NCBI GenBank assembly: GCA_965603515.1
Contig: CBFDDH010000007.1
Coordinates: forward strand, 1,231-65,230
Length of the DNA stretch: 64,000 nt
Direction: 5' to 3'
From: an uncultured bacterium
Lineage (GTDB): Bacteria; Hydrothermota; Tepidihabitantia; SM23-42
Below the pieces are notes generated by a model, which saw nothing but the letters and a program-made list of their open reading frames with translations, was not told the DNA's origin and did no database searches. This document shows positions 1 through 64,000 of this stretch, one piece after another (positions within the stretch are counted from its first letter, which is position 1; the number at the start of each line of letters is the position of its first letter). A program made the translations under genes and the position numbers.

Positions 1-104
1 ATACCGCCATCAAAACAGCCTGGCTTATACGGGTCAGTTATGATCCTGACACCAACATCTGATGTGATTAAAAAAGCTGCGTGGCCTAGAAATTTGACCT
101 TCAT
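1..104 (-). CDS. MBL-fold metallo-hydrolase, 5' part only (runs off window start)
   Basis: Manual translation MKVKFLGHAAFLITSDVGVRIITDPYKPGCFDGG is a typical MBL-fold N-terminus; AGAAAGGAG RBS upstream. Confidence 0.8.
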   Translation of the reverse strand, partial: MKVKFLGHAAFLITSDVGVRIITDPYKPGCFDGG

Positions 105-336
105 AATAACTCCTTTCTCACACAAACATAATGTTTTGTAATGCCCTTATGCTTACCCTTATTTCCTGGATTTGAAACTGAGTTATTATATAGAAATCCC
201 ATGAGAAAGCAAGGGAATAATGCTGTTTAAGATAGTTCGTGCCTTGTTTTTGTTCGAACATTGATAATTTGAAACGTCACCACTAAGTAGGGCAGGATTG
301 GCATTGACTTGCAGGGCAATTTAAGTAGAATAGATC

Positions 337-924
337 ATGTCTTTATTGACCGATTTGATCGAGAAACTACAGTGGTTACCTGGTATCGGTAGGAAAACTG
401 CGCAACGGCTTGCATTTTACTTGCAGAAAATGGATAAGGCAAAGGTGCAGGAACTGACTGAAGCAATTGAACGTGCGCGTGATAAACTGAGTGAATGTTC
501 AATCTGCCATAATTGGACAGAGCATAATCCTTGCGCGATTTGCGCCCATCCTGGGCGCAATAAAGACATTATCTGCGTCGTTGAACAACCGTCAGATGTT
601 ATGGTCTTGGAGCGAACGAGTGAATTCAAAGGTCTATATCACGTACTCCACGGCGTAATTTCGCCGATCAACAATGCCGGACCTGATGACTTGCGCATAC
701 AACCGCTCATCAAGCGGATAGAATCACACAATATCACCGAGGTTGTCATGGCGACAAACCCAACTACTGAAGGTGACGTAACGGCGATTTATATTGCCAA
801 GCTTTTGAAACCTTTGGGTATCAAAGTAACGAGGATTGCCCGGGGTCTACCCATGGGCAGCGATCTTGACCTTGCTGATATCACAACTTTGACTAGAGCT
901 TTGGAAGGCAGAATGGAGATTTGA
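337..924 (+). CDS. recR: Recombination mediator RecR
   Basis: HhH LPGIGRKTAQRLA, C4 zinc finger CSICHN..CAIC, Toprim domain, IARGLPMGSDL. Confidence 0.98.
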   Translation: MSLLTDLIEKLQWLPGIGRKTAQRLAFYLQKMDKAKVQELTEAIERARDKLSECSICHNWTEHNPCAICAHPGRNKDIICVVEQPSDVMVLERTSEFKGLYHVLHGVISPINNAGPDDLRIQPLIKRIESHNITEVVMATNPTTEGDVTAIYIAKLLKPLGIKVTRIARGLPMGSDLDLADITTLTRALEGRMEI

Positions 925-1032
925 TCCGCATTATTCATATTTAATTTGTCTAATTTTAAGTAAACGTAGTACCAGCTTGACATTGTAGCATTTTTAGATC
1001 ATAGTCAAATTCAACATTCTGTTTTTTCTTTT

Positions 1033-1179
1033 GTCATTGCGAGGAATCCTGAGCTTGTCGAAGGGGACGAAGCAATCTCATTTGTTATTGGTAAATCTGG
1101 GATTTCCACGCCCGATAAATCCCGCAATTCTATTTATAAAATCATGATACGAAGCGGGATAAATCAAGCTCGCAATGAC
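1033..1179. repeat. Palindromic miniature repeat, copy 1
   Basis: Perfect 11-bp terminal inverted repeats GTCATTGCGAG/CTCGCAATGAC and internal GAAGCAATCTC; related copies at 17807 and 46821. Confidence 0.8.
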
Positions 1180-1253
1180 GATTTGCGTAAATAATCAGGT
1201 TGTTAAGCGAATTGAACCACGAAGGAGTTGCTCAATTTATTGAGCCTAAGAAG

Positions 1254-1278
1254 AAAAGGGCGGCAAAGCCGCCCTTTT
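1254..1278. terminator. Bidirectional intrinsic terminator
   Basis: AAAAGGGCGGC-AAA-GCCGCCCTTTT between convergent genes. Confidence 0.8.
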
Positions 1279-1393
1279 ACTGATTAATTTCCTCCCCCTT
1301 GCTGCAAATCCCGAGTTCCATCGAGGGGAAAGAGAATACTCCCCCAATTTCCTCCCACTTGAAGGGGGAGGACAAAGGTGGGGGTGAAACTAT

Positions 1394-2227
1394 TTACGGT
1401 GAGAAGTGCGGGTAATTCGCAATATTCTGGTAAGCATAGGTGATCGTGACTTCTAGAGCAACCTTGTCAACAGCATCAACATGCAACTTCACATAATGTT
1501 CATCTGCTGTCTTAATAATAACCAGATCTCCCTCCACAATAGCCACCGAGGTCGTATCTGCAGGTTCGGTTGTCACTTCGAATATTTCATCAAAACCATA
1601 CTGACCTAGGTTCAAAAGCATGCTAATATTAGCTCCAGTGCCGTATTCTGTATTGTGTGAAGGTGAAGCAGCCGCAACTGTATCATAGGTTGGTGAATCC
1701 CAGGCATCAATCCACATATCTGCAAGACTATCAGCCATTTCAGAATCAGCCATGAGTGTAGCATCAGAGAAACGGATAGCACAGTCTGGATCGGGTCCTG
1801 TGCCAATCTCAAATTTCACTATCGCCGTGAACTCTGGTCTTGGAGATGCCTCAACAAAAGGAACATTCGTATTGTAGGAACCGACAGCATCATCAACATT
1901 GACCGTACGCACCTGGAAATAGTAAACCGTGTCCTGGTCTAAACCAGTGACTTCGTAAAAGAGATCTGTAATGGCATCAGCATTAAATTTATTCAGGTCT
2001 TCTCCATCTATAACGATTAACTCGCTTGAATCGACTGAAAAATAAACATTATAACCTTGGAAATCATCATGTCCTTCAATCATCGTATCTTCATCCCAGG
2101 TAATGGTTACCGACGTTTCATCCATAACCACCATGCTTATCTCTGGTGAGTCGATCAGACTTGCCCCACCACAACCATTTATCAACATTACAACTATTGC
2201 TCCTAAGACTAGCAAAGCCTTCTTCAT
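1394..2227 (-). CDS. Lipoprotein with fibronectin type III-like domain
   Basis: Lipobox LINGC; FN3-like pattern ITITW..GYNVY..VTGL..YYFQVRTVN. Confidence 0.75.
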   Translation of the reverse strand: MKKALLVLGAIVVMLINGCGGASLIDSPEISMVVMDETSVTITWDEDTMIEGHDDFQGYNVYFSVDSSELIVIDGEDLNKFNADAITDLFYEVTGLDQDTVYYFQVRTVNVDDAVGSYNTNVPFVEASPRPEFTAIVKFEIGTGPDPDCAIRFSDATLMADSEMADSLADMWIDAWDSPTYDTVAAASPSHNTEYGTGANISMLLNLGQYGFDEIFEVTTEPADTTSVAIVEGDLVIIKTADEHYVKLHVDAVDKVALEVTITYAYQNIANYPHFSP

Positions 2228-2604
2228 TTTATTCTCCTTTTTTAGTGCCTTTAAAACTGAATTCTTGGCATTTCCAATCCAAAGGCAATAGACCGAAAAT
2301 GCGTCTTATCACGATTGTAGTTTCCTTACATCACCTCCTTTCATGTTATCTAACTATAACTATTATAGAAAATATTTCTCTTTTGTCAAGGGGCAACATT
2401 TTAATTGCAGATTGTAGATTTTAGATTTAATATCTATTTCGGAATCGCTCAATTCTTCAATTACATTCCCCTCGATATACTCGGGACAGGCAGGACAGAT
2501 TTATCAGGCTGTTTCAGGAGCAAAGCGACATGTCTTCAACGAAGTGTGTCTCCAACCGAAGGCGTGTCTGCAATGAAATGTGTCCTCAGAGAAGCGTGTC
2601 TCCG

Positions 2605-4632
2605 TTATTCTTTAAGGCTATTAATTGCTTTCTGAAAGTCCTTTAAATCAATAGGTACGAGCTTAATCGATGACAAGAATTCAAGAAATCCTTCAATGTC
2701 CAGATTCAAATAGTGATCTTCGATCTGCATATCAATTGGCAGGTCATAAAGGTAGGCGCCGCTGCCCAAGGCGTCTTCAAGTCTGGCGATATTTCTTCTG
2801 ATCACTTTCCTTATCGCTTCCTTTTCAGGTATTGGAAAGGCACTACCAGCCAATATCTGGTGGTTCAGGATCAACATTTTACCCTCAGCATCCAGCGCAT
2901 CCTGACTTTGTTCAGAAAGTGCATCAGCAATGATAAACCCGTACAAGTGCCCAAGCAAATGCAGAATATATGTATTACCACGATCAAAAGTTATCGGGAA
3001 TTCCATCACGCCCATATCTGGACAGATGCGCTGTTTCAATACCGACGCTAGCATATAGCTATAATTTCCCTCACCTTTTCCTTCAAAGACCTTAGCGACA
3101 GCTGGAGAATCGCCAATACATTTTGCGAGAACTCTTTTTTCCTTTTCCAAAATTCGTACGGTCTCCCAGCAACGACCGCTAAGGATAAATTTTTGCTTAA
3201 GATGGAAAATCCGACCTATGAGTTTATTGGACTCAACACTTATGACGTCATATTCGCCAAACGCCACATCCGCGATGTTCGAATGTATCTTTCCCCAACG
3301 TATCTTCTCTTCAAGTTCATAACCGTCGAAATATATACCTGGTCTGTTCTCTTTCACTTTTCCATCATCGATCAATTTCTTAAATGCAGTTCTTATCTGT
3401 GTTTCAGTATAGACCGGTACTAAGATCCTATATATGCTTTGCAGGGTTGTTCCAATGCGCTGGCGTTGATATAAATAAGAGTAGATCTGCTGCGGTATTA
3501 CTGATAATGAAGGTTGATAGCGTTTCTCAAACAATTGCCCCTTGATCGCACAGTCAAAATAGATCTCAAACAGCATTCTTTCCCATGTATTCGTATAGAT
3601 ACCTAGCGCGAACAACTTGTTGGTACGGCGATTCCCCCGACCTATCCTCTGGAGTAACGAAGAGATATCAAACGGCGGTCGGTAAAGAACCACACAATCC
3701 ACATCACCGATATCGATCCCCAGTTCAAGTGTAGAAGTGGCGCATAAAATGCCGATTTCACCCTGATTCATCCTGTGTTCAACTTCTTCACGCCGCTGTT
3801 TTTGAAGACTCGCATGGTGAACAAATACGGCATCATGGAACGGTGGTCTATTAAATTTCCGGGAGAAGAGTTCAGCCAGACTCCGGGCATTAAAAAAAAT
3901 GAGTATCTTCTTAAACCCCCTTTGCTTTGCTAATCGAAAGACTTTTTGAATAAAATCATCTTGTTCAATCAACTCATACTCTATCTCACGCGTCGATTTC
4001 AAAAAACATACTTTTGCATCATCAAAATAGTGTGCTCCGATATCCATATCGTCAATCGTTGCGGAAAGAGCACAATACTGGAGTTTATCATGGAATTTTC
4101 GCAAACGTTTGAGCAGAACCCTCAACTGGTCGCCGCGCGGCGTATTATCAAGCAGATGTATTTCGTCAAGCACTACCGCACTCAGCGTCTGTAAAACACG
4201 TGGTTTGCGAGCAAGCATCGAATCAAAAGACTCGGGTGTGGTGAGCAAAACTGCAGGCAGATGTTTCAAATCAAGTCGTGGTCGATCACCAGTCTTGCGC
4301 CCCAGTTCTACACCAACATAGGTTACTGGATCGACTAACCTACGAAAGAGATCATTGACAAGCGCTCGGGTTGGCGAAACATAGAGTATCTTCAGCGCGT
4401 TTAAAGACTGCCCCTGGGTATCTCCAAGCATATGTTCTACCAGCGGCGCGATCACCGCCTCGGTTTTCCCGCTCGCCGCAGGTGATATCACTACCACGTT
4501 TTCATGATTTAGAATATGGGGAATAGTCAATTCCTGAATCGGCAAAAAATTCCCAAACCGACTGAAAAACGGCATCCAGGTCCTTCGTAGTCGTCGTTTA
4601 ATATCGTTTGCAGATGTAATGGTCATTATCAT
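2605..4632 (-). CDS. Lhr-like DEAD/DEAH-box SF2 helicase (BrxHI-like)
   Basis: Q motif FLPIQ, ASGKTEA, TTPES, DEIH, SAT, TSTLELGIDIG, QRIGRGNR. Confidence 0.9.
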   Translation of the reverse strand: MIMTITSANDIKRRLRRTWMPFFSRFGNFLPIQELTIPHILNHENVVVISPAASGKTEAVIAPLVEHMLGDTQGQSLNALKILYVSPTRALVNDLFRRLVDPVTYVGVELGRKTGDRPRLDLKHLPAVLLTTPESFDSMLARKPRVLQTLSAVVLDEIHLLDNTPRGDQLRVLLKRLRKFHDKLQYCALSATIDDMDIGAHYFDDAKVCFLKSTREIEYELIEQDDFIQKVFRLAKQRGFKKILIFFNARSLAELFSRKFNRPPFHDAVFVHHASLQKQRREEVEHRMNQGEIGILCATSTLELGIDIGDVDCVVLYRPPFDISSLLQRIGRGNRRTNKLFALGIYTNTWERMLFEIYFDCAIKGQLFEKRYQPSLSVIPQQIYSYLYQRQRIGTTLQSIYRILVPVYTETQIRTAFKKLIDDGKVKENRPGIYFDGYELEEKIRWGKIHSNIADVAFGEYDVISVESNKLIGRIFHLKQKFILSGRCWETVRILEKEKRVLAKCIGDSPAVAKVFEGKGEGNYSYMLASVLKQRICPDMGVMEFPITFDRGNTYILHLLGHLYGFIIADALSEQSQDALDAEGKMLILNHQILAGSAFPIPEKEAIRKVIRRNIARLEDALGSGAYLYDLPIDMQIEDHYLNLDIEGFLEFLSSIKLVPIDLKDFQKAINSLKE

Positions 4633-4786
4633 TTATTCTCGACTGGAGGTCGCTTCGATCATATGAGAATACCTGAATCCCCTAAATTCTTAAACCCCGT
4701 TAGATACCTGCTATCTAAACGGGGTAGATAGCTAAAAATAATCTGCGCCTTACCCATTATTTATCGTGTAGAGTGCGAAGCATATT

Positions 4787-6091
4787 CTACTGGGACTCCT
4801 TACGTGGTCTCTGCGTTCCCAGCCTCAGCCAGTCAAACGCTTCTACTGAAAATTTGATGAACTCTCTAAGTTCCCCGCTTCCTCTTTTGAGAGCAGCATT
4901 GAATACATTCCCCCGGCGTGATATTTCGATAGTGAAACTCGGATAGGCGCAATTGTATGCATCAACCAGGTTATCAAATATCACCTCGAGTTCAGATTTG
5001 CTGAATCTACGGAGATAGTATCGGTTTTTGACAAGTTTCACGATATTATCAAGACCTCGGAGCCCGTGAATTGGGGTTATGGCAAAAATGATCATCATAT
5101 GTGATTCTTTATAGATATAAGGTGTCGGTCTAACTTTATTATGCACCAACCTCGTGTCGATCTGTTTAAGTTCATCGCTATCTAGCGCTGCGAGGATCAA
5201 GCCTTCGAGAAAACTCAAACCCCTGCTGTAGAATACATAATCCCATATGCGGGTGACTGTTTCAACCTCATCGAGCACGAGCACCAAACCTCCGAGACCC
5301 GCTTTATGGATCAAATAACTCAACCCCGTAAATATGTAAGAGTAAAAATCACCCGCTGTTGAAAAATCATAGAGCGCCGGTATTTTTTGACCACCGCGTA
5401 CACGAAACGGCGCTCGTGAATCAGTGGCGTATTTCTTTGTAGACTCACCCTCAATCCACTGCCAGAAAACCTCGCTCATCAAATCTGCATTGTCCATATC
5501 CTGCAGTATTTTCAAAACCGGTGTTAAGAAACAATGGTCTTGCATTTTTATATCTGACACTATCTTCAACAAATCACGGAAATGGAATTCGCAGTTGTCT
5601 TTAATATAGCGCAGATTGTAAATCAATTCTCGGTAAACCCGCTTTGGCCTGTGTAATGGCGTCTCTTGTGGACTCAATTCGCAATAGGCTGTAACGAGAC
5701 CGCGTTTTAAAGACAAATGGCGTGTATATTCGAGAAGATGAGTTTTACCTGAACCGTAAGAACCTTCGATAAGATATACGTCTCCTTGTCCTTTTTTCAA
5801 TTTTTGTATGCCTTGTTCCAGGGCACTGATCTCGTAGGCACGACCAAAGGTAAAAGAATCGATATCCTGATGTGGAACAACCCCCATCCTAAATGCCTCG
5901 AGCAATCTCTTCGACGATATCTGATCAAGTTCTGTTTTGTGTGCAGCAATCGACTTCAGCCACCTGGACGGCAACCATAAACACAATCCACTCCTGAACT
6001 TAACCTGTGCTTCCCCCCCATCCCAACGGGTCGCCACAACAACACCTTCACCAAAAACAGAGTGGGCTACGATATCGCTTTGCTGTTTCAT
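4787..6091 (-). CDS. DUF2791/BrxD-like P-loop ATPase with N-terminal Tudor/KOW-like domain
   Basis: Walker A GSYGSGKTH, Walker B LVLVLDEVE, EAFRMGVVP-type opening of the ATPase domain; N-terminal VAHSVFGEGVV. Confidence 0.8.
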   Translation of the reverse strand: MKQQSDIVAHSVFGEGVVVATRWDGGEAQVKFRSGLCLWLPSRWLKSIAAHKTELDQISSKRLLEAFRMGVVPHQDIDSFTFGRAYEISALEQGIQKLKKGQGDVYLIEGSYGSGKTHLLEYTRHLSLKRGLVTAYCELSPQETPLHRPKRVYRELIYNLRYIKDNCEFHFRDLLKIVSDIKMQDHCFLTPVLKILQDMDNADLMSEVFWQWIEGESTKKYATDSRAPFRVRGGQKIPALYDFSTAGDFYSYIFTGLSYLIHKAGLGGLVLVLDEVETVTRIWDYVFYSRGLSFLEGLILAALDSDELKQIDTRLVHNKVRPTPYIYKESHMMIIFAITPIHGLRGLDNIVKLVKNRYYLRRFSKSELEVIFDNLVDAYNCAYPSFTIEISRRGNVFNAALKRGSGELREFIKFSVEAFDWLRLGTQRPRKESQ

Positions 6092-6161
6092 CTGCTGCGG
6101 TATGTATCTATTTAGTCATTTAACTATTCAACCATACGACTATCTGACCATTCAACCAGTA

Positions 6162-7418
6162 TCAGAACTCTTCTCTTTCAACATCTTCTTTTTCCTTATC
6201 ACCAAGCATCTTGATCGTAGAACGTAAGATCTGCTGTACTTCAACCTTGCCCAGCAACTCATTCTTGTCTCTTAGGTGCTGAAATACTTCAATGATCCCG
6301 ATAACAAAAATCCTGCGGTAGCTGATATCAAGCGACTGCAATTCTACAGCAGCATGTATCATATTGTCCATGGATTCATGGAGAACTTCTTTATCAAAAT
6401 CAAAGCGGTAGGCAACCCGGAAGATTTCGGCAAGCTTAACGCCCAACCTGGTCAGGAATTCTTCAGGGGTTACACCGATTTCCTCGAGGTTGATCTTGAC
6501 CCCCATCGGATTGATGCGAGTAAAACTGGAACGCAGGCGTTGTTTTAATGCTTCGTAGACACCACCACTCCCTTCAAGAAGAAGGTTCTCATCGGGTACT
6601 GCATAGAAAAACATTGCCCCGGGCAGCCTTGAATTACCGCACTCATCGACCAATTGACGAAGGTTATCGAGTGCCCGACGCTTGTCCCTGGTCGATGAAA
6701 TACTCATCCCCCGCTCTGCTTCATCAAACAGAAAGATCAGCCCGGTATAGCCTATGGAATCGATAAATTGAACCAGGCTACGCAGCATCCTAAATGCAGT
6801 ACTGCGATCGATGCGCTCGGAAATCCGATGACGCAGTCTCAATTCTCTCGGGATATCTTCACCTTTCAACCATTGAACAAGACCGTTGAATTCATCTTCA
6901 TCATCGCTGGCCAAACTCAGCACCGCTGCTTTAAGTGCATTTGTGTAACTTGAACTCTCAAGGTTCGTGATCTGGGAGATGAAATCCCTTTGTTCGCGGG
7001 CATTCTTGTACCAGTGTCTTAGCAAAGTCTCAATACCTGTCCCTTGGGCTGGTTTAGAAGCAACTAATGTCTGCGGCGATATTATGTTAGCGGCGATTTT
7101 TTTATAGACAAGTTCCAAACGGTCAAACGGGCATTCTGTAGGACTAAGACTCACATAACTCGTCACATAGTTTTGCCGCCAGGCAAGGTTTCTTATCGAA
7201 TACAAAAAATGAGTCTTGCCTCCGCCGTAGTTGCCGGTTATCAATTTGAATGAAGACAAATTAAATTTTAACATATCCTTCAAATATTCGTTCTCAATGA
7301 CTTCGAGATAAGGTTCTAATCCGACTGTAAAATGTTCAGTACCGAATTCCGGTGGTGTACCAAAACTACCGAGTTTATGAATGATTGCTTTTGCTAATTT
7401 CTGGTCTTCCTGTTTCAT
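6162..7418 (-). CDS. DUF2791/BrxD-like P-loop ATPase
   Basis: Walker A GNYGGGKTH, Walker B LIFLFDEAE, FGTPP, DNLRQLVD, YEALKQRL. Confidence 0.85.
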   Translation of the reverse strand: MKQEDQKLAKAIIHKLGSFGTPPEFGTEHFTVGLEPYLEVIENEYLKDMLKFNLSSFKLITGNYGGGKTHFLYSIRNLAWRQNYVTSYVSLSPTECPFDRLELVYKKIAANIISPQTLVASKPAQGTGIETLLRHWYKNAREQRDFISQITNLESSSYTNALKAAVLSLASDDEDEFNGLVQWLKGEDIPRELRLRHRISERIDRSTAFRMLRSLVQFIDSIGYTGLIFLFDEAERGMSISSTRDKRRALDNLRQLVDECGNSRLPGAMFFYAVPDENLLLEGSGGVYEALKQRLRSSFTRINPMGVKINLEEIGVTPEEFLTRLGVKLAEIFRVAYRFDFDKEVLHESMDNMIHAAVELQSLDISYRRIFVIGIIEVFQHLRDKNELLGKVEVQQILRSTIKMLGDKEKEDVEREEF

Positions 7419-7475
7419 TTAGTTAGTTGATTTCTTTATATCCTGACATCCTTTGATCTTTAGGTATTTAGGCAT

Positions 7476-8321
7476 TTAGGTATTTTGGATTTTTTCGAAG
7501 GATATGTGTGAATAATGAGTCCCTTCACCCTCATCATTTTCCAATATCCAGAGGGTGTTAATTTTATCAACTGTCGCATCAAACGTTGCAACGTGTAGCC
7601 TGATATTCTTCTCAAAAAACTCTGATCTTTTCAGGAAGTACATAAGATAACTCAGAGTAACGCGCGAATATCCTCGGAATTTACTTTTCTGGGGATCAAT
7701 CAAGAATTGCTTGGATTGTTGCAACAAAACGAATTCACTGAGTACCTTCATGATCGGTGTTTTTTCACCAAAGGATTGACCAGTCATAATGAGTCGGCGC
7801 TTATAAGCCTCGTGTAAAGTCTCATACATATCAGCCGCTGTCATTTTGAGTGCATGCAAATCATTATCAAACTTTTTCACCGTCTCAAATACAGTTACTG
7901 CCTGGAGCGGGATCTTTGATTTTATTCTCTCAATTTCAGGACCGAAGAACAACTCGACCGAGCCAAACTCGAAATCAATTTTAAGGGTGTATATCCCCAT
8001 CCGAAGAATCGGATACTGACCTCTGATTTTTTTACCCTCTTGAGCAAAAAGCGCGGTTAGCTCTTGACCAAATTTGATCCTGAATTCTTCTTTGAAACCA
8101 TCTATCTTTTTCTTTTCTTTAACCAACCACTCAGTCAGGTCTTTAGCCAATTCCTTTACAGTCAACTCGGACAGGCAGCTTTCAATCATCTGCAGATTCT
8201 TCTCAAGCAAATAGGCATTATCTACTGGTTTAGACCTGATTTTGTCATATTTATTCAATAACTTGGTCAATCTGTTGATACCTTTTACTGCTGTCCTAAG
8301 CCTCTTTAGAATCTCATCCAC
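7476..8321 (-). CDS. Hypothetical protein, helical Lys/Glu-rich N-terminus; first gene of the ATPase/helicase operon
   Basis: 281-aa ORF directly behind a TTGACA-16-TATAAT promoter, co-oriented with the three downstream genes. Confidence 0.75.
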   Translation of the reverse strand: MDEILKRLRTAVKGINRLTKLLNKYDKIRSKPVDNAYLLEKNLQMIESCLSELTVKELAKDLTEWLVKEKKKIDGFKEEFRIKFGQELTALFAQEGKKIRGQYPILRMGIYTLKIDFEFGSVELFFGPEIERIKSKIPLQAVTVFETVKKFDNDLHALKMTAADMYETLHEAYKRRLIMTGQSFGEKTPIMKVLSEFVLLQQSKQFLIDPQKSKFRGYSRVTLSYLMYFLKRSEFFEKNIRLHVATFDATVDKINTLWILENDEGEGTHYSHISFEKIQNT

Positions 8322-8585
8322 GACCCATTATAATCTGGAAAAAGTTAGTGTCAAGGATTGCCAGTACCGTTTCAAATCATAATACTCGATTTTCGAATTC
8401 CGTAGTGGTCGAGCTTGCTCGACTAACAATGCAGACCAAGCCTTGGTCCCGAGTTCAGATCGAGGGGGTCTGCCACTACAGTTTTCTGAGATTCCAGCAA
8501 AAACTTGAAACACACTATTTGAAACGGCACCAGTACTAGATAATATCATATCTTGACTTAAGTATCATAAGTATTATAATAAATT

Positions 8586-11576
8586 ATGAGTTTGACCCTG
8601 AGACAATTCGTTATCCTATTGATTAGTTTGCAGATCCTCGTATTCGCTCAGGAAGGCGCGCGCTATCTTATCATCACGCACGACAATTTTTACGATGCTG
8701 TATTACCTCTTGCCGAGTGGAAATACCTCAAGGGTATGAAATCCAAAGTTACGAAACTATCAGATATCGGTTCAAACCCAAACGCATCTCAAATAAGAAA
8801 CTACATCCTCGATGCCTATACTAACTGGGTTATACAACCTGAATATCTACTCCTGGTCGGTGCGCCCAATTACATCCCTCTGCCCACAGTAAGTGGTACT
8901 TACTCGGACAATTACTATACTAATATGCAGGGTGATATACACAATGAAATACTGTCTGGACGCCTTACTGTGCATAATACCACCGAAGCACTCACAGTGG
9001 TCAACAAGATTCTTGCTTATGAAAGACATCCGTTCCGGGAAGACACGCTCTGGTTCAAGAAAGCATGCCTCATGGTCCGCCAGGACTATGATCCGCCGGA
9101 TGATTCGATATACTGGTCAGACTTGCATTTTGCAGCAGATTTAATGGTCAACAGTGGCTTTGTGAAAATAGATTCGTTTAGTGACATATATGGGAACAAT
9201 GTAAATGACCTCCTTGACGCAGCGTACGACGGACGGGCCTTTTTTATGTACCGAGGCTCCGCAATAAATAATTGGTGGTCGCCCTTCAATGTCAATCCTG
9301 ATGCAACACAAAACGGCACAAAACTACCGATCGTGATGTCGATAACTTGCTGCTGTATGGGTACAGGTTCAACACCAGCAACTGCTGAACGCTGGTTACT
9401 CACCGGCACACCGACAAACCCAAGAGGCGGCGCTGGGTACTTTGCCACAACAACGGTCATTAGCGGCGGTGCGCATTTGAGGAGTGCAGTAGCCAAAGGT
9501 TTTTACAGAACGCTCTTCAGTACAGACGCGGAGACTTTCGGCGAAGCCTGCGAGGGTGCCAGGAGCAACGTCTACGAACTTTATCCTAGTTCAGGAGGAC
9601 TGTATGAATACCTAGGTTTCACAACCCTGGGTGATCCGGAAATGCGTATCTGGACCGACACACCTTGCTCTCTTGCAGTTAACCATCCTGATCTTGTGAC
9701 CTTTGGTTACGCACACGTCACAGTCAGTGTCACTGATGCAGTCAACGGTACCCCAATCCAAAATGGACTTGTTTGCCTGGCTGGTAAACTCGATAGCACT
9801 ATCTATCACCTAGAAACCACCGACATTAATGGTCACGCAGTTTTTGATATCGCACCCCAGGTGGTCGACGATACTGTATTCATAACTGTGACCGGTAAGA
9901 ACCTCCAACCTTATGAAAGTAGCATGCGCGTAATCAGCACTGCCGCTTATGTTATCTACCTCAATTCATACATTAACGATTCGATCAATGGAAACAATGA
10001 CGGTAAAATAAATCCCACCGAAGAAATAGAGCTTCCCCTTTCCGTCGTCAATCTGGGACAGAGCACTGCGGTAAATATTACCGGAATACTGAGGTCTAAT
10101 GACGGCTATATCGTTATTACCGATTCAGTCAAGGACTTCGGTGATATCTTAAGTGGCGACACTGCTTTCACTGGTCCGGATGGATACAACTTTACGGTTC
10201 CGCATTCTACTCCGAATCAGCACTACATTGATTTTACCCTTACCTGTCAGAACATCAATGACTCGGTTTGGATATCTCAGTTCAGCGAAGTTATTTACTC
10301 ACCTGAGTTCACTTTTGAATCGGCAGTAATAAGCGGTGGTAACGGCAATAATATACTGGAACCTGCCGAAACAGTTGATGTTGTAATAACCATACAAAAC
10401 CGAGGAGATGCTGCTGCTGACAGTGTAAGCGCAGTCCTGCGCACTAATTCATACGAGGTCGTCATCACTGACAGTACTGCAGTGTTTGGGCATATCAGTA
10501 CTGATAGCACACAGAGCAACAGTTCCGATCCATTTGTAATTTGGGTTGACCCATTCGTGCCCATAGGTACGGTCATAGAATTCAATCTATCGGTCGTTTC
10601 CAACTACTACAATGCGAGGTTCTATTTTTCACTGATTGTCGGTCAGAAAAACTATTTTGTCTGGAACCTTGACCCTACACCAACCCCTGGCGAGAACATC
10701 GACTCCATACTCAAGGCGCTCAATTATGAGGGTGATTATGGAACAACCTTGCCCTCGCATCTCAATCTGTATCAAGCACTATTTGTCTGCCTCGGTGTCT
10801 ACTCAAATCGCCATGTGATTACTCAGGGTAGTGCAGAAGCGATCGTGATCACCGACTATTTGAATAATGGCGGAAGAGTGTATTTAGAAGGAAGTTCAGC
10901 TTGGTTCATCGATCCCCATTACTTTAACGGACACAACTTTGGAACCTTATTCGGGATTAATAGTACATCCTGGAGTCTTGCCGACTTAGGACCTCTCGCT
11001 GGTCAAACCGGCACGTTCACAAATGGGATGTATTTTGAATACAGTGGCGAGAACTGGTACATGGATAATATTCAACCAACGGGTAATGGCTATGCGATCT
11101 TTCGAGACCAGGATGATAATTACTATTGCGCAGTGGCACATGACGCTGGGACCTATCGGACGGTTGGCACTGATTTTGAATTGGGGTTGCTCAATGATGC
11201 AACACCACCTTCAACACGCGCCACATTGTTGGATTCAATCATGCACTTCTTTGGCAGCGCACCGGGCATCGAGGAAGCTGAAAATGCAAACACCCAAGAA
11301 AACGTATATTTGTCCGTGATACCAAACCCCGCGAATAAATGTGTTAATATATCATTCGGTCTTTCTTCGGCAGCGGAAAATGTAGATCTATCGATCTACG
11401 ACGCAACCGGAAGGCTGGTATTTGTTTTTCCTCGCATTACGCAATACGCGCTACGCCATACGCTGTTCTGGTCAGGTACTGACCAAACCGGTCGCCCGGT
11501 CTCGGCAGGTATCTATTTTGTTCAGTTGAATACAGACCAAAGACGGACAACCAAAAAAATTATTCTGTTACCGTAG
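8586..11576 (+). CDS. Secreted C25 (gingipain-like) peptidase-family protein with Ig-like modules and C-terminal sorting-type domain
   Basis: Signal peptide; YLIIT, YLLLVG, SGRL, KILAYE, LGDPEMRIWT; C-terminal IPNP..IYDATGR..AGIYFV..KKIILL. Confidence 0.85.
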   Translation: MSLTLRQFVILLISLQILVFAQEGARYLIITHDNFYDAVLPLAEWKYLKGMKSKVTKLSDIGSNPNASQIRNYILDAYTNWVIQPEYLLLVGAPNYIPLPTVSGTYSDNYYTNMQGDIHNEILSGRLTVHNTTEALTVVNKILAYERHPFREDTLWFKKACLMVRQDYDPPDDSIYWSDLHFAADLMVNSGFVKIDSFSDIYGNNVNDLLDAAYDGRAFFMYRGSAINNWWSPFNVNPDATQNGTKLPIVMSITCCCMGTGSTPATAERWLLTGTPTNPRGGAGYFATTTVISGGAHLRSAVAKGFYRTLFSTDAETFGEACEGARSNVYELYPSSGGLYEYLGFTTLGDPEMRIWTDTPCSLAVNHPDLVTFGYAHVTVSVTDAVNGTPIQNGLVCLAGKLDSTIYHLETTDINGHAVFDIAPQVVDDTVFITVTGKNLQPYESSMRVISTAAYVIYLNSYINDSINGNNDGKINPTEEIELPLSVVNLGQSTAVNITGILRSNDGYIVITDSVKDFGDILSGDTAFTGPDGYNFTVPHSTPNQHYIDFTLTCQNINDSVWISQFSEVIYSPEFTFESAVISGGNGNNILEPAETVDVVITIQNRGDAAADSVSAVLRTNSYEVVITDSTAVFGHISTDSTQSNSSDPFVIWVDPFVPIGTVIEFNLSVVSNYYNARFYFSLIVGQKNYFVWNLDPTPTPGENIDSILKALNYEGDYGTTLPSHLNLYQALFVCLGVYSNRHVITQGSAEAIVITDYLNNGGRVYLEGSSAWFIDPHYFNGHNFGTLFGINSTSWSLADLGPLAGQTGTFTNGMYFEYSGENWYMDNIQPTGNGYAIFRDQDDNYYCAVAHDAGTYRTVGTDFELGLLNDATPPSTRATLLDSIMHFFGSAPGIEEAENANTQENVYLSVIPNPANKCVNISFGLSSAAENVDLSIYDATGRLVFVFPRITQYALRHTLFWSGTDQTGRPVSAGIYFVQLNTDQRRTTKKIILLP

Positions 11577-11670
11577 TTTACTTCTGTAAAAGCGAAGTGA
11601 CAAAACGCTAAACTGAGTTTGCACCAAAGCATCCAAGAATGATATCTTGTTATTGACTGAGCAGGGACTA

Positions 11671-12387
11671 CTATATCTTGAACTTCTTACCTAAATACAA
11701 TTCCCTGGCTTGTGCATCATTTATTAAGGTCTGGGCATCTCCCGATAAAAGAACCTTGGCATCGTAGATGAGATATGAGCGGTCAGTTATCTCGAGTGTC
11801 TCACGAACATTATGGTCAGAAATAAGTACACCAATACCTTTACTTTTCAAATCGAGTATCAGGCTCTGAAGCTCTGCCCGTGAGATGGGATCAATACCTG
11901 TAAAGGGCTCATCAAGAAGCAGGAATTTAGGCTCGGTTATCAATGCCCGGGCAATCTCCACGCGTCTTCTCTCACCGCCGGAAAGCGTGTAGGCTTTCTG
12001 CTCTTTCACGTGCTCGAGGTTGAAATCTGTCAATGCCTTGGCTGCTTTAATACCGGCTTGTTTGCGCGGTACGCCGAGTATTTCATATACCGCAATAAGA
12101 TTCTCAATAACTTTTAACTTCCTAAAGACACTTGGTTCCTGACACAAAAATGATATGCCCATACGCGCCCGTTTATACATCGGTAAATCGGTTATTGCCA
12201 CATCATCAAGTGTAATATCGCCTTTATTAGGAGCCAACAAACCAACTATCATATTAAAGGTTGTTGTCTTACCAGCACCATTTGGGCCAAGCAGACCGAT
12301 GATTTCTCCTTGATTTATCTTCAGGTTCACGCTGTTCACAACGACTCGACGTCCATATACTTTTGTCAGGTTATTCGTTGCCAGCAT
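11671..12387 (-). CDS. lptB: LPS export ABC transporter ATPase LptB
   Basis: GPNGAGKTT, LSGGERRR, LLLDEPFTGIDP, ISDHNVRETL. Confidence 0.95.
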   Translation of the reverse strand: MLATNNLTKVYGRRVVVNSVNLKINQGEIIGLLGPNGAGKTTTFNMIVGLLAPNKGDITLDDVAITDLPMYKRARMGISFLCQEPSVFRKLKVIENLIAVYEILGVPRKQAGIKAAKALTDFNLEHVKEQKAYTLSGGERRRVEIARALITEPKFLLLDEPFTGIDPISRAELQSLILDLKSKGIGVLISDHNVRETLEITDRSYLIYDAKVLLSGDAQTLINDAQARELYLGKKFKI

Positions 12388-13267
12388 CTTCTTCCTCTCT
12401 CTTTAGACTAAGTATCCCACTGGGCTCTCCGTTAACAATGATCTTAATCGCTTCTCCATCACGGAATATAATGTTTATCTCTTCACCCTCAATAATATTC
12501 TTTGATCCTTCATCCGTGTAATACCTAGACCAACCTCGGCGTACGCCGAATGATTCAATCTGCTTATCCTTCATCTTAAACTGACCGGTTTCTCCTCTAA
12601 GCTCATTGTTTTTTTCCAGAACAACAGGGTTAACCATGGTACCATGGTCTTCCTTAAGATCAAAGGAAAACGTATCACAATAGACTGTTATGCTATCGAA
12701 AACAACCGTCACTGAGTCAAAGCCGAAGAATTCATTGCTATCGGCCAACAACCTAAAGTCCTGAGCATTGACTCGCATCGGGTCCTTATTCTCACGCATT
12801 ATTTCCAACCTTGGTCCCTCCATCAAATAACCTTCATCCTTAGCGAGATCATACCAACCTTGCCCACCGTATGCCATCAAATTGTTTCTCTTGTCTTCAA
12901 TCACCACATCCCCGAACATCTGGACCAGCTCATCTACCCCATCATAGTATAATGAATCCGCCCTGATGATCTCACTACCCGTAAAAAGGACTACGCTGTC
13001 CCTCAAATAACCTTTTTTCTCATCGAAGTAATAGACTGCGAACCCTGCGTGTATTTTGCCGTTTTCATCTACAATACTTACGTCATCTACGAGAACTACG
13101 TAATTTTCAGCTTCGTGCAAACTTGCTTCTGAACATGCGATCTTCAGATATTCGTCTTCAATCTTGACATTACCCAAAAGATGAATCATGCTTGTGCCCT
13201 CTTGTTTGATGATCTCAACCTTATCTGCAGAAAAAGGTGTCACACAAAGTAAAAAAAATAAGATCAT
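12371..13267 (-). CDS. LptA/OstA-like beta-jellyroll protein
   Basis: Repeated beta-jellyroll pattern (LLGNVKIED, ADSLYYDG, MFGDVVIED); lies between lptC and lptB. Confidence 0.75.
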   Translation of the reverse strand: MILFFLLCVTPFSADKVEIIKQEGTSMIHLLGNVKIEDEYLKIACSEASLHEAENYVVLVDDVSIVDENGKIHAGFAVYYFDEKKGYLRDSVVLFTGSEIIRADSLYYDGVDELVQMFGDVVIEDKRNNLMAYGGQGWYDLAKDEGYLMEGPRLEIMRENKDPMRVNAQDFRLLADSNEFFGFDSVTVVFDSITVYCDTFSFDLKEDHGTMVNPVVLEKNNELRGETGQFKMKDKQIESFGVRRGWSRYYTDEGSKNIIEGEEINIIFRDGEAIKIIVNGEPSGILSLKREEEDAGNE

Positions 13268-13338
13268 TCCAAACCCGCTCTATGCATTACGCTCTGTTAC
13301 CATTACACCAATACTCCGTAACACCCCATCTCTGTTCC

Positions 13339-13881
13339 TCAATTCCGGATGTCTGGCAATTCAATGGGTGATACTCCTTTAGCGTCACCCAAAATTTCAA
13401 TTTTCTCCAAATACGGATCAGCTCTCAACCCCCGACCTTCAATGACTGTACCATCTTGTTTAATTATCGTCACGGGACAGTCAGTCAGTATCTTTTGTGA
13501 ATCATTTTGCCAGAACAGAGAATCCGTGTAGAGCTTGGTTGAATCGTTTGTCAACACCACAACACTGTCGCCAACAAGAATATTACGCGTTTTCGTATTG
13601 AGTATACCTGCCGGTGCGTACAGCACGGAAAACTCGACTTCTTCCCTATCATAGAATCGTATCTCAACGGAATCAACCTTGATTATCTCATCATATACCC
13701 TTGCTCGTACAGCATCAAGGGTATAGACTTTTTTCCCTTTGCTCGTTTCTGTAAGTGAGAACGTATCTATTGTTATCTTGGGCTGACCATCATCTAACCG
13801 TTCTTGCAACTTCTCTTCCTGGCAACCGGTCAATAGAACTAACCCGACAATTAGACATATCTGCAGGACTTTATGTTTCAT
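13339..13881 (-). CDS. lptC: LPS export protein LptC
   Basis: N-terminal anchor, TKLYTDSLFW, ILTDCPVTI, IEGRGLRAD; synteny with lptB. Confidence 0.85.
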   Translation of the reverse strand: MKHKVLQICLIVGLVLLTGCQEEKLQERLDDGQPKITIDTFSLTETSKGKKVYTLDAVRARVYDEIIKVDSVEIRFYDREEVEFSVLYAPAGILNTKTRNILVGDSVVVLTNDSTKLYTDSLFWQNDSQKILTDCPVTIIKQDGTVIEGRGLRADPYLEKIEILGDAKGVSPIELPDIRN

Positions 13882-13896
13882 ATATTCAAAATCCTC

Positions 13897-14538
13897 TCAG
13901 TCTGTTCTCGACTTGTAAAACCAGACATAATCAAGCGGTCGCTGAGTAACTATGCGATCTAGATCACACCCGAGATCGAGAACACCGCTACCATTCTTGC
14001 GGTAAGCTGCAAAGGGTACAAGTGGAACGCCGCATAGGCTGCTCAATTTCTTCATCTTACCGTATTTCGCATAGAAACGGTTGCCGTCAATAAGGACACC
14101 CAATATCCCACCGTTTTTAAGGAAACGCACGATTTTCACACTGTCGTGTTTTGAAAAGACCTTCACGTTACCTGACGACCGGAAGCGATCCAGGAGATTA
14201 TCGAAAAATCTACTGATGCGTGAGTGATTATCATCAGCATACCGGTTAACAAGCACACCTAAATCAAAACCCTTTTTCTCAAGTGCCCGGGGCATCAGTT
14301 CCCAAACACCGAAATGGAAAGAATAAAAAATACCACCTTTTTCCAAACTATTACTATTGTCTTGCACGCTGATGTCTCGCCGGCTCAACATAAATCCGAT
14401 ATTACGCGCGACACTATAGACATTTCTTATCGCCAGTCTTCCAATACGCTGCTTCAGGTATTCACGGCGCGCTCTCTGAAACCAGTACAATGTAAACAAC
14501 CCCAAAAGCGCAAACGCTTCTGTGAAAAATCGCATCAA
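13897..14538 (-). CDS. Lysophospholipid acyltransferase family protein (LpxL-like)
   Basis: FHFGVWE motif, GVLIDG, CGVPLVP. Confidence 0.7.
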   Translation of the reverse strand: MMRFFTEAFALLGLFTLYWFQRARREYLKQRIGRLAIRNVYSVARNIGFMLSRRDISVQDNSNSLEKGGIFYSFHFGVWELMPRALEKKGFDLGVLVNRYADDNHSRISRFFDNLLDRFRSSGNVKVFSKHDSVKIVRFLKNGGILGVLIDGNRFYAKYGKMKKLSSLCGVPLVPFAAYRKNGSGVLDLGCDLDRIVTQRPLDYVWFYKSRTD

Positions 14539-16139
14539 AGAGTTTCTAATGATGATTTTATGAAATGATAGAATACCGGATTTGGCGCCAATGGCCTTGA
14601 GGTAAACTCCGGATGAAACTGCGTGCTAATAAAGAACGGGTGTCCGCGCACTTCTGCAATTTCCATCAACTTCCCATTTGGTGATCGACCTGAGAATATC
14701 AGGCCGTTTTCGCTCAGTTTTTTTATGTACTTAGGATTCACCTCATATCGGTGACGATGCCTTTCTTCCACCGTATTCTTGGCATATATCTTACGGGCAA
14801 GTGAATGCGCTTCTAATTTGCACGGGTAATCACCCAACCTCATCGTACCACCCATGTTCTTGATCTTACGCTGTCCTGGTAAAAGATCAATCACTGGATA
14901 GATAGTACTGTCATCGAATTCTGTCGAGTTCGCTCCTTTCATGCCACAGACATGCCGCGCATACTCAATGACCATACACTGCATACCAAGACATATACCT
15001 AGATAAGGCTTCTTCCTTTTCCGTGCGTACGTAACAATCCTTATCTTGCCTTCAACACCCCTTATCCCGAATCCACCGGGAACAAGGATACCATTCACCA
15101 TACCCAGGGCATTTTCTAGCGCGATCTCATCTTCGATCCGATCACTGTCTATCCATTTCAGTTTCAACCTTGCGTCGTTGGCTACTGCTGCATGGTATAA
15201 AGCCTCCATAATGCTCTTGTACGCATCTCTAAGCTCCACGTATTTCCCGCATACGGCGATTTCTACAACCCGGGAAGGAGACTTTGCCTTTTGCACAAAG
15301 AGTTCCCATTCTGCTAAATCAGGTTCATCGCGCTCAATACCTAAACTCGCGAGAATCATCTGGTCAAGTTTTTGCTGGCGGAAAATAAGCGGTATTTCAT
15401 AGATACACTCAACATCGACCGCATCGATCACCGCGTCAATCGGTACATTACAGAATAAGGAAATCTTTTTCCGCTCATCCGCAGTTAACCACGAATCACT
15501 GCGGCAGAGTAGTATGTCAGGCTGAATACCAATAGCGCGTAGTTCCCTCACTGAATGCTGGGTTGGCTTTGTCTTAAATTCCCGCGCCGCTTTGATAAAC
15601 GGCACCAGAGTAAGATGGATGTACATGGTATTCTCTTTACCGTAATCAAGTCTCATCTGCCTGACTGCCTCAAGAAATGGCTGACCTTCGATGTCACCTA
15701 CTGTCCCACCGACTTCTGTGATAATCACATCAACATTACTGCTGTTAGCCAACTGGGAAATCCTTGACTTTATCTCATTCGTTATATGCGGCACGACTTG
15801 TACGGTCTTACCAAGATATTCACCGCGTCGCTCTTTAGATATGACCGAGAAGTAGATTTGACCGGTCGTGATATTATTCTCCTTATTCAACGAACTGTTA
15901 AGGAACCGCTCGTAATGCCCGAGGTCTAAATCGCACTCAGCACCGTCATGAGTAACAAAAACCTCACCATGCTGGTAAGGATTCATAGTACCCGGATCAA
16001 CATTGATGTAAGGATCGATTTTTTGCAGGGTCACATTGAGCCCGTATGATTTGAGAAGTAAACCAATGGAGGATGTAGCAATCCCTTTACCCAACGAAGA
16101 AACAACACCGCCTGTAACAAAGATATATTTGGTATCCAT
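14535..16139 (-). CDS. pyrG: CTP synthase
   Basis: GGVVSSLGKG, DPYINVDPGTM, GGTVGDIE, GICLGMQ, RHRHRYE, QFHPEF. Confidence 0.99.
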   Translation of the reverse strand: MDTKYIFVTGGVVSSLGKGIATSSIGLLLKSYGLNVTLQKIDPYINVDPGTMNPYQHGEVFVTHDGAECDLDLGHYERFLNSSLNKENNITTGQIYFSVISKERRGEYLGKTVQVVPHITNEIKSRISQLANSSNVDVIITEVGGTVGDIEGQPFLEAVRQMRLDYGKENTMYIHLTLVPFIKAAREFKTKPTQHSVRELRAIGIQPDILLCRSDSWLTADERKKISLFCNVPIDAVIDAVDVECIYEIPLIFRQQKLDQMILASLGIERDEPDLAEWELFVQKAKSPSRVVEIAVCGKYVELRDAYKSIMEALYHAAVANDARLKLKWIDSDRIEDEIALENALGMVNGILVPGGFGIRGVEGKIRIVTYARKRKKPYLGICLGMQCMVIEYARHVCGMKGANSTEFDDSTIYPVIDLLPGQRKIKNMGGTMRLGDYPCKLEAHSLARKIYAKNTVEERHRHRYEVNPKYIKKLSENGLIFSGRSPNGKLMEIAEVRGHPFFISTQFHPEFTSRPLAPNPVFYHFIKSSLETL

Positions 16140-16359
16140 ATTTTAAAGTATAGTTAAAAGCACGCTTATGTCAAGCACATCTAAATGTGGGATCGCTCCG
16201 CTCGCAGTAATCTCCCACCCTATTTCAAGGGAACGGGATTCGCAGAATCATTTCATTCGCAGTATCGTTCCGTCATTTTTCAAAAACTCGGAACTCGTAA
16301 TAATAATTTTCTAACGAATCCCGAAGGGATGATTCTGCGTTTTCTGCAAGTCCGCCCTG

Positions 16360-17718
16360 TTAAGTGGCGGACGATCCTGCGTTTCCTGCGTCTTTCTGTA
16401 AATGGTATTCTTTCATCTTCAAACGTAAGGTGTTGCGGTGAATGCCCAGACGCTTGGCAGTCTTGGAAAGGTTCCAATCCATTTTTTCAAGAACCTTTCT
16501 GACATGCATTTTTTCAATTTGTTGCATCGATTCAACACCACCTGCAGATTCGTCCGGTTCTACGCTCAAAGGCAGATCCTCTGCCTCAATAACTGAACCA
16601 CGGCAAAGAACGACTGCCCTTTCTATTACGTTTTCCAGTTCCCTGACATTACCTGGCCAGTCATACCGGAATAATTTATCAAGGGCACCCTTTGATATCG
16701 TGCTGATCCTACTGTTGCAGCGGCAGGCGAATTTGCCTATGAAGAATTCAACGAGCGGTTTGATATTTCTTTTGATCTCTCGCAGGGGCGGTAGGTCTAT
16801 TGAAATGATATTTAGACGATAGTAAAGGTCTTCGCGGAACGTACCGTTTGAAATTTTCTTCTTTAAATCCTGATTCGTCGCTGAGATCAATCTGAAATCT
16901 GATTTTATTGGCGTGTTACTCCCGAGCCGTTCAAATGTTAATTCCTGAAGCACGCGCAAGAGCTTTACCTGGATGCTCAACGATAAATCGCCGATTTCAT
17001 CAAGGAATAAGGTTCCTTTATGGGCAAGCTCGAATTTTCCTATTTTGCGCTTTTCAGCACCGGAAAAAGCACCGCGTTCATAACCAAAAAGTTCGCTTTC
17101 AAGAAGCGTTTCAGGAAGTGCAGCACAGGAGATTGGGATGAAACGGCAATTCTTGCGCCGACTTGCCTTGTGGATCAAACGGGCGACAACTTCTTTACCC
17201 GTACCAGATTCACCATTGATCAACACCGTGGAGTCTGATTTCGCGATGCGCGAAACTAAACTCAGAACCTCTTTCATCTTCTTATCCTGAGCGACAAATG
17301 ATTCAGTCTCCAGATTTTCAGCAACCTCTTCTCTCAACAACTCAAGCTCCTGGTGCACGTGCTGCTCCTCGTGGATACGCTCGATAATAAGTTCCAGTTC
17401 ATCGAGGTTGATCGGCTTACTTAGATAGTCATAGGCGCCAATCTTCATGGCCTTAACTGCGGTTTCAACTGTACCATAACCAGTAAGGATGATGAAATAC
17501 GTTTCCGGGTCAATTTCCTTCATCTTTATCATGGCTTCAATCCCGTCAATCTCCGGCATTTTTAAATCAAGTATTGCAAGATCAAATCCTTTCTCTTGAT
17601 TCTTTTCAATCGCTTCCTGCCCCGAAACCGCAGTTGTTACTGTATAATCTCGCTTCTTTAGATAACCGGCGAGCAGACTGCGCTGCGCCTCATCATCATC
17701 AACAATAAGAATATGCAT
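16360..17718 (-). CDS. NtrC-family sigma-54-dependent response regulator (REC-AAA-HTH)
   Basis: Likely start MHILIVDDD at 17718 behind TTGACA-17-TATACT; GESGTGKE, ESELFG, GAFSGA, FREDLYYRL, WPGNVREL, Fis-type HTH. Confidence 0.93.
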   Translation of the reverse strand: MHILIVDDDEAQRSLLAGYLKKRDYTVTTAVSGQEAIEKNQEKGFDLAILDLKMPEIDGIEAMIKMKEIDPETYFIILTGYGTVETAVKAMKIGAYDYLSKPINLDELELIIERIHEEQHVHQELELLREEVAENLETESFVAQDKKMKEVLSLVSRIAKSDSTVLINGESGTGKEVVARLIHKASRRKNCRFIPISCAALPETLLESELFGYERGAFSGAEKRKIGKFELAHKGTLFLDEIGDLSLSIQVKLLRVLQELTFERLGSNTPIKSDFRLISATNQDLKKKISNGTFREDLYYRLNIISIDLPPLREIKRNIKPLVEFFIGKFACRCNSRISTISKGALDKLFRYDWPGNVRELENVIERAVVLCRGSVIEAEDLPLSVEPDESAGGVESMQQIEKMHVRKVLEKMDWNLSKTAKRLGIHRNTLRLKMKEYHLQKDAGNAGSSAT

Positions 17719-17806
17719 ACGTTGTAGTATAGCAAAATATCGACAAGATGTCAATCGGGAACAAATGTATTGGAGCATCCGTTGAGCGCTGAGAATTCTC
17801 TGTTGT

Positions 17807-17895
17807 GTCTTTGCGAGCGAACGCAGTGAGCGCGGCAATCTCCAGAGATTGCTTCGTCACTCGCTAAAAAAATACAGCGGATTCCTCGCAATGAC
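17807..17895. repeat. Palindromic miniature repeat, copy 2
   Basis: GTCTTTGCGAG...GCAATCTC CA GAGATTGC...CTCGCAATGAC. Confidence 0.8.
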
Positions 17896-17923
17896 ATCCA
17901 ATTTGTAAAAGAAATTATAGATG

Positions 17924-19633
17924 TCAGTGTTTTATGATCTTGAACTTCTTGTCGATCGAAGGAAGAAAATATATACCCGAAGGTAACGACCTGCCATCGA
18001 TCACGATCGATCTTTCCAAATGCTTGTTATCGATAAGCATGCGCCGTCTTCCAGTAATATCGTATATTTCGATATATGATATTGGATCGGTTAACAATAG
18101 CGTAAACACGCTGCCGAAAGGATTAGGATATACCTGCGCGGTATAATCCAGTCTGTTCTGAATAAACTCATTAATGCCAACAGTAAGATAGAAATTGACG
18201 TCTGTTAATGGTTCAAGGGCTTCTAAATAGGAAGTCATTATCGTATCCGGTCCATACCCTCCCATATATGCGCAGATTTCATACTGCCACGGAAGGAGAC
18301 TGTCGAACACATAGCCTCCATCGCTTTGGGAATAGGTCGTGCAACAACTATAGAATGGTGGTTTTTCAACAACATCGATCAATGGCAATTGCTCGTGTAT
18401 TGCAGCGGTTAGTTGTGCTCCGGATAATGGTAATCCAACAGAGTCATACACATACCCACTAACGATACAACCAGGATAGTCATCATTGGATGATCCAAAT
18501 GTCGGTGTGCTGTCTATATACCAATCCTGCCGTTCATAATAACCTCCATACCCCATATTATAATAGAAGATATAGAATACCGATGCTGAATGCCCGGTCG
18601 GCGGTACAGGCATTTGACCTGGATAGAAAACTGTATCGCGGAACGGTATCATGGTCCATTCTGAGTACCCAAAAAACCACTGGATATCCATAAGTAGTTC
18701 CCACAGCGTGGACGTTCCATTTGTTAGCAGACCCAATTCAAAAGAAGTACCGAGCGTCTGATGAGAATCTCGATTGTCTGCAACACCGCAAAAGTAATTG
18801 TCATTACTATCTCTAAGCACTTCGATTCCAGAATCAGATGCAATGATACGATCCATCCAATTGTTCTCTCCACCATATTCAAAGTGCTTTCCATGCATGA
18901 ATGTTCCTGCCTCACCAACGATCGGACCCATATCGTTGTACCCATCCCCTGCAGGAAGGATACTGAAATACGGTCCGAAATCGAATCCACCAACGGTTGG
19001 ATCATGACACCATACATCCCCACCTTCTAAATACATAGTGCCGCCATTTTCAAGGTACTCTTTAAGCAAGAGCGCCTCAGTACTATTGGAATCAATTCTG
19101 TAGTTGTTTGGATATACGCCAAGACAAGCATAGATCGCCTTATAACGGTTTAGATATGGTGAAAGTGTGGCCAGATGATCACCAAAGAACATCATACCCA
19201 GACCAGAATCGATATTTATACCGGATTGGGGTGTTGGATCAGGATTCCAGACCAGGTAATCGAGTAGATTGCTGACTTCAATTGATCCACTGTCAATCGG
19301 TAATTGCCATATCCCCTGTACCATTGAACTACCGATCATGATGCGGCTACTGTCATATATTATAATCGATGTATCAACATAAGCTGTTCCAGATGGGGTA
19401 ATGATCTGAGTTCCGTAGATATCAAAAGGATTATTATATGCTGTATCACCGTGACCGGTCGCTACCCACCTGAATTCGAGATACTGAGAATCAAGTGGTT
19501 CAATTTGATACTCGTTTATAACTTCTGAATTCCACAAAATGGGGTTTCCAGATAACTGAATTATACTGATAAATATTATTAGAATGATGCGCTTCATTAC
19601 AATAAGGCCAATGTCTACGATACATCTATTCAT
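17924..19633 (-). CDS. Secreted multidomain protein with C-terminal sorting-type domain
   Basis: Signal-like MKRIILIIF (probable start near 19597); a ~200-aa module shared with 8586..11576; carboxypeptidase-regulatory-like VSGYVYD; C-terminal YPNPF..IYDITGR..SGIYF. Confidence 0.75.
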   Translation of the reverse strand: MNRCIVDIGLIVMKRIILIIFISIIQLSGNPILWNSEVINEYQIEPLDSQYLEFRWVATGHGDTAYNNPFDIYGTQIITPSGTAYVDTSIIIYDSSRIMIGSSMVQGIWQLPIDSGSIEVSNLLDYLVWNPDPTPQSGINIDSGLGMMFFGDHLATLSPYLNRYKAIYACLGVYPNNYRIDSNSTEALLLKEYLENGGTMYLEGGDVWCHDPTVGGFDFGPYFSILPAGDGYNDMGPIVGEAGTFMHGKHFEYGGENNWMDRIIASDSGIEVLRDSNDNYFCGVADNRDSHQTLGTSFELGLLTNGTSTLWELLMDIQWFFGYSEWTMIPFRDTVFYPGQMPVPPTGHSASVFYIFYYNMGYGGYYERQDWYIDSTPTFGSSNDDYPGCIVSGYVYDSVGLPLSGAQLTAAIHEQLPLIDVVEKPPFYSCCTTYSQSDGGYVFDSLLPWQYEICAYMGGYGPDTIMTSYLEALEPLTDVNFYLTVGINEFIQNRLDYTAQVYPNPFGSVFTLLLTDPISYIEIYDITGRRRMLIDNKHLERSIVIDGRSLPSGIYFLPSIDKKFKIIKH

Positions 19634-19692
19634 TTATACCCCGTCGTTGTTTGTATAATTATACAACTAAATAGGGATTTGTCAAGATTCAA

Positions 19693-21390
19693 CTATTCAT
19701 CGATTTTCACATGCAGGTCTTTCAACTGCTGCGGGGTTACTTGGTCAGGGATATTCTCCATCAAGCCCTGAGCTGTTGTAGTTTTGGGAAAAGCGATCAC
19801 TTCCCTGATCGATTTCAATCCCGCTAAGATCATTATAATACGATCAATGCCTGGTGCGATACCACCGTGAGGCGGCGCACCGTACTCAAGTGCATCGAGC
19901 AGCATTGTATATTTTGCCGGGTCCATCTTAACAATGCCAAATAGTTTCTCCTGGATCTGGCGATTATGATTTCTGATACTGCCTGAGGCAAGCTCATTGC
20001 CATTACACACCAGATCATAGAGCCGGCCGTGCACTTTCAAAGGGTCGGTGTCCAGGTATTTAATATCCTCTTGTTTTGGCTGGGAAAAAATGTGATGACA
20101 GGGAGCATATTTTTCTGTCTCTTTATCAAGTTCAAATAATGGAAAATCATATACCCATAAAAATTCAAAGCCTTGTTTATGTAATTTTAGTTTTGTAGCG
20201 ATGTCATTCCTCAAGGAACCTAGGAATGAAAAAACCTTGTTATCACCTGCTGATATGACTAATAAATCACCCTTTTCTAATTTTAATTCAGCAGCAATAT
20301 CTTCATCCATAAGTTTAGCAATGCTGCCGCTGAATTTCTCATCTCTTTTGCACCAGAAAATTCCAGCAAGACCCAACTCTTTTGCCTGTTCATTCAATGC
20401 ATCAAATTCCTTTCTTGAAATCGCACCACCATCTTTTATAACCAATCCCCTTATCTCTTGTTTATCCTTAAAGGGTGGGAAGTTTTTCTCTTTGAAAATC
20501 TCCTTCACATCTATTATCTCCATTTCAAAACGCAGATCTGGTTTATCAGTACCATATCTTTCTATTACCTGCTTATAGGTTAACCTAAGAAAAGGCGTAT
20601 TCAATTCCTGGTTTAAGACCGTCTTTAATATGTGAGCGAACATACCTTCGGCGATTTTGAATATATCATCTTCATCAACAAAAGACATCTCAATGTCAAT
20701 CTGGGTATGTTCGGGCTGCTTGTCATGTCTCGGGTCCTCGTCGCGCATGCACCGGGCGATTTGGTAGTAGCGTTCAAACCCTGCAACCATGAGAAGCTGC
20801 TTGTACATCTGCGGTGACTGGGCAAGCGCATAAAACTTGCCCTTGTACAACCTCGATGGCACAAGATAATCGCGCGCTCCTTCGGGCATAGACCGGGTCA
20901 ATATCGGTGTTTCGATCTCGATGAAATAATTCTTATTCAAGTACTCCCTCATTGCGGTGATGACCTGGTGCCGGAATATTATAGCTTGTTGCATTGGCTC
21001 TCGGCGCAAATCAAGGTAGCGGTAGCGCAATCTGAGGTCTTCATTGGCTTTGACATCACTTTCCACCACAAAAGGCGGCACCTTTGATTTACCGAGCACC
21101 TCAATCTTGCTAACCTCTAATTCAACATCACCGGTTGTCATCTTGGGGGTTTTCTGTGCATCAGGTCTTTCCCTCACCTTACCAAATACCTGAATACAAT
21201 CCTGTAAGCCTAATTCCTTTACACCAAGTATTACCTTGGGATCAATAACAATCTGGAGCGTCGCGGTGCGGTCTCTTAAATCCACAAAGACCAGGCCACC
21301 GAGATTCCTGATCCGGTCAACCCAACCGAATGCTTCGACTTCTTGACCTAGTTTATCTTTTTGCACCTGTTTCAGGAAAATCTTTTTGAT
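19693..21390 (-). CDS. aspS: Aspartyl-tRNA synthetase (bacterial type); start uncertain, GTG at 21366 or non-canonical near 21390
   Basis: GWVDRIRNLGG, LRYRYLDLRR, PEGARDYLVP, AQSPQMYKQ, PPHGGIAPG. Confidence 0.95.
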   Translation of the reverse strand: MKKIFLKQVQKDKLGQEVEAFGWVDRIRNLGGLVFVDLRDRTATLQIVIDPKVILGVKELGLQDCIQVFGKVRERPDAQKTPKMTTGDVELEVSKIEVLGKSKVPPFVVESDVKANEDLRLRYRYLDLRREPMQQAIIFRHQVITAMREYLNKNYFIEIETPILTRSMPEGARDYLVPSRLYKGKFYALAQSPQMYKQLLMVAGFERYYQIARCMRDEDPRHDKQPEHTQIDIEMSFVDEDDIFKIAEGMFAHILKTVLNQELNTPFLRLTYKQVIERYGTDKPDLRFEMEIIDVKEIFKEKNFPPFKDKQEIRGLVIKDGGAISRKEFDALNEQAKELGLAGIFWCKRDEKFSGSIAKLMDEDIAAELKLEKGDLLVISAGDNKVFSFLGSLRNDIATKLKLHKQGFEFLWVYDFPLFELDKETEKYAPCHHIFSQPKQEDIKYLDTDPLKVHGRLYDLVCNGNELASGSIRNHNRQIQEKLFGIVKMDPAKYTMLLDALEYGAPPHGGIAPGIDRIIMILAGLKSIREVIAFPKTTTAQGLMENIPDQVTPQQLKDLHVKIDE

Positions 21391-21398
21391 ATCATCTC

Positions 21399-23450
21399 CT
21401 AATTTTTCTCGCCCTCGATTACAATCCTTGAGAAATCGCCAAACTGCAGGAATATTCTATTAATCAAATGAACAAGGGCTAACCTATTCTTCTTTATTTT
21501 TTCATCCTCACACATTACCATCACATCATCAAAAAACTTATCAATGTCTGGCCGCATAGCCAGAAGAAAATCAAGTATCTTTGGATAATCACGCGCTTCA
21601 AACAGAGCGCTCAATTGTCCGTCGGTTTCCATGCCCTTTTTAAACAGCTTTTTCTCTGCACTCTGCTTGAATAATTCTGTGTTGACCTTGCCCAGTCCCT
21701 TCACATCTTTCAATATATTTCTAACCCTTTTCTGACCGATAACAAGCTTGGTGAATTCTGCTTTGCCGCTCATTTTCTTCAGTGCTGCGCACCTCATACG
21801 TGCATCAACAATATCGCCTTTCCAGCGCGCAAATACGGCATTGATCTCATCATATCGGTACTTCTTGTCCTGGAGATAACGGTTGCATCGCTCAGTGAAA
21901 AACTCAAACAAAATCTCGTGTTCAATATCCTTTTTATAGAGCTTTAAGAGTGCCTTGACTGCATTGAACAATGTTATGTCGAACGAATTAGTGTTTATTA
22001 AATTCACCACTGCATAACCATTCCTGCGCACTGCCAAGGGATCATATGAGCCGCTTGGACGATTACCACTTAAAAATGCACCGACAATATTATCGATCTT
22101 GTCAATTATCGACAGAACGACACCCTCTTTTGTACTAGGCATCTTGTCACCGGCAAACTTAGGTAAGTAGTGCTGCTTTATTGCAGACACAACTGCCATG
22201 TCTTCACCACTTGCTTTGGCATAATGTCCGCCCATAATACCCTGCAAAGAAGTAAAATCATTTTCCCGTATCATCTCAGACAGCAGATCGACCTTGCATA
22301 ATCGTGCTGCACGTTTCAATACATCTAAATCGAGTTCAGGAACTCCCTTGAAAAAATCCGCAAAATCGCTGAGGCGGATCGCTTTCTCGTAAAGGCTGCC
22401 CAAACCCTTTAGCCACATCATGCGCTTGGTTTGTGCTTCCATACGTACCAATCCCTGTTTCGAATCATTTTTGTAATAGAAAAGAGCATCGTACAGTTTT
22501 GAGCCGACAACAAGCGTATAGCCCTTCCTAACATTTTGTAAAGCCTTCTTCTTAGCGCTGAAAACACAAACAAACCGGTGCGTTGGCTTTAGCCAAATCA
22601 AATTGCCCTGATTTTTAAGCACCGTCGCTAACACTTCCTCTGGAAGATCGAGGTACTGCTCATTAAAGCCTGCGACTACTGCTTCAGGATATTCAGTTGT
22701 GCAGTTTATTTCTTCGATCATTTCATTGGTGTAAAGAGGTTTACCTTCAGTTTTTTCAACTGCCTTCTTAACGCGTTTGACAATGAGCTTCCGGCGCTCA
22801 TTTGGATCGACAACAACGCCACCGTGTCTCAGAAGATTTATGTATTCCCGCGGTTTTTCCAGACGTATTGATTTGAAAGAAAAGTGTTGATTACCAATTG
22901 AATGGCGGTCAGCGCGTACCCCAGCAAAGGTAAATTTAAGGGGTCGGCGGTCGAGTAGCGCAACGATCCACCGGATTGGTCTGGGGAATTTGACTCCCCC
23001 TTTAGTCCAGATCATTGTCCTGGGGAATTCCAGTGTCTTCAGGATTTTCGGTATTTCTTCATAGAGGATATCTTCAGTGTTTGCACCGACAATCTCTTTC
23101 TTTCCACAAACATATTCACCTTTTTTGACCTTCCTAACAACTATCTGGGAACGCTTTAGATCATTGGCTTTCATGAACCCTTTGAGCATTTGCGTTGGCT
23201 GATTCTGTTCATCAAACGCGAGTCTCTTGGGCGGCCCCTGAATTTCCACGACCTTAGGTTTTTGCCTCCTTGTCAAACCAAGAACAAGAACCCCGATGCG
23301 TCGTGGTGTGTAAATCGTACGCACTGAACGATGGAATATCCTCTCTCGGTTGAGAAGACCAACGACCTTGTCAGATAACTCATTGGCGGCTTTACTCAAG
23401 AATGCAGGCGGGAATTCTTCAAATCCGATTTCCAGAAGAAAATCAATCAT
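21399..23450 (-). CDS. glyS: Glycyl-tRNA synthetase beta subunit
   Basis: Start MIDFLLEIGFEEFP overlaps the glyQ stop (ATGA); TPRR, FPRPIRWIV, LQGIMGGHYA, GSYDPLAVRR, C-terminal DALR-type domain. Confidence 0.95.
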   Translation of the reverse strand: MIDFLLEIGFEEFPPAFLSKAANELSDKVVGLLNRERIFHRSVRTIYTPRRIGVLVLGLTRRQKPKVVEIQGPPKRLAFDEQNQPTQMLKGFMKANDLKRSQIVVRKVKKGEYVCGKKEIVGANTEDILYEEIPKILKTLEFPRTMIWTKGGVKFPRPIRWIVALLDRRPLKFTFAGVRADRHSIGNQHFSFKSIRLEKPREYINLLRHGGVVVDPNERRKLIVKRVKKAVEKTEGKPLYTNEMIEEINCTTEYPEAVVAGFNEQYLDLPEEVLATVLKNQGNLIWLKPTHRFVCVFSAKKKALQNVRKGYTLVVGSKLYDALFYYKNDSKQGLVRMEAQTKRMMWLKGLGSLYEKAIRLSDFADFFKGVPELDLDVLKRAARLCKVDLLSEMIRENDFTSLQGIMGGHYAKASGEDMAVVSAIKQHYLPKFAGDKMPSTKEGVVLSIIDKIDNIVGAFLSGNRPSGSYDPLAVRRNGYAVVNLINTNSFDITLFNAVKALLKLYKKDIEHEILFEFFTERCNRYLQDKKYRYDEINAVFARWKGDIVDARMRCAALKKMSGKAEFTKLVIGQKRVRNILKDVKGLGKVNTELFKQSAEKKLFKKGMETDGQLSALFEARDYPKILDFLLAMRPDIDKFFDDVMVMCEDEKIKKNRLALVHLINRIFLQFGDFSRIVIEGEKN

Positions 23451-24334
23451 CGCTTCACGCCTTTTTTGAGAACACTTTGTCCAGATATCTTTTGTCTGCA
23501 CAACTGCGCTACCTGACCAGCAAGCGCACGTACGCGTGCGATCATCTTGACTCGTTCAGAAATACTGATCGCACCCCGCGCCTCAAGAACATTAAAAATG
23601 TGCGAGCACTTAATAGTATAGTCATAACCAGGAAGGGGCAATCCCTTCTCAAAAAGCCGTACTGCTTCTGCTTCATACTGATTAAAAAGTGAAACGAGGA
23701 GTCTGGTATCAGCTGCCGAAAAATTGTATTCTGAAAACTCAATCTCATTTTGACGGTACACATCACCCCAGGTCAGTATATTGTTCCATTTCAAATCAAA
23801 AACAGATTCTACTCCCTGCAAGAGCATGGCGATCCTTTCTAGCCCATAACTGAGTTCAACGGGGATTTCTTCAAGCTCAAGGCCTCCGGCTTGTTGAAAA
23901 TAAGTGAACTGGGTTATTTCTAACCCATCAAGCCACACTTCCCAACCAAGCCCCCAAGCACCCAGAGTTGGCGCATCCCAATCTCCTTCTACGAACCTGA
24001 CTTCATGTTCTTTGAGCTTGAAACCGGTGCATTCAAGTGATTCCAGGAAAAACCGCTGTATGTCATCAGGTGCCGGCTGCATTATCACCTGGAGTTGATA
24101 GAACTGCTGAAAACGCAACGGGTTTTCAGCATACCGACCATCGCGTGGTCGCTTACAGATTTCCACGTAGCAGACATTCCAGGGCTTGTTATCGAGCACC
24201 CGGATAAAGGTCGCAGGGTTAAAAGTACCTGCACCAACTTCAGAGTTGTACGGTTGATAAAGCAGGCAACCCTTTTTTTGCCAGTATTTAGACAAATCAA
24301 GGATGATATTTTCAAAAGTGCGTAGCTTCTTCAT
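23447..24334 (-). CDS. glyQ: Glycyl-tRNA synthetase alpha subunit
   Basis: EVGAGTFNP, RPRDGRYAENP, WGLGWEVWLDGLEITQFTYFQQ, CSHIFNVLEARG. Confidence 0.98.
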   Translation of the reverse strand: MKKLRTFENIILDLSKYWQKKGCLLYQPYNSEVGAGTFNPATFIRVLDNKPWNVCYVEICKRPRDGRYAENPLRFQQFYQLQVIMQPAPDDIQRFFLESLECTGFKLKEHEVRFVEGDWDAPTLGAWGLGWEVWLDGLEITQFTYFQQAGGLELEEIPVELSYGLERIAMLLQGVESVFDLKWNNILTWGDVYRQNEIEFSEYNFSAADTRLLVSLFNQYEAEAVRLFEKGLPLPGYDYTIKCSHIFNVLEARGAISISERVKMIARVRALAGQVAQLCRQKISGQSVLKKGVKR

Positions 24335-24876
24335 AGACCTAAATCATCAGATATTTTCTGCATGCTGTGGAGACATACTTCAACAAAATCACTCAGTTCC
24401 AAGCCCAGATTATGACAGGTTTCAATCTGATCTCGGTTGGCTCCAGCAGCAAAACGTTTTTCCTTAAATCGCCTCAAGACAAAATCAATATCCAGGGATT
24501 TCAAGCTCTTGTCAGGATGCATGAGCGCTGATGCAACGATCAATCCGGTTAAAGGGTCAGTAGCAAACAGAGCCCAATCAAGCTTTGATTCTGGCGTCAG
24601 GTGACCAACATGGACTTTGATAGCATGGATAATATCCTCTTCAAGCCCCAGGGATTCAAGGTATTCAGCTCCAACTATGCCGTGTTTTAGCGGTTCATCC
24701 TTGGTCTCCTCGTAGTCAATATCGTGGAGTAAACCAGTTAAAGCCCATTTTTCGACATCTTCACCGAATTTTGCCGCCAGTTCTGCTAAGCAGGATTCAG
24801 TTGCTAGACAATGCTTGAAAAGGTTGCTATTCTTCAATTTCTCGCGCAGTATACGGATTCCATGGTCTCTAGTCAT
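24331..24876 (-). CDS. HD/HDIG-domain phosphohydrolase
   Basis: KHC..GLLHDID..HG..H..D HD pattern. Confidence 0.85.
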   Translation of the reverse strand: MTRDHGIRILREKLKNSNLFKHCLATESCLAELAAKFGEDVEKWALTGLLHDIDYEETKDEPLKHGIVGAEYLESLGLEEDIIHAIKVHVGHLTPESKLDWALFATDPLTGLIVASALMHPDKSLKSLDIDFVLRRFKEKRFAAGANRDQIETCHNLGLELSDFVEVCLHSMQKISDDLGL

Positions 24877-24966
24877 AGAAATTAATTATGCATATTTTTG
24901 GAAAAATGTCAAGGAAAATCTTCTCCGCAGAAGTAATCGGCAAAGCATTTATTGAGTTATTAAGTT

Positions 24967-25182
24967 ATTGGAACCTTTGAATCCCAAGGGGATTGGAAGT
25001 TAGCACTACGTGCTGGAAAGGAGCTGACGCTGGAAGTTAGCACTACGTGCTGGAACAGTCTTAATTCCCTTCATTTCAGATTATTCCATTCGAAGAATCC
25101 ATTCCAGTGTGAAACACTCATTTCCATACGAAGTATCCCTTCTATGCTCAGCATCATTCATTAGGTAATTGAGTCATTCTCT
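24967..25182. repeat. Composite direct repeat, left copy, upstream of the patatin gene
   Basis: ATTGGAACCTTTGAAT, GTGCTGGAAAGGAGCTGACGCTGGAAG and CTTCTATGCT.AGCATCATTCATTAGGTAA recur in the same order at 26194-26388; internal 25-nt exact repeat at 24994 and 25031. Confidence 0.8.
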
Positions 25183-25374
25183 GGCGAGCTTGTCCTGAGT
25201 TATATGTCGAAGGGACCAGGGAATCCAGTCTCTCCAACAGAGTGTGTTCTCCGTTTCACCGTTTCTCCCAGTCACCGTTTCATGTATTTCACCGAGGCGC
25301 TCTACGCCCTACTCCCTACCTCCTACTGCCAATTATGGCGGTTGATTTCTTATGAAATCCTGCTATAATGAACA

Positions 25375-26178
25375 ATGCTCGCTCTTGTACTCGGTGGTGG
25401 TGCAGCAAAAGGATATGCCCATATCGGAGTTCTTAAAGTCCTGGATGAAATGGGGATAAAACCCGATATCATTATAGGTGCCAGCATGGGTGCTTTAATT
25501 GGAGGTTTTGCTGCTGCTGGTTTCAGTACTCAGGAAATCGAAGATATTTCTGTTCGAGTAGATAAAAAGAAGAAAAAATGGCTATTTAAACTCCACTTGT
25601 CAAAAAAGGGATTTGTTGATGGTAAAAATGTCGTAAAATACCTAAATACCTATTTAGGCGGCAAGAAAATCGAAGAATTACCAGTAAAATTCTGCTGTAT
25701 CGCGACGGATATTGAAGAGAATTGCCAGATTGTCATTGACAAAGGCAATCTCGTCCAAGGCATCAGAGCAGCCATATCAATCCCTGGCGTGTTCATGGCA
25801 TACAAATATGCAGGTCATGTGCTTATTGATGGTGGTTTTGTAAACCCTGTACCTATTGGCGTTGCCCAGGAACTTGGTGCAAAAAAGGTTATTGCGGTCA
25901 ATGTCCTGCGCCGGGTTGACTACAAAACAAATATCCTCACGTCAAAAACGCCATCAAATAAAACATATACTATTAAAAAGGTGCTTGTAGAAACTATTGA
26001 CTATGCAACATCAAAGTTGATTGACCACGAACTTCTGAACATGGGAGATGGCATCTTAATGAATCTTAATACTAGAGGGATTGGATTGAGCCATTTTGAA
26101 AAAGCCCGTGAGGCAATTGACCTGGGTTATAAACAAGCCCAAAAATACTGCAAAGCCCTGGAACGATTTAAGCATTAG
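25375..26178 (+). CDS. Patatin-like phospholipase
   Basis: GGGAAKG oxyanion motif, GASMG nucleophile elbow, DGG. Confidence 0.93.
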   Translation: MLALVLGGGAAKGYAHIGVLKVLDEMGIKPDIIIGASMGALIGGFAAAGFSTQEIEDISVRVDKKKKKWLFKLHLSKKGFVDGKNVVKYLNTYLGGKKIEELPVKFCCIATDIEENCQIVIDKGNLVQGIRAAISIPGVFMAYKYAGHVLIDGGFVNPVPIGVAQELGAKKVIAVNVLRRVDYKTNILTSKTPSNKTYTIKKVLVETIDYATSKLIDHELLNMGDGILMNLNTRGIGLSHFEKAREAIDLGYKQAQKYCKALERFKH

Positions 26179-26193
26179 GCTAAAAAAGAAGTC

Positions 26194-26388
26194 ATTGGAA
26201 CCTTTGAATACTAACGGATTGGAAGAGAGCACTGCGTGCTGGAAAGGAGCTGACGCTGGAAGGGAGCTGCGCTGGAATAATATTTGATCTTTTTTATTTC
26301 CATCATCATAACTTCATATCTTCACAACTTCATTCATTAATCCTCTTCTATGCTTAGCATCATTCATTAGGTAACTAAGTAATTCTCT
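26194..26388. repeat. Composite direct repeat, right copy, downstream of the patatin gene
   Basis: Diverged copy of 24967-25182. Confidence 0.8.
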
Positions 26389-26510
26389 CACCTACGTTCA
26401 TCTCGCTACCCTCGATATCTTCGACGAGATCTTCGATAAGTTATTAAGTTATTTGTAGCTTGGTTCTTGGGATTTGGAGCTTGTTTCCTGGTAGTCACCC
26501 TTTTTTTTGC

Positions 26511-27425
26511 TTAGAATTTAACGACAAAATCTATATAGGGAAAACCCGGCAAAATCATATCCTCGCCAATGGTATTTAGAAGACCAAGGTCTACGCTCAG
26601 TTTTTCACCGAAGAAACGAATTCCCAGTGAAACCAAGGGTTGATCTATACCGGGAGTCATCCAGTTTTCACTCACCAGAGATATTCTCCTTGAGATTCGA
26701 TGTTGTCCGCCAAGCATGAGCAATGGAGTATCATCGAATTCCCAATCAACATACCCAAAACCGATTCCCGCGGTAAGGTTACTATTCGCACTGCCGACCG
26801 TGCCAACTCCATAGCATATTCCCACAGTTGCATTAGATTCGTCATCAAAAGAAGGTATTTTTACTAGTAATGCACCTCCAGCAAGACTAAAATTTTCTAC
26901 TATATTAAAACCCACTTTGGGCATGAAATAGAAAAGATTGTTCTCTATGCCTATCCATGGGAATATTGAAGCACCGCCGGCGATCGTGATATTATCGGTA
27001 ATACCAAAGGCGAGCATCGGGAAAAAAAGATAGTAGTCGGCAAAATAACCTTCACCACCTTTTAGGCAACGTGCTGTCGGCGCAAACAATAATCGCGTAT
27101 CATTTGGGTTTGGGAACCAGTATGTACCGCCGACAAAATGTGAAATTGGCACTTCTTTTATTTCTTCTATTTTAAATATCTCGATAATGATAATCCCAAG
27201 ATCAGTTTCGAATTGTATTTTATCGTCCTCGATCTCGGTAATACGCCCCATGATTATTGAGCCATCGAGTGTCTTGATGTTTTGAACATAACCGGTATCA
27301 GGGATTCTTATCGTACCTTTAATTTCGCTTGATTCTTGTGCATACGCTTTTCCTCTTGGGTATATTATGTTACAAATGCATAAACATATTATAATGGGTA
27401 TTACAATTGATTTGCAATCTCTCAT
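26511..27425 (-). CDS. Hypothetical secreted protein, probable C-terminal beta-barrel
   Basis: GGAGGAGG RBS before ATG at 27425; alternating beta pattern ending in Phe. Confidence 0.65.
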   Translation of the reverse strand: MRDCKSIVIPIIICLCICNIIYPRGKAYAQESSEIKGTIRIPDTGYVQNIKTLDGSIIMGRITEIEDDKIQFETDLGIIIIEIFKIEEIKEVPISHFVGGTYWFPNPNDTRLLFAPTARCLKGGEGYFADYYLFFPMLAFGITDNITIAGGASIFPWIGIENNLFYFMPKVGFNIVENFSLAGGALLVKIPSFDDESNATVGICYGVGTVGSANSNLTAGIGFGYVDWEFDDTPLLMLGGQHRISRRISLVSENWMTPGIDQPLVSLGIRFFGEKLSVDLGLLNTIGEDMILPGFPYIDFVVKF

Positions 27426-27527
27426 TTTTCCTCCTCCAATTATTATATTACGCCTTGGTATGAAGTCAAGAGTACTTGACAAAGTCACAGTTATTCCATA
27501 TATTCATAGCAGAAAGGAGAAAAAGAA

Positions 27528-28169
27528 ATGAAAGTAAAGAGAAATGGACTGATTTCATATTTTGGTTTTGCCTTAGTTATATTGGCGATTTTAATAGGAT
27601 GTAGCAAGAAAGTCATGGTTCCACCCCGGATCGATCTTAGCGATCATGAAATTGTCGGTATTATAGAATTCTCATGCTCAGAAAACGGAAAACTCGCTTC
27701 CCTGACAACGAGCAGGTTTATGGAATCTGCCCGACGGGATCAGGGCATGATCCGTATTATCGATCTCGGTACTGAGGCTGAGGTACTCAAAAAGATCGGC
27801 CACAATAAATTAAACCAGGAAGCATTCATTGAAATCGGTGAAAAATACGAAGTCGCCACTATCTTTACGGGTAAACTTATCATCTCAGATGTCAGACCCG
27901 ATATCATGATAACCCCGGGATTAGGTTATATGGGTTTTGGTGCTGAGGTCGATGCAACCCTCAGTGCACAGATGATAGAAACAGTAACCGGTGCGTCGAT
28001 ATGGAACAATTCCGGGAGTGCAACAAGAAGTGTCGGTCATGTAAGCATTTTTGGAGGTCACGCTTTTGCCTTTGATGCTGAAGATCCTGATAAAGCTTAT
28101 GGCAAGCTCGTTGATGAACTAGTCGATAGAGTTACCAGGGATTTACAAGTCACCTGGGAACGACAGTAG
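27528..28169 (+). CDS. Lipoprotein (CsgG/penicillin-binding-activator-like fold possible)
   Basis: Lipobox LIGC; AGAAAGGAG RBS; ETVTGASIW motif typical of this fold. Confidence 0.6.
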   Translation: MKVKRNGLISYFGFALVILAILIGCSKKVMVPPRIDLSDHEIVGIIEFSCSENGKLASLTTSRFMESARRDQGMIRIIDLGTEAEVLKKIGHNKLNQEAFIEIGEKYEVATIFTGKLIISDVRPDIMITPGLGYMGFGAEVDATLSAQMIETVTGASIWNNSGSATRSVGHVSIFGGHAFAFDAEDPDKAYGKLVDELVDRVTRDLQVTWERQ

Positions 28170-28489
28170 TAAAATCGAACACTTTGGTACCTGCTACGAT
28201 TTTGTACGATTTTATCTTAAGTCATTGTTATTACCCGATTCATCGGGCACTGTCTGATAAACCCCGCTCCTCTACGAGGGACGTGGGGTAAATCACCAGT
28301 CTGCCTCAGGCAGAGACGACTACGCCCCATGTCATTACGCCTGTTCGCCTTCGGCGAACGTGTCGCCGGTTCTCCGACACTCCGTCACTCCCATACTCTG
28401 GCACTTACCAATGGCCGCTGCGCAGCAGCCAATACCGTCGCGAAGCGACCAAAACCGTTGCGGAGCAACTTAAACCGCACAGAGTGCCA

Positions 28490-29272
28490 TCAATCAATTC
28501 CTGCTCTTTTCATAACGTCGATGATCTCCTGGGCGGGCAAAATAATTGGTAGAGCTGGCAAACCACCCATACCCCTGGACAATTCATCACCCATTACATC
28601 TTGAACCTTACTCGTCCTCATTAAGGCTATGCCGACAATCTTACCATCTAGAGTAAATGCTGGTACACCCAAACCACCCAAGAGAGCTTTCATCGGATCA
28701 ATCATGTACATGATTCTTGGTTTCTTGATAATAGCTTGAACTCGACTGACACTTACTACCGGAGCAAAACCACCAGTATTACCTAATCTCGACAACGAAA
28801 CAATTCGGTCTAGAATTTCCGGTTCTGTATTATCACCAATATCAATTGCCGTGAGTTTCTTTTCCACTTTATCAATCGGTTTAATAAATGCAAGATCAAG
28901 GTCCTGATCACGCAATACTATATTGGCCGGTATTTCTTCATTATCAGACAAAATCATCGTGACATCTTTAACCTTTGTTTCATCTACCATTGCACCATAC
29001 ATGTTGGCTGGACTGATACTCGATAGAGACAATACTGCCAACCCAGATTTATCAATGACCGTTACAAGGATTTCGATTTTTCGTTCTGATTCGTACATTT
29101 CTATTATGACCCTTGCGGTGATCACAGCATCCTGCCATTTTTCCAGGACTTTTTGCGAAAGCTCTGCCGTCTCATCAGCCCATACTGGACCTACCCATAG
29201 ACTTGTTACCATTAACAAACACAACACTGACAAGCAGTGTCGGTGAACCCTACTTGTTTTTTTCTTATTCAT
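28490..29272 (-). CDS. Trypsin-like (S1C) fold protein lacking catalytic His and Ser
   Basis: Signal peptide; RDQDLDLAFI and LDGKIVGI retained; GGLGVP replaces GNSGGP. Confidence 0.7.
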   Translation of the reverse strand: MNKKKTSRVHRHCLSVLCLLMVTSLWVGPVWADETAELSQKVLEKWQDAVITARVIIEMYESERKIEILVTVIDKSGLAVLSLSSISPANMYGAMVDETKVKDVTMILSDNEEIPANIVLRDQDLDLAFIKPIDKVEKKLTAIDIGDNTEPEILDRIVSLSRLGNTGGFAPVVSVSRVQAIIKKPRIMYMIDPMKALLGGLGVPAFTLDGKIVGIALMRTSKVQDVMGDELSRGMGGLPALPIILPAQEIIDVMKRAGID

Positions 29273-29324
29273 ATCTTCTCTCCATTTCTCCGGTTCTCCG
29301 TGTCTCCATGTCTCCGTTTCTCAA

Positions 29325-31358
29325 TTATTCCCAGTCCGGTTCCATTTCAACAAAGAGCGTATGAATACCGCGCATCACTTTCATCACCACATTCTTAGGT
29401 GTTTTTTTTGCGATATCCTCCATAGTTTTTTCAAATGCAACAACGTTCTCTATATAGTTATTGTCGACTTCAGTTATCAAATCACCAGTCAATAAATTGG
29501 CAAGCCCCGCCCATGAGCCATTACTGACAATTTCGACCAGTACACCAGTCTGTTCTTGTGTCAACATCTGGTTTACGCGGTCAACGAACGCGATATCCCG
29601 AACCGTAAACTCAAAATTATCATCCCGATACTTTTTCATTTCACGCGGTAGCCGCGGTGACGTTCCAAGTTTGATTGACAAATCAAGCTGCTTGCTATTA
29701 CGGAGCAGCGTGATTTTCACAGTTGAACCAATCGTATAGCGTCTTATCATAGTTGGTAGAATGTCTATGTCTGACTGTTCTGAAGCTTCAATCGGTTTAT
29801 CATTAATAGCGATGAGAATATCACCGACTTCTATGCCCGCTTTCTGCGCAGGACTGTCTTCAAAAACCTGGACTGCGCGTACGCCTTGCTGACCTTTCAT
29901 ACCGAGTTCCTCAGCAATATTCCGGGTCAGTACTTGGATACCAATACCCAGCCAAGCCTTTTGCATTTCTTGGCCTTGTTCGATCATCCCTTTTTTGCCT
30001 ATCTTGACAACCGTTATGTACCGACTTTTGCCTCTCTCAAAGGTCACTAACACTGGAACCACTTCGTCTTTGTCTTTGATAAGATCCCTGGTTAGATCTT
30101 TCAAATCTTCAATGCTCTTCACTACCGAATTACCGACTGATACAATAATAGCATTATAGTTAATTGCTGGCTTTGCCTCGCCGCACGGACCGCCAGGACG
30201 AACTGAGGTCACGAGCACTCCATCCTGATTATCACGCTTCATTTCTTTAGCGGCAAGCAAAGAAATATTACGTACAGTAATACCCCATTCTTTGAGTTCA
30301 ACTGTTTTGGGACGGAGATATTCACGCTTCTGGGGTGCTATATATACGGATATTTCTCGGTTGTCGCGCATGATAACGACTAGTACTTTCTGACCAACAG
30401 TCTGCTCATTCACGACTTCATTGAACAGTGGTAGCTCTTCATTGAACTGCACAGTCACATCATAACCTGCCAATTTCACGATGATATCACCCGCTAAAAG
30501 ACCCGCCTTATCAGCTGGAGAACCCTCGATCACCCCGCTAATCAGAGCACCGGTTTTGCCCTGGTATGATTTGAGCAAAGGTTGAACCTCAAAACCAAAC
30601 CAGGAACGGATTATTTCCCCCCGATTTATCAGTTCGAGAGCAACCTTCTTGGCCATGTTACCAGGAATCGCACCGGCAATTCCAAAACTGATTTCATTTA
30701 TGCCGACGATTTCGCCCTTGAGATTAACTAATGGACCACCAGAATTACCCGGGTAAATCGCCGCATCATGCCCTATCCAGCGCACGACTGACCCTACATC
30801 CTCACCTTCCAAAGTGAATTTGAATGGCATAAAGACATCAGGTATCACCATTTCAGTATTACTAACAATACCCAGGGTTACTGACTGGGATAATGCTAAA
30901 GGACTACCCATTGCAAGAATTCGGTCACCGACCTGCAAATCGTCAGAATTCCCAAATTCGACAAAGGGATATTTCTGTTTGATGGGATTTCGCAACTTAA
31001 TTACTGAAATATCGGAAACTGGATCAGTACCTATCAAATCAGCTTCTACTTCTTCTTTATTCGACAGTGTACATACCAGACGTTTGGCTCGACCGGCAAC
31101 ATGATGATTCGTAACCACGTGCCCTTCCGCTGTGATTATCACACCGCTACCCGATGATTCCTCCTTCACTTCCCTGCCTTGATTGTCCCATACTGAAACA
31201 ACGTGTATTCTAATCAGTGCTGGTTTGACCTTGGCAATAGCATTGTCGACTGCTTGTTGAGTATCCCCAGCATCTTCGTTAAGAGCTTGCCCATGAACAA
31301 TAGACAGTGATAAAAATATACTCAGTATTATCACATATAAAATTCCCCTATATTTCAT
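29325..31358 (-). CDS. HtrA/DegP-like serine protease with four PDZ-like domains
   Basis: TNHHV, DISVIK, GNSGGP; PDZ-like segments starting WFGF, WGIT, WLGI and EFTVR. Confidence 0.88.
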   Translation of the reverse strand: MKYRGILYVIILSIFLSLSIVHGQALNEDAGDTQQAVDNAIAKVKPALIRIHVVSVWDNQGREVKEESSGSGVIITAEGHVVTNHHVAGRAKRLVCTLSNKEEVEADLIGTDPVSDISVIKLRNPIKQKYPFVEFGNSDDLQVGDRILAMGSPLALSQSVTLGIVSNTEMVIPDVFMPFKFTLEGEDVGSVVRWIGHDAAIYPGNSGGPLVNLKGEIVGINEISFGIAGAIPGNMAKKVALELINRGEIIRSWFGFEVQPLLKSYQGKTGALISGVIEGSPADKAGLLAGDIIVKLAGYDVTVQFNEELPLFNEVVNEQTVGQKVLVVIMRDNREISVYIAPQKREYLRPKTVELKEWGITVRNISLLAAKEMKRDNQDGVLVTSVRPGGPCGEAKPAINYNAIIVSVGNSVVKSIEDLKDLTRDLIKDKDEVVPVLVTFERGKSRYITVVKIGKKGMIEQGQEMQKAWLGIGIQVLTRNIAEELGMKGQQGVRAVQVFEDSPAQKAGIEVGDILIAINDKPIEASEQSDIDILPTMIRRYTIGSTVKITLLRNSKQLDLSIKLGTSPRLPREMKKYRDDNFEFTVRDIAFVDRVNQMLTQEQTGVLVEIVSNGSWAGLANLLTGDLITEVDNNYIENVVAFEKTMEDIAKKTPKNVVMKVMRGIHTLFVEMEPDWE

Positions 31359-31612
31359 TCGTTTCTCCTTTTCTTTTTTCAGCTATCTCTTCACACTTTT
31401 CTGTAATCTGTTATGAGTATAGCGAAATATAACAATAATGTCAATTGGGGATGAATATTGTATCGGTGTAATGGAGTGACGGAGTATCGGAGATAAAAAG
31501 AAAAAATATTGAACTATTTGGGATTTGGTTCTTGGAACTTGCTTCTTGATAGTCATCCGAAAAACAACACTCCATCATATTGACATTACGTCCAAAACGA
31601 CTAAAATATCCC

Positions 31613-32224
31613 ATGAAAAATATCGCAGTATTAGCTTCAGGCAGAGGTACAAATCTGCAGGCGATCATTGAAAACGTTGAAAACGGCACACTCAAGGCAA
31701 ACCTTGCATGCGTAATCAGTGACCGTGAAGACGCCAAAGCTCTGGACAGGGCGCGTCAGCACAATGCAAAAGCGATCTATCTTGATCCTGGTCCAAAAAA
31801 GACCTGGCTTATCCCGGAGGTCGAACAAAAATACGTGCAGACCCTGAAAGACCATAATGTTGACCTGGTGTGTCTTGCCGGATTCATGAGGATTTTGAAA
31901 AAGCCGCTACTCGATGCATTTGCTGGAAGGATAATTAATATTCACCCTTCGCTTTTGCCATCATTCCCTGGTTTGAATGTACAGAAAAAAGCGCTTGATT
32001 GGGGTGTGAAATTCTCCGGATGCACAGTTCATTTTGTCGATGACACGGTTGATGGCGGTCCGATCATTATTCAGGCAGCAGTACCCATACTTGATGATGA
32101 TGCACCTGAAAAACTTGCCGAGCGGATATTAAAAGAAGAGTGGCGTATCTATACCGAGGCAATAAACCTCATCCTCTCTGGCAAATACAGGATTGAAGGA
32201 AGAAGAGTCATACAAACTGAATAG
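31613..32224 (+). CDS. purN: Phosphoribosylglycinamide formyltransferase
   Basis: IAVLASGRGTNL, LAGFMRIL, INIHPSLLP, GCTVHFV, DGGPII. Confidence 0.97.
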   Translation: MKNIAVLASGRGTNLQAIIENVENGTLKANLACVISDREDAKALDRARQHNAKAIYLDPGPKKTWLIPEVEQKYVQTLKDHNVDLVCLAGFMRILKKPLLDAFAGRIINIHPSLLPSFPGLNVQKKALDWGVKFSGCTVHFVDDTVDGGPIIIQAAVPILDDDAPEKLAERILKEEWRIYTEAINLILSGKYRIEGRRVIQTE

Positions 32225-32505
32225 AAGTTGGGATTGGGTTAGGAAGCTGGATGACTGAATTATTTCGACTTGCTTTGGAGTTTATTTCTTGACGTTTGTT
32301 CCAGCATCCACAGCAAATAACCATTCAGGACGGTGTAATAACATTCTACTTTTGGATAAGATAGTGTCATACCTTTTGGGGTTAAAGCGATTCTTGCCAT
32401 GCAAGCTCGCATGTGTTTTGACGACCCCGGGGGGATTTGAGGTCTCCGTTTGGTTTTTGTGGTTTTTCAAAAAGCAAATGGAGAGAAGGGGGGTGTCCCC
32501 CCTTC

Positions 32506-32579
32506 GGGCGGTTAGCTCAGTTGGTTAGAGCGTCGGTCTCACATACCGAAGGTCATGCGTTCAAGTCGCATACCGCCCA
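32506..32579 (+). tRNA. tRNA-Val(CAC), CCA not encoded
   Basis: Cloverleaf: acceptor GGGCGGT/ACCGCCC, D stem GCTC/GAGC, anticodon stem TCGGT/ACCGA with loop CTCACAT, T stem ATGCG/CGCAT. Confidence 0.97.
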
Positions 32580-32586
32580 TTGATTC

Positions 32587-32685
32587 TCAACGCTTTGCGG
32601 GCACCCCTGTTTTTCGCAGAGGCTCTTGTGCCAGATCTGTGCCAACTTCCAACCTCTTCAGTGCTTCCCTAAGATGAGCATCCAT
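32587..32685 (-). pseudogene. Probable C-terminal remnant of a tyrosine integrase
   Basis: Reads DAHLREALKRLEVGTDLAQ...*, resembling post-catalytic tails of tyrosine integrases; ends beside the tRNA and overlaps the TGTGCCA repeat. Confidence 0.5.
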
Positions 32686-33003
32686 AACCAGAGATTTGTC
32701 AAGGATAAAGTGCAATGGAGTAGCGTTAACAATTAAAAAAAACCAGCTATTGAAAGTTGATCTACCAATGATAAACTTATGAACTATTGTGATGAAAATG
32801 GTAAGACGCGTCTATGACGGAAAAGACTGTAGATTCGGTCCTGACCCCGCCTCCATCATTTCGATAGTGAGGCTCGTGGAAAAGTGGGTCCTTGAGAAAA
32901 GTGTAATGCTCGAACGCCTGAGGAAAAATATAGGAAAAAGGAAATTACAGAAATAGAAAAATATGAGCGGGCAATATGTGATTTCTAACAAAAAGGAGGA
33001 AAC

Positions 33004-33330
33004 ATGAAAGGAATATACAAAGCCCTAACTCTTGTAGCGATTTTTGCTATTACCACAATGCTATTTGCAGATTGGTCCGGCTTTGTGGGTTATGTTTATG
33101 AAGACATTGGAAATCCTGCATATCCAGCAAATGTAAGGGCCTGGAGAGATGGTTTTGACAAAACAGTTGACACAGAGGAAAACGGCTGGTACGAACTAAG
33201 TTGCCCTGGAGCTACTTACACGATGAGAGCCTGGGATGCAGATCAGGAGGTGTACAAGTACCTTGTAGAATGTAAAGGTTGGAGTACCAGGGTTGATTTT
33301 TATCTACCTCTAAATGAACCTGATAAATGA
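33004..33330 (+). CDS. Small secreted protein, carboxypeptidase-regulatory-like domain
   Basis: AAGGAGG RBS, signal peptide, GYVYE..TDTEENGWYEL..GATYTMRA. Confidence 0.7.
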   Translation: MKGIYKALTLVAIFAITTMLFADWSGFVGYVYEDIGNPAYPANVRAWRDGFDKTVDTEENGWYELSCPGATYTMRAWDADQEVYKYLVECKGWSTRVDFYLPLNEPDK

Positions 33331-33426
33331 ACCTGATCAGGGAGATGAATAGTTCAACTAATCAGTTCTTTATAACTGATTGATAAGACGATTGTTGCCC
33401 GCTCACTTATCATCAAAAAAACGTTC

Positions 33427-35373
33427 TTGACAAAAGACACTTATACTAATATAATGAACAAAAGAGGAGTCATGAACTTAGCGTTATTATTTTATCTTAT
33501 GGTGGCCATGAACTGCCAGAAATCTCATGTGCAATTAAACGATTCACTTCCCCAGATGCCGGGCTGGCCCAAGGAGCTCGATTGTCAAAGCTCAGTCGGC
33601 GTAACTTTAGCAGATATAAATCAAGATGGTTTTCTGGAAATCTTAGTAGGAACCTATGATGCTACCTATGATACATGTGAGTTTCACGTATGGGATTACC
33701 AGGGCAATGAACTGCCGGGCTGGCCCAAAGTTATTAGGTTGTACGATATACTGGGAAAACCAGCCGTCGCAGATCTTGATCCATCATACCCTGGGCTGGA
33801 AATCATCGTGTCAGATTTCAATTGCAGAATCTATGCCTGGCACAGCGATGGCACAGACGTAACTGGGTGGCCTTATAACGCAGGCATGACCAGTGCTTAT
33901 TGTTCTCCCGCAATATCAGACATTGATCACGATGGAGATCTTGAAGTAGTATATAATTCGCAGAATGGCGTGCATGTCATCAGTCATGACGGCACACCAT
34001 ACCCAGGATGGCCAGTATGGACGAGCAGTGGATATCGTACGCCGTCAATTGCCGATGTTGATCAAGACGGAATCGTGGATATTTGCATACAGGTATTCCA
34101 TGCTCTATATCTTTATGACATTTATGGTAATGTTAAGCCAGGATGGCCCATAATCTTTGAAGAATGGAATTCTGGCAGTTCTTGTCAGCCTGTTTTAGCT
34201 GATCTTGACAATGATAATGACCTGGAAATAATGATGGCATATTACATTCCTGATCCCCCTAATTCTAAAATCTATGTTGCAATTTATCATCATGATGCCA
34301 CGTCTTTTGAGAACTGGCCGCAGGAATTTCCCGGTCCCATGACTTTTGTGACTCCAGTTGTGGGTGACATAGATAATGACGGTGATCTTGAAATATGCGG
34401 CGGCGGTAATGTTGCAGAACCCTGGCCAGGTTTTATGTTCAGACATCACACTGGCGATACAGTTCAGGGCTGGCCACAAGCTGTAGATGCTGCTAGCTGC
34501 ACGCCTATTATATTTGATCTTGATCTGAGCAACAATGGTAAAAGAGAGATCGTTATCAATACTAACAGCAATATGACTAACCAATTCCTCGCCTTTCATG
34601 ACGACGGAACTAATGTTGATGGCTGGCCGCAAACTACTGGCTGTGCTCATCCAAACGCTGCAGCGGTTGGTGATGTTGACAAGGATGGCGACATCGAAAT
34701 CGCGATCGCAGCTGGTGATGGTACGAAAAGATACCCCGTACGTGTGTATCTTTTTACTGTCGAGGGTGTAGAATACCGTCCGTACATGACCGAATGGGGC
34801 TCATGGTTTCATGATAACTGGAACACCGGCTGGTTTCATCCAAAAGCACCGCAAGATGTCAATGCGGTAAGCTCACCAGCTTTCATACGTCTTACCTGGA
34901 CACAAAACACAGAACCCGATATTGCGGGTTACAACATCTACAGAAGCGACAGCAGTGGAGGTCCGTATTCTAAGATCAATAGCTCTATTATCAACGACAC
35001 GGAATACGTCGATATACCACCAGATTCCAATGACTACTTCTATTGCATCACTGCAGAAATCCTGGCACGTACAGAATCTCGTTTGAGCGATGAAGTATCT
35101 GGGCACCTGGGTATAGCTAACAGAAATGTGGATGTGTTTCCGTTCATATCGGCAGGACCTACCCCCTTCACTCAAGCAATAACATTTCATGTCCCTGAAG
35201 GTGAATCAGCGACTATCACAATTTATAAAAGTGATGGGTCTATTGTTGATAAACTGAAGGGGCAAGGAGCAATTCGATGGCATCCTTCACAAGACATATC
35301 CGCTGGTATCTATTTTGTCAAGCTAAAAACAGATAAAGATCTTCTTGAATATAAGATTGTAAAAATTCACTAG
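33427..35373 (+). CDS. Secreted FG-GAP/VCBS-repeat protein with FN3 and C-terminal sorting-type domain (start probably 33454 or 33472)
   Basis: Repeated GWP...DIDxDGxLEI; LTWTQNTEPDIAGYNIYR FN3; AGIYFVKL terminus. Confidence 0.85.
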   Translation: MTKDTYTNIMNKRGVMNLALLFYLMVAMNCQKSHVQLNDSLPQMPGWPKELDCQSSVGVTLADINQDGFLEILVGTYDATYDTCEFHVWDYQGNELPGWPKVIRLYDILGKPAVADLDPSYPGLEIIVSDFNCRIYAWHSDGTDVTGWPYNAGMTSAYCSPAISDIDHDGDLEVVYNSQNGVHVISHDGTPYPGWPVWTSSGYRTPSIADVDQDGIVDICIQVFHALYLYDIYGNVKPGWPIIFEEWNSGSSCQPVLADLDNDNDLEIMMAYYIPDPPNSKIYVAIYHHDATSFENWPQEFPGPMTFVTPVVGDIDNDGDLEICGGGNVAEPWPGFMFRHHTGDTVQGWPQAVDAASCTPIIFDLDLSNNGKREIVINTNSNMTNQFLAFHDDGTNVDGWPQTTGCAHPNAAAVGDVDKDGDIEIAIAAGDGTKRYPVRVYLFTVEGVEYRPYMTEWGSWFHDNWNTGWFHPKAPQDVNAVSSPAFIRLTWTQNTEPDIAGYNIYRSDSSGGPYSKINSSIINDTEYVDIPPDSNDYFYCITAEILARTESRLSDEVSGHLGIANRNVDVFPFISAGPTPFTQAITFHVPEGESATITIYKSDGSIVDKLKGQGAIRWHPSQDISAGIYFVKLKTDKDLLEYKIVKIH

Positions 35374-35770
35374 GTATCATACGTATACATCTGATACCTC
35401 CCCCCCGAGCAGCTCTTATTAGCATACTTCCTGTATCCCACAATACAGTCAGTTGAGTAGCCTGTTAACCACCTCAAACAGCACTCTCAGTACTTTCCCT
35501 GTTTCTTGTCTATAACCTCTCGGTTTACGCGAGATCTTGGACATCCTGGGGAGTTAGCGGTAGAAACAGTTTTTAGAAAACAAAGGGGCGGCAGTTATTC
35601 ACCACCGACCCTCCATTTACCTTGTGCCATATCTGTGCCATTTTATCACCAAAACACGTGGTAACAGACAGAATTCCCAGTAATAGGCAGAATTGTGCAA
35701 ATGCTTGTCTTTATTGACTTTGGGCGATTTTGAACGTAATCTCGAAGGTTATGAAAAAGGCTCAAAACGC

Positions 35771-35813
35771 TCTCACATACCGAAGGTGACTGGTTCAAAT
35801 CCAGTACCGCCCA
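35771..35813 (+). repeat. att-like 3' half of tRNA-Val with a different T stem
   Basis: TCTCACATACCGAAGGT matches the tRNA, then ACTGG-TTCAAAT-CCAGT-ACCGCCCA. Confidence 0.9.
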
Positions 35814-35894
35814 GTGTTTCCCGTTTTTATCATATTAGAAAATAGATAATAATATTAAGGAAACGGGATCCTCGTTCCGCAAAGCGGAACGGGA

Positions 35895-35913
35895 CAAGTC
35901 GCATACCGCCCAT
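35895..35913 (+). repeat. Second att-like duplication of the tRNA-Val 3' end (19 bp exact)
   Basis: CAAGTCGCATACCGCCCAT identical to 32562-32580. Confidence 0.88.
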
Positions 35914-36136
35914 GCGAAATTTACCCAAAATATGTTTTGGCTGTAAATTTCATCATCCCGAGTTTATCGAGGGATACAAACTCATACTTCTTTAATTGAT
36001 TTCAGCACCCTGAACCCATGTGGGGGATTCCGATTGGTTTCGAATTCACTTGACAAATCAGAAACTGTGTATACAATATTGTATATTTCTATATAGGTTT
36101 AAGTGTATTATGTTAAAAGTATAGAAGGGAGGTAGA

Positions 36137-38254
36137 ATGAAATACATCATAGTCATGACTGTTGTGGTCGCCAGCTTCATTTTTGCCGATAATCTCGTAA
36201 CCAACGGCGATTTTGAGCAGGAGCTGACCACCGGATGGTTAGAGTATTCTGGCGGGATTACTGATTCAATTACACGTGCCGCAACCTATGATCCTGACCC
36301 GGATTACGAGGCGTTCGTGTATCGCGCATCAGAGGGTGGTTACAGCAAATTATATCAGATAATTGATATCCCCTCTACGGATCTTGATTTCTCAGTGAAT
36401 GCGAAACTATATGCATATGATAATCACACCAGTGCGTGGACTGGCGCAAGCGTAATGATATCATATCTTAATAACAGTGGTTCTGTGTTGGGAGCTACCA
36501 GGATCTGTGCTCGCTCCACTCAGTGCCCATGGAATAATTCATCTACAATGCATATCATAGCGGCTGTTGACTCATTCTGGCACAACTACTCATTCAATAT
36601 CGAAACAGAACTCGCAAACCTCTCTGCTGTGAATCCGACAGATGTGAAGAAAATAGAAATAGCTCTGTTCGATTCAACTTATCATTGCTGAGGGGCGACA
36701 GAAACGGCAAAGGTCTTTGCCGATGATGTCGATCTTGATTTTACTGTAACGGGTGTATATCTTGCTTATCGCGATGATACAATAGATGATCAAAGTGGTA
36801 ACAATAATGGCGTGCTTGATCCGGGTGAAACGGCTGACATAAGTGTCCGTATCAAGAATTTTGGTGACCAGACCGCCACAAATGTATCAGGGACGCTCAG
36901 GACTTCATCTCCAGATATTACCATCAATGATGACTACGGTTACTGGGGGACAATTGCGCCAAGCGATAGCGTTGAGAATACAGCAAATCCATTCAATGTA
37001 ACAGCTAATGGCTCAAGCTCTGCTGGAACAGTTGTCGATTTTGAACTGGAAGTGACTGATACTGACAGATACACAGATACCCTGTACTTCAGTATCATCA
37101 TAGGTGGTGAAGGATTCGATTATGTTACCCATAACTGCGGTAATGTAAAACTCACGGTGACAAGGTATGGCACGTTTGGATACATGTCTGCTTTTGCACC
37201 CAATCCTGGAGACGGTTTCTGTTATCCCATAACAAGTAATAGCCACTTGTTCATAGGAACGTTCGCCGCCGGCAATAGTGCGGCGTACTGTGTTGACCGT
37301 TTCTTTAAAGGTGGTACAGATGACGACGACTGGCATACCACAGGTGTTCCTGACGGTATGGTAAGGATGTTTGAACCTGGTCCTGATGATTGGGATGAAT
37401 ATGCAACGGCACATTTTGATGACGCCGGACACGCTTCTCCACAGGATTTAGTAGTTGAACATCACTCCTGGGCATGGGATGATGCAAATGCAAATGATTT
37501 TGTAATTGTCAAATTCATATTACGTAATGAAGGGAGCACAACACTGAGTAATCTCTATGCGGCCACGTTCATGGATTGGGATGTCGGAACTGCAACAAGC
37601 AATCAGGGTTCATCTGATGCGGCGCGAAATTTAACCTGGCTATACCAAAATACACCGTATGTAGGCGTAGCTATCCTCGATCCGCCACGAACCACAACTG
37701 CGGCAAATCTTTCATTGGTTAGCCATAAAGACTATGTTTATCCGCTTAATGGCTTACCAGATAGCGTGATGATCCAGTTTATGGATGGAACAATTCAACA
37801 AGCGACCACAGATACTATTTATGATTGGTCAGCATGCAACTCATCAGGTCCATTTACACTTGCGCCTACAGACACATTTACTGCTGCCTTTGCAATCCTG
37901 GGCGGGGATAATCTCAGCGACCTTCAGGAAAATGCTGATACTGCTTACAATCGTTACTGGGGTAATATCGGAACCGAAGAGTGGAGTACTCCATCCCCTG
38001 CAAATATCAGTCTATATCCAGCGATCTCTCATGGTAAAGCCTACACAATTGTGTACAGCATGTCAGTTGAAACACCTGTACATGTGAAAGTGTATAATAC
38101 AGTTGGTCAACTATTAAAAGAACAGGACTTTGGTAGAATATCAGGTGCAGGCGAATTAAAACTGGATATCTCTCATTTTGCTCAGGGTGTGTACTTTGCT
38201 CAAATCGAATATGGGAATACGAAACAGACTTCAAAAATCATCTGGTTAAAATAA
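36137..38254 (+). CDS. Secreted jelly-roll/Ig-like protein with C-terminal sorting-type domain; one 705-aa ORF if TGA 36689-36691 is decoded (putative selenoprotein, motif HC-U-G)
   Basis: Track ORFs 36137..36691 and 36812..38254 share a frame; the 40 intervening codons are open; SECIS-like hairpin follows. Confidence 0.8.
36696..36731 (+). promoter_or_regulatory. SECIS-like stem-loop
   Basis: CGACA/TGTCG lower stem, CGGCAAA/TTTGCCG upper stem, GGTC loop 20 nt after TGA. Confidence 0.75.
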
Positions 38255-38276
38255 AAATTGATTAGGCGAATCATAT

Positions 38277-38308
38277 AGTGGGGGTGAATTATCACCCCCA
38301 CTTTTTTT
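38277..38308 (+). terminator. Intrinsic terminator
   Basis: AGTGGGGGTGA-ATTA-TCACCCCCACT followed by a T run. Confidence 0.85.
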
Positions 38309-38384
38309 GTACCACTTGCTCATTAAAAATAATAAACAGCTTCTATTCGTAAAAAAGGATACTAACGATTCTTCTCCTTTGTGA

Positions 38385-38801
38385 CTACTCACCGATTATC
38401 TTTACTAAAACCCGTTTGTCCCTCTTACCGTCAAATTCACCATAAAAGATCTGCTCCCAGGGGCCAAAGTCTAATTTGCCATCAGTCACCGCGACGACCA
38501 CTTCTCTCCCCATTAACTGTCTTTTTATATGGGCATCCGCATTGGTTTCACCGGTGAGGTTATGTGCATAGAGTTCTGGATTGTGCGGGATATTCTCTTC
38601 CAGCCATTTTTTATAATCTGCATGCAGTCCATTTTCATCGTCATTAATGAAAACGCTCGCCGTTATGTGCATTGCATTTACCAGACAAAAACCCTCTTTT
38701 ATCCCACTTTCTTTTAATGTTTTCTCAACCTTCGGAGTAATGTTTATAAACTCCATCCGGTTTTTTGTATGAAACCAAAGTTCTTTTTTAACACTCTTCA
38801 T
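38385..38801 (-). CDS. yjbQ: YjbQ/UPF0047 family protein
   Basis: [30 protein letters not shown]. Confidence 0.9.
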
Positions 38802-38825
38802 GTCTTGATCTCCTGCAACTAGATT

Positions 38826-39200
38826 CTATCTTCTCAAAAAAATATTACAGAACTGGATGATAAACCAAATAGCGACTGGTATGCCTAACATTAGAAACCA
38901 GAACAACCAGAGTTTCCTTCTGCGCCGGGGGTCTTTACTCTTAGTCCACTTGACATTTAACAACTCCTTATCTATTGGAAGGCTATCTACGATTATTTTT
39001 ACCTCATCAAGTTTTTCTTCCGGGGCGAAAACCACATACTCAACGCCTGGCCCGGCAACTGGAGTCACTGGAGAAAGCAGTATTCCGGTGATTGAACCCT
39101 GCTGCAAGTAGCAGGGTACATTATTCTTACGCAGCGTTTCGATCACCATCTCAGCAACATACGGCTGCTGATGTCTAAAAACCTCAATGAATTTACTCAT
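38826..39200 (-). CDS. Hypothetical membrane protein (DUF2007-like N-terminus, C-terminal TM)
   Basis: AEMVIETLRKNNVPC pattern plus one hydrophobic C-terminal helix. Confidence 0.55.
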   Translation of the reverse strand: MSKFIEVFRHQQPYVAEMVIETLRKNNVPCYLQQGSITGILLSPVTPVAGPGVEYVVFAPEEKLDEVKIIVDSLPIDKELLNVKWTKSKDPRRRRKLWLFWFLMLGIPVAIWFIIQFCNIFLRR

Positions 39201-39235
39201 ATCTTTTGAGCACTCTCCGGGATACCGTCACTCCT

Positions 39236-39916
39236 TCACTTGCTATTTTTTCTCTTGAACGACCAATAATTTCCAAAAAGATAACCGCACGTAAGAAAAA
39301 ACAAGTATAGCAAAAGTATGAGCGGCATCGATGGCATACGCATATATAATTCACTATCAGTGATACTATTGAGCAATGCGATGTATAAACAAAAAGGACC
39401 GATAAGCGCAAACAGAAACGCGAAAAAATTCTTGATATTGGTTAAACGAATGACTGATTTACTAGAATCTTTCTTACCAAAATTCCGCCAAAAAGAAAAG
39501 AATCCCTGTGCTCGGTCAGGCAATAAAGTCTCTCGCTGAATAAGATAATAGGCGAAAAATTCAAAACTTATAATTGCCAGCAGCACCTTACCTGTAAACC
39601 CGTACCACCGTGCCAAAGAAAGTCCCATCTTTTCAACAACAACACACCAGATAGGATTTGCTTCAAATGAGAGATCTGGGCATACTTTCAAAGTGCCAAA
39701 AAAATCAATAAGATGTGCCGCAAGTGATACACTGCCAACAATGAGCGAAGCCTGCCATTTACCGCGCAAAGAGTGTTTGCGAAGTACAAATATCATGGCG
39801 ATCGCCGCTAAGAACACCATAAACCATGCCAGTACAATCATAGGTAATCCAAATTGCGCAAAAAATTTCAGTACTTTCTCAAGGAAATCATAGGTCAAAT
39901 TATTTAAATCAACCAT
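39236..39916 (-). CDS. Hypothetical multi-pass membrane protein
   Basis: About five hydrophobic segments; EANP motif. Confidence 0.6.
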   Translation of the reverse strand: MVDLNNLTYDFLEKVLKFFAQFGLPMIVLAWFMVFLAAIAMIFVLRKHSLRGKWQASLIVGSVSLAAHLIDFFGTLKVCPDLSFEANPIWCVVVEKMGLSLARWYGFTGKVLLAIISFEFFAYYLIQRETLLPDRAQGFFSFWRNFGKKDSSKSVIRLTNIKNFFAFLFALIGPFCLYIALLNSITDSELYMRMPSMPLILLLYLFFLTCGYLFGNYWSFKRKNSK

Positions 39917-40089
39917 CTGATTATTATTATCCAGATTCTATTATCAAAGTCAATCCCAATTTTACATGTATTTGTTTATTAATACATTCGTAAAATCGAG
40001 GACCCCGTATCTTAATGACAAGAAGATAATCTCCCGCATATAGCATATCTCTACGTTGACTATTCTTTTTCTTTCACTATGATTAACAT

Positions 40090-41187
40090 ATGAAAAAACA
40101 CAAAGAAACCATTCCATGTATTTTTGCACTCATTGTTTTTTTACTACCATTGTTTGCTTTTGCCCGACAGATCCAGCTCTCTGAAAACTTTTATAAGAAG
40201 TTTCAGGGATTTATCCGGACACCTAAAACCGAATTGCCTGTAACACTAGACATATATGCATTAGGGGACTCGATATGTGAGGGAACTTACTATTATCATA
40301 AAATAAAAAAACCGATCTACATATCAGGCAAAGTTGATACCTGGGGTAACCTTCAATTAACCGAATATATAAATGGTAAGGCAACTGGGATTTTTTCGGG
40401 GAAATTCAATGACCAATGGAATATCTCCGGCATCTGGATGACCCCGGATTCAAATACTCAATACGAATTCGAACTAAGAGAAAACTACCCTCCAGGCAGC
40501 GCTCATTTTGAGGTCTTTAACATACATGAGCAGATAGGTGATTGCGAAATAGAAAACTGCTTTACGATCAACATCACTTTTCCATCGATAGTGGATTATC
40601 CAGATGAATCTGTTCAGGATATGATAAATCACGGGATTGGCGCGGACTGGGCAAAACAGCAAAAGATCGTCCAGGAGGAAATCGACTTTTTCAATGAGGA
40701 ATCCGAAATGTATAATGACATCGGTTATACAATGAATTGGTATGAGTATTATGAAGAGAAAATCATCTTGAATTTAAATTATATTCTTTCTTTTGAGCGA
40801 TGCTTAGGCAGCTATACAGGCGGCGCTCACGGCAGCCATATCTATGATTTGATAAACTTCGATCTACACACTGGCGATACAATTTTCCTGGATGACATCC
40901 TCATCGGTGACTATGAAGCCGATCTTAACGATATCGCTGATATTATCTTCAGGAAAGATAATGATATCGCTGCTGATGAAAATCTGTCAGAGATCGGTTA
41001 TTGGGGTCTTGATGACGGGTTTCATGTCAATAATAACTTCCTGCTAACTATGAATGGTCTGCGCTTTGTCTTTAATGAATACGAGATTGCACCGTATGCT
41101 GCAGGTGCGATCGAACTTTTCATCCCCTATAAGAAGATCAAGAATCTGATAAGATCGGGAAGCTTGGTCGAATCACTGGTTCAATAA
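40090..41187 (+). CDS. Secreted DUF4163/DUF3298 (RsiV-like) protein
   Basis: YTGGAHG, NFDLHTG..LDDIL, FVFNEYEIAPYAAG. Confidence 0.85.
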   Translation: MKKHKETIPCIFALIVFLLPLFAFARQIQLSENFYKKFQGFIRTPKTELPVTLDIYALGDSICEGTYYYHKIKKPIYISGKVDTWGNLQLTEYINGKATGIFSGKFNDQWNISGIWMTPDSNTQYEFELRENYPPGSAHFEVFNIHEQIGDCEIENCFTINITFPSIVDYPDESVQDMINHGIGADWAKQQKIVQEEIDFFNEESEMYNDIGYTMNWYEYYEEKIILNLNYILSFERCLGSYTGGAHGSHIYDLINFDLHTGDTIFLDDILIGDYEADLNDIADIIFRKDNDIAADENLSEIGYWGLDDGFHVNNNFLLTMNGLRFVFNEYEIAPYAAGAIELFIPYKKIKNLIRSGSLVESLVQ

Positions 41188-41267
41188 TCATTGAATCTGC
41201 TAATCCATAAATTTGCATGAAATAAGGGGAGCCATTATAGTTCCCCTTATAAGAAAAAGCGAGACCT

Positions 41268-42467
41268 TTACAGAATTATTAGTTTCTTTGTCATTGTTGT
41301 CGTATTTACTCTGAGTCTGACAAAATAAATACCTGAAGTAACGCGCCCCTTTTCCCAGACGTGTTCATGCATACCTACATCTTCAGATTGACTGACCACA
41401 ACATCAATCAGCCTGCCATCTGCAGAATAAATTTCTACACTAACCGGGGTGATTTCTGTCAGTGAATATCTTATGTGCACGATTTCTTTTGTCACATTAG
41501 GAGTAACCGCGAAGTTAGAGATTATAGTCTGCTCTGTTTCTTCCACACCCGGATTAAACGCGTTCTGGTAGTATCTAATATAGCCATCAAAATCACTCGT
41601 TAGGATATCGACCGCACCATCTCCATTGTAATCTATAAAGAAAGGTCTATTGGCTTGATTCCCACCAATGTAGGAACCGCCTGATACCTTTAATGTATCA
41701 CGAACATTGAATATTGGACTGGCATTTGTCCCGACATTCTTGTAGAAGTAAATGTATGTATATTGATCGCCCAAGATAAGATCTTTTAGCCCATCGCCAT
41801 CAAGATCGCAGATCCTCGGGGTAGCTCGATAATGATAGATCGGACTACCACCGCAGTTAATATAACTGAACGTAGTGAAGACAGGGTTCGCATTGGTGCC
41901 TTGGTTAAGATAAAGCCTAACTGTTCCCGTACCAGATTCTGATCCTATTATCAGATCTTTTTTACCATCTTCATTCCAGTCTACCACATCGGGATTAGCA
42001 TTGTTACCCACATCGATCTTTATACCATTTGCCCGCACTGTATCCAACAATGTTAAACCACGAGCTTCCTCTAGATACAACATGGTATAACCGTTTCTGT
42101 CACCGACAAGAATATCTCTTTGTCCATCTTCGTTCCAATCGCACACGGCGATCGCTGAGCCCTGACATCAGGACGCATAGACGGAAATGGGAGATCCGTC
42201 GGCCTGCAAATACTGAAATGAGATGTATGAAGGATCCTCATTTGTCCCGTAATTTTTATAGACACGGACATAGCCAGAAGAATACTGGCCTGTGACCAAA
42301 TCCTTTACATTATCACCATCCCAGTCATAGTAAAATGGAGAGCCGTACCAGGTTACATCGATTATACTCCCATTTGCCAATACATACTCGCCAGTTTCAA
42401 AAACCGGCGTCTGTGCGTGTACTGCAAAGAGAAAACCGATGATTAGTATTGCACATGCAAGTCTCAT
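41268..42467 (-). CDS. Secreted FG-GAP repeat protein with C-terminal sorting-type domain; one 399-aa ORF if TGA 42168-42170 is decoded (putative selenoprotein, motif AS-U-C)
   Basis: Two track ORFs in the same frame; sequence reads ISVYAS*CQGSAIAVCDWNEDG, placing the TGA inside an FG-GAP repeat; GGAGGAG RBS before ATG 42467. Confidence 0.8.
42136..42154 (-). promoter_or_regulatory. SECIS-like stem-loop
   Basis: CGATCGC-CGTGT-GCGATTG; loop 20 nt after TGA. Confidence 0.65.
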
Positions 42468-42676
42468 ATGTTCTCCTCCTTTCTCTACTATAATCATATA
42501 TAAATAGAGTAATTTGTCAAGAGACTTAAGTGCATATCGGCAAAAGCAAGCAGGACTTAACAATCCGGCGTCAAGAGATTGACAATGAATTTAATACATA
42601 AAGAAACCCCTTTGTGAACCTTGACTTTTTACTGAATATTACTATAATACACACTTAACATAAAAGGAGGTATTAT

Positions 42677-44278
42677 ATGTTACTATTGCTTATTATTTTT
42701 GCATTTCCCTCGACATTCGGTAGCAAAGGGATTCTTCGTGCAAAGAGCGGCGATGTAGAGTGGCTATCTGAGGCGCGCTCCATACTGACCATCAGTGTCG
42801 ATGGTGAAGGATACAGATACGATTATGATGATACTCTTTTCGATTATGGAAGTGGAAGGGTCATCATAGGTTACACACCGATCAAACGCTTTGAAGCATA
42901 TACACTGTGGCGTGGTCATGGGGATGGGACCGTGCGTCAACCCTTTGCTGACAGTGATTTCGAGGGTGACCTCGGTGACCTGGATATTGGGGCAAAGGTC
43001 GTGCTCAAGAAGTTCAGAAACTCATACCTGAGCAGTGACCTGGCTCTCACTATACCTATTGGTAGAGAGCAATATTCAAATGATGGCTTCATCATATATC
43101 CAAAAGCTATCTTGACTTTTGACTGCGGCGACTACTGGCGCTTATTTCCAATTCGCATACATCTCAACGCAGGTTTCCCTATTGGCAGAAACGATCTATC
43201 GGACAATTTCCCTGTTACCTTTGTAACTGCGTTTGAACTACCCTCAAAACTATTCACATACTTTATCGAGATAAGCAAAATGCACGAACGCGACTGGAAT
43301 TGGCGTTTTACGCCCGGCTTGAAGCTCCATCCATTCAACAGAATCTGTCTAACCATTGGTGCTGATCTAGGAGCTACTGAAGATTACTGGCTAGTAGGTG
43401 CTAGCGCAGGTCTAGCAGTGAGTTCAGTGCTTGTAAAAGAACGAGAAACACGGCCAACCGGTAATATCGCTGGAGAAATAAGAGATCGTACAACTGATGC
43501 ACCAGTAGCTGCTAATGTTATGCTCCTTGAGCTCGATGAAACCGCATTTGCGAGCGAGAATTTCGGTGTTTACAAGCTTATTGGTGTACCGAGAGGAGTG
43601 TATACGCTGCTGGTACAGGCACCAGGTTACGCTGCTGAAAGCAGAATGGTAATTGTGGAGCGGAATGAAACAAGTGTGCTCAATTTTGATCTAGTACGGG
43701 CTATGGTGACCTATCAGGGTATTGTTCTGAACGCAAGTACCGACCAACCAATAAACAATGCCGCGATATATCTGGAAGGTGAAGCAGGAACCACAGCACT
43801 CACTGATATTGATGGAACATTCGAGGAAGTCCTGAAACCAGGAGCCTATGAACTAAAAGTAAACAAAAAAGAATTTGCCCAATACATCAGCACATTCTCG
43901 ATATATGATGACCGCCAAGATACAATCTGGCTAAAACCTATTGCAGCGATTGATGAAACCCCAGAAGCCATCGTATACTTTAATATTGACGATGCAAACA
44001 TACGCGATGATCAGAAATCAACGCTCAATGATATCGCTGAATTTCTAAAGAGCCATCCAAGTGTGAGATGTGAACTTCGAGGTCATACAGATCCATCTGG
44101 CAATATCGACTATAATGAAATTCTTTCACTCGCACGTGCCAATAGTGTAAAAGACTACCTTGTCAAGGTCTACGGAATTGAAAAACAACGGATTTCAACC
44201 CTGGCATATTCCAGGACAAAGCTCGTTAGAGAAAATCCTGAAAAGAGTAGAAGAGTCGAAATATTCTTAATTAAATAG
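42677..44278 (+). CDS. OmpA-family protein: probable N-terminal beta-barrel, two carboxypeptidase-regulatory-like domains, C-terminal peptidoglycan-binding domain
   Basis: VYFNID..GHTDPSGNIDYNEILSLARA..V..YL..SRRVE. Confidence 0.85.
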   Translation: MLLLLIIFAFPSTFGSKGILRAKSGDVEWLSEARSILTISVDGEGYRYDYDDTLFDYGSGRVIIGYTPIKRFEAYTLWRGHGDGTVRQPFADSDFEGDLGDLDIGAKVVLKKFRNSYLSSDLALTIPIGREQYSNDGFIIYPKAILTFDCGDYWRLFPIRIHLNAGFPIGRNDLSDNFPVTFVTAFELPSKLFTYFIEISKMHERDWNWRFTPGLKLHPFNRICLTIGADLGATEDYWLVGASAGLAVSSVLVKERETRPTGNIAGEIRDRTTDAPVAANVMLLELDETAFASENFGVYKLIGVPRGVYTLLVQAPGYAAESRMVIVERNETSVLNFDLVRAMVTYQGIVLNASTDQPINNAAIYLEGEAGTTALTDIDGTFEEVLKPGAYELKVNKKEFAQYISTFSIYDDRQDTIWLKPIAAIDETPEAIVYFNIDDANIRDDQKSTLNDIAEFLKSHPSVRCELRGHTDPSGNIDYNEILSLARANSVKDYLVKVYGIEKQRISTLAYSRTKLVRENPEKSRRVEIFLIK

Positions 44279-44315
44279 AATATTTGTAACCTCGACAAAC
44301 GCAGTATAGAAAGCA

Positions 44316-44352
44316 ACAACCCCGTACCTTTCTTTGAAAGGTACGGGGTTGT
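44316..44352. terminator. Bidirectional intrinsic terminator
   Basis: 17-bp perfect stem ACAACCCCGTACCTTTC/GAAAGGTACGGGGTTGT between convergent genes. Confidence 0.85.
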
Positions 44353-44369
44353 GTTTAAAAAACAAAACT

Positions 44370-46631
44370 CTATTTTACGAGTATCAGTTTTTCCAGGTAG
44401 TCTGTATTTTCAGTTTTGAGTTTGCAGAAATAGATACCAGCCGAGACTCTATTATCTTTCCCATCAAAACCATCCCATGAGATTTTGTGCGTTCCAGCCT
44501 GTTTGATATCATTAATGAGATTCTTAACCAATCTGCCCTGAATATCATAGATAGACAGTTCGACTGCTGTTTGTCTGGTCAATTGAAAATTCAGTACTGT
44601 CTGCCCTTTTGCCGGATTGGGTTTTGCGAAGAAAACAAACCTACCGATAGATTCTTCTTTGCTTTCTTCAGCGCCAACCAGAAGTGACCAACGGTATGTA
44701 CTACTACCATTTGTACCGGCAAAAATGTAGTTATTAGGATTAACATCAAGGCAATTGATATTCATTACGTCAAGCCCATCGTTCATCGACTCCCACGAAC
44801 TGCCATTATTCGTACTGCGGTACACGCCGTTGCTATAGGTTCCAGCATATATCATCGTGGCATCTGTAGATGTATTATCAATAAGGATTGTATTGGTTCG
44901 GCCACCGCTGAATCCAGTAGTCGCCCATGTCGATCCACTGTCTGTTGATTTATACAGGTTGATCGATGTTCCCGTATACATAATATTTGTATTGTCAGGA
45001 TCAACTACCAGGGCATAGACATAACCAGACAGACCAGTAGTCGGTAATTTTGTCCAGTTACTTCCACTATCAGTCGTTCGGTATATCGCTGAACCGCTTT
45101 CATAACCACCTGCGTACACGATATTCGAATTGCCAGGATCCATAGCCATGGCGTATAAATATCCAGTGCTCGAGCCAATCGTGTACCGCGTCCAACTGTC
45201 TCCTGTATTGGTAGTCTTTGAGACTGACATCTTATACAATGAATCACCGGGGTCGTAATAGCGTCCACCACACCAGAATATCGAATTGTTGCTGTGGTCA
45301 CAAATAAAATCTCCACCATCCGCATAGTAAAGGTCTTTGACGTTCCAGACGGACCCGCCGTCTGTGCTCAAGTAGAGCTCTGAATTGCCTCAGCCCGAGC
45401 CCTCAAAACCAAAAACAAGATCCGGGTCAGTATTGTGTACGCCAAAAGCACACAGCGCGCCGCAGGTTGAAGGCGTCGGCAGCAGGTCCCAGGCAGAACC
45501 GTTATCAGTTGTCTTATAGACACCAACATTTTCAAACTCTGTATACAAGGTTGCTGGTGATGACGGAGCAAGACCGATATCATTTATTTCTCCAAGGTAC
45601 ATTCCGTTTATCGCAGCAGCCCATGTCGTACCCATGGTTGTGGACTTGTAACATCCCGCGTTATTACCAACATACACATTTGAAGTACTAACCGGGCTGA
45701 TCGCTAAGCCCCAAAAGTAGCTACCATCAAGCCCTGAACTAAAAGAAGTCCAGGTAAGCCCAGCATCGGTGCTCCGGTACACTGAAGAATATGCAGTTGA
45801 AAACACAAGATCCGGATCGAGTGATGAGGTTGCCATACGGTAATTATAGAAGTATGTGGAAACCTTCGTCCATGAACCTCCATTGTCAGTCGAACGATAG
45901 ATACCATCAGTGTAAGTACCTGCGTACACGATATTCGAGTTGGTCGGATGAACGGCCATTGAATAAGTATAGTAGCCTGACGTAGCTGCCCAGGTAACAT
46001 CAGTGAAGTTCGAACCGCCGTCAGTTGATTTGAAAACTCTGGGATAGTATGTCGTAGTGACATACTCAGACCCGCCCACGAATATGGTATTCGGTGATGA
46101 CGGATCTATTGCCACACACCAGCCATAGCAATAACTGCCATTACTGAGAACAGTGGTCGTGGTCCATGTCGAACCGCTGTCTGTGCTCTTTATGAATACC
46201 ATATCGTAAACACCAGAGGCAATATATTTCCGACCTGCGCCCACGATAATAGATGGGTCAGCCGGATGCACGGCAAGACCATAAACATAGACGCTTGTTA
46301 CAGTCCCAGATGTCCACGTCGCACCATTGTCAGTCGATTTCCAGACGCGACCATAGTAACCTGAGTATAGATTATCCGATGGGTCAATAGCCATACAATA
46401 GTTGTAACCATTATATGAACCGGTCCTTGTCCATGAGGCACCGGCGTCGATTGATCTAAAAATCTTGCAGGGATACGAATACGAAGCGGCATAGAGAATA
46501 TTCTCATTACTCGGTGAAACCACGACTGAACGGATATTCCCACCTGCAGGTCCAATCGCTTCCCAAGCTCCATATGAGAGGGCACATAAACAAATGAGTG
46601 TTACTACAACTAATACTTTTTGCATAAGCAT
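44370..46631 (-). CDS. Secreted BNR/Asp-box beta-propeller protein with FlgD-Ig/sorting-type C-terminus; one 753-aa ORF if TGA 45390-45392 is decoded (putative selenoprotein, motif SG-U-G)
   Basis: Two track ORFs in the same frame; reads FGFEGSG*GNSELYLSTDGGSVW, so the TGA is inside a blade; many S-T-D-x-G-x-x-W repeats. Confidence 0.8.
45346..45364 (-). promoter_or_regulatory. SECIS-like stem-loop
   Basis: Perfect 7-bp CAGACGG-CGGGT-CCGTCTG; loop 32 nt after TGA. Confidence 0.7.
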
Positions 46632-46820
46632 TCCTCCTCTTGATACTTAAGTATAGTAACAACAGATTATTTGTCAAGTATTAAATTAAGATATACATAT
46701 ATAAGAAAGATGGGATCAAATCCCTAGGGCGTAAACGCCCTACTCCCTATTCTCAATCAGCCTGTCGATATTTAACCCGAACTGCCCCATGTCGAGGATG
46801 TGTTACCCAAATCCCTTTTT

Positions 46821-46920
46821 GTCATTGCGAGCCCTGACCATTAATAATTGCAATGGTTGGGGTGTGGCAATCTCGTTATATTTCATGAGATTACTTCGTC
46901 GCTGCGCTCCTCGTAATGAC
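46821..46920. repeat. Palindromic miniature repeat, copy 3
   Basis: GTCATTGCGAG...GGCAATCTC...GAGATTACTTCG...CTCGTAATGAC. Confidence 0.8.
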
Positions 46921-46990
46921 ATTTTAGAATTCCACATACCTGAATTCGATTTGGGCAACGCGCACTCGAGATTTAACCCCAATTGCCCCC

Positions 46991-47039
46991 TTGACAATTT
47001 CCATTTTTCCAGTATTATGACTGACTAGTCAGTCATAAT
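46991..47039 (+). promoter_or_regulatory. Sigma70-type promoter overlapped by a probable TetR operator
   Basis: TTGACA at 46991, TATTAT at 47013; perfect 26-bp palindrome ATTATGACTGACTAGTCAGTCATAAT at 47014-47039. Confidence 0.85.
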
Positions 47040-47072
47040 TAACTTTTCCAGGAATAAGGAGTCAAAATACAT

Positions 47073-47663
47073 ATGCGAACAAAAGAACAACATACCCGGG
47101 AGAAAATCATAAACTGCGCCCTGAGGATATTCGCCAAAGAAGGTTTTTTCAAAACAACTGTCGATGATATCGCCCAGGCCGCAGGTCTTGCCAAGGGTAC
47201 TCTCTATCTATATTTTAAGGATAAGGCTTCCTTATATGTCAGTGTCATTGAAGAACATTTTAAAACAGGTATCGATTATTTACGTGGAGTTGAAAAAGAA
47301 TCAATAACATCCACAAGAAAACTAAAAAAAATAGCGGATGAGTGGATCGATACCATGATCCGTCTGAAAAGTTCTTTCTTTATGTTCTCCATGGAAAACA
47401 TAAATCTTTCCAGCAAGATCATGAAGGCGGTTAAACCGATAATGAATTTCCGCCTGAAAGAGATGATCGATATTATCGCAAAGATCATTGAACAAGGTAT
47501 CGCAAAAAAAGAATTCAGAAAAATTGAACCGCAGGTCGCAGCCTTGCATTATCTCAACACAATACGTACTGGATTCTTTGTTAATTTCATTGTACCAAAG
47601 AAACAAATAGACAAAAATGAAATACTTGAACTATTTTTTAATGGTTTGAAAAGAAGGAGGTGA
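47073..47663 (+). CDS. TetR/AcrR family transcriptional regulator
   Basis: IFAKEGF..TTVDDIAQAAGLAKGTLYLYFKDK HTH. Confidence 0.95.
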   Translation: MRTKEQHTREKIINCALRIFAKEGFFKTTVDDIAQAAGLAKGTLYLYFKDKASLYVSVIEEHFKTGIDYLRGVEKESITSTRKLKKIADEWIDTMIRLKSSFFMFSMENINLSSKIMKAVKPIMNFRLKEMIDIIAKIIEQGIAKKEFRKIEPQVAALHYLNTIRTGFFVNFIVPKKQIDKNEILELFFNGLKRRR

Positions 47664-47664
47664 T

Positions 47665-48255
47665 ATGAAGAAACTTTGCTTATTGAGTTTACCCCTATTT
47701 GTCGCGGCAGCTAATGGAAACAACGGAATCATGCTTTCCTTTAGTCCCCATTACTCTTATAATTACTTGTATCAAGATGATAAAGATCCAAGAGGTAAGT
47801 GGGGGTTTGGTGGCGAGCTGGAGATAAGGAATTTCATACCACATATAGGTTTGAAACTCAGAGGCAACATGGCAACCTATCCGGCAGTAGCCAGCACAGA
47901 TACTTATGAATATGGATTTATCCCGCTGACGCTATGCACGAGCTTCGACCTTCTCCCCTTTATTGAGCCCACCTGGTTCAGCCTTACGCTTGAAACAGGT
48001 TTTGGACTTTATCTATGGCGTGCTCAAGACAACGGTTCAGTCGTTGTCCTGCCTGATAATACAGAAATGTCAGAAAGGGACGTCGGTTTTGTCGGCGGTT
48101 TATCTCTGCAGGTCAGGCCTTACAAATTGATCGCCTTAGAAATAGCAAGCCGCTTTAATTATATTGCGAGCTCAGACCTTGAGAAATACGGATATTCTGA
48201 CAAAGATGAAAAACTATGGGAAAACGGGGTTGGATTGAAAATAATCATGCCTTGA
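47665..48255 (+). CDS. Outer-membrane beta-barrel protein (8-strand type probable)
   Basis: Signal peptide, alternating aromatic beta strands, terminal GVGLKIIMP. Confidence 0.65.
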   Translation: MKKLCLLSLPLFVAAANGNNGIMLSFSPHYSYNYLYQDDKDPRGKWGFGGELEIRNFIPHIGLKLRGNMATYPAVASTDTYEYGFIPLTLCTSFDLLPFIEPTWFSLTLETGFGLYLWRAQDNGSVVVLPDNTEMSERDVGFVGGLSLQVRPYKLIALEIASRFNYIASSDLEKYGYSDKDEKLWENGVGLKIIMP

Positions 48256-48274
48256 TAAATGTATTGGAGGTAAA

Positions 48275-49546
48275 ATGCTAATAGTGTTAATTTTTTTCAT
48301 GAACATAAGCCTTGGTGATACGCTCAACATCACCATTGAATATGCCATCGAATATGCTCTTGAGAACAACCCGGAGATAGTACAATCAACTCTGGATTTC
48401 AAGACCTCACAAGCGAAAGTTGATGAAGCGCGATCCGTGTTCTACCCCAATATATCAGCCAGTGGATATTATGCTTATCTGAGTGATGTCGCTGTCTTTG
48501 AGTTAGACAGCATGCTCATACCCATGGGACAGCATGAAAACTACAACTACCAGATCTCTCTACAACAGGTTCTTTTCACGTGGGGTAAGATATACAATGC
48601 ATATAGGATTGCTGGTCTTGGTAAAGATGTTGCGCAACTCAATATTATACGAAAGAAACAGGAAGTACGTAATTCAGTAACTGATGCATTTTATGGTCTT
48701 CTCGTACTAAAAGAAATGGTAACGCTCTCGCACGAAAGCTTGCTTCAACTTGAGAGACATGCAAACACAGTTGGAAAAAGGTATAAGGCTGGTCTGGTAC
48801 CTCAATTTGATTTGCTCCGCGCCCAGGTACAGGTGGCAAACCTTAAACCGCAATTGATCGAGGCCGAGAATGGCTTAAAACTGGCTCAGGAGGGGTTTAA
48901 AATGCTTCTGGGGTTACCCCTGCAACAGGAATTCAAACTCACCGGTGAACTGCAAATGGTCGATGAGGAATTCGATATCGATGACCTGATCACAACAGCA
49001 CTTGAAAATCGCATTGAATTGAAGAACCTTAACAAACTCACTGACATTGCAAAATACAGCAAGGCGATTGCGCGTCGCGCAAACCTGCCGACCTTAGTTG
49101 CAGGTGCAACGTATGTACGCACAAAGCCTTTCGGTTTTGGTGGAAATGATTGGGGGACAAATATCACCTTTAATGTCGGTTTTGAATTTCCCATATTCAC
49201 TGGTTTCAAGAATCTTGCTCAATACAAACAAGCAACCCTGCAACTGACAGGAGCAAGGCTTGCATTCGAGAATTTGGAAAAAGGCATTACGTTTGAAGTA
49301 AAACAGGCCTATTACAATCTCCAGGCCGCAAAACAATCCATTGCCGCAGCCCAGGATAATGTTACTCAGGCGGAAAAAACATACAAGATCATCGATATCA
49401 GATACCGCAATGGTTTGGCGACAAACCTGGAATTCATGGACGTTCAACTTGCTGCAATGCAAGCAAGAACAAATTATCTCTCGGCACTGAAGAATTACTA
49501 TACGGCAAAAGCCGAGATCAAAAAAGCAATTGGTAAGGAGGAATAG
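48275..49546 (+). CDS. TolC-family outer-membrane efflux protein
   Basis: ALENNP, FYPNIS, RYKAGL...DLLRAQ, RYRNGLATNLEFMDVQ. Confidence 0.93.
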   Translation: MLIVLIFFMNISLGDTLNITIEYAIEYALENNPEIVQSTLDFKTSQAKVDEARSVFYPNISASGYYAYLSDVAVFELDSMLIPMGQHENYNYQISLQQVLFTWGKIYNAYRIAGLGKDVAQLNIIRKKQEVRNSVTDAFYGLLVLKEMVTLSHESLLQLERHANTVGKRYKAGLVPQFDLLRAQVQVANLKPQLIEAENGLKLAQEGFKMLLGLPLQQEFKLTGELQMVDEEFDIDDLITTALENRIELKNLNKLTDIAKYSKAIARRANLPTLVAGATYVRTKPFGFGGNDWGTNITFNVGFEFPIFTGFKNLAQYKQATLQLTGARLAFENLEKGITFEVKQAYYNLQAAKQSIAAAQDNVTQAEKTYKIIDIRYRNGLATNLEFMDVQLAAMQARTNYLSALKNYYTAKAEIKKAIGKEE

Positions 49547-50431
49547 ATGCGCAAGTTCATAATTATTTCAGTTATAGTAATTGTCTTAGCTGTCGCCGTC
49601 ATAATCAGAGTCGGTGTTCTTAGGAAACCTACCGAACAGGAAGAAGCTGAGAAGATAGTCCCGGTTGAGATCTTTCCGGCACTGACCGGAAATGTACAAA
49701 GTACATGCGAGATCATCGGCACAATAAAGGCAAATAAAACTGCATATGTCTTCCCCGAGACAATGGGTCGAATCACACGTATCCTGGTTAAAGAAGGCAC
49801 TTACGTTAGCAAAGGCAGTAAACTCATGGCTCTGCGTAACGAGACAATAGGTTTTGAATACGAAGAAGGTTACATCACTGCCCCGATCAGCGGCAATATC
49901 GCGAATATCGTAGTCGACAATGGCTCGATGGTCACTCCGCAGTCGTCAGTAGCCATGGTCGTTGAATTTTCAAGGGTCAAGGTTTCCTTCAATGTATCTG
50001 AGAATGCAATGGATTGTATAAACAAAGGCGGCAAAGTTCGCGTTATGGTCGATGCCGCACCTGAGATTCAATTCAACGGCACAGTATCAGAGGTAAGCCC
50101 GATCATTGATCCGTTGACCCGAACTGTGGCCGCCAAGGCAGTCGTTAGTAATCCAAAAAAGATACTGAAACCAGGTATGACCGCTCGCGTAACACTGAAT
50201 TTAGGTTCCAAGGAAAATGTACTGGTGATACCACGCGACGCTTTGCTCGACGGTTATCTATTCATCGTCAAGGACAGTACATCAGAACGCCGCGATGTCA
50301 TTGTTGGTTTAATCGGTGATGAATTCGTGGAGATCCTCGATGGGATAGAAGAAGGCGAGCAGGTCGTGGTAGTCGGACAGCAAAGACTCGCCGGTGGAGA
50401 GAAGATCAATCCGATTCCAAGGAGTGAATAA
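49547..50431 (+). CDS. RND efflux periplasmic adaptor (MFP)
   Basis: ITAPISG, LKPGMTARV, VEILDGIEEGEQVVV. Confidence 0.9.
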   Translation: MRKFIIISVIVIVLAVAVIIRVGVLRKPTEQEEAEKIVPVEIFPALTGNVQSTCEIIGTIKANKTAYVFPETMGRITRILVKEGTYVSKGSKLMALRNETIGFEYEEGYITAPISGNIANIVVDNGSMVTPQSSVAMVVEFSRVKVSFNVSENAMDCINKGGKVRVMVDAAPEIQFNGTVSEVSPIIDPLTRTVAAKAVVSNPKKILKPGMTARVTLNLGSKENVLVIPRDALLDGYLFIVKDSTSERRDVIVGLIGDEFVEILDGIEEGEQVVVVGQQRLAGGEKINPIPRSE

Positions 50432-53400
50432 TGAACCTTACTGAGATATCGATAAAAAGACCTCTTACCGTGCTAATGGTTTTTCTCGGCGTTATACTCT
50501 TCGGCTTTATCTCGGTCACTAACCTGCCGGTCAACCTTTTCCCGGATGTCACCTTTCCCATGATGTTCATTATGACAAGTTATCCCGGTGCAGGTCCGGA
50601 AGAAATAGAAACGCAGATAACTGACCCGCTTGAAAAAAGCCTCGGTACGGTGAATAACCTCGATAAAATGACATCAACGACATCAGAGAACCTTTCTCTG
50701 ATCTTTATGCAATTCGATTGGGGAGCAGATATCGACGCGGCATCAAATGACGTACGCGATGTATTGGGCTTTATAACCCCGTATTTGCCGGAAGACGCAG
50801 ACTACCCGCTCATCTTTAAATTCGATATTTCACAACAACCGGTTGTCATGTATACGGTAGGCGGTGATATCAACCCGCTTGAGCTGGATGAGATCGCTGA
50901 GGGTGTTGCAGATCAGCTCCAGCGTGTGGGCGGTGTTGCCGCATCGTATGCTATGAGCGAAGCCATGAAAGAAGTACAGATAGTACTCGACCCGCTCAGA
51001 CTGAAAGGAACCGGGATAACTTCGGAACAAATCATCAATGCGCTTCGGGCCCAGAACATTAATTATCCACTCGGTAATATAGAAACCGGGAACAAAATTT
51101 ATATCGCAAGAACGATCGGTGAATATGACAACCTCGAGGAGATCAGAAATACGGTTGTTGGTAGTAACAACGGCATACCGATACTGCTCTCCCAGATCGC
51201 TGATGTCCGTTCATCACCATCTGAACAGACCTCTGTCTCGCGAACCAATGGCGTTCGTTCATTATGGGGTTTTGTACAGAAGCGAACTGATGCCAATACG
51301 GTGACGGTCGCGACCGCGGTCGTTAAAGAACTTGAAAAAATAAAAGAAGACCTGCCGCCAGGTGTCCAGGTCGACCTTATTTTTGACCAGGCAGACTTTA
51401 TCAACCGTTCTGTACGCAGTACTGCAGAAACCCTGATCTTCGGTGCGATCCTCGCTATTGTCGTCCTATTTCTTTTCCTTGGCAGTTTCCGCTCAACCCT
51501 GTATATGGCAGTCGCAATACCCATCACCGTCTTTTTCTCTCTCTTTTTCATGTATCTCTCCAATCTCAGTCTCAATATCATCTCACTTGGTGGTCTAACG
51601 ATCGCAATAGGTATGGTCCTCGATTCAGCGATCGTTGTCTTTGAGGCAATATTCCGCCACAAAGAAAAAGGAGAAGATGCCAAAAAAGCTGCGTGCGCTG
51701 GCGCTGAAGAAGTAACCGCCGCGATCACGGCATCGACCATGACCACGGTCGCGGTCTTTTTACCGCTCCTTTTGGTCAGCGGTCTAGCTTCGGTATTCTT
51801 TAAGCCATTAGCACTTACCGTTACCTTTGCTCTTGTCTCGTCTCTTTTAGTGGCCTTAACGATCATCCCGATGCTTTCGGTGCGCTTCAAAACCATGAAA
51901 CGCCGGGCATTTGGTCAACGACTGGCAAATTTCTATGTGCGCGTTGAAAATGTATACACGCGTATCATTAAGTGGGCACTGCAACATAGATTGATGGTAA
52001 TACTCGTCACCCTTGGTGTCTTCGTTGTCAGTCTGGGAGGTCTGGTACCTTTGATAGGCACCGAGTTAACTCCCCAGGTAGACCAGGGCGAGATCATTAT
52101 CAACGCTGAAATGCCAGTCGGTACAAATATGTGGGTAACTGATTCGGCAGTCAAAAAACTTGAAAAGATCGTCGCCGAGGAAGTACCTGAGATCGACATC
52201 ATGTCGACATCAATAGGTGCTGGTTCCGGTGGTATGATGAGTCTATTCATGTCCACCGCGGGTCCTCACTCTGCTCAAATATGGATCGAACTTCCTCATC
52301 GTGAAAAACGTGCGCGTTCAGTCTTCGATATTCAGCGTGACCTGCGACCCAAGATAGAGAATATCATTCCAGGATTAAAAGTAACATACGGTCAGGATGA
52401 TTTCTCCATGTTCGGCGGAGGCGCCGCTATCGAGATCAAAATTTTCGGATATAGCCGCGAAAAAGCAAAGAATATATCTGATGAATTAATAGATACGCTT
52501 CAAACCATTGAAGGACTCGTTGGTCTTGAATCGAGCTTTGGCGAAGGAAAACCAGAATACCAACTGCTCATTGACCGCCGCAAAGCCGCGAACTTTGGAC
52601 TCACACCTTATCAGATCGGCAGCGTCCTGCGTTCACGTCTGGAAGGCACGGTAGCCAGTCAATTCCGAGAACAAGGTAATGAGTATGACATTAAGCTCAT
52701 GATCGACAAAAAATACAGGAATGACCTTAAGAAAGTGATATCGATGACGATAACGACCCCGGTCGGCGAGGTACCATTACAAAATTTTATCAAGGACACA
52801 ATCGCAATAGGACCTGTTTCAATTGACCATGAGGATAATAAACGTATTGTTACGATCACCGGCAGTGTTGAAGGACGCGATATGGGCAGCGTTGCAGCCG
52901 AAGTTCAGAAGATAGTCGATGAAATGCAAAAACCCGCCGATTTCATCGTTGAGATGGGCGGCGGTTATGAAGAACAGATGAACACGTTCAGGGATCTTGG
53001 TTTTGTTATATTACTCGCGCTTGCACTTGTTTACATGATCATGGTCGGGCAGTTTGAATCGTTCAAAGAACCTTTCATTATCATGTTCACAATTCCGCTT
53101 GCTCTCATCGGTGTCGTATGGATGCTCTTTTTTACCGGCACGACGATCAATATGCAAAGCCTGATGGGTGTACTATTGCTCGGCGGTATCGTGGTCAACA
53201 ATGCGATCGTTTATATTACCTATACTAATCAGCTGCGCCGCGAGCAAGGTATGTCGCTTTTTGATTCTGTAGTCGAGGCCGGAAGAGTCCGTCTTAGACC
53301 TATCCTTATGACCGCACTGACCACCAGCTTTGGGTTGATCCCCATGGCACTCGGTATCGGAGCTGGCAGTGAGATGCGTGCGCCCATGGCAAGATCAGTC

Positions 53401-53514
53401 ATCGGTGGATTGTTAATTTCAACATTCCTGACCCTCGTGTTCATCCCCGTAATATACACGCTTTTCGAGCGGAAGAAAAGACCGAAGGAAAACCTGAGAA
53501 AGCAAAGATCATAA
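50431..53514 (+). CDS. RND efflux permease (AcrB/AcrD/AcrF family)
   Basis: SIKRP, GMVLDSAIVVFE, GIVVNNAI, RLRPILMTALTT. Confidence 0.95.
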   Translation: MNLTEISIKRPLTVLMVFLGVILFGFISVTNLPVNLFPDVTFPMMFIMTSYPGAGPEEIETQITDPLEKSLGTVNNLDKMTSTTSENLSLIFMQFDWGADIDAASNDVRDVLGFITPYLPEDADYPLIFKFDISQQPVVMYTVGGDINPLELDEIAEGVADQLQRVGGVAASYAMSEAMKEVQIVLDPLRLKGTGITSEQIINALRAQNINYPLGNIETGNKIYIARTIGEYDNLEEIRNTVVGSNNGIPILLSQIADVRSSPSEQTSVSRTNGVRSLWGFVQKRTDANTVTVATAVVKELEKIKEDLPPGVQVDLIFDQADFINRSVRSTAETLIFGAILAIVVLFLFLGSFRSTLYMAVAIPITVFFSLFFMYLSNLSLNIISLGGLTIAIGMVLDSAIVVFEAIFRHKEKGEDAKKAACAGAEEVTAAITASTMTTVAVFLPLLLVSGLASVFFKPLALTVTFALVSSLLVALTIIPMLSVRFKTMKRRAFGQRLANFYVRVENVYTRIIKWALQHRLMVILVTLGVFVVSLGGLVPLIGTELTPQVDQGEIIINAEMPVGTNMWVTDSAVKKLEKIVAEEVPEIDIMSTSIGAGSGGMMSLFMSTAGPHSAQIWIELPHREKRARSVFDIQRDLRPKIENIIPGLKVTYGQDDFSMFGGGAAIEIKIFGYSREKAKNISDELIDTLQTIEGLVGLESSFGEGKPEYQLLIDRRKAANFGLTPYQIGSVLRSRLEGTVASQFREQGNEYDIKLMIDKKYRNDLKKVISMTITTPVGEVPLQNFIKDTIAIGPVSIDHEDNKRIVTITGSVEGRDMGSVAAEVQKIVDEMQKPADFIVEMGGGYEEQMNTFRDLGFVILLALALVYMIMVGQFESFKEPFIIMFTIPLALIGVVWMLFFTGTTINMQSLMGVLLLGGIVVNNAIVYITYTNQLRREQGMSLFDSVVEAGRVRLRPILMTALTTSFGLIPMALGIGAGSEMRAPMARSVIGGLLISTFLTLVFIPVIYTLFERKKRPKENLRKQRS

Positions 53515-53546
53515 AAGAGCAGAAACCAAAAGATAAAGTCCATAAA

Positions 53547-53573
53547 AAAAGGTCGGGCCCCGCCCGACCTTTT
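53547..53573. terminator. Bidirectional intrinsic terminator
   Basis: AAAAGGTCGGGC-CCC-GCCCGACCTTTT. Confidence 0.85.
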
Positions 53574-53671
53574 CATTCAAAAACAGATCATGTTATCTCA
53601 ACCTCAGAGGATAAGATGATAGTACGGCTAAATCTTACATATCTATAACAAAAAAAGCATGCTGCTTTTCA

Positions 53672-55546
53672 TTACTGAGAGCTATCAGCTGCGGTAAGCG
53701 CAGCTTTGAAATATAAAGCACCTATTCTTTTTTCCCCTATCCTAACACTGAATCCACCCTCATAATAACCATCTTTCTGCCTAACTACGCTTTCGTCATT
53801 TTCAAGGATGTCACCGAGAAATTCACGACCTAAAAACGCATAATCGCTCGAGGCAACTATGACACCATGTCCATCAGTAAAATGCACCAATGATATATCA
53901 GTTACCGCAGCACGTAATTCGCTAATGATCTCTTCAAGCGTGCCTATCTCGTCCATTACCAGCACGTCTTCAACATATGAAGAGTGAGCAATGACCTTAC
54001 CGATACTTTTATACCTTTCAGCACGTAACTCATTCTGGGATCGTGCTTGTTCTTGTTCACTCGTTAGCGCACCAAAATACAGTGCACCGAATTTTTTCTC
54101 TTCGAGTTCGATACTGAAAGCGCACTCATAGAACCGGTCGCGCTGCCGGACTGCATAAGTATCTGGATCAAGGATCTTTGAATTGTACACCGCGCCCATT
54201 GTCCCTGGATCGCTCGAGGCGATCACGGTATTTTGGTCATCAGTAAAATGAACATACGTGATATCTGGTTCATCTTGTCTGAGTTGGTCGATAATCTCAC
54301 TCAATTTTGCCTCGTTACACAAAACGAAAGCATTTTTAACATATGATGAGCCAACGATCAGATTGCCAATCATAGAATACTTACGGGCTGGTGATTCAAT
54401 CGCTATTTGATCATCGGTTGGAGTGCTGACACCGGGGAGTAGAGATTTAATTCGTTCTTTGTGGCGCGGATAGTGAATGGTGAAGTAGTATAACAAAGCC
54501 AGGATCGCGCACGTGATAAACACACCCAAACCGGTATAAAAAATAGCCTGCAGCTTTTTCGTTTTCTTTTTGCCAGTCGTTTTCCCTTCTGGTTTCTGGC
54601 TGAGCTTTGCCTGTTTTGTATCATGAACAGGTTGCGCTTTAATGTTGGCCGGCGGTTCAGGCACATCATCAACGATGTTCATCTTCAGAATATGCGATAT
54701 TTCCCGGCAGCTCTGTGGTCGCTGATGAGGATCTTTAGACAAACACCTCAGGATGAGATGATCCCAGACTTCCGTAATATGCGGGTTTATATCCCCGGGC
54801 GATGGAGGTATTTCCTCCTCTTGCTTGCGCATTATTTCGTAATCAGTGTCACCCTGAAAAGGTACTTGTCCGGTAAGAGCTTCGTAGATAGTTATACCGA
54901 GTGAATAGATATCACTCGGCGTATCGAGTTCCTTACCTCTCACCTGCTCGGGTGACATGTATTTTGGCGTCCCAACAGCAGTCCCGGTCCTCGTAATTTT
55001 TTGATCGCCGACCATCTGGGCGATACCGAAATCAACGAGTTTAGCAATAGATTTTTTAGAAAACATAATATTCGAAGGCTTAATATCACGGTGCACGATG
55101 GAGTGGTCATGAGCAAAACCCAGACCCGACAAAAGCCCCCCAAGAACCGGTGAAAAACTATCGATATCAAAAGCGCCGAATTTCTTGATGTGCTGGGCAA
55201 GCGTCCGGATCTTTTCATCATTAACGCCGATACCTTCGATATATTCCATGACGAAAATATACATACCATTATCTTCAAAAAAATTGTGGATAGTGACGAT
55301 ATTTGGATGGCCGGTCAGTTGCGCGGTCGCCTGTGCTTCGCGCAGAAACCGCTCACAGAACTGAGGGTCAGAAGTAAGCGCCGGTTTCATTATTTTAATG
55401 GCAACAACCTGGTTTATCAAAGTGTGGCGTGCCTTGTAAACGGTCGCCATGCCACCGCTCCCGATCTTACCAATGATCTCGTATTCACGAATCCGTTCAC
55501 CGGGAGCAGGTGTCAATGACGGCAGGGTACTGTCATCATAGTACAT
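53672..55546 (-). CDS. Hanks-type Ser/Thr kinase, one TM, two tandem extracytoplasmic repeats
   Basis: GSGGMATV, VAIK, HRDIKPSN, DFG, GTPKYMSPE, SDIYSLG; two ~105-aa C-terminal repeats. Confidence 0.92.
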   Translation of the reverse strand: MYYDDSTLPSLTPAPGERIREYEIIGKIGSGGMATVYKARHTLINQVVAIKIMKPALTSDPQFCERFLREAQATAQLTGHPNIVTIHNFFEDNGMYIFVMEYIEGIGVNDEKIRTLAQHIKKFGAFDIDSFSPVLGGLLSGLGFAHDHSIVHRDIKPSNIMFSKKSIAKLVDFGIAQMVGDQKITRTGTAVGTPKYMSPEQVRGKELDTPSDIYSLGITIYEALTGQVPFQGDTDYEIMRKQEEEIPPSPGDINPHITEVWDHLILRCLSKDPHQRPQSCREISHILKMNIVDDVPEPPANIKAQPVHDTKQAKLSQKPEGKTTGKKKTKKLQAIFYTGLGVFITCAILALLYYFTIHYPRHKERIKSLLPGVSTPTDDQIAIESPARKYSMIGNLIVGSSYVKNAFVLCNEAKLSEIIDQLRQDEPDITYVHFTDDQNTVIASSDPGTMGAVYNSKILDPDTYAVRQRDRFYECAFSIELEEKKFGALYFGALTSEQEQARSQNELRAERYKSIGKVIAHSSYVEDVLVMDEIGTLEEIISELRAAVTDISLVHFTDGHGVIVASSDYAFLGREFLGDILENDESVVRQKDGYYEGGFSVRIGEKRIGALYFKAALTAADSSQ

Positions 55547-55733
55547 GGCCAATTATAGCAAAATCAATAAACTTGTAAAGATAATATTAAATTGGTCGGG
55601 AATGCTAAGTCTCATAAAAACAAACAGGAATTAAACAAATAGCTCAATTTTTCAGTACACCGTACCAGGTAAAACACCCATGTTTTCTTGACATTGCTGA
55701 GCAGATTACTATACTGTAATAGGAGGTTTTATC

Positions 55734-56735
55734 ATGCGCAAAATATCGTGTATTTTATTGGCTTTGAATGTAATAATCATTAGCATGAGCGGCTGTAAGG
55801 GTGAAAAGGCTACTTTTGTAACGATCGGCACCGGCGGTGTAACCGGTCTCTACTATCCGACCGGTGGTGCACTGAGCCGTATGCTCAATAAACGGGTCAA
55901 AGAATTCAAAATAAAAGCGACCGTCGAATCAACGAGTGGGTCTGTATTCAATATCAATGCCGTACTAACCGGTGATATGGAATTCGGCATCGCCCAGTCT
56001 GACCGGCAGTACCAAGCTTATGAAGGTATGGCTGAATGGTCGAAAGCCGGTCCCCAGATCAGTTTGCGATCGATCTTTGCCATTCACCCCGAACCCATAA
56101 CTCTTGTTGTATCAGAAGATAGCAAGATCGAAACGATCGAAGATCTGAAGGAAAAAAGGATAAATATGGGGAATCCAGGGTCAGGTCAATTGCAGAATTC
56201 AAAAGACGTTTTGTTGGCGGCCAATTTGGATGAAAATGATATATCGACAGAATATGTAAAAGCAGTAGAAGCACCGGGTTTACTCCAGGACGAAAGGCTC
56301 GATGGTTTCTTCTATACTGTGGGGCATCCTAATGGAAATATAAAAGAGGCAACCTCTGGTCGCATTAAAGTCCGCATCATACCGATCACGGGCAAGACCA
56401 GAGATAAGATGTTGGCGAAATATTCATACTATGCAAAGGCGATGATACCTTATTCATTCTATCCCCGCGCTTTGAATAATGAAAATATTCAAACGATCGG
56501 TGTTAAGGCAACTTTTATTACATCAAAGAACGTAAGTGAAGACATTGTTTATGCGATCACTAAAGTTGTCTTTGAAAACTTCGAAGAATTTAAAACCCTT
56601 CATCCAGCATATGAGGTACTAACTAAAGAAAGTATGCTCCAGGGTCTCTCTGCACCACTACATAAAGGAGCTCTGAAATATTACCGGGAAGCCGGTCTCG
56701 ACAAGTACATCGATCCAGCACTGATAATCGACTAG
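55734..56735 (+). CDS. TAXI-family TRAP transporter solute-binding protein
   Basis: IGTGGVTGLYYPTGG, STSGSVFNI, PLHKGALKYYRE. Confidence 0.93.
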   Translation: MRKISCILLALNVIIISMSGCKGEKATFVTIGTGGVTGLYYPTGGALSRMLNKRVKEFKIKATVESTSGSVFNINAVLTGDMEFGIAQSDRQYQAYEGMAEWSKAGPQISLRSIFAIHPEPITLVVSEDSKIETIEDLKEKRINMGNPGSGQLQNSKDVLLAANLDENDISTEYVKAVEAPGLLQDERLDGFFYTVGHPNGNIKEATSGRIKVRIIPITGKTRDKMLAKYSYYAKAMIPYSFYPRALNNENIQTIGVKATFITSKNVSEDIVYAITKVVFENFEEFKTLHPAYEVLTKESMLQGLSAPLHKGALKYYREAGLDKYIDPALIID

Positions 56736-58742
56736 TTGATGGGGGCAATCGGCAGCACAAGGGATAAGCGACGCCTTGACAGAATTATCATAGGTGCTGT
56801 TTCTGTCAGCTGGGCGCTGTTCCAGCTTGCCCTACCCCGTTTTATTATACTCGACAGTATCACGGTCAGGGCGATACACCTTTGCTTTGCTATCAGCCTG
56901 GTCTTTCTGAACCTACCTTTTGCCAAACGGCTGCGCTCATTCAAGTTTTTCAATACAAAGTCTCATATTCCGCTGCTCGATTTTATTCTTGCTGGTGTAG
57001 CATGTCTCGCCGTGTTGTATATAGTATTTGATTGGACCGGGATATCAATGCGCGCCGGCATCCCAAACACACGTGATATCATAATGAGTATAATCCTGAT
57101 TCTTGTCGTGTTTGAGGCTTCACGACGGGTCATTGGCCTGCCTCTGGTCATCATCGCTGTCCTATTCACGCTGTATGCTTTCCTGGCACCTCACATGCCT
57201 AGTTTGTTTGCATTGCGCGGCGTATCCCTGGAAAAATATTTGAGTCAGGTTGCACTGTCAACCGAAGGCATCTATGGCATACCTTTGGACGTTTCAGCAA
57301 ATACGGTTTTTCTATTTGTTTTGCTTGGCGCCATGCTCGAACGAGCTGGTGCGGTTCATTTTTTCAACGACCTTGCGATATCACTGCTTGGCAAATTCAA
57401 AGGTGGTCCAGCTAAAGCTGCGGTCGTAGCAAGTGGACTTACCGGACTTGTTTCAGGATCAAGCATCGCCAATGTTGTCACAACCGGAACTTTTACCATA
57501 CCCTTGATGAAAAAAGTTGGTTATCCTGGAAAGATCGCTGCGGCGACTGAAGTTGCGGCGAGTACAAACGGACAGCTCATGCCGCCAATCATGGGTGCGG
57601 CCGCATTCATTATTGCCGAGTATCTAAGCATACCATACCTTGATGTTGTAAAAGCCGCTGCAATACCTGCCTTTGTTTCCTATTTCGCCCTCTTCTACAT
57701 CACACATCTGGAAGCATCAAAACTCGGCATGCGAGGACTCGACAAGGTAGACATCCCAAGGTTCTGGCAAGTCATGAAAAGAGGTTTCTATTACCTAATC
57801 CCCCTTTTCATGCTGATTTACGAGTTGATGGTTATCCGCCACACGCCAAAATTAGCTGCGTTCAACGCGATCATCGTGCTCATGGTCATCATCGTGTTGC
57901 GTGAAATAATCGCTTCGCTCAAACATGGAACCGGGATTGTACAACCCCTATTCAATAGTCTTAAATTGATCGGTCGCGGTCTTATCTCAGGTTCTCGCAA
58001 TATGCTATCGGTTGCACTGGCAACTGCTTGTGCCGGCATTGTCGTAGGTATTGTCACCATGGGTATCGGCAGCATGATCGTTCAAATCGTTGAGATTCTA
58101 TCGGCTGGTAACATCTTCCTTCTATTATTAATTACCGCGATCGCAAGTTTAATAATCGGTATGGGCTTACCAACAACTGCTACCTATATTGTCATGGCAT
58201 CAATAACTGTCCCTATCATTATCACTCTGAGCGCGCGCAGCGGCATCAGCTATATCCCGGCCATTGCAGCTCATCTGTTTTGTTTCTACTTCGGTATCCT
58301 CGCTGACGACACACCACCAGTCGGCCTTGCTGCTTATAGCGCCGCAGCAATTGCCAAGTCTAACCCCATAGCAACTGGCGTGAAAGGATTTATGTATGAT
58401 CTAAGGACTGCGGTTATCCCATTTATGTTTGTCTTTAACACAGAACTTATTCTCTTTGGCATTCATAACCTCGCTCAAGCACTGCTCATATTTACCATGG
58501 CCGTATTCGGCGCATTTGCTTTTTCAAATGCAGTCCAGGGCTGGTTCATAATCAAGAACGAGTGGTATGAATTCCCCTTATTCCTTATTGCATCGGTCAT
58601 CTTCTTTTTTCCTGCAATCGTGACCAAGCTCTTCAATCTTGACCATAGCCTGCGTTACTACATGTATTTTTTTGGCTTTGCAGTATATGCATTCGCGTAT
58701 CTAATCCAGAAAATTCGAAGTCGAAAAAAGATTCGTCGTTAA
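56736..58742 (+). CDS. TRAP transporter fused 4TM/12TM permease
   Basis: SGSSIANV, EVAASTNGQLMPPIMGAAAF, GMGLPTTA, DDTPPVGLAA. Confidence 0.93.
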   Translation: MMGAIGSTRDKRRLDRIIIGAVSVSWALFQLALPRFIILDSITVRAIHLCFAISLVFLNLPFAKRLRSFKFFNTKSHIPLLDFILAGVACLAVLYIVFDWTGISMRAGIPNTRDIIMSIILILVVFEASRRVIGLPLVIIAVLFTLYAFLAPHMPSLFALRGVSLEKYLSQVALSTEGIYGIPLDVSANTVFLFVLLGAMLERAGAVHFFNDLAISLLGKFKGGPAKAAVVASGLTGLVSGSSIANVVTTGTFTIPLMKKVGYPGKIAAATEVAASTNGQLMPPIMGAAAFIIAEYLSIPYLDVVKAAAIPAFVSYFALFYITHLEASKLGMRGLDKVDIPRFWQVMKRGFYYLIPLFMLIYELMVIRHTPKLAAFNAIIVLMVIIVLREIIASLKHGTGIVQPLFNSLKLIGRGLISGSRNMLSVALATACAGIVVGIVTMGIGSMIVQIVEILSAGNIFLLLLITAIASLIIGMGLPTTATYIVMASITVPIIITLSARSGISYIPAIAAHLFCFYFGILADDTPPVGLAAYSAAAIAKSNPIATGVKGFMYDLRTAVIPFMFVFNTELILFGIHNLAQALLIFTMAVFGAFAFSNAVQGWFIIKNEWYEFPLFLIASVIFFFPAIVTKLFNLDHSLRYYMYFFGFAVYAFAYLIQKIRSRKKIRR

Positions 58743-58784
58743 ATCAATGATTAACTGGTCTTCGTGTTGGCAAAGTCTCGGAGA

Positions 58785-60077
58785 CTAACGAACTTTGACT
58801 ATCTTTTGCATTATTTTGCCGTCTATCTCAATAAAATAAATGCCGGGCTGTACGTGCAAAACATCGATCTGTCGCCCGGTGATATCGTAGACATCACACT
58901 TCTTACCGGCAGGTAAGTACAACGGTCCGCTGATTATTGTAGCATGGAAGAATTCGTTATCTTGCCAAAAACCTGGTGTCTGTTCTACACCGAGTTGAAT
59001 ATCCAAATTACCAAATATATCATAGTTACCCCCGCAGAATTGTTGCCAGGCCACCAAAGACTCAGCATTACCGATCGCCAAAGACGGGAAATCGCGGGTG
59101 CAACTTACTGTATCTGAAATCCGGAAGTTGCTGCCAACAAGTTCCCCTGACATTGATACGCGCTGGCCAAAAATGGCGCAGTCCTGGCTCCACACCACAA
59201 GATAAAAACTATCACCAGCGCAGACGCGTGCTCCGTATTGATAGGGAGAATCATCTGCAATGGCGATAGCAGCGCCGATCAGATCGCCATCTACTGAAAC
59301 GAGCTGTCCATACACATCATCATCATAGTATGGTGACGGCTCGTTCCAAACAACCAGATAACTACTATCACCAAAAGCAATATCCGGGTCTAATAGGGCA
59401 TCCTCTGACAATACTCTGATGACAAACTCATGATCTTCAGGCTGACATTCAGAGTTTATGAATCGACCGAAAAGACCAGCTGGGTTATGGTTATAGTTAT
59501 ACCAAACCGCAAAATACCGCTCACCATCAAAAGCTACGGCTGGTCGGTATTCACAATAAGCCCCCATGCCAAAAACCACACCAGAATCAAGAACTGCGCC
59601 GTCAGGGGTCACACGCGCTGCCTGAACCTTGTATTCACCGCCAAAAGTACCGTCTGACCAGACTACCAGGTAATTATCACCACCAAAAACGATATCTGGT
59701 TCGCGCGAGACTTCGCTATCAGCTTTCACAAGTATCGTGTTTAGCATCTGAAGCTCTGGAGTGACCCGCACCCCGATTATATTTCCGATATTTCAACAAC
59801 CGTAGCGGAAAACAAATAGAAGGTTCTGTCCATCATAGGCAGTACGGATACCGTATGTTGAATACCCTTGATAAAAGAATACGCCGGTCGAGTCAATCAC
59901 CGTGCCGTCTGGTTTCACGCGTGCACCATAAATTGACATTGACTGCCGGAAATCTGACCAGAACACATAATATAAACTGTCAACAAAGATAACACTTGGC
60001 TGAAATTGAGATTCCGAGTGTCCACATATAGTGAAATCAGCATTTATAAAAACTAAACATAAGCTAAGTAGAAACAT
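58785..60077 (-). CDS. Secreted beta-propeller-like repeat protein with C-terminal sorting-type domain; one 430-aa ORF if TGA 59793-59795 is decoded (putative selenoprotein, motif GC-U-N)
   Basis: Two track ORFs in the same frame; reads FRYGC*NIGNIIGVRVTPE; the repeat unit YLVVW..I.G.RV..DG occurs on both sides; the only signal peptide is upstream of the TGA. Confidence 0.8.
59758..59774 (-). promoter_or_regulatory. SECIS-like stem-loop
   Basis: GGGGTG-CGGGT-CACTCC (one G-U pair); loop 24 nt after TGA and identical to the loop at 45353-45357. Confidence 0.62.
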
Positions 60078-60157
60078 ATTATCCTCGGTTCACTAAATTG
60101 TAACTGCACTAGGAGTCAAGTCAAGAGGGTATGTTTCCTGTTTGATGCTCGAAGAAA

Positions 60158-60901
60158 TTATCTCCTACCTTTATGTACGAGAATATATTCCTTTGCCAGT
60201 TTACCAATGTCCTTGGCAATATCTTCAGAGAGATGAACCTTTTTCAGATATTCTTCATTTGCATCATTGCTGTCCCTAAGAGTCGCCTCAATAATAGCAA
60301 GGTCTGCATCTTTGACCAGATCATATAACGGCGCACCGGATCCGGTATCACCGCTTATCGCAATGATTTCTCCCTTAAAGGTAATTCTATAACACAAAGC
60401 AGGCAGGTGATTTGTTATACCTACCCCCTTGATACTACCAAAATGAACCGCAGCATAGGCTTTAATATTCATCGCCGCAAGATCCGCGCTTTGTCCCGGC
60501 TGCAGATCCGTCACCTTGATGTGAAACGGTAAAGTTGTCGAGTATTTCTGAAGGAAACAGTTGACCATGCATTTCACTTCATCACAACCTTTTGGTACGA
60601 ATATCTTGAGCATTTGTTCACGACCGATCATGCGCAAAAAGCCAAGCAATGAGTAGAGACCGCCGATATGGTCAAAATGACCGTGGGTGAAGATCAGACC
60701 TTTTAATTGCCCCCATTTAAAATCGCAAGACTGCAAGTCACGCAGTACGCCATCGCCGGCATCAACCAGAATTGCATCCCTATCATGACTCACCATTATT
60801 TGCTGAGCCACACCTGCTTTCGAATACAGAATATTGACTGCTAAATACTTGCCACACCACGATTTCATCTTTACCGAGTGATCGCTATTTTTTCTCGTCA
60901 T
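60158..60901 (-). CDS. RNase Z/BN-like MBL-fold hydrolase
   Basis: DAGDG, THGHFDH, H(FG), SGDT, IEAT, terminal LVH. Confidence 0.75.
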   Translation of the reverse strand: MTRKNSDHSVKMKSWCGKYLAVNILYSKAGVAQQIMVSHDRDAILVDAGDGVLRDLQSCDFKWGQLKGLIFTHGHFDHIGGLYSLLGFLRMIGREQMLKIFVPKGCDEVKCMVNCFLQKYSTTLPFHIKVTDLQPGQSADLAAMNIKAYAAVHFGSIKGVGITNHLPALCYRITFKGEIIAISGDTGSGAPLYDLVKDADLAIIEATLRDSNDANEEYLKKVHLSEDIAKDIGKLAKEYILVHKGRR

Positions 60902-61271
60902 TGGCTCCGATTATCGCGTTCGCAAGCTCTCTCATACGATTAATATCAGCACCGTATTTCTTACCGTAATCACGAAGAACATTTCCTTCAAGGATCAGCG
61001 TTTTGACTTCTTTTTGCAGTGGCACAACAGAAAGATCCATGATATCCAACAAATACGTGAAGTACACATCTGCCTCTTTAGGCTTCAGTTTTTTACTCTC
61101 AAGCTGCGCGCAAAGATCCAGCGAAATATAAGCGATTTCTTTACCTGCTTTTTTGTACTCATTCTGTTTCAGGAGTTCGATCAATGGCACCATCTTCTTT
61201 TCTACATGTCTCGGCCAGCGTCTGAGCATGCGACCAAAAGATTTGAAGAATACTCTAAAGTAACTAAACAT
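60885..61271 (-). CDS. Hypothetical protein
   Basis: 128-aa ORF overlapping the downstream MBL gene start. Confidence 0.5.
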   Translation of the reverse strand: MFSYFRVFFKSFGRMLRRWPRHVEKKMVPLIELLKQNEYKKAGKEIAYISLDLCAQLESKKLKPKEADVYFTYLLDIMDLSVVPLQKEVKTLILEGNVLRDYGKKYGADINRMRELANAIIGANDEKK

Positions 61272-61399
61272 ATTCCAACTGGAGATAGTCTAGGTATAAT
61301 TATCGACTTGTCAAGTTAAACATGAAAGCTTTTTCTAACCTATTGACAGGTTTCATATTTTTATTAGAATCTTAGGCTGATGAATGAAGGAGGATTACA

Positions 61400-61576
61400 A
61401 TGAACATGTGGCAGTGCACTGTCTGCAATTATGTGTATGAACCACAACTCGGCGATCCTGATAATGGCATCATAGCGGGTACCTCTTTTGAGGATCTGCC
61501 AGACGAATGGATCTGTCCAGTTTGCAGTGCGGCGAGTGACCTCTTCGCGCCCTATGTGAACGAAGAAGAGATGTAG
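61400..61576 (+). CDS. Rubredoxin (58 aa, not in ORF track)
   Basis: [21 protein letters not shown]...[13 protein letters not shown]; AAGGAGG RBS. Confidence 0.95.
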
Positions 61577-61603
61577 TATTACCATAATCCGCACGAGGAA
61601 TAA

Positions 61604-62221
61604 ATGGATAAATTTACGTTAATAATAGGTTTGGTCGGCATTATCTTGCTGGTCGTCGCCATTGTTGTAATTATTACTGCTATTATAAGTTTAATAAAAA
61701 AGAAAACAACCTTTAGAAAATTCTTATCTTCAATCATTGTCTTTCTAATATTATTTGCTTTTGCAACATCATTCATTTACCTTTCGTTATTCCTCCAGAC
61801 TTTTTCACGGTATACCAGCGAACATCAACTGGGCTGGGTCTATGTTGAAGAAAAAACTGATACAATGGGAATAACCTACTATGACGGAGTGAATAACCGC
61901 TATCACTGGTTCGAAATTCCTGGCGAACAATGGATGATCGACGGTTATTTTCTGAGATGGAATCTTGCTTTGCGTTGGTTAGGCGCTGGTGCTTATTATC
62001 GCGTGACGAGGTTTACCGGACGCTGGTCAAACCCTGAAAAACAAATAGCTTCAGTCTATCAAATACAGCCGGAAACAAAGTTGTGGAGATTTTTACTGAA
62101 GCATGGGAATAAAATACCGTTCATCGATGCAGCTTATGGTATCGGGGCATTCCAGTACCCGAACAAAGATACTGTCGATATCTACATCAATGATACAGGA
62201 TTTATTTTAAGAATCCGTTAG
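61604..62221 (+). CDS. Conserved hypothetical membrane protein
   Basis: Two N-terminal TMs; GEQWMIDG..LRW..YRVTRFTGR pattern. Confidence 0.6.
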   Translation: MDKFTLIIGLVGIILLVVAIVVIITAIISLIKKKTTFRKFLSSIIVFLILFAFATSFIYLSLFLQTFSRYTSEHQLGWVYVEEKTDTMGITYYDGVNNRYHWFEIPGEQWMIDGYFLRWNLALRWLGAGAYYRVTRFTGRWSNPEKQIASVYQIQPETKLWRFLLKHGNKIPFIDAAYGIGAFQYPNKDTVDIYINDTGFILRIR

Positions 62222-62342
62222 ATCGCAACATATTCATACATCACCTTGTGGTTCTTAATCTTACCAAGGATGCACTTGCATATTTTCAATAAATAACTAT
62301 ACTCTTTGAATATAAATAGTGACCTAGAAAAAGGGAGGTTAT

Positions 62343-63461
62343 ATGCCTGACGTTTACACTGAGGTCAAAAAGACTGGTTGGGGACAGAATATCGTGAAGT
62401 CGATAATAGGTGTACTTGTCGGCACTATTATGTTCATCGTTTCATTTGTGGTTTTATGGAACAGTGAAGGTCGGATCAATCTCGGTACGGTCGCTGAAAA
62501 AGCTATTGTCGTTGACCATGGCTCACTTCAATCATCCGCACAAGGTGAACTGGTAGCCTTAACCGGACCCATTAAAACGAGCGAATTGCTCGGTGACCCC
62601 AAATACCTGAAACCGGGAAAATACATCATGCTTGACCGTATAGTGGAGATGTATGCATGGATTGAAGAAACCGAAACTGAAACAAAGAAAAAAACCGGTG
62701 GTGGTACTGAAGAAAAAACAACTTATCGTTATAAAAAAGACTGGATATCAAATCCGCAGGAATCGAGTGAATTTAAAATACCAGAGGGCCATGAAAATCC
62801 ATTGATGTCAGTAAAACCGAAAACCTTTTACGTAGATGAAGCTAAAATCGGTATATATTCTTTTGATAATAAAACAGCCACATTACCCAAATCGGAAAAC
62901 ATTGAACTAAACAGAAGTATCGCCATCGCACATTGGGATGTAAGGCTGATCGGCAGTGACTATGTGTTCAAGGGATCGGGGTCATACGGAAATCCAAGGG
63001 TCGGTGACCTCCGGATAAGTTTTAAAGGAGTTCATGCAGGAATAAAGGTAACCCTTTTTGGTAAACTGGACGGTAAAGAAATCGTTACCTACTACCATAA
63101 AGGTAAAACACGACTTTACCGGGCTTTTACCGGAACAAAAGATGAAGCGATAATTCAATTGAAGACCGAGCACAAAGTGATGGGTTGGATATTGAGGATC
63201 ATTGGCTTCGTACTGATGTGGATCGGCCTTTCTCTTATACTCGGACCGATAAGTGCATTCCTTGATGTCCTGCCATTTTTAGGCAAGGTTGGTCGGGGGG
63301 TAATCGGTGTAATCACCTTTGTTATCGCCCTTGTTCTCTCTTTAATCACCATTCTTGTTTCGATGATCTTTCACAACACGATTGCGCTTATTCTTCTCAT
63401 TATCACAGTAATTGTGGTAATCTACCTGTTTGTCGGTCGGAAGAAAAAAACCGTTAAGTAA
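62343..63461 (+). CDS. TMEM43-family membrane protein
   Basis: VLWNSEGR, LDRIVEMYAWIE, PRVGDLRISF, C-terminal three TMs. Confidence 0.85.
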   Translation: MPDVYTEVKKTGWGQNIVKSIIGVLVGTIMFIVSFVVLWNSEGRINLGTVAEKAIVVDHGSLQSSAQGELVALTGPIKTSELLGDPKYLKPGKYIMLDRIVEMYAWIEETETETKKKTGGGTEEKTTYRYKKDWISNPQESSEFKIPEGHENPLMSVKPKTFYVDEAKIGIYSFDNKTATLPKSENIELNRSIAIAHWDVRLIGSDYVFKGSGSYGNPRVGDLRISFKGVHAGIKVTLFGKLDGKEIVTYYHKGKTRLYRAFTGTKDEAIIQLKTEHKVMGWILRIIGFVLMWIGLSLILGPISAFLDVLPFLGKVGRGVIGVITFVIALVLSLITILVSMIFHNTIALILLIITVIVVIYLFVGRKKKTVK

Positions 63462-63500
63462 TGAAAAACTCAACGGTGAATAATTTCTGCCTTACAATCA

Positions 63501-63524
63501 AAAAGCCCCCATTCGGGGGCTTTT
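63501..63524. terminator. Bidirectional intrinsic terminator
   Basis: AAAAGCCCCC-ATTC-GGGGGCTTTT. Confidence 0.85.
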
Positions 63525-63537
63525 GATTTGTTTGTTT

Positions 63538-63753
63538 TTATTCGCGTTCAACACGCTCAATCTGTGTGGCTTTTTCCCCTTTTGGGGAATCGGTAATTTC
63601 GAACTTAACTCTCTCGCCTTCTCTAAGGGTCCTGTACCCATCACCTGCAATATCTGCATAATGGGCAAAAACATCACCTGACCCATCTTCTTTCTCAATA
63701 AAACCGTATCCCTTCTTACCATCAAACCACTTCACATTTCCGTAGGTTGGCAT
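63538..63753 (-). CDS. Cold-shock protein (CspA family)
   Basis: VKWFDGKKGYGFI, DVFAHY, YRTLREGE. Confidence 0.95.
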   Translation of the reverse strand: MPTYGNVKWFDGKKGYGFIEKEDGSGDVFAHYADIAGDGYRTLREGERVKFEITDSPKGEKATQIERVERE

Positions 63754-63898
63754 TTATTTCTCCTTTCAAGCTTTACTCATTTTGTTGAAAAAGGACATGT
63801 AAAGTGCACATCCTCCAACTTACGGTATAGCTTGATTTTATTTTACACAAATCAAATAATTTGTCAAGAGGTTTTTTCTCGAAACTACGAATCCTGGT

Positions 63899-64000
63899 CT
63901 ACTCGATCACAACAACTTTCTTGCAGAGCACCTCATTATTATTATCGTAAACGACAAAATATATGCCAGAATTGAGACCGCTGAACGGCCCGCAACCTGA
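63899..64000 (-). CDS. 3' end of another secreted protein with a sorting-type C-terminus (runs off window end)
   Basis: Manual translation ...LNSGIYFVVYDNNNEVLCKKVVVIE*. Confidence 0.75.
   Translation of the reverse strand, partial: SGCGPFSGLNSGIYFVVYDNNNEVLCKKVVVIE

Follow-up and report, generated by a model that had tools for sequence, protein, structure and literature searches.

An in-frame UGA followed by a SECIS-like hairpin as a probable selenocysteine codon in a beta-propeller gene of an uncultured sediment bacterium

The archetype of the bacterial selenoprotein genes that depend on SelB and a SECIS element is fdhF of E. coli, and the GCUG motif of thioredoxin reductase provides a vicinal pair of residues that forms a selenenylsulfide. 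The great majority of bacterial selenoproteins are redox enzymes of the cytoplasm whose Cys-form homologues are widespread, and discovery pipelines mostly make use of selenocysteine (Sec)/Cys pairing (PMC1088965, PMC12013277). Bacterial SECIS elements are characterized by an apical loop that is located 16-37 nt from the UGA (PMC10778597), and this loop is small and contains a G (PMC1088965). In selenoprotein S, a selenenylsulfide between Cys174 and Sec188 has been described (PMC3628699).

Here we report the analysis of a gene from an uncultured marine-sediment bacterium, located on the minus strand of a 64,000-nt stretch of DNA (the window), in which codon 414 is an in-frame UGA. We conclude that this codon very probably specifies SECIS-directed insertion of Sec, and that the gene represents a family of selenoproteins, predicted to be exported by the T9SS, in several candidate phyla. 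A first-pass annotation of the window had proposed a translated Sec codon at this position, and the comparative evidence bears it out: the TGA recurs at 69 sites, each flanked by open frames, the surrounding RNA is under selection, an upstream Cys is invariant, and tRNA-Sec and a Sec-containing selD adjoin members of the family in related genomes. The open-access literature contained nothing relevant on selenoproteins of the BNR/sortilin, FG-GAP or T9SS type, or on Sec in WOR-3 or Fermentibacteria; as far as this literature shows, an exported propeller selenoprotein family is new.

The propeller gene and its in-frame UGA

By sequence inspection, the interval 46631..44370 of the minus strand is one gene with a single in-frame TGA (Table 1). 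Its frame extends from an ATG at 46631 to a TAG at 44372..44370 and comprises 413 codons, the TGA and 339 further codons; other stops or frameshifts are absent across the 753 codons. The encoded protein comprises a putative signal peptide, a pair of BNR/Asp-box propellers and a T9SS sorting domain. The hydrophobic N-terminal leader MLMQKVLVVVTLICLCALSYG is read directly from the sequence, a Pfam search matched Sortilin-Vps10 (1.9e-33), and the C-terminal part matched both Por_Secre_tail (PF18962, residues 671-750; 39.7 bits, cutoff 27) and TIGR04183 (residues 671-751; 43.7 bits, cutoff 23). The protein carries the C-terminal sorting domain by which T9SS type A cargo is recognized, and because of this domain it is predicted to be exported to the cell surface or into the medium. 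Since the domain is encoded 3' of the UGA, it is produced only when the UGA is decoded. A neighbouring gene (42677..44278) has a partial PorE-like/OmpA match of 73 bits, relative to a cutoff of 600. An exact look-up of the 413-aa ORF retrieved no record.

Table 1. Coordinates of the propeller gene and of its features in the window
Feature	Position	Strand	Description
Read-through gene	44370..46631	-	753 codons + stop, one internal TGA; ORFs 45390..46631 and 44370..45371 share frame
In-frame UGA, codon 414, proposed selenocysteine codon	45390..45392	-	Context G-S-G-U-G-N; same column at 69 sites
Cys390, candidate selenenylsulfide partner	45462..45464	-	24 residues upstream of U414
Cys394, second Cys of C-G-x-x-C motif	45450..45452	-	20 residues upstream of U414
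Mini-hairpin GCUC-UACUU-GAGC	45366..45378	-	Starts 11 nt after UGA; overlaps codons E-L-Y-x-S
Main SECIS-like hairpin CAGACGG-CGGGU-CCGUCUG, 7 bp	45346..45364	-	Formed by Asp-box codons T-D-G-G-S-V-W
Asp-box S-T-D-G-G-S-V-W, residues 422-429	45345..45368	-	Codons double as hairpin
T9SS type A C-terminal sorting domain	44379..44621	-	Residues 671-751; PF18962, TIGR04183

The TGA, which the first-pass annotation had correctly placed ahead of an S-T-D-G-G-x-x-W box, lies in the context GFEGSG-TGA-GNSELYL-STDGGSVW. The peptide spanning U414 would read VFGFEGSG-U-GNSELYLSTDGGSVWNVK, and the candidate cross-link partner peptide contains TPSTCGALCAFGVH.

The same TGA was found at 69 sites in WOR-3/Stahlbacteria and Fermentibacteria MAGs, preceded by about 400-450 open codons and followed by 320-345, and a codon-free pattern scan of GTDB genomes returned TGA at 68 of 68 sites and no other codon. 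It is kept in Stahlbacteria and Fermentibacterales relatives at 95% and 47% local protein identity, and also in KSB1-type MAGs, a third lineage. Complete chromosomes with the gene are CP070705.1, CP070795.1 and CP070686.1 (WOR-3) and OY970370.1 (Fermentibacteria). A metagenome scan with the N-terminal alignment recovered only distant BNR paralogues (24-35% identity), the pattern being a generic Asp-box peptide. Both halves of the gene occur in a metatranscriptome, none of whose RNA contigs spans the UGA. A frameshift in one related copy (P0005, locus L008) might point to a pseudogene, or the TGA might be a sequencing or assembly error, but conservation effectively refutes both: the codon recurs in two phyla and a third lineage, TGA 45392..45390 is identical in two independent metagenome assemblies that span it, the frame is otherwise intact, and strong purifying selection acts on both protein and RNA near the codon.

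Gene callers annotate the locus as ending at the TGA, at least 14 database homologues end exactly at the UGA column through such truncation, and public protein databases hold the family solely as truncated halves or mistranslated entries. If the TGA were a true stop, the product would be a 413-residue periplasmic propeller, the downstream frame would be a separate gene or untranslated, and the RNA structure would serve pausing or mRNA stability. The regular use of TGA as a stop in this genome agrees with such a reading, as does the termination that is expected to some extent at any Sec codon. Against it, the downstream codons are open in the same frame and without a gap at 69 of 69 sites, and the residues directly after the TGA (G-x-x-E-L-Y) are conserved with no conserved start codon following, on which grounds two independent genes were rejected. 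Moreover, the downstream part lacks a signal peptide and the upstream part lacks a sorting domain, and in a structural model of the relative P0005 the column falls inside a blade, so that a truncated product would end mid-blade. We regard a true stop as very unlikely.

Among the 45 long ORFs of the window, 14 end in TGA, and 12 of these are ordinary gene ends outside the candidate sites, with no plausible continuation. TGA is also the terminator of 10 of the UGA-containing BNR family genes themselves, and long genes of the window contain zero or one internal TGA. TGA is therefore a normal stop in the host genome, and the code has not been reassigned at UGA. At least one FG-GAP database protein (P0143) has been translated by its source with Trp at the UGA codon, as would be expected if UGA coded for an amino acid throughout the genome (Gly in code 25, Trp in code 4), but stop-codon usage refutes such a code.

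The codon-free scan of GTDB genomes revealed no Cys codon at the U column, and neither did the best 120 protein matches. Orthologues with Cys at this position, which make up the Sec/Cys homologue pair used as the usual selenoprotein criterion (PMC1088965), were thus not found for the propeller family, and this is atypical for selenoproteins. The first-pass annotation had taken Trp or Gly at this column as evidence against its reading; we found Gly (GGA) in a single relative, P0005, the copy that is also frameshifted, and this is the only non-UGA codon that was seen at the column. A UGA-free homologue (P0004) has a diverged loop at the column, and in distant FG-GAP relatives a genuine Gly occupies the U column of that family. 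The Gly residues and the missing Cys forms would suit a read-through without Sec, in which a near-cognate or dedicated suppressor tRNA supplies Gly, Trp or Cys and the hairpins do no more than stimulate the event; the evidence that weighs against it comes from the RNA, from the cysteines and from the genomic surroundings of the family.

Hairpins downstream of the UGA

The 7-bp hairpin with the loop CGGGU, 32 nt from the TGA, and the 13-nt side hairpin between them were recovered as the first-pass annotation had described them. The distance of 32 nt is counted from the UGA to the first loop base (25 nt to the base of the stem) and lies in the published range of 16-37 nt, and the loop is small and contains G, in agreement with the published SECIS features. 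A search of 45250..45450 against the bacterial SECIS families of Rfam gave no match at E <= 10, nor did the whole window at the gathering score.

Folding and covariation had been suggested as a check on the element. Across the family, pairing far exceeds what chance would give; the fold of the single sequence is not significant (-17.5 kcal/mol, compared with -13.2 +/- 2.7 for shuffled sequences; z -1.61, with 13 of 200 shuffles as stable), and double compensatory changes are absent from the BNR hairpins across the family. All 7 pairs of the main stem form at 65 of 69 sites, whereas 174 control [ST]TD[GA]GxxW motifs in these genes reach 1-6 pairs and never all 7; family-wide, 99% of cells are paired, compared with 29-41% when the partner is slid. 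The codons of the main hairpin are nearly fixed (ACA 64/69, GAC 67/69, GTC 67/67), relative to gene-wide usage of 26%, 50% and 29%, respectively. Its loops in the family are AGGUU, CGGGU and AGGCU, with G always at loop positions 2-3. Val precedes W at 67 of 69 sites, where the remaining Asp-boxes of these genes have T, S or N, a preference indicating that the RNA requirement shapes the peptide.

The mini-hairpin, which by itself folds at about -5.7 kcal/mol, has all four of its pairs invariant in 63 distinct sequences. Its codons are GAG (63/63), CTC (62/63), NNG at the variable residue (62/63) and AGC (62/63), and the gene-wide usage of GAG, CTC and AGC is 55%, 23% and 24%. As these codon preferences and the conserved pairing show, selection acts on both BNR hairpins at synonymous positions. 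In the KSB1 subfamily the UGA is retained and a different hairpin is found at +26, the mini-hairpin being absent there. A third small hairpin that includes the UGA itself (UGAG/UUCA) appeared in the single-sequence MFE structure; it was discounted as part of the element because its positions vary freely in the family.

Extrusion of the side hairpin had been proposed to bring a displaced SECIS back to its proper distance. The arithmetic stands (32 - 13 = 19 nt), and the result matches the +20 of two other UGA families. The extra hairpin is indeed conserved; displacement, however, is not strictly required, because +32 nt is already within the 16-37 nt range (PMC10778597). A role of the mini-hairpin in spacing by extrusion is plausible.

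Upstream cysteines and the selenocysteine machinery

Both cysteines upstream of the UGA had been put forward as possible partners of Sec. A Cys is present 21-25 residues upstream of the U column in 62 of 62 distinct sequences, and Cys390 is invariant in the alignment (A1); the counterpart of Cys394, four residues after the first Cys, occurs in 51 of 62 and is thus common, not invariant, so that conservation was borne out in full for the first residue only. The UGA-free homologue P0004 has Ala in place of Cys390. In a model of the partial relative P0005, the U column maps to the loop that joins strands 2 and 3, and the Cys to the loop leading into strand 1 of this blade. Conservation together with this blade topology makes a Sec414-Cys390 selenenylsulfide bond plausible.

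Three of the four UGA sites of the window are directly beside a Cys, and the fourth, that of the propeller gene, has the invariant Cys nearby. At two of the other sites, 36689(+) and 42170(-), the loops lie 20 nt after the UGA. These two families keep their UGA in other genomes, and their hairpins show compensatory changes and related loops at +20. The hairpin loop motif is common to four unrelated genes.

Neither a tRNA-Sec nor any sel gene was found in the window or in the roughly 9 kb flanking its ends, and the Sec machinery is therefore evidenced only in related genomes. A tRNA-Sec (RF01852, 68-74 bits) adjoins the propeller gene in L101 (WOR-3), L110 and L118, and the related genomes in which an adjacent tRNA-Sec was found are L101, L110, L118/L164, L165, L166 and L170. 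In three loci of KSB1-type MAGs (L164, L165, L166), the gene order is selD(UGA), tRNA-Sec, BNR(UGA), FG-GAP(UGA); this selD (TIGR00476, 377 bits) has its own UGA and stands next to family members. Searches with E. coli queries found neither selA nor selB in 1.07 Mb of DNA, a tiny sample of each genome.

The failure to find SelB in this DNA could be counted in favour of read-through without Sec. Such read-through is nevertheless hard to reconcile with the tRNA-Sec and Sec-dependent selD that physically adjoin family members in at least six genomes, with hairpins that agree with the SECIS features and share their loop motif among unrelated genes, or with the continued use of TGA as a normal stop elsewhere in the genome. 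A Cys beside or near all four UGAs of the window is likewise expected of Sec chemistry and not of Gly or Trp. We consider read-through without Sec unlikely, and insertion of Sec remains our preferred explanation of codon 414.

Proposed decoding and comparison with known systems

According to the Sec interpretation, SelB would bring Sec-tRNA(Sec) to the SECIS stem-loop in the coding sequence just 3' of the UGA. This SECIS would be the 7-bp hairpin with its G-rich five-base loop, encoded in the next Asp-box codons T-D-G-G-S-V-W. The mini-hairpin in the spacer probably folds out and thereby places the main loop at an effective distance of about 19-20 nt, as in the other Sec genes of this organism. 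The product would be a double beta-propeller, some 750 residues long and bearing a T9SS sorting domain, that is exported to the surface or the medium. Within it, Sec414 in the strand 2/strand 3 loop probably pairs with Cys390, located where strand 1 of that blade is entered, to form a selenenylsulfide. Whenever the UGA is read as a stop, a product without the sorting domain would result. The involvement of SelB, the spacing role, the Sec-Cys bond and the export are steps that we infer.

A wider scenario, which we put forward tentatively and hold to be somewhat doubtful when all its parts are taken jointly, is an exported selenoproteome in phyla of anoxic sediments. Its hosts would be WOR-3/Stahlbacteria, Fermentibacteria and KSB1-type bacteria, and its cargo the mutually unrelated BNR double propeller, FG-GAP propeller and 36137-type protein, perhaps together with the 60092 protein. 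In each T9SS cargo family one Sec would have replaced a Gly that lay next to or close to a Cys, giving rise to extracellular selenenylsulfide sites. Together the genes would make up a selenium island, joined in some lineages by a selD-selC core, and the supply of selenium would control export, since the sorting domain is encoded after the UGA. The BNR SECIS would be a two-hairpin element, in which a conserved hairpin in the spacer fixes how far the SelB-binding loop lies from the UGA.

The propeller family is predicted to be exported and lacks Cys-form orthologues, so that standard selenoprotein searches would miss it. If the Sec interpretation is correct, selenium use extends to surface-located or extracellular proteins in anaerobic phyla about which little is known, and Sec arose here from a Gly codon, not from Cys. 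The locus would also offer a natural SECIS embedded in a structural repeat, and its spacer hairpin could serve to test distance rules of SelB-dependent recoding. For annotation, it means that propeller genes are split in two in dozens of MAGs.

In its fold, the propeller protein belongs to the same class of tandem Asp-box beta-propellers as GH74 xyloglucanases, sortilin Vps10 domains and PorZ, and its domain arrangement, two propellers together with a T9SS sorting domain, is also that of PorZ (5m11). GH74 enzymes, which are defined by two seven-bladed propellers and a catalytic Asp pair in the cleft, gave the best matches both by sequence (E 1e-11 to 1e-7, weak and at repeat level) and by fold, and similarity to all three groups is weak and repeat-driven, with TM 0.2-0.4 on a partial model; since the matches denote a fold class only, the protein was not assigned to GH74. 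We know of no Sec in GH74 xyloglucanases, sortilin Vps10 domains or PorZ.

With the selenenylsulfide-forming selenoproteins, the propeller family shares a Sec that is accompanied by a strictly conserved candidate partner Cys. In three sister families of the window, U and Cys are adjacent (C-U or U-C), as in thioredoxin reductase, and the 14-24 residue spacing resembles, in the manner of selenoprotein S, that of Cys390 and Sec414. The propeller fold and location are unrelated to those of thioredoxin reductase and selenoprotein S, no reductase partner is known, and the bond is a putative one.

Like the SelB/SECIS genes exemplified by E. coli fdhF, the propeller gene combines an in-frame UGA with a stem-loop in the coding sequence whose small, G-containing loop is within 16-37 nt, tRNA-Sec and selD occur in related genomes that carry the family, and TGA elsewhere serves as a stop. 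Unlike them, it encodes a presumably exported, non-enzyme-like beta-propeller instead of a cytoplasmic redox enzyme, no Cys-form orthologues were found and the rare non-Sec relatives have Gly, the spacer holds a conserved extra mini-hairpin, and the proposed SECIS is superimposed on an Asp-box. Finally, the islands that hold the UGA-containing BNR and FG-GAP genes around a core of SelD (U at the catalytic Cys position) and tRNA-Sec resemble the known arrangement of a Sec-containing SelD next to selC, and differ from it in that the cargo attached to the core consists of T9SS-exported propellers and not of known selenoenzymes.

Genes with an internal UGA and their conservation

Using a frame-by-frame census and read-through translations, we identified four long ORFs in the window, each with a single internal TGA. 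A T9SS tail was recognized in three of the four products, while the fourth, 60077..58785, had no Pfam or NCBIfam match; its C-terminus resembles such a tail by eye, undetected by any model. The genetic code is not reassigned, because among the 45 window ORFs of at least 180 aa (stops TAA 16, TAG 15, TGA 14) 12 of the 14 TGA ends are ordinary gene ends; TGA is also the own terminator of ten BNR(U) family genes. The in-frame TGA used as a negative control for the UGA sites is seemingly an ordinary stop: another ORF opens a few codons on at an ATG of its own, and there is neither a comparable hairpin nor a nearby Cys.

Features of the window (U, putative Sec at UGA; loop distances in nt from the UGA)
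Feature	Position	Strand	TGA	Hairpin loop	Description
BNR(U) gene	46631..44370	-	45392..45390	CGGGU, +32	ATG 46631, gapless same-frame continuation to TAG 44372..44370; context G-U-G
BNR(U) mini-hairpin	45378..45366	-			GCUC-UACUU-GAGC, 11 nt after the UGA
BNR(U) main hairpin	45364..45346	-			CAGACGG-CGGGU-CCGUCUG, one A after the mini-hairpin
36137-type gene	36137..38254	+	36689..36691	GGUC, +20	Y-H-C-U-G (...STYHC-U-GATE...); CGGCAAA-GGUC-UUUGCCG; 705-residue T9SS-tail protein, candidate selenoprotein
FG-GAP(U) gene	42470..41268	-	42170..42168	CGUGU, +20	A-S-U-C-Q (...VYAS-U-CQGS...); FG-GAP propeller with T9SS tail, candidate selenoprotein
60077..58785	60077..58785	-	59795..59793	CGGGU, +24	Y-G-C-U-N (...FRYGC-U-NIGN...); GGGGUG-CGGGU-CACUCC, loop as in BNR(U); 430-residue protein, candidate selenoprotein
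Control TGA	13897..13899	-			joins ORFs 13897..14538 and 13339..13881
OmpA-domain gene	42677..44278	+			outer-membrane protein, between FG-GAP(U) and BNR(U)
Efflux genes	47073..53514	+			directly upstream of BNR(U)

The read-through product of BNR(U) has 753 residues. Its hydrophobic N-terminal leader is followed by Sortilin-Vps10/BNR repeats (Pfam, 1.9e-33), and residues 671-751 form a T9SS type A sorting domain; NCBIfam holds no specific model for the family. The peptide around the UGA reads ...TPSTC(390)GALC(394)AFGVHNTDPDLVFGFEGSG-U(414)-GNSELYL-STDGGSVW.... Every coordinate and sequence in the first-pass annotation of this site matches the DNA, so that the UGA and hairpins it described are confirmed, and its interpretation as selenocysteine is supported by the results below. 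Among the neighboring genes, the OmpA-domain gene has a partial PorE-like (T9SS) match (73 bits, far under the family cutoff), and an efflux operon encodes a TetR-family regulator, a small unknown protein, a TolC-like channel, and RND adaptor and permease proteins.

The TGA is retained in the nearest genome, a Candidatus Stahlbacteria (WOR-3) MAG (92% identity), and stands in the identical column in a Fermentibacterales MAG at 43% identity. At least 14 database homologues (35-63% identity) are 414-416 residues long and all end in ...LEGxG; gene callers have therefore cut them off at the UGA. Using a degenerate DNA pattern for U-G-x-x-E-L-Y-x-S-T-D-G-G, we collected 69 sites (67 loci), which belong almost entirely to MAGs of WOR-3/Stahlbacteria or Fermentibacteria and are often multi-copy per genome. 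At every site the frame is open for about 400-450 codons ahead of the TGA and for about 320-345 behind it. A codon-free pattern (E-G-x-G-NNN-G-...) returned 68 sites, all already within the TGA set, with no Cys, Gly or Trp codon at the U column. Tandem pairs occur on one contig (L135 and L136, two sites each), and up to three BNR(U) contigs are found per MAG (Stahlbacteria L103, L154, L159; Fermentibacteraceae BB12 L107, L114, L121); the family has therefore expanded by duplication with the UGA kept. The TGA of the window is unchanged in two independent marine-sediment metagenome assemblies spanning the site, and a metatranscriptome of the same sample covers both gene halves at similar depth, with no RNA contig crossing the UGA.

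Hairpins downstream of the UGA

All four window UGAs are followed by a hairpin of 6-7 bp. Published descriptions of bacterial SECIS elements place the apical loop at 16-37 nt from the UGA (PMC10778597) and give it a small size and a G (PMC1088965); the BNR(U) main hairpin agrees with both. Its single-sequence fold is statistically unremarkable (MFE -17.5 kcal/mol, z -1.61; 13 of 200 shuffles equally good), and no Rfam SECIS model matches; folded alone, the two hairpins reach about -5.7 (mini-hairpin) and -11 to -12.6 kcal/mol (main hairpin). The first-pass annotation had suggested a test for covariation: among 63 distinct 60-mers all four mini-hairpin pairs are unvarying and the seven main pairs are 99% paired (slid controls, 29-41%), but the sole changes are G-C to G-U and no double compensatory change occurs, and therefore pair counting proves nothing by itself.

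The decisive evidence for RNA-level selection is instead codon use at synonymous sites. In the Gly codon straight after the UGA, all four bases occur at the wobble position, in contrast to the hairpin codons. This skew is not circular, because the search pattern, which fixed several 5'-arm bases, left free the 3' arm and all wobble positions cited. All seven pairs are present in the Asp-box motif after the UGA at 65 of 69 sites; 174 control [ST]TD[GA]GxxW motifs of the same genes allow 1-6 of 7 (mode 3-4). The residue ahead of Trp is Val at 67 of 69 sites, versus Thr, Ser or Asn in other Asp-boxes, a preference by which the peptide itself appears to be shaped by the RNA.

Codon use in the BNR(U) hairpins
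Residue	Codon at site	Gene-wide
Glu	GAG 63/63	55%
Leu	CTC 62/63	23%
Variable residue x	NNG 62/63	
Ser	AGC 68/69	24%
Thr	ACA 64/69	26%
Asp	GAC 67/69	50%
Val	GTC 67/67	29%

The mini-hairpin had been proposed to displace the SECIS element, leaving an effective spacing like that of other sites. The arithmetic is correct, since taking the 13-nt mini-hairpin from the 32 nt ahead of the loop leaves 19 nt, and so is the match, both families with covariation-supported SECIS elements having 20 nt. BNR(U) genes of KSB1-type MAGs lack the mini-hairpin and carry another, nearer hairpin (AACCAC-AGAUG-GUGGUU, loop at +26); the mini-hairpin is thus confined to genes whose main hairpin stands at the greatest distance from the UGA. 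Together with a stem frozen at protein-free positions, most tellingly the third base of the variable codon, this restriction supports a functional role. That role may be to bring the SelB-binding loop effectively closer to the UGA, a reading we consider evenly balanced: at +32 nt the loop already lies within the published range, and the mini-hairpin could act otherwise, by coaxial stacking or by causing a pause at the mRNA entry site.

Selenocysteine machinery and sister families

A tRNA-Sec gene lies immediately beside BNR(U) in L101 (a WOR-3 MAG), L110 and L118 (ARAGORN and Rfam RF01852, 68-74 bits; gathering score 47). The order selD, tRNA-Sec, BNR(U), FG-GAP(U) is found in L118/L164 (1..5640) and in the related KSB1/Zhuqueibacterota-type MAGs L165 and L166, and in L118, L165 and L166 selD itself carries UGA in place of the catalytic Cys codon (...VKCAG-U-ASKLS..., 377 bits versus TIGR00476). 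The Calditrichaceae MAG L170 carries selD(U), tRNA-Sec and FG-GAP(U) without a BNR gene. These loci are selenium islands. In L110, a SAM riboswitch (RF00162, 76 bits; 4473..4589, minus strand) lies a few kb from BNR(U) and tRNA-Sec. No selA or selB was seen in the small amount of DNA searched, and no Sec machinery in the window and about 9 kb of flanks.

The FG-GAP UGA is retained in L001/L103, L137, L118 and L160, and the 36137-type UGA in six further loci. Both stems show compensatory changes, several of them in FG-GAP: GGCAAA/UUUGCC to GGCGAA/UUCGCC (A-U to G-C, two synonymous substitutions) in the 36137-type, and CGAUCGC/GCGAUUG to CGGUCGC/GCGACUG in FG-GAP, with an unrelated stem, AUCCGC/GCGGAU, in L118. 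An N-G-(G/U)-N-U loop theme is common to both families and the BNR hairpins. We consider it very probable that the BNR(U) UGA is decoded by ordinary SECIS-directed Sec insertion.

Protein context, origin and comparison with known proteins

The first-pass annotation had proposed a bond between Sec and one of two upstream Cys. The first is present in all 62 distinct sequences, 21-25 residues ahead of U; the second, four residues on (C-G-x-x-C), is not invariant (51 of 62). A UGA-free homologue at 33% identity, P0004, has a different loop (...ALTSALYSTPRLY...), with Ala replacing the first Cys. In a model of the relative P0005 (pLDDT 81), strands 2 and 3 of a blade are joined by a loop of eight residues with the U column at its middle, and the strand after this loop runs into the Asp-box turn. 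In that blade the invariant Cys falls in the loop that leads into strand 1, and the second Cys within strand 1 itself. In standard beta-propeller topology the loops of the U column and the invariant Cys are adjacent on one face, and a selenenylsulfide between Sec and Cys390 is therefore geometrically plausible; we give this bond an even chance.

No Cys-form orthologue was found among GTDB genomes or best database hits. Trp or Gly at the U column, named by the first-pass annotation as evidence against its reading, was absent from the codon-free scan, but P0005 (WOR-3, L008/L009 3202..5467) has GGA (Gly) for TGA, the sole replacement seen, above an identical downstream hairpin. The reading frame of this gene is broken by a frameshift some 150 codons before the GGA, and a 36137-type gene with its UGA remains on the contig; the BNR copy may have begun to decay recently or have been converted. 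In distant full-length relatives of the FG-GAP family, a genuine Gly (GGT) occupies the U column. Sec therefore seems to derive from Gly codons (GGA to UGA) beside or near a Cys, not from Cys. Most FG-GAP homologues in the database begin just after the TGA, as C-terminal pieces of about 290 aa, and one public protein, P0143 (L160 158..1393), shows Trp at a codon that is TGA in the DNA; a short contig had thus been translated by its source under a Mycoplasma-type code. With this mistranslation and many truncated halves, public protein sets systematically misrepresent these families.

All UGA carriers are T9SS cargo (60077..58785 by its tail by eye only), and as the UGA precedes the sorting domain, only the Sec-decoded product is predicted to be exportable. 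In the open-access literature searched, among it the 2025 deep-Sep paper, the 2026 BSepDB paper and a review of 2026, we found no mention of selenocysteine in Fermentibacteria or WOR-3, nor of selenoproteins of the BNR/sortilin, FG-GAP or T9SS kind. In sequence and fold comparisons the BNR(U) protein comes nearest to GH74-type tandem propellers, sortilin Vps10 and PorZ, all by weak or partial matches that assign it to a fold class only; PorZ likewise combines two propellers with a T9SS sorting domain. BNR(U) would be a new selenoprotein family, atypical in three ways: it lacks Cys forms, it is predicted to be exported, and its putative SECIS element is embedded in an Asp-box with a hairpin in the spacer.

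Follow-up and report, generated by a model that had tools for sequence, protein, structure and literature searches.

An in-frame UGA in a conserved reading frame

The window analysed is a 64,000-nucleotide stretch of a contig from an uncultured bacterium, and all features of the gene described here lie on its reverse (−) strand. The whole gene extends over positions 58785–60077 and comprises 430 codons and a stop codon, with a single in-frame UGA; its product was designated P0001. In the selenocysteine (Sec) reading, the UGA is codon 95 (59793–59795). It closes an upstream open reading frame (ORF) of 94 amino acids (59793–60077) that ends in ...FRYGC-TGA, the invariant Cys94 codon, TGT (59796–59798), being located immediately 5' of it. 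Past the TGA, the frame runs on as NIGNIIGVRVTPE... until the stop at 58785. The deduced protein displays a periodicity of about 50 residues (...YLVVW.D.....IYG.RV...G..LD...), with the UGA located in the second of these repeats. The first-pass annotation of this DNA had noted that the repeat unit following FRYGC* crosses the UGA, and this was confirmed by a comparison of blade 2 as read across the TGA (LLFVFRYGC-U-NIGNIIGVRVTP) with blade 3 (YLVVWSDGTFGGEYKVQAARVTP).

A sequencing error at this codon had also been considered in that annotation. Exact matches to the stretch were obtained in Logan contigs of the probable source sample, and the DNA runs that contain the stretch are marine-sediment and cold-seep metagenomes. 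A Logan contig from a separate study, covering 59683–59950, retained the TGA, the sole change in the hairpin region described below being a synonymous C-to-U at 59775. Short contigs on the gene were found in three marine-sediment metatranscriptomes, one of which (59769–59937) crosses the UGA with zero changes. With the TGA kept in independent assemblies and in the RNA contig, the codon is not an assembly error. The RNA contig shows that the gene is transcribed and that the UGA is unedited, and thus bears on transcription and not on decoding.

In a collection of 5.8 billion proteins, the gene is represented by post-UGA pieces only, which are about 320–331 residues long, cover about 75% of the query and are filed as "hypothetical protein". 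These database fragments begin with MRVTP, MGVRVTP or MADIFGVR, corresponding to codons inside or just before the hairpin. The public record of "candidate division TA06 bacterium DG_78" contains a 99-residue and a 331-residue gene which, when joined with a U, yield a full member of the family.

Predicted architecture of the protein

The N-terminus of the deduced protein is formed by a hydrophobic leader, MFLLSLCLVFINA, encoded at 60039–60077 and followed by a conserved ADF(P/T)IC. Among 70 homologues, 11–15 hydrophobic residues precede [AG]-DF-P-I-C at this position. The leader contains neither Lys nor Arg, so that the basic n-region typical of signal peptides is missing, and helix 2–11 within it was modelled with a pLDDT of 39, outside the fold. 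We regard it as a probable but atypical signal peptide. The earlier remark that the downstream ORF has no signal peptide holds in that the leader resides solely on the upstream piece, and has to be qualified in that this leader departs from the standard form.

Residues ~14–362 (58992–60038) are predicted to form a seven-bladed beta-propeller. AlphaFold2, run on an 18-sequence alignment, returned an all-beta model with a pLDDT of 85.4 and a pTM of 0.79, in which at least 28 strands are arranged with a seven-fold period of about 50 residues. The seven blades can be recognised by the strands YYVFW, LLFVFR, YLVVW, YFAVW, YLVVW, YLVVW and SLVAW, and Trp is invariant at positions 140, 192, 244 and 344. 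A Foldseek search against the PDB yielded only propellers of a generic kind, with about 10% identity. The highest TM scores (0.53–0.61) were obtained with the seven-bladed enzymes 7esk, 7roo and 4irt; among these hits there was no specific structural relative and none that was informative on function. We consider the predicted seven-bladed fold reasonably secure. The UGA codon maps to a loop of blade 2, between strands 86–92 and 98–105, and, judging from strand order, Cys94-Sec95 would occupy the B-C loop of this blade, replacing the W-x-D of the other blades. In the usual propeller topology, the B-C loop is located on the face that normally binds ligands.

The C-terminal tail (residues ~385–430, ...YDITGRQIDVLHVQPGIYFIEIDGKIMQKIVKVR; 58788–58925) resembles the last half of the type A sorting domain of the type IX secretion system (T9SS). 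Its last ~45 residues follow the pattern ...PGIYFIE..G.IVQKVVKVR. Compared to TIGR04183, the tail scored 13.8 bits (E = 0.04), below the cut-off of 23, and aligned to the last ~30 model positions only; within the family, 6 of 18 members scored at E ≤ 0.05 and none of the 18 at the cut-off. Non-Sec relatives with a homologous tail match PF18962 or are annotated as T9SS type A sorting domain proteins, and other proteins of the same genome carry significant Por_Secre_tail domains (P0002 with 43.7 bits). As the leader is encoded 5' of the TGA and the sorting-type tail 3' of it, only the read-through product has both. Export of the protein via the hydrophobic leader and then the T9SS-like tail is therefore probable as far as these sequence features indicate. 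The full protein had no match in Pfam or NCBIfam. Only weak repeat noise occurred in long relatives (DUF3659, GH43 fragments), from which no functional lead was taken.

The UGA is invariant throughout an old family

A six-frame search of 41 related genomes resulted in about 100 matches of roughly 430–450 residues, nearly all of which contained exactly one TGA; such one-TGA matches occurred in at least 34 of the 41 genomes. A few relatives have an additional TAG (G026:C32, G028:C4). The genome under study, in which the window belongs to contig C7, has at least four further copies, located on C1, C10 and C12 with a partial one on C28, and some relatives have 6–10 copies, in places in tandem. Overall, the family comprises 4–10 anciently diverged copies per genome. 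In a phylum-wide sample of 201 genomes, members were also identified in G161, from a second family within the same class, and in clade f13 (G049, G056, G062 and G074), from a different class, with GC-U-G[FL]GDIHGVRVTP at the site.

We then have two sources of homologues, which together amount to about 180 distinct sequences: 96 from genomes within the phylum (WOR-3, Candidatus Stahlbacteria), consisting of 88 distinct sequences and 8 from other classes, and 93 more from metagenomes. The latter were obtained by scanning 241 million metagenome records with a pattern that is degenerate at the amino-acid level (TGY-TGY-N6-GSN-RAY-RTN-N3-GGN-GTN-MGN-GTN-ACN-CC) and, in a paired run, with TGA in place of the second TGY. 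The TGY-TGA version returned 119 stretches, from which the 93 distinct metagenome sequences were derived; in these, the frame is open over a median of 104 codons on the 5' side of the TGA and 334 on the 3' side. The TGY-TGY version returned none in the 241 million records. In all of the ~180 distinct homologues the TGA column is identical and Cys always precedes it, and the 88 sequences share the motif [FVL][RQ][DN]xC-U-xx[GA][DN][IV]xGVRVTP. An alignment of homologues had been proposed to distinguish C-U from C-C at this site; it gave C-U in every homologue and no Cys-Cys form. Neither the relatives compared nor the pattern scan provided a Cys homologue that aligns Cys with Sec, so that the customary criterion of Cys/Sec pairing is inapplicable to this family. 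The first-pass annotation had further envisaged that the 94-residue ORF and the downstream ORF might occur apart in other genomes. The two pieces were invariably found side by side in one frame, even where identity was as low as about 31%.

TGA-free proteins of similar size are encoded in two genomes (G067 and G108; about 31% identity). At the site, both these proteins and the long multi-repeat relatives show an ordinary repeat loop and no Cys-Cys. In a tree of 95 members, four non-Sec proteins were placed on one branch with 99% support. The paralogues of the genome under study were distributed over separate deep subclades, each with orthologues in other genomes, and the paralogy is therefore old. 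Sec appears to have been retained throughout. No gene neighbourhood is shared beyond the genus, as synteny with an MBL-fold hydrolase and a rubredoxin stays within it, and the tandem paralogue clusters have no constant partner gene. A profile search of 1.84 billion representatives placed 48,448 cluster representatives in the repeat superfamily at E ≤ 0.001, among which giant multi-repeat proteins dominate.

A conserved hairpin downstream of the UGA

A SECIS-like hairpin, GGGGUG-CGGGU-CACUCC, is located at 59758–59774 inside the codons for Gly-Val-Arg-Val-Thr-Pro, with the 5' arm GGGGUG at 59774–59769, the loop CGGGU at 59768–59764 and the 3' arm CACUCC at 59763–59758. The 6-bp stem begins 18 nt downstream of the UGA, the loop at nucleotide 25. 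The first-pass annotation had described this hairpin as lying 24 nt downstream; the hairpin is present as described, but the 24 nt separate the UGA from the loop and not from the stem. Since the stem is written into the six codons, synonymous third positions face each other in two of the six pairs. Across the family, the loop takes the form CG(G/U)GU.

In 87 distinct sequences, the core stem was paired to 97.9%, compared to 44–62% when the 3' arm was slid by 1–3 columns. Double changes occurred at three pairs (17 cells), and none of five measures was reached in any of 500 shuffles. The pair between the third positions of the Gly and Thr codons occurred as A-U (58), G-U (11), G-C (6), C-G (5) and U-A (3), and that between the third positions of the two Val codons as G-C with A-U and C-G as exceptions; all four Watson-Crick types are thus found at the two synonymous positions. 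In one member, GVRVTP is changed to GARAAP, the amino acids changing in step with a U-A to C-G replacement. In the distant clade f13, the Val codons are exchanged (GGGGUC-CGUGU-GACCCC), which constitutes a clean G-C to C-G swap. Three more pairs below the stem are only half conserved.

Codon usage within the hairpin was strongly biased compared to the rest of the same genes: GTG was used in 84 of 88 sequences (22% elsewhere), GTC in 80 of 88 (29%), ACT in 68 of 88 (20%), GGA in 60 of 88 (20%), and CGG or CGT for Arg in 84 of 88 (40%). The third base of the Pro codon, which is unpaired, is free to vary. Among the 93 metagenome sequences, the positions left open by the search pattern were paired in 91 and 92 of 93, respectively, with the loops CGUGU (57), CGGGU (35) and AGGGU (1). 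Folding of the single sequence was unexceptional (−9 kcal/mol; z = 0.15 versus shuffles), and a search of the whole window against Rfam at the gathering threshold identified a tRNA-Val only and no SECIS family. The pattern of substitutions strongly indicates that the hairpin is constrained as RNA, a case that is built on comparison and not on energy. The SECIS scoring suggested at the outset was borne out by the distance, by the conserved G and U of the loop and by covariation at synonymous sites, and we regard the hairpin as an unusually small, well-defined candidate SECIS.

Selenocysteine machinery and genetic code

The genome has a size of 2.47 Mb in 81 contigs and a G+C content of 41.7%. 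Its sole tRNA with the anticodon UCA is tRNA-Sec, which is adjoined by selB (367 bits, cut-off 242) and selA (544 bits, cut-off 268). A selD gene of the Sec type was identified with 320 bits and contains an in-frame TGA of its own. With tRNA-Sec, selA, selB and selD found, the complete selenocysteine machinery is therefore present. TGA terminates 402 of the 1320 ORFs of at least 250 codons, so that no genome-wide reassignment has occurred; a genome-wide code change with TGA as Gly or Trp was rejected on stop-codon usage. In the sample of 201 genomes, selB scored above the curated cut-off in 20 of 22 genomes that contain the UGA family, compared to 46 of 179 others (Fisher p = 3e-9). The two family genomes lacking selB (G018, G029) are both fragmented metagenome-assembled genomes (MAGs). 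G108, which has only the non-Sec form, is without selB.

Alternative readings of the locus

The locus might consist of two genes, the UGA ending a 94-residue secreted peptide and the downstream ORF starting at the conserved GTG within the proposed hairpin. Public gene calls divide it in this way, into products of 99 and 331 amino acids with the fragment starts given above (MRVTP, MGVRVTP or MADIFGVR), and the GTG at U+8 in 84 of 88 sequences is also explicable as a start codon. In variants without this GTG (GTC in clade f13, ATC in L082, GTA in L052), however, the pairing partner shows the matching change. The constraint is therefore one of base pairing and not of initiation, and the start-codon explanation of the conserved GTG was rejected on these compensatory swaps. 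A division at the UGA would also break the propeller in the middle of blade 2, leaving an upstream piece of about 1.7 blades and a leaderless downstream piece, and it is at odds with the constant adjacency and common frame of the two pieces even at ~31% identity and with the co-occurrence of the family and selB. We consider the presence of two genes highly improbable.

Alternatively, the UGA might be read through without selenium, by a near-cognate or suppressor tRNA that inserts Trp, Cys or Gly or by a local reassignment. Gly, Cys or Trp would be sterically plausible in this loop, and UGA is reassigned in some uncultured lineages. Yet TGA serves as the stop codon of about 30% of the long ORFs in this genome, tRNA-Sec alone has the anticodon UCA, and such a read-through leaves both the conservation of the hairpin at the RNA level and the link to selB unexplained. 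If Cys were acceptable, TGY forms would be expected, and none was found in the pattern scan. This makes selenium-free read-through very unlikely. That the gene is a pseudogene or results from a sequencing or assembly error is hardly conceivable: MAGs do contain errors, and the relatives with an extra TAG (G026:C32, G028:C4) may be decaying copies, but the TGA occupies the same column in ~180 distinct sequences from many samples as well as in the independent assemblies, both halves are conserved at the protein level, and homologue identities of 31–95% exclude copies of a single contaminated assembly. Recoding of the UGA as selenocysteine, as read from these sequence comparisons, is very highly probable; it had been put forward in the first-pass annotation, and each check proposed there favours it.

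Proposed mechanism and function

We consider it highly likely that, taken as a whole, the locus is explained by decoding of the UGA as Sec via the hairpin, giving rise to one 430-residue propeller with a Cys-Sec pair. SelB, bound to the hairpin 18 nt downstream, would deliver tRNA-Sec to the UGA. If tRNA-Sec decodes the UGA, the gene would yield one 430-residue protein and not a 94-residue stub and a headless 328-residue ORF. The product would be a seven-bladed propeller with an invariant vicinal Cys94-Sec95 pair in blade 2, and would be exported by means of the short hydrophobic leader, followed by the T9SS-like C-terminal tail. Cys-Sec may constitute a surface-exposed redox or soft-ligand site, forming a selenenylsulfide/selenolate-thiolate couple, the targets of which in sulfidic sediment would be extracellular sulfur species, disulfides or metal(loid)s. 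This assignment of a surface-exposed site to extracellular sulfur, disulfide or soft-metal chemistry is speculative and serves as a working hypothesis. The 4–10 old copies per genome suggest varied specificities around one chemistry.

Further UGA-bearing secreted families occur in the genome, namely BNR/sortilin-like, FG-GAP-like and lectin-like ones. It is conceivable, though doubtful, that the propeller family represents one arm of an exported "extracellular selenoproteome" at the cell surface of WOR-3/Stahlbacteria, with these families as the other arms, and that selenium is chemically indispensable to it because no Cys forms exist. If so, the Cys-Sec loop would perform extracellular redox or capture chemistry that sulfur cannot sustain in sulfidic sediment, for example the attack on polysulfide or elemental sulfur, the binding of soft metal(loid)s, or the reduction of disulfides in detrital protein ahead of secreted peptidases.

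Relation to known selenoproteins and repeat proteins

The archetype of SelB/SECIS-dependent genes is fdhF of E. coli, and the bSECIS consensus of Zhang and Gladyshev places the loop 16–37 nt after the UGA, with a G in the loop. The present gene resembles bacterial SECIS genes in its in-frame UGA, in a stem-loop within the coding sequence with the apical loop 24 nt after the UGA and G/U in the loop, and in the presence of selA, selB, selC and selD in the genome. It differs in the candidate SelB site, the stem of which has 6 bp, a partly conserved extension and no evident bulged U. The loop is CG(G/U)GU, unlike the GGUC type in the HdrA-like genes of the same genome.

A vicinal Cys-Sec dyad is known from the GCUG motif of mammalian thioredoxin reductase. 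Dyads of this kind are able to form a selenenylsulfide or to chelate soft metals and organometals. Vicinal CU families of prokaryotes, namely SaoL (MerB-like), SaoC, SaoB, HgcA and Csac_0668, have been linked to organometal and metal chemistry (PMC13188914). The propeller family shares the vicinal dyad with the known CU selenoproteins. It has no sequence relationship to them (no NCBIfam match), is predicted to adopt a beta-propeller instead of a Trx-like, MerB-like or corrinoid-binding fold, and carries the dyad in an internal loop and not at the C-terminus; in addition, the propeller protein is probably exported and has no Cys form. Another point of comparison is MccSep/ExtKL of Geobacter, a multiheme cytochrome selenoprotein in which Sec and Cys act on extracytoplasmic polysulfide (bioRxiv 10.1101/2025.11.18.688581). 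As an example of extracytoplasmic Sec chemistry in an anaerobe it sets a precedent, but it is a heme protein with heme-ligating Cys, whereas the propeller protein lacks heme motifs and has another fold. The CU families and MccSep are best viewed as chemical analogies and not as relatives.

Closer in sequence are non-Sec proteins built of the same ~50-residue repeat (P.IAFDG.NYLVVW.D.R....DIYG.RV...G..LD), which are common across WOR-3 and related candidate phyla and frequently carry a T9SS sorting domain. They have in common with the Sec family the repeat and the propeller that it forms, as well as a homologous tail at the C-terminus. However, they have an ordinary W-x-D loop where the Sec family has R-[DN]-x-C-U, contain no UGA and form a separate branch of the tree, and many are far longer, with up to ~7,900 residues.

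The bacterial selenoproteins known to date are for the most part oxidoreductases of the cytoplasm that adopt a Trx-like fold. In contrast, the family described here would combine a beta-propeller and a vicinal Cys-Sec pair in a probably exported protein with 4–10 old paralogues per genome. An anaerobe with a small genome would in this way commit much selenium to its cell envelope, which points to extracellular selenium chemistry. The family appears to be new among selenoprotein families and to rely on the canonical bacterial mechanism. An inventory of 2026 lists 119 prokaryotic selenoprotein families (PMC13188914), and neither its text nor its table has an entry for a propeller, repeat, lectin, sorting or secreted family; likewise, no such family was found in the BSepDB and deep-Sep papers. 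A full-text search for literature on Stahlbacteria/WOR-3 with selenocysteine, or on a selenoprotein with T9SS, gave nothing relevant. Common methods of selenoprotein identification require Cys/Sec pairs (PMC13188914), which explains how a family of this kind is missed. As a family without a Cys form is invisible to such methods, the selenoproteome of candidate phyla is probably undercounted. Hundreds of genes in sediment metagenomes that are filed as pairs of "hypothetical protein" entries of ~100 and ~330 residues would each, as a pair, encode one selenoprotein. The tiny hairpin, lying wholly within the G-V-R-V-T-P codons, may also be of use as a compact candidate SECIS for engineering.

Hairpin loops at other UGA codons of the genome

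The first-pass annotation had pointed to the same CGGGU loop at another site of the window, and this was verified: CAGACGG-CGGGU-CCGUCUG follows the TGA at 45390–45392. The gene at this position is of the BNR/sortilin type, and the CGGGU loop also occurs after the UGA of its five paralogues. Elsewhere in the genome, the loop is GGUC in the HdrA-like and lectin-like candidates and AGUUA in selD. A G-U step is common to all of these loops (CGGGU, GGUC and AGUUA).

Selenocysteine machinery in the genome and its relatives

The selD gene of the window's own genome (L099; contig C4, 64754-65656) contains an in-frame TGA in the context ...CPG-U-ASK, where U denotes TGA read as selenocysteine (Sec), and this fits the UxxK motif. 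Its frame is extended by about 130 extra codons at the N-terminal side. In two related genomes, G018 and G029, selB, encoding the Sec elongation factor, was not found at E <= 1e-50 despite intact members of the UGA-bearing propeller family. As both are fragmented MAGs of 300 and 110 contigs, respectively, this absence probably reflects genome incompleteness.

Further candidate Sec sites

By a crude scan of the whole genome, candidate Sec sites number about 20 or more, and many belong to secreted families with paralogues. In the window, a 753-residue BNR/sortilin-type propeller protein (44370-46631, minus strand) carries an in-frame TGA at 45390-45392 (...EGSG-U-GNSELY) and a T9SS tail, a C-terminal sorting-type domain, which was a significant match. 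The loop of its hairpin, CAGACGG-CGGGU-CCGUCUG, lies 32 nt past the UGA, and the same layout occurs in five genome paralogues (three on C4, one each on C12 and C33). Two other in-frame TGAs join same-frame ORFs: ...TYHC-U-GATETAKVFAD at ~36689 (plus strand, loop GGUC), with paralogues on C3, C10 and C64, and ...VYAS-U-CQGSAIAVCDW at ~42168-42170 (minus strand, loop CGUGU), with one paralogue on C3.

The propeller gene and family loci in relatives

The window propeller gene (58785-60077, minus strand) is preceded by an SD-like GAGGA at 60082-60086 (minus strand), 4 nt ahead of the ATG at 60077; the same-frame ORF following its TGA lacks a comparable signal, except for a GTG within the hairpin. 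Among three tandem family copies in a relative (L052; G028:C28:7840-18957) lies ORF o316, a frame of ~448 codons (about 6405-7748 of the locus, plus strand) whose codon 137 is an in-frame TGA and whose end is T9SS-like (...GVYIVMLTAG...LVLVR); it may represent a further secreted Sec family. Two family members, G026:C32:14994-16271 and G028:C4:17440-18531, contain TAG besides TGA, which may mark gene decay or an error in assembly. Directly upstream of one member (L100/L101) is a peptidase of the C25 (gingipain-like) type that has a T9SS tail, a single case not conserved elsewhere.

A tmRNA was detected by ARAGORN in the window's genome (C26:27119-27465). Its tag peptide, EKAISCRPVSW, is without the usual ...LAA-type end; the resume codon may have been mis-set.
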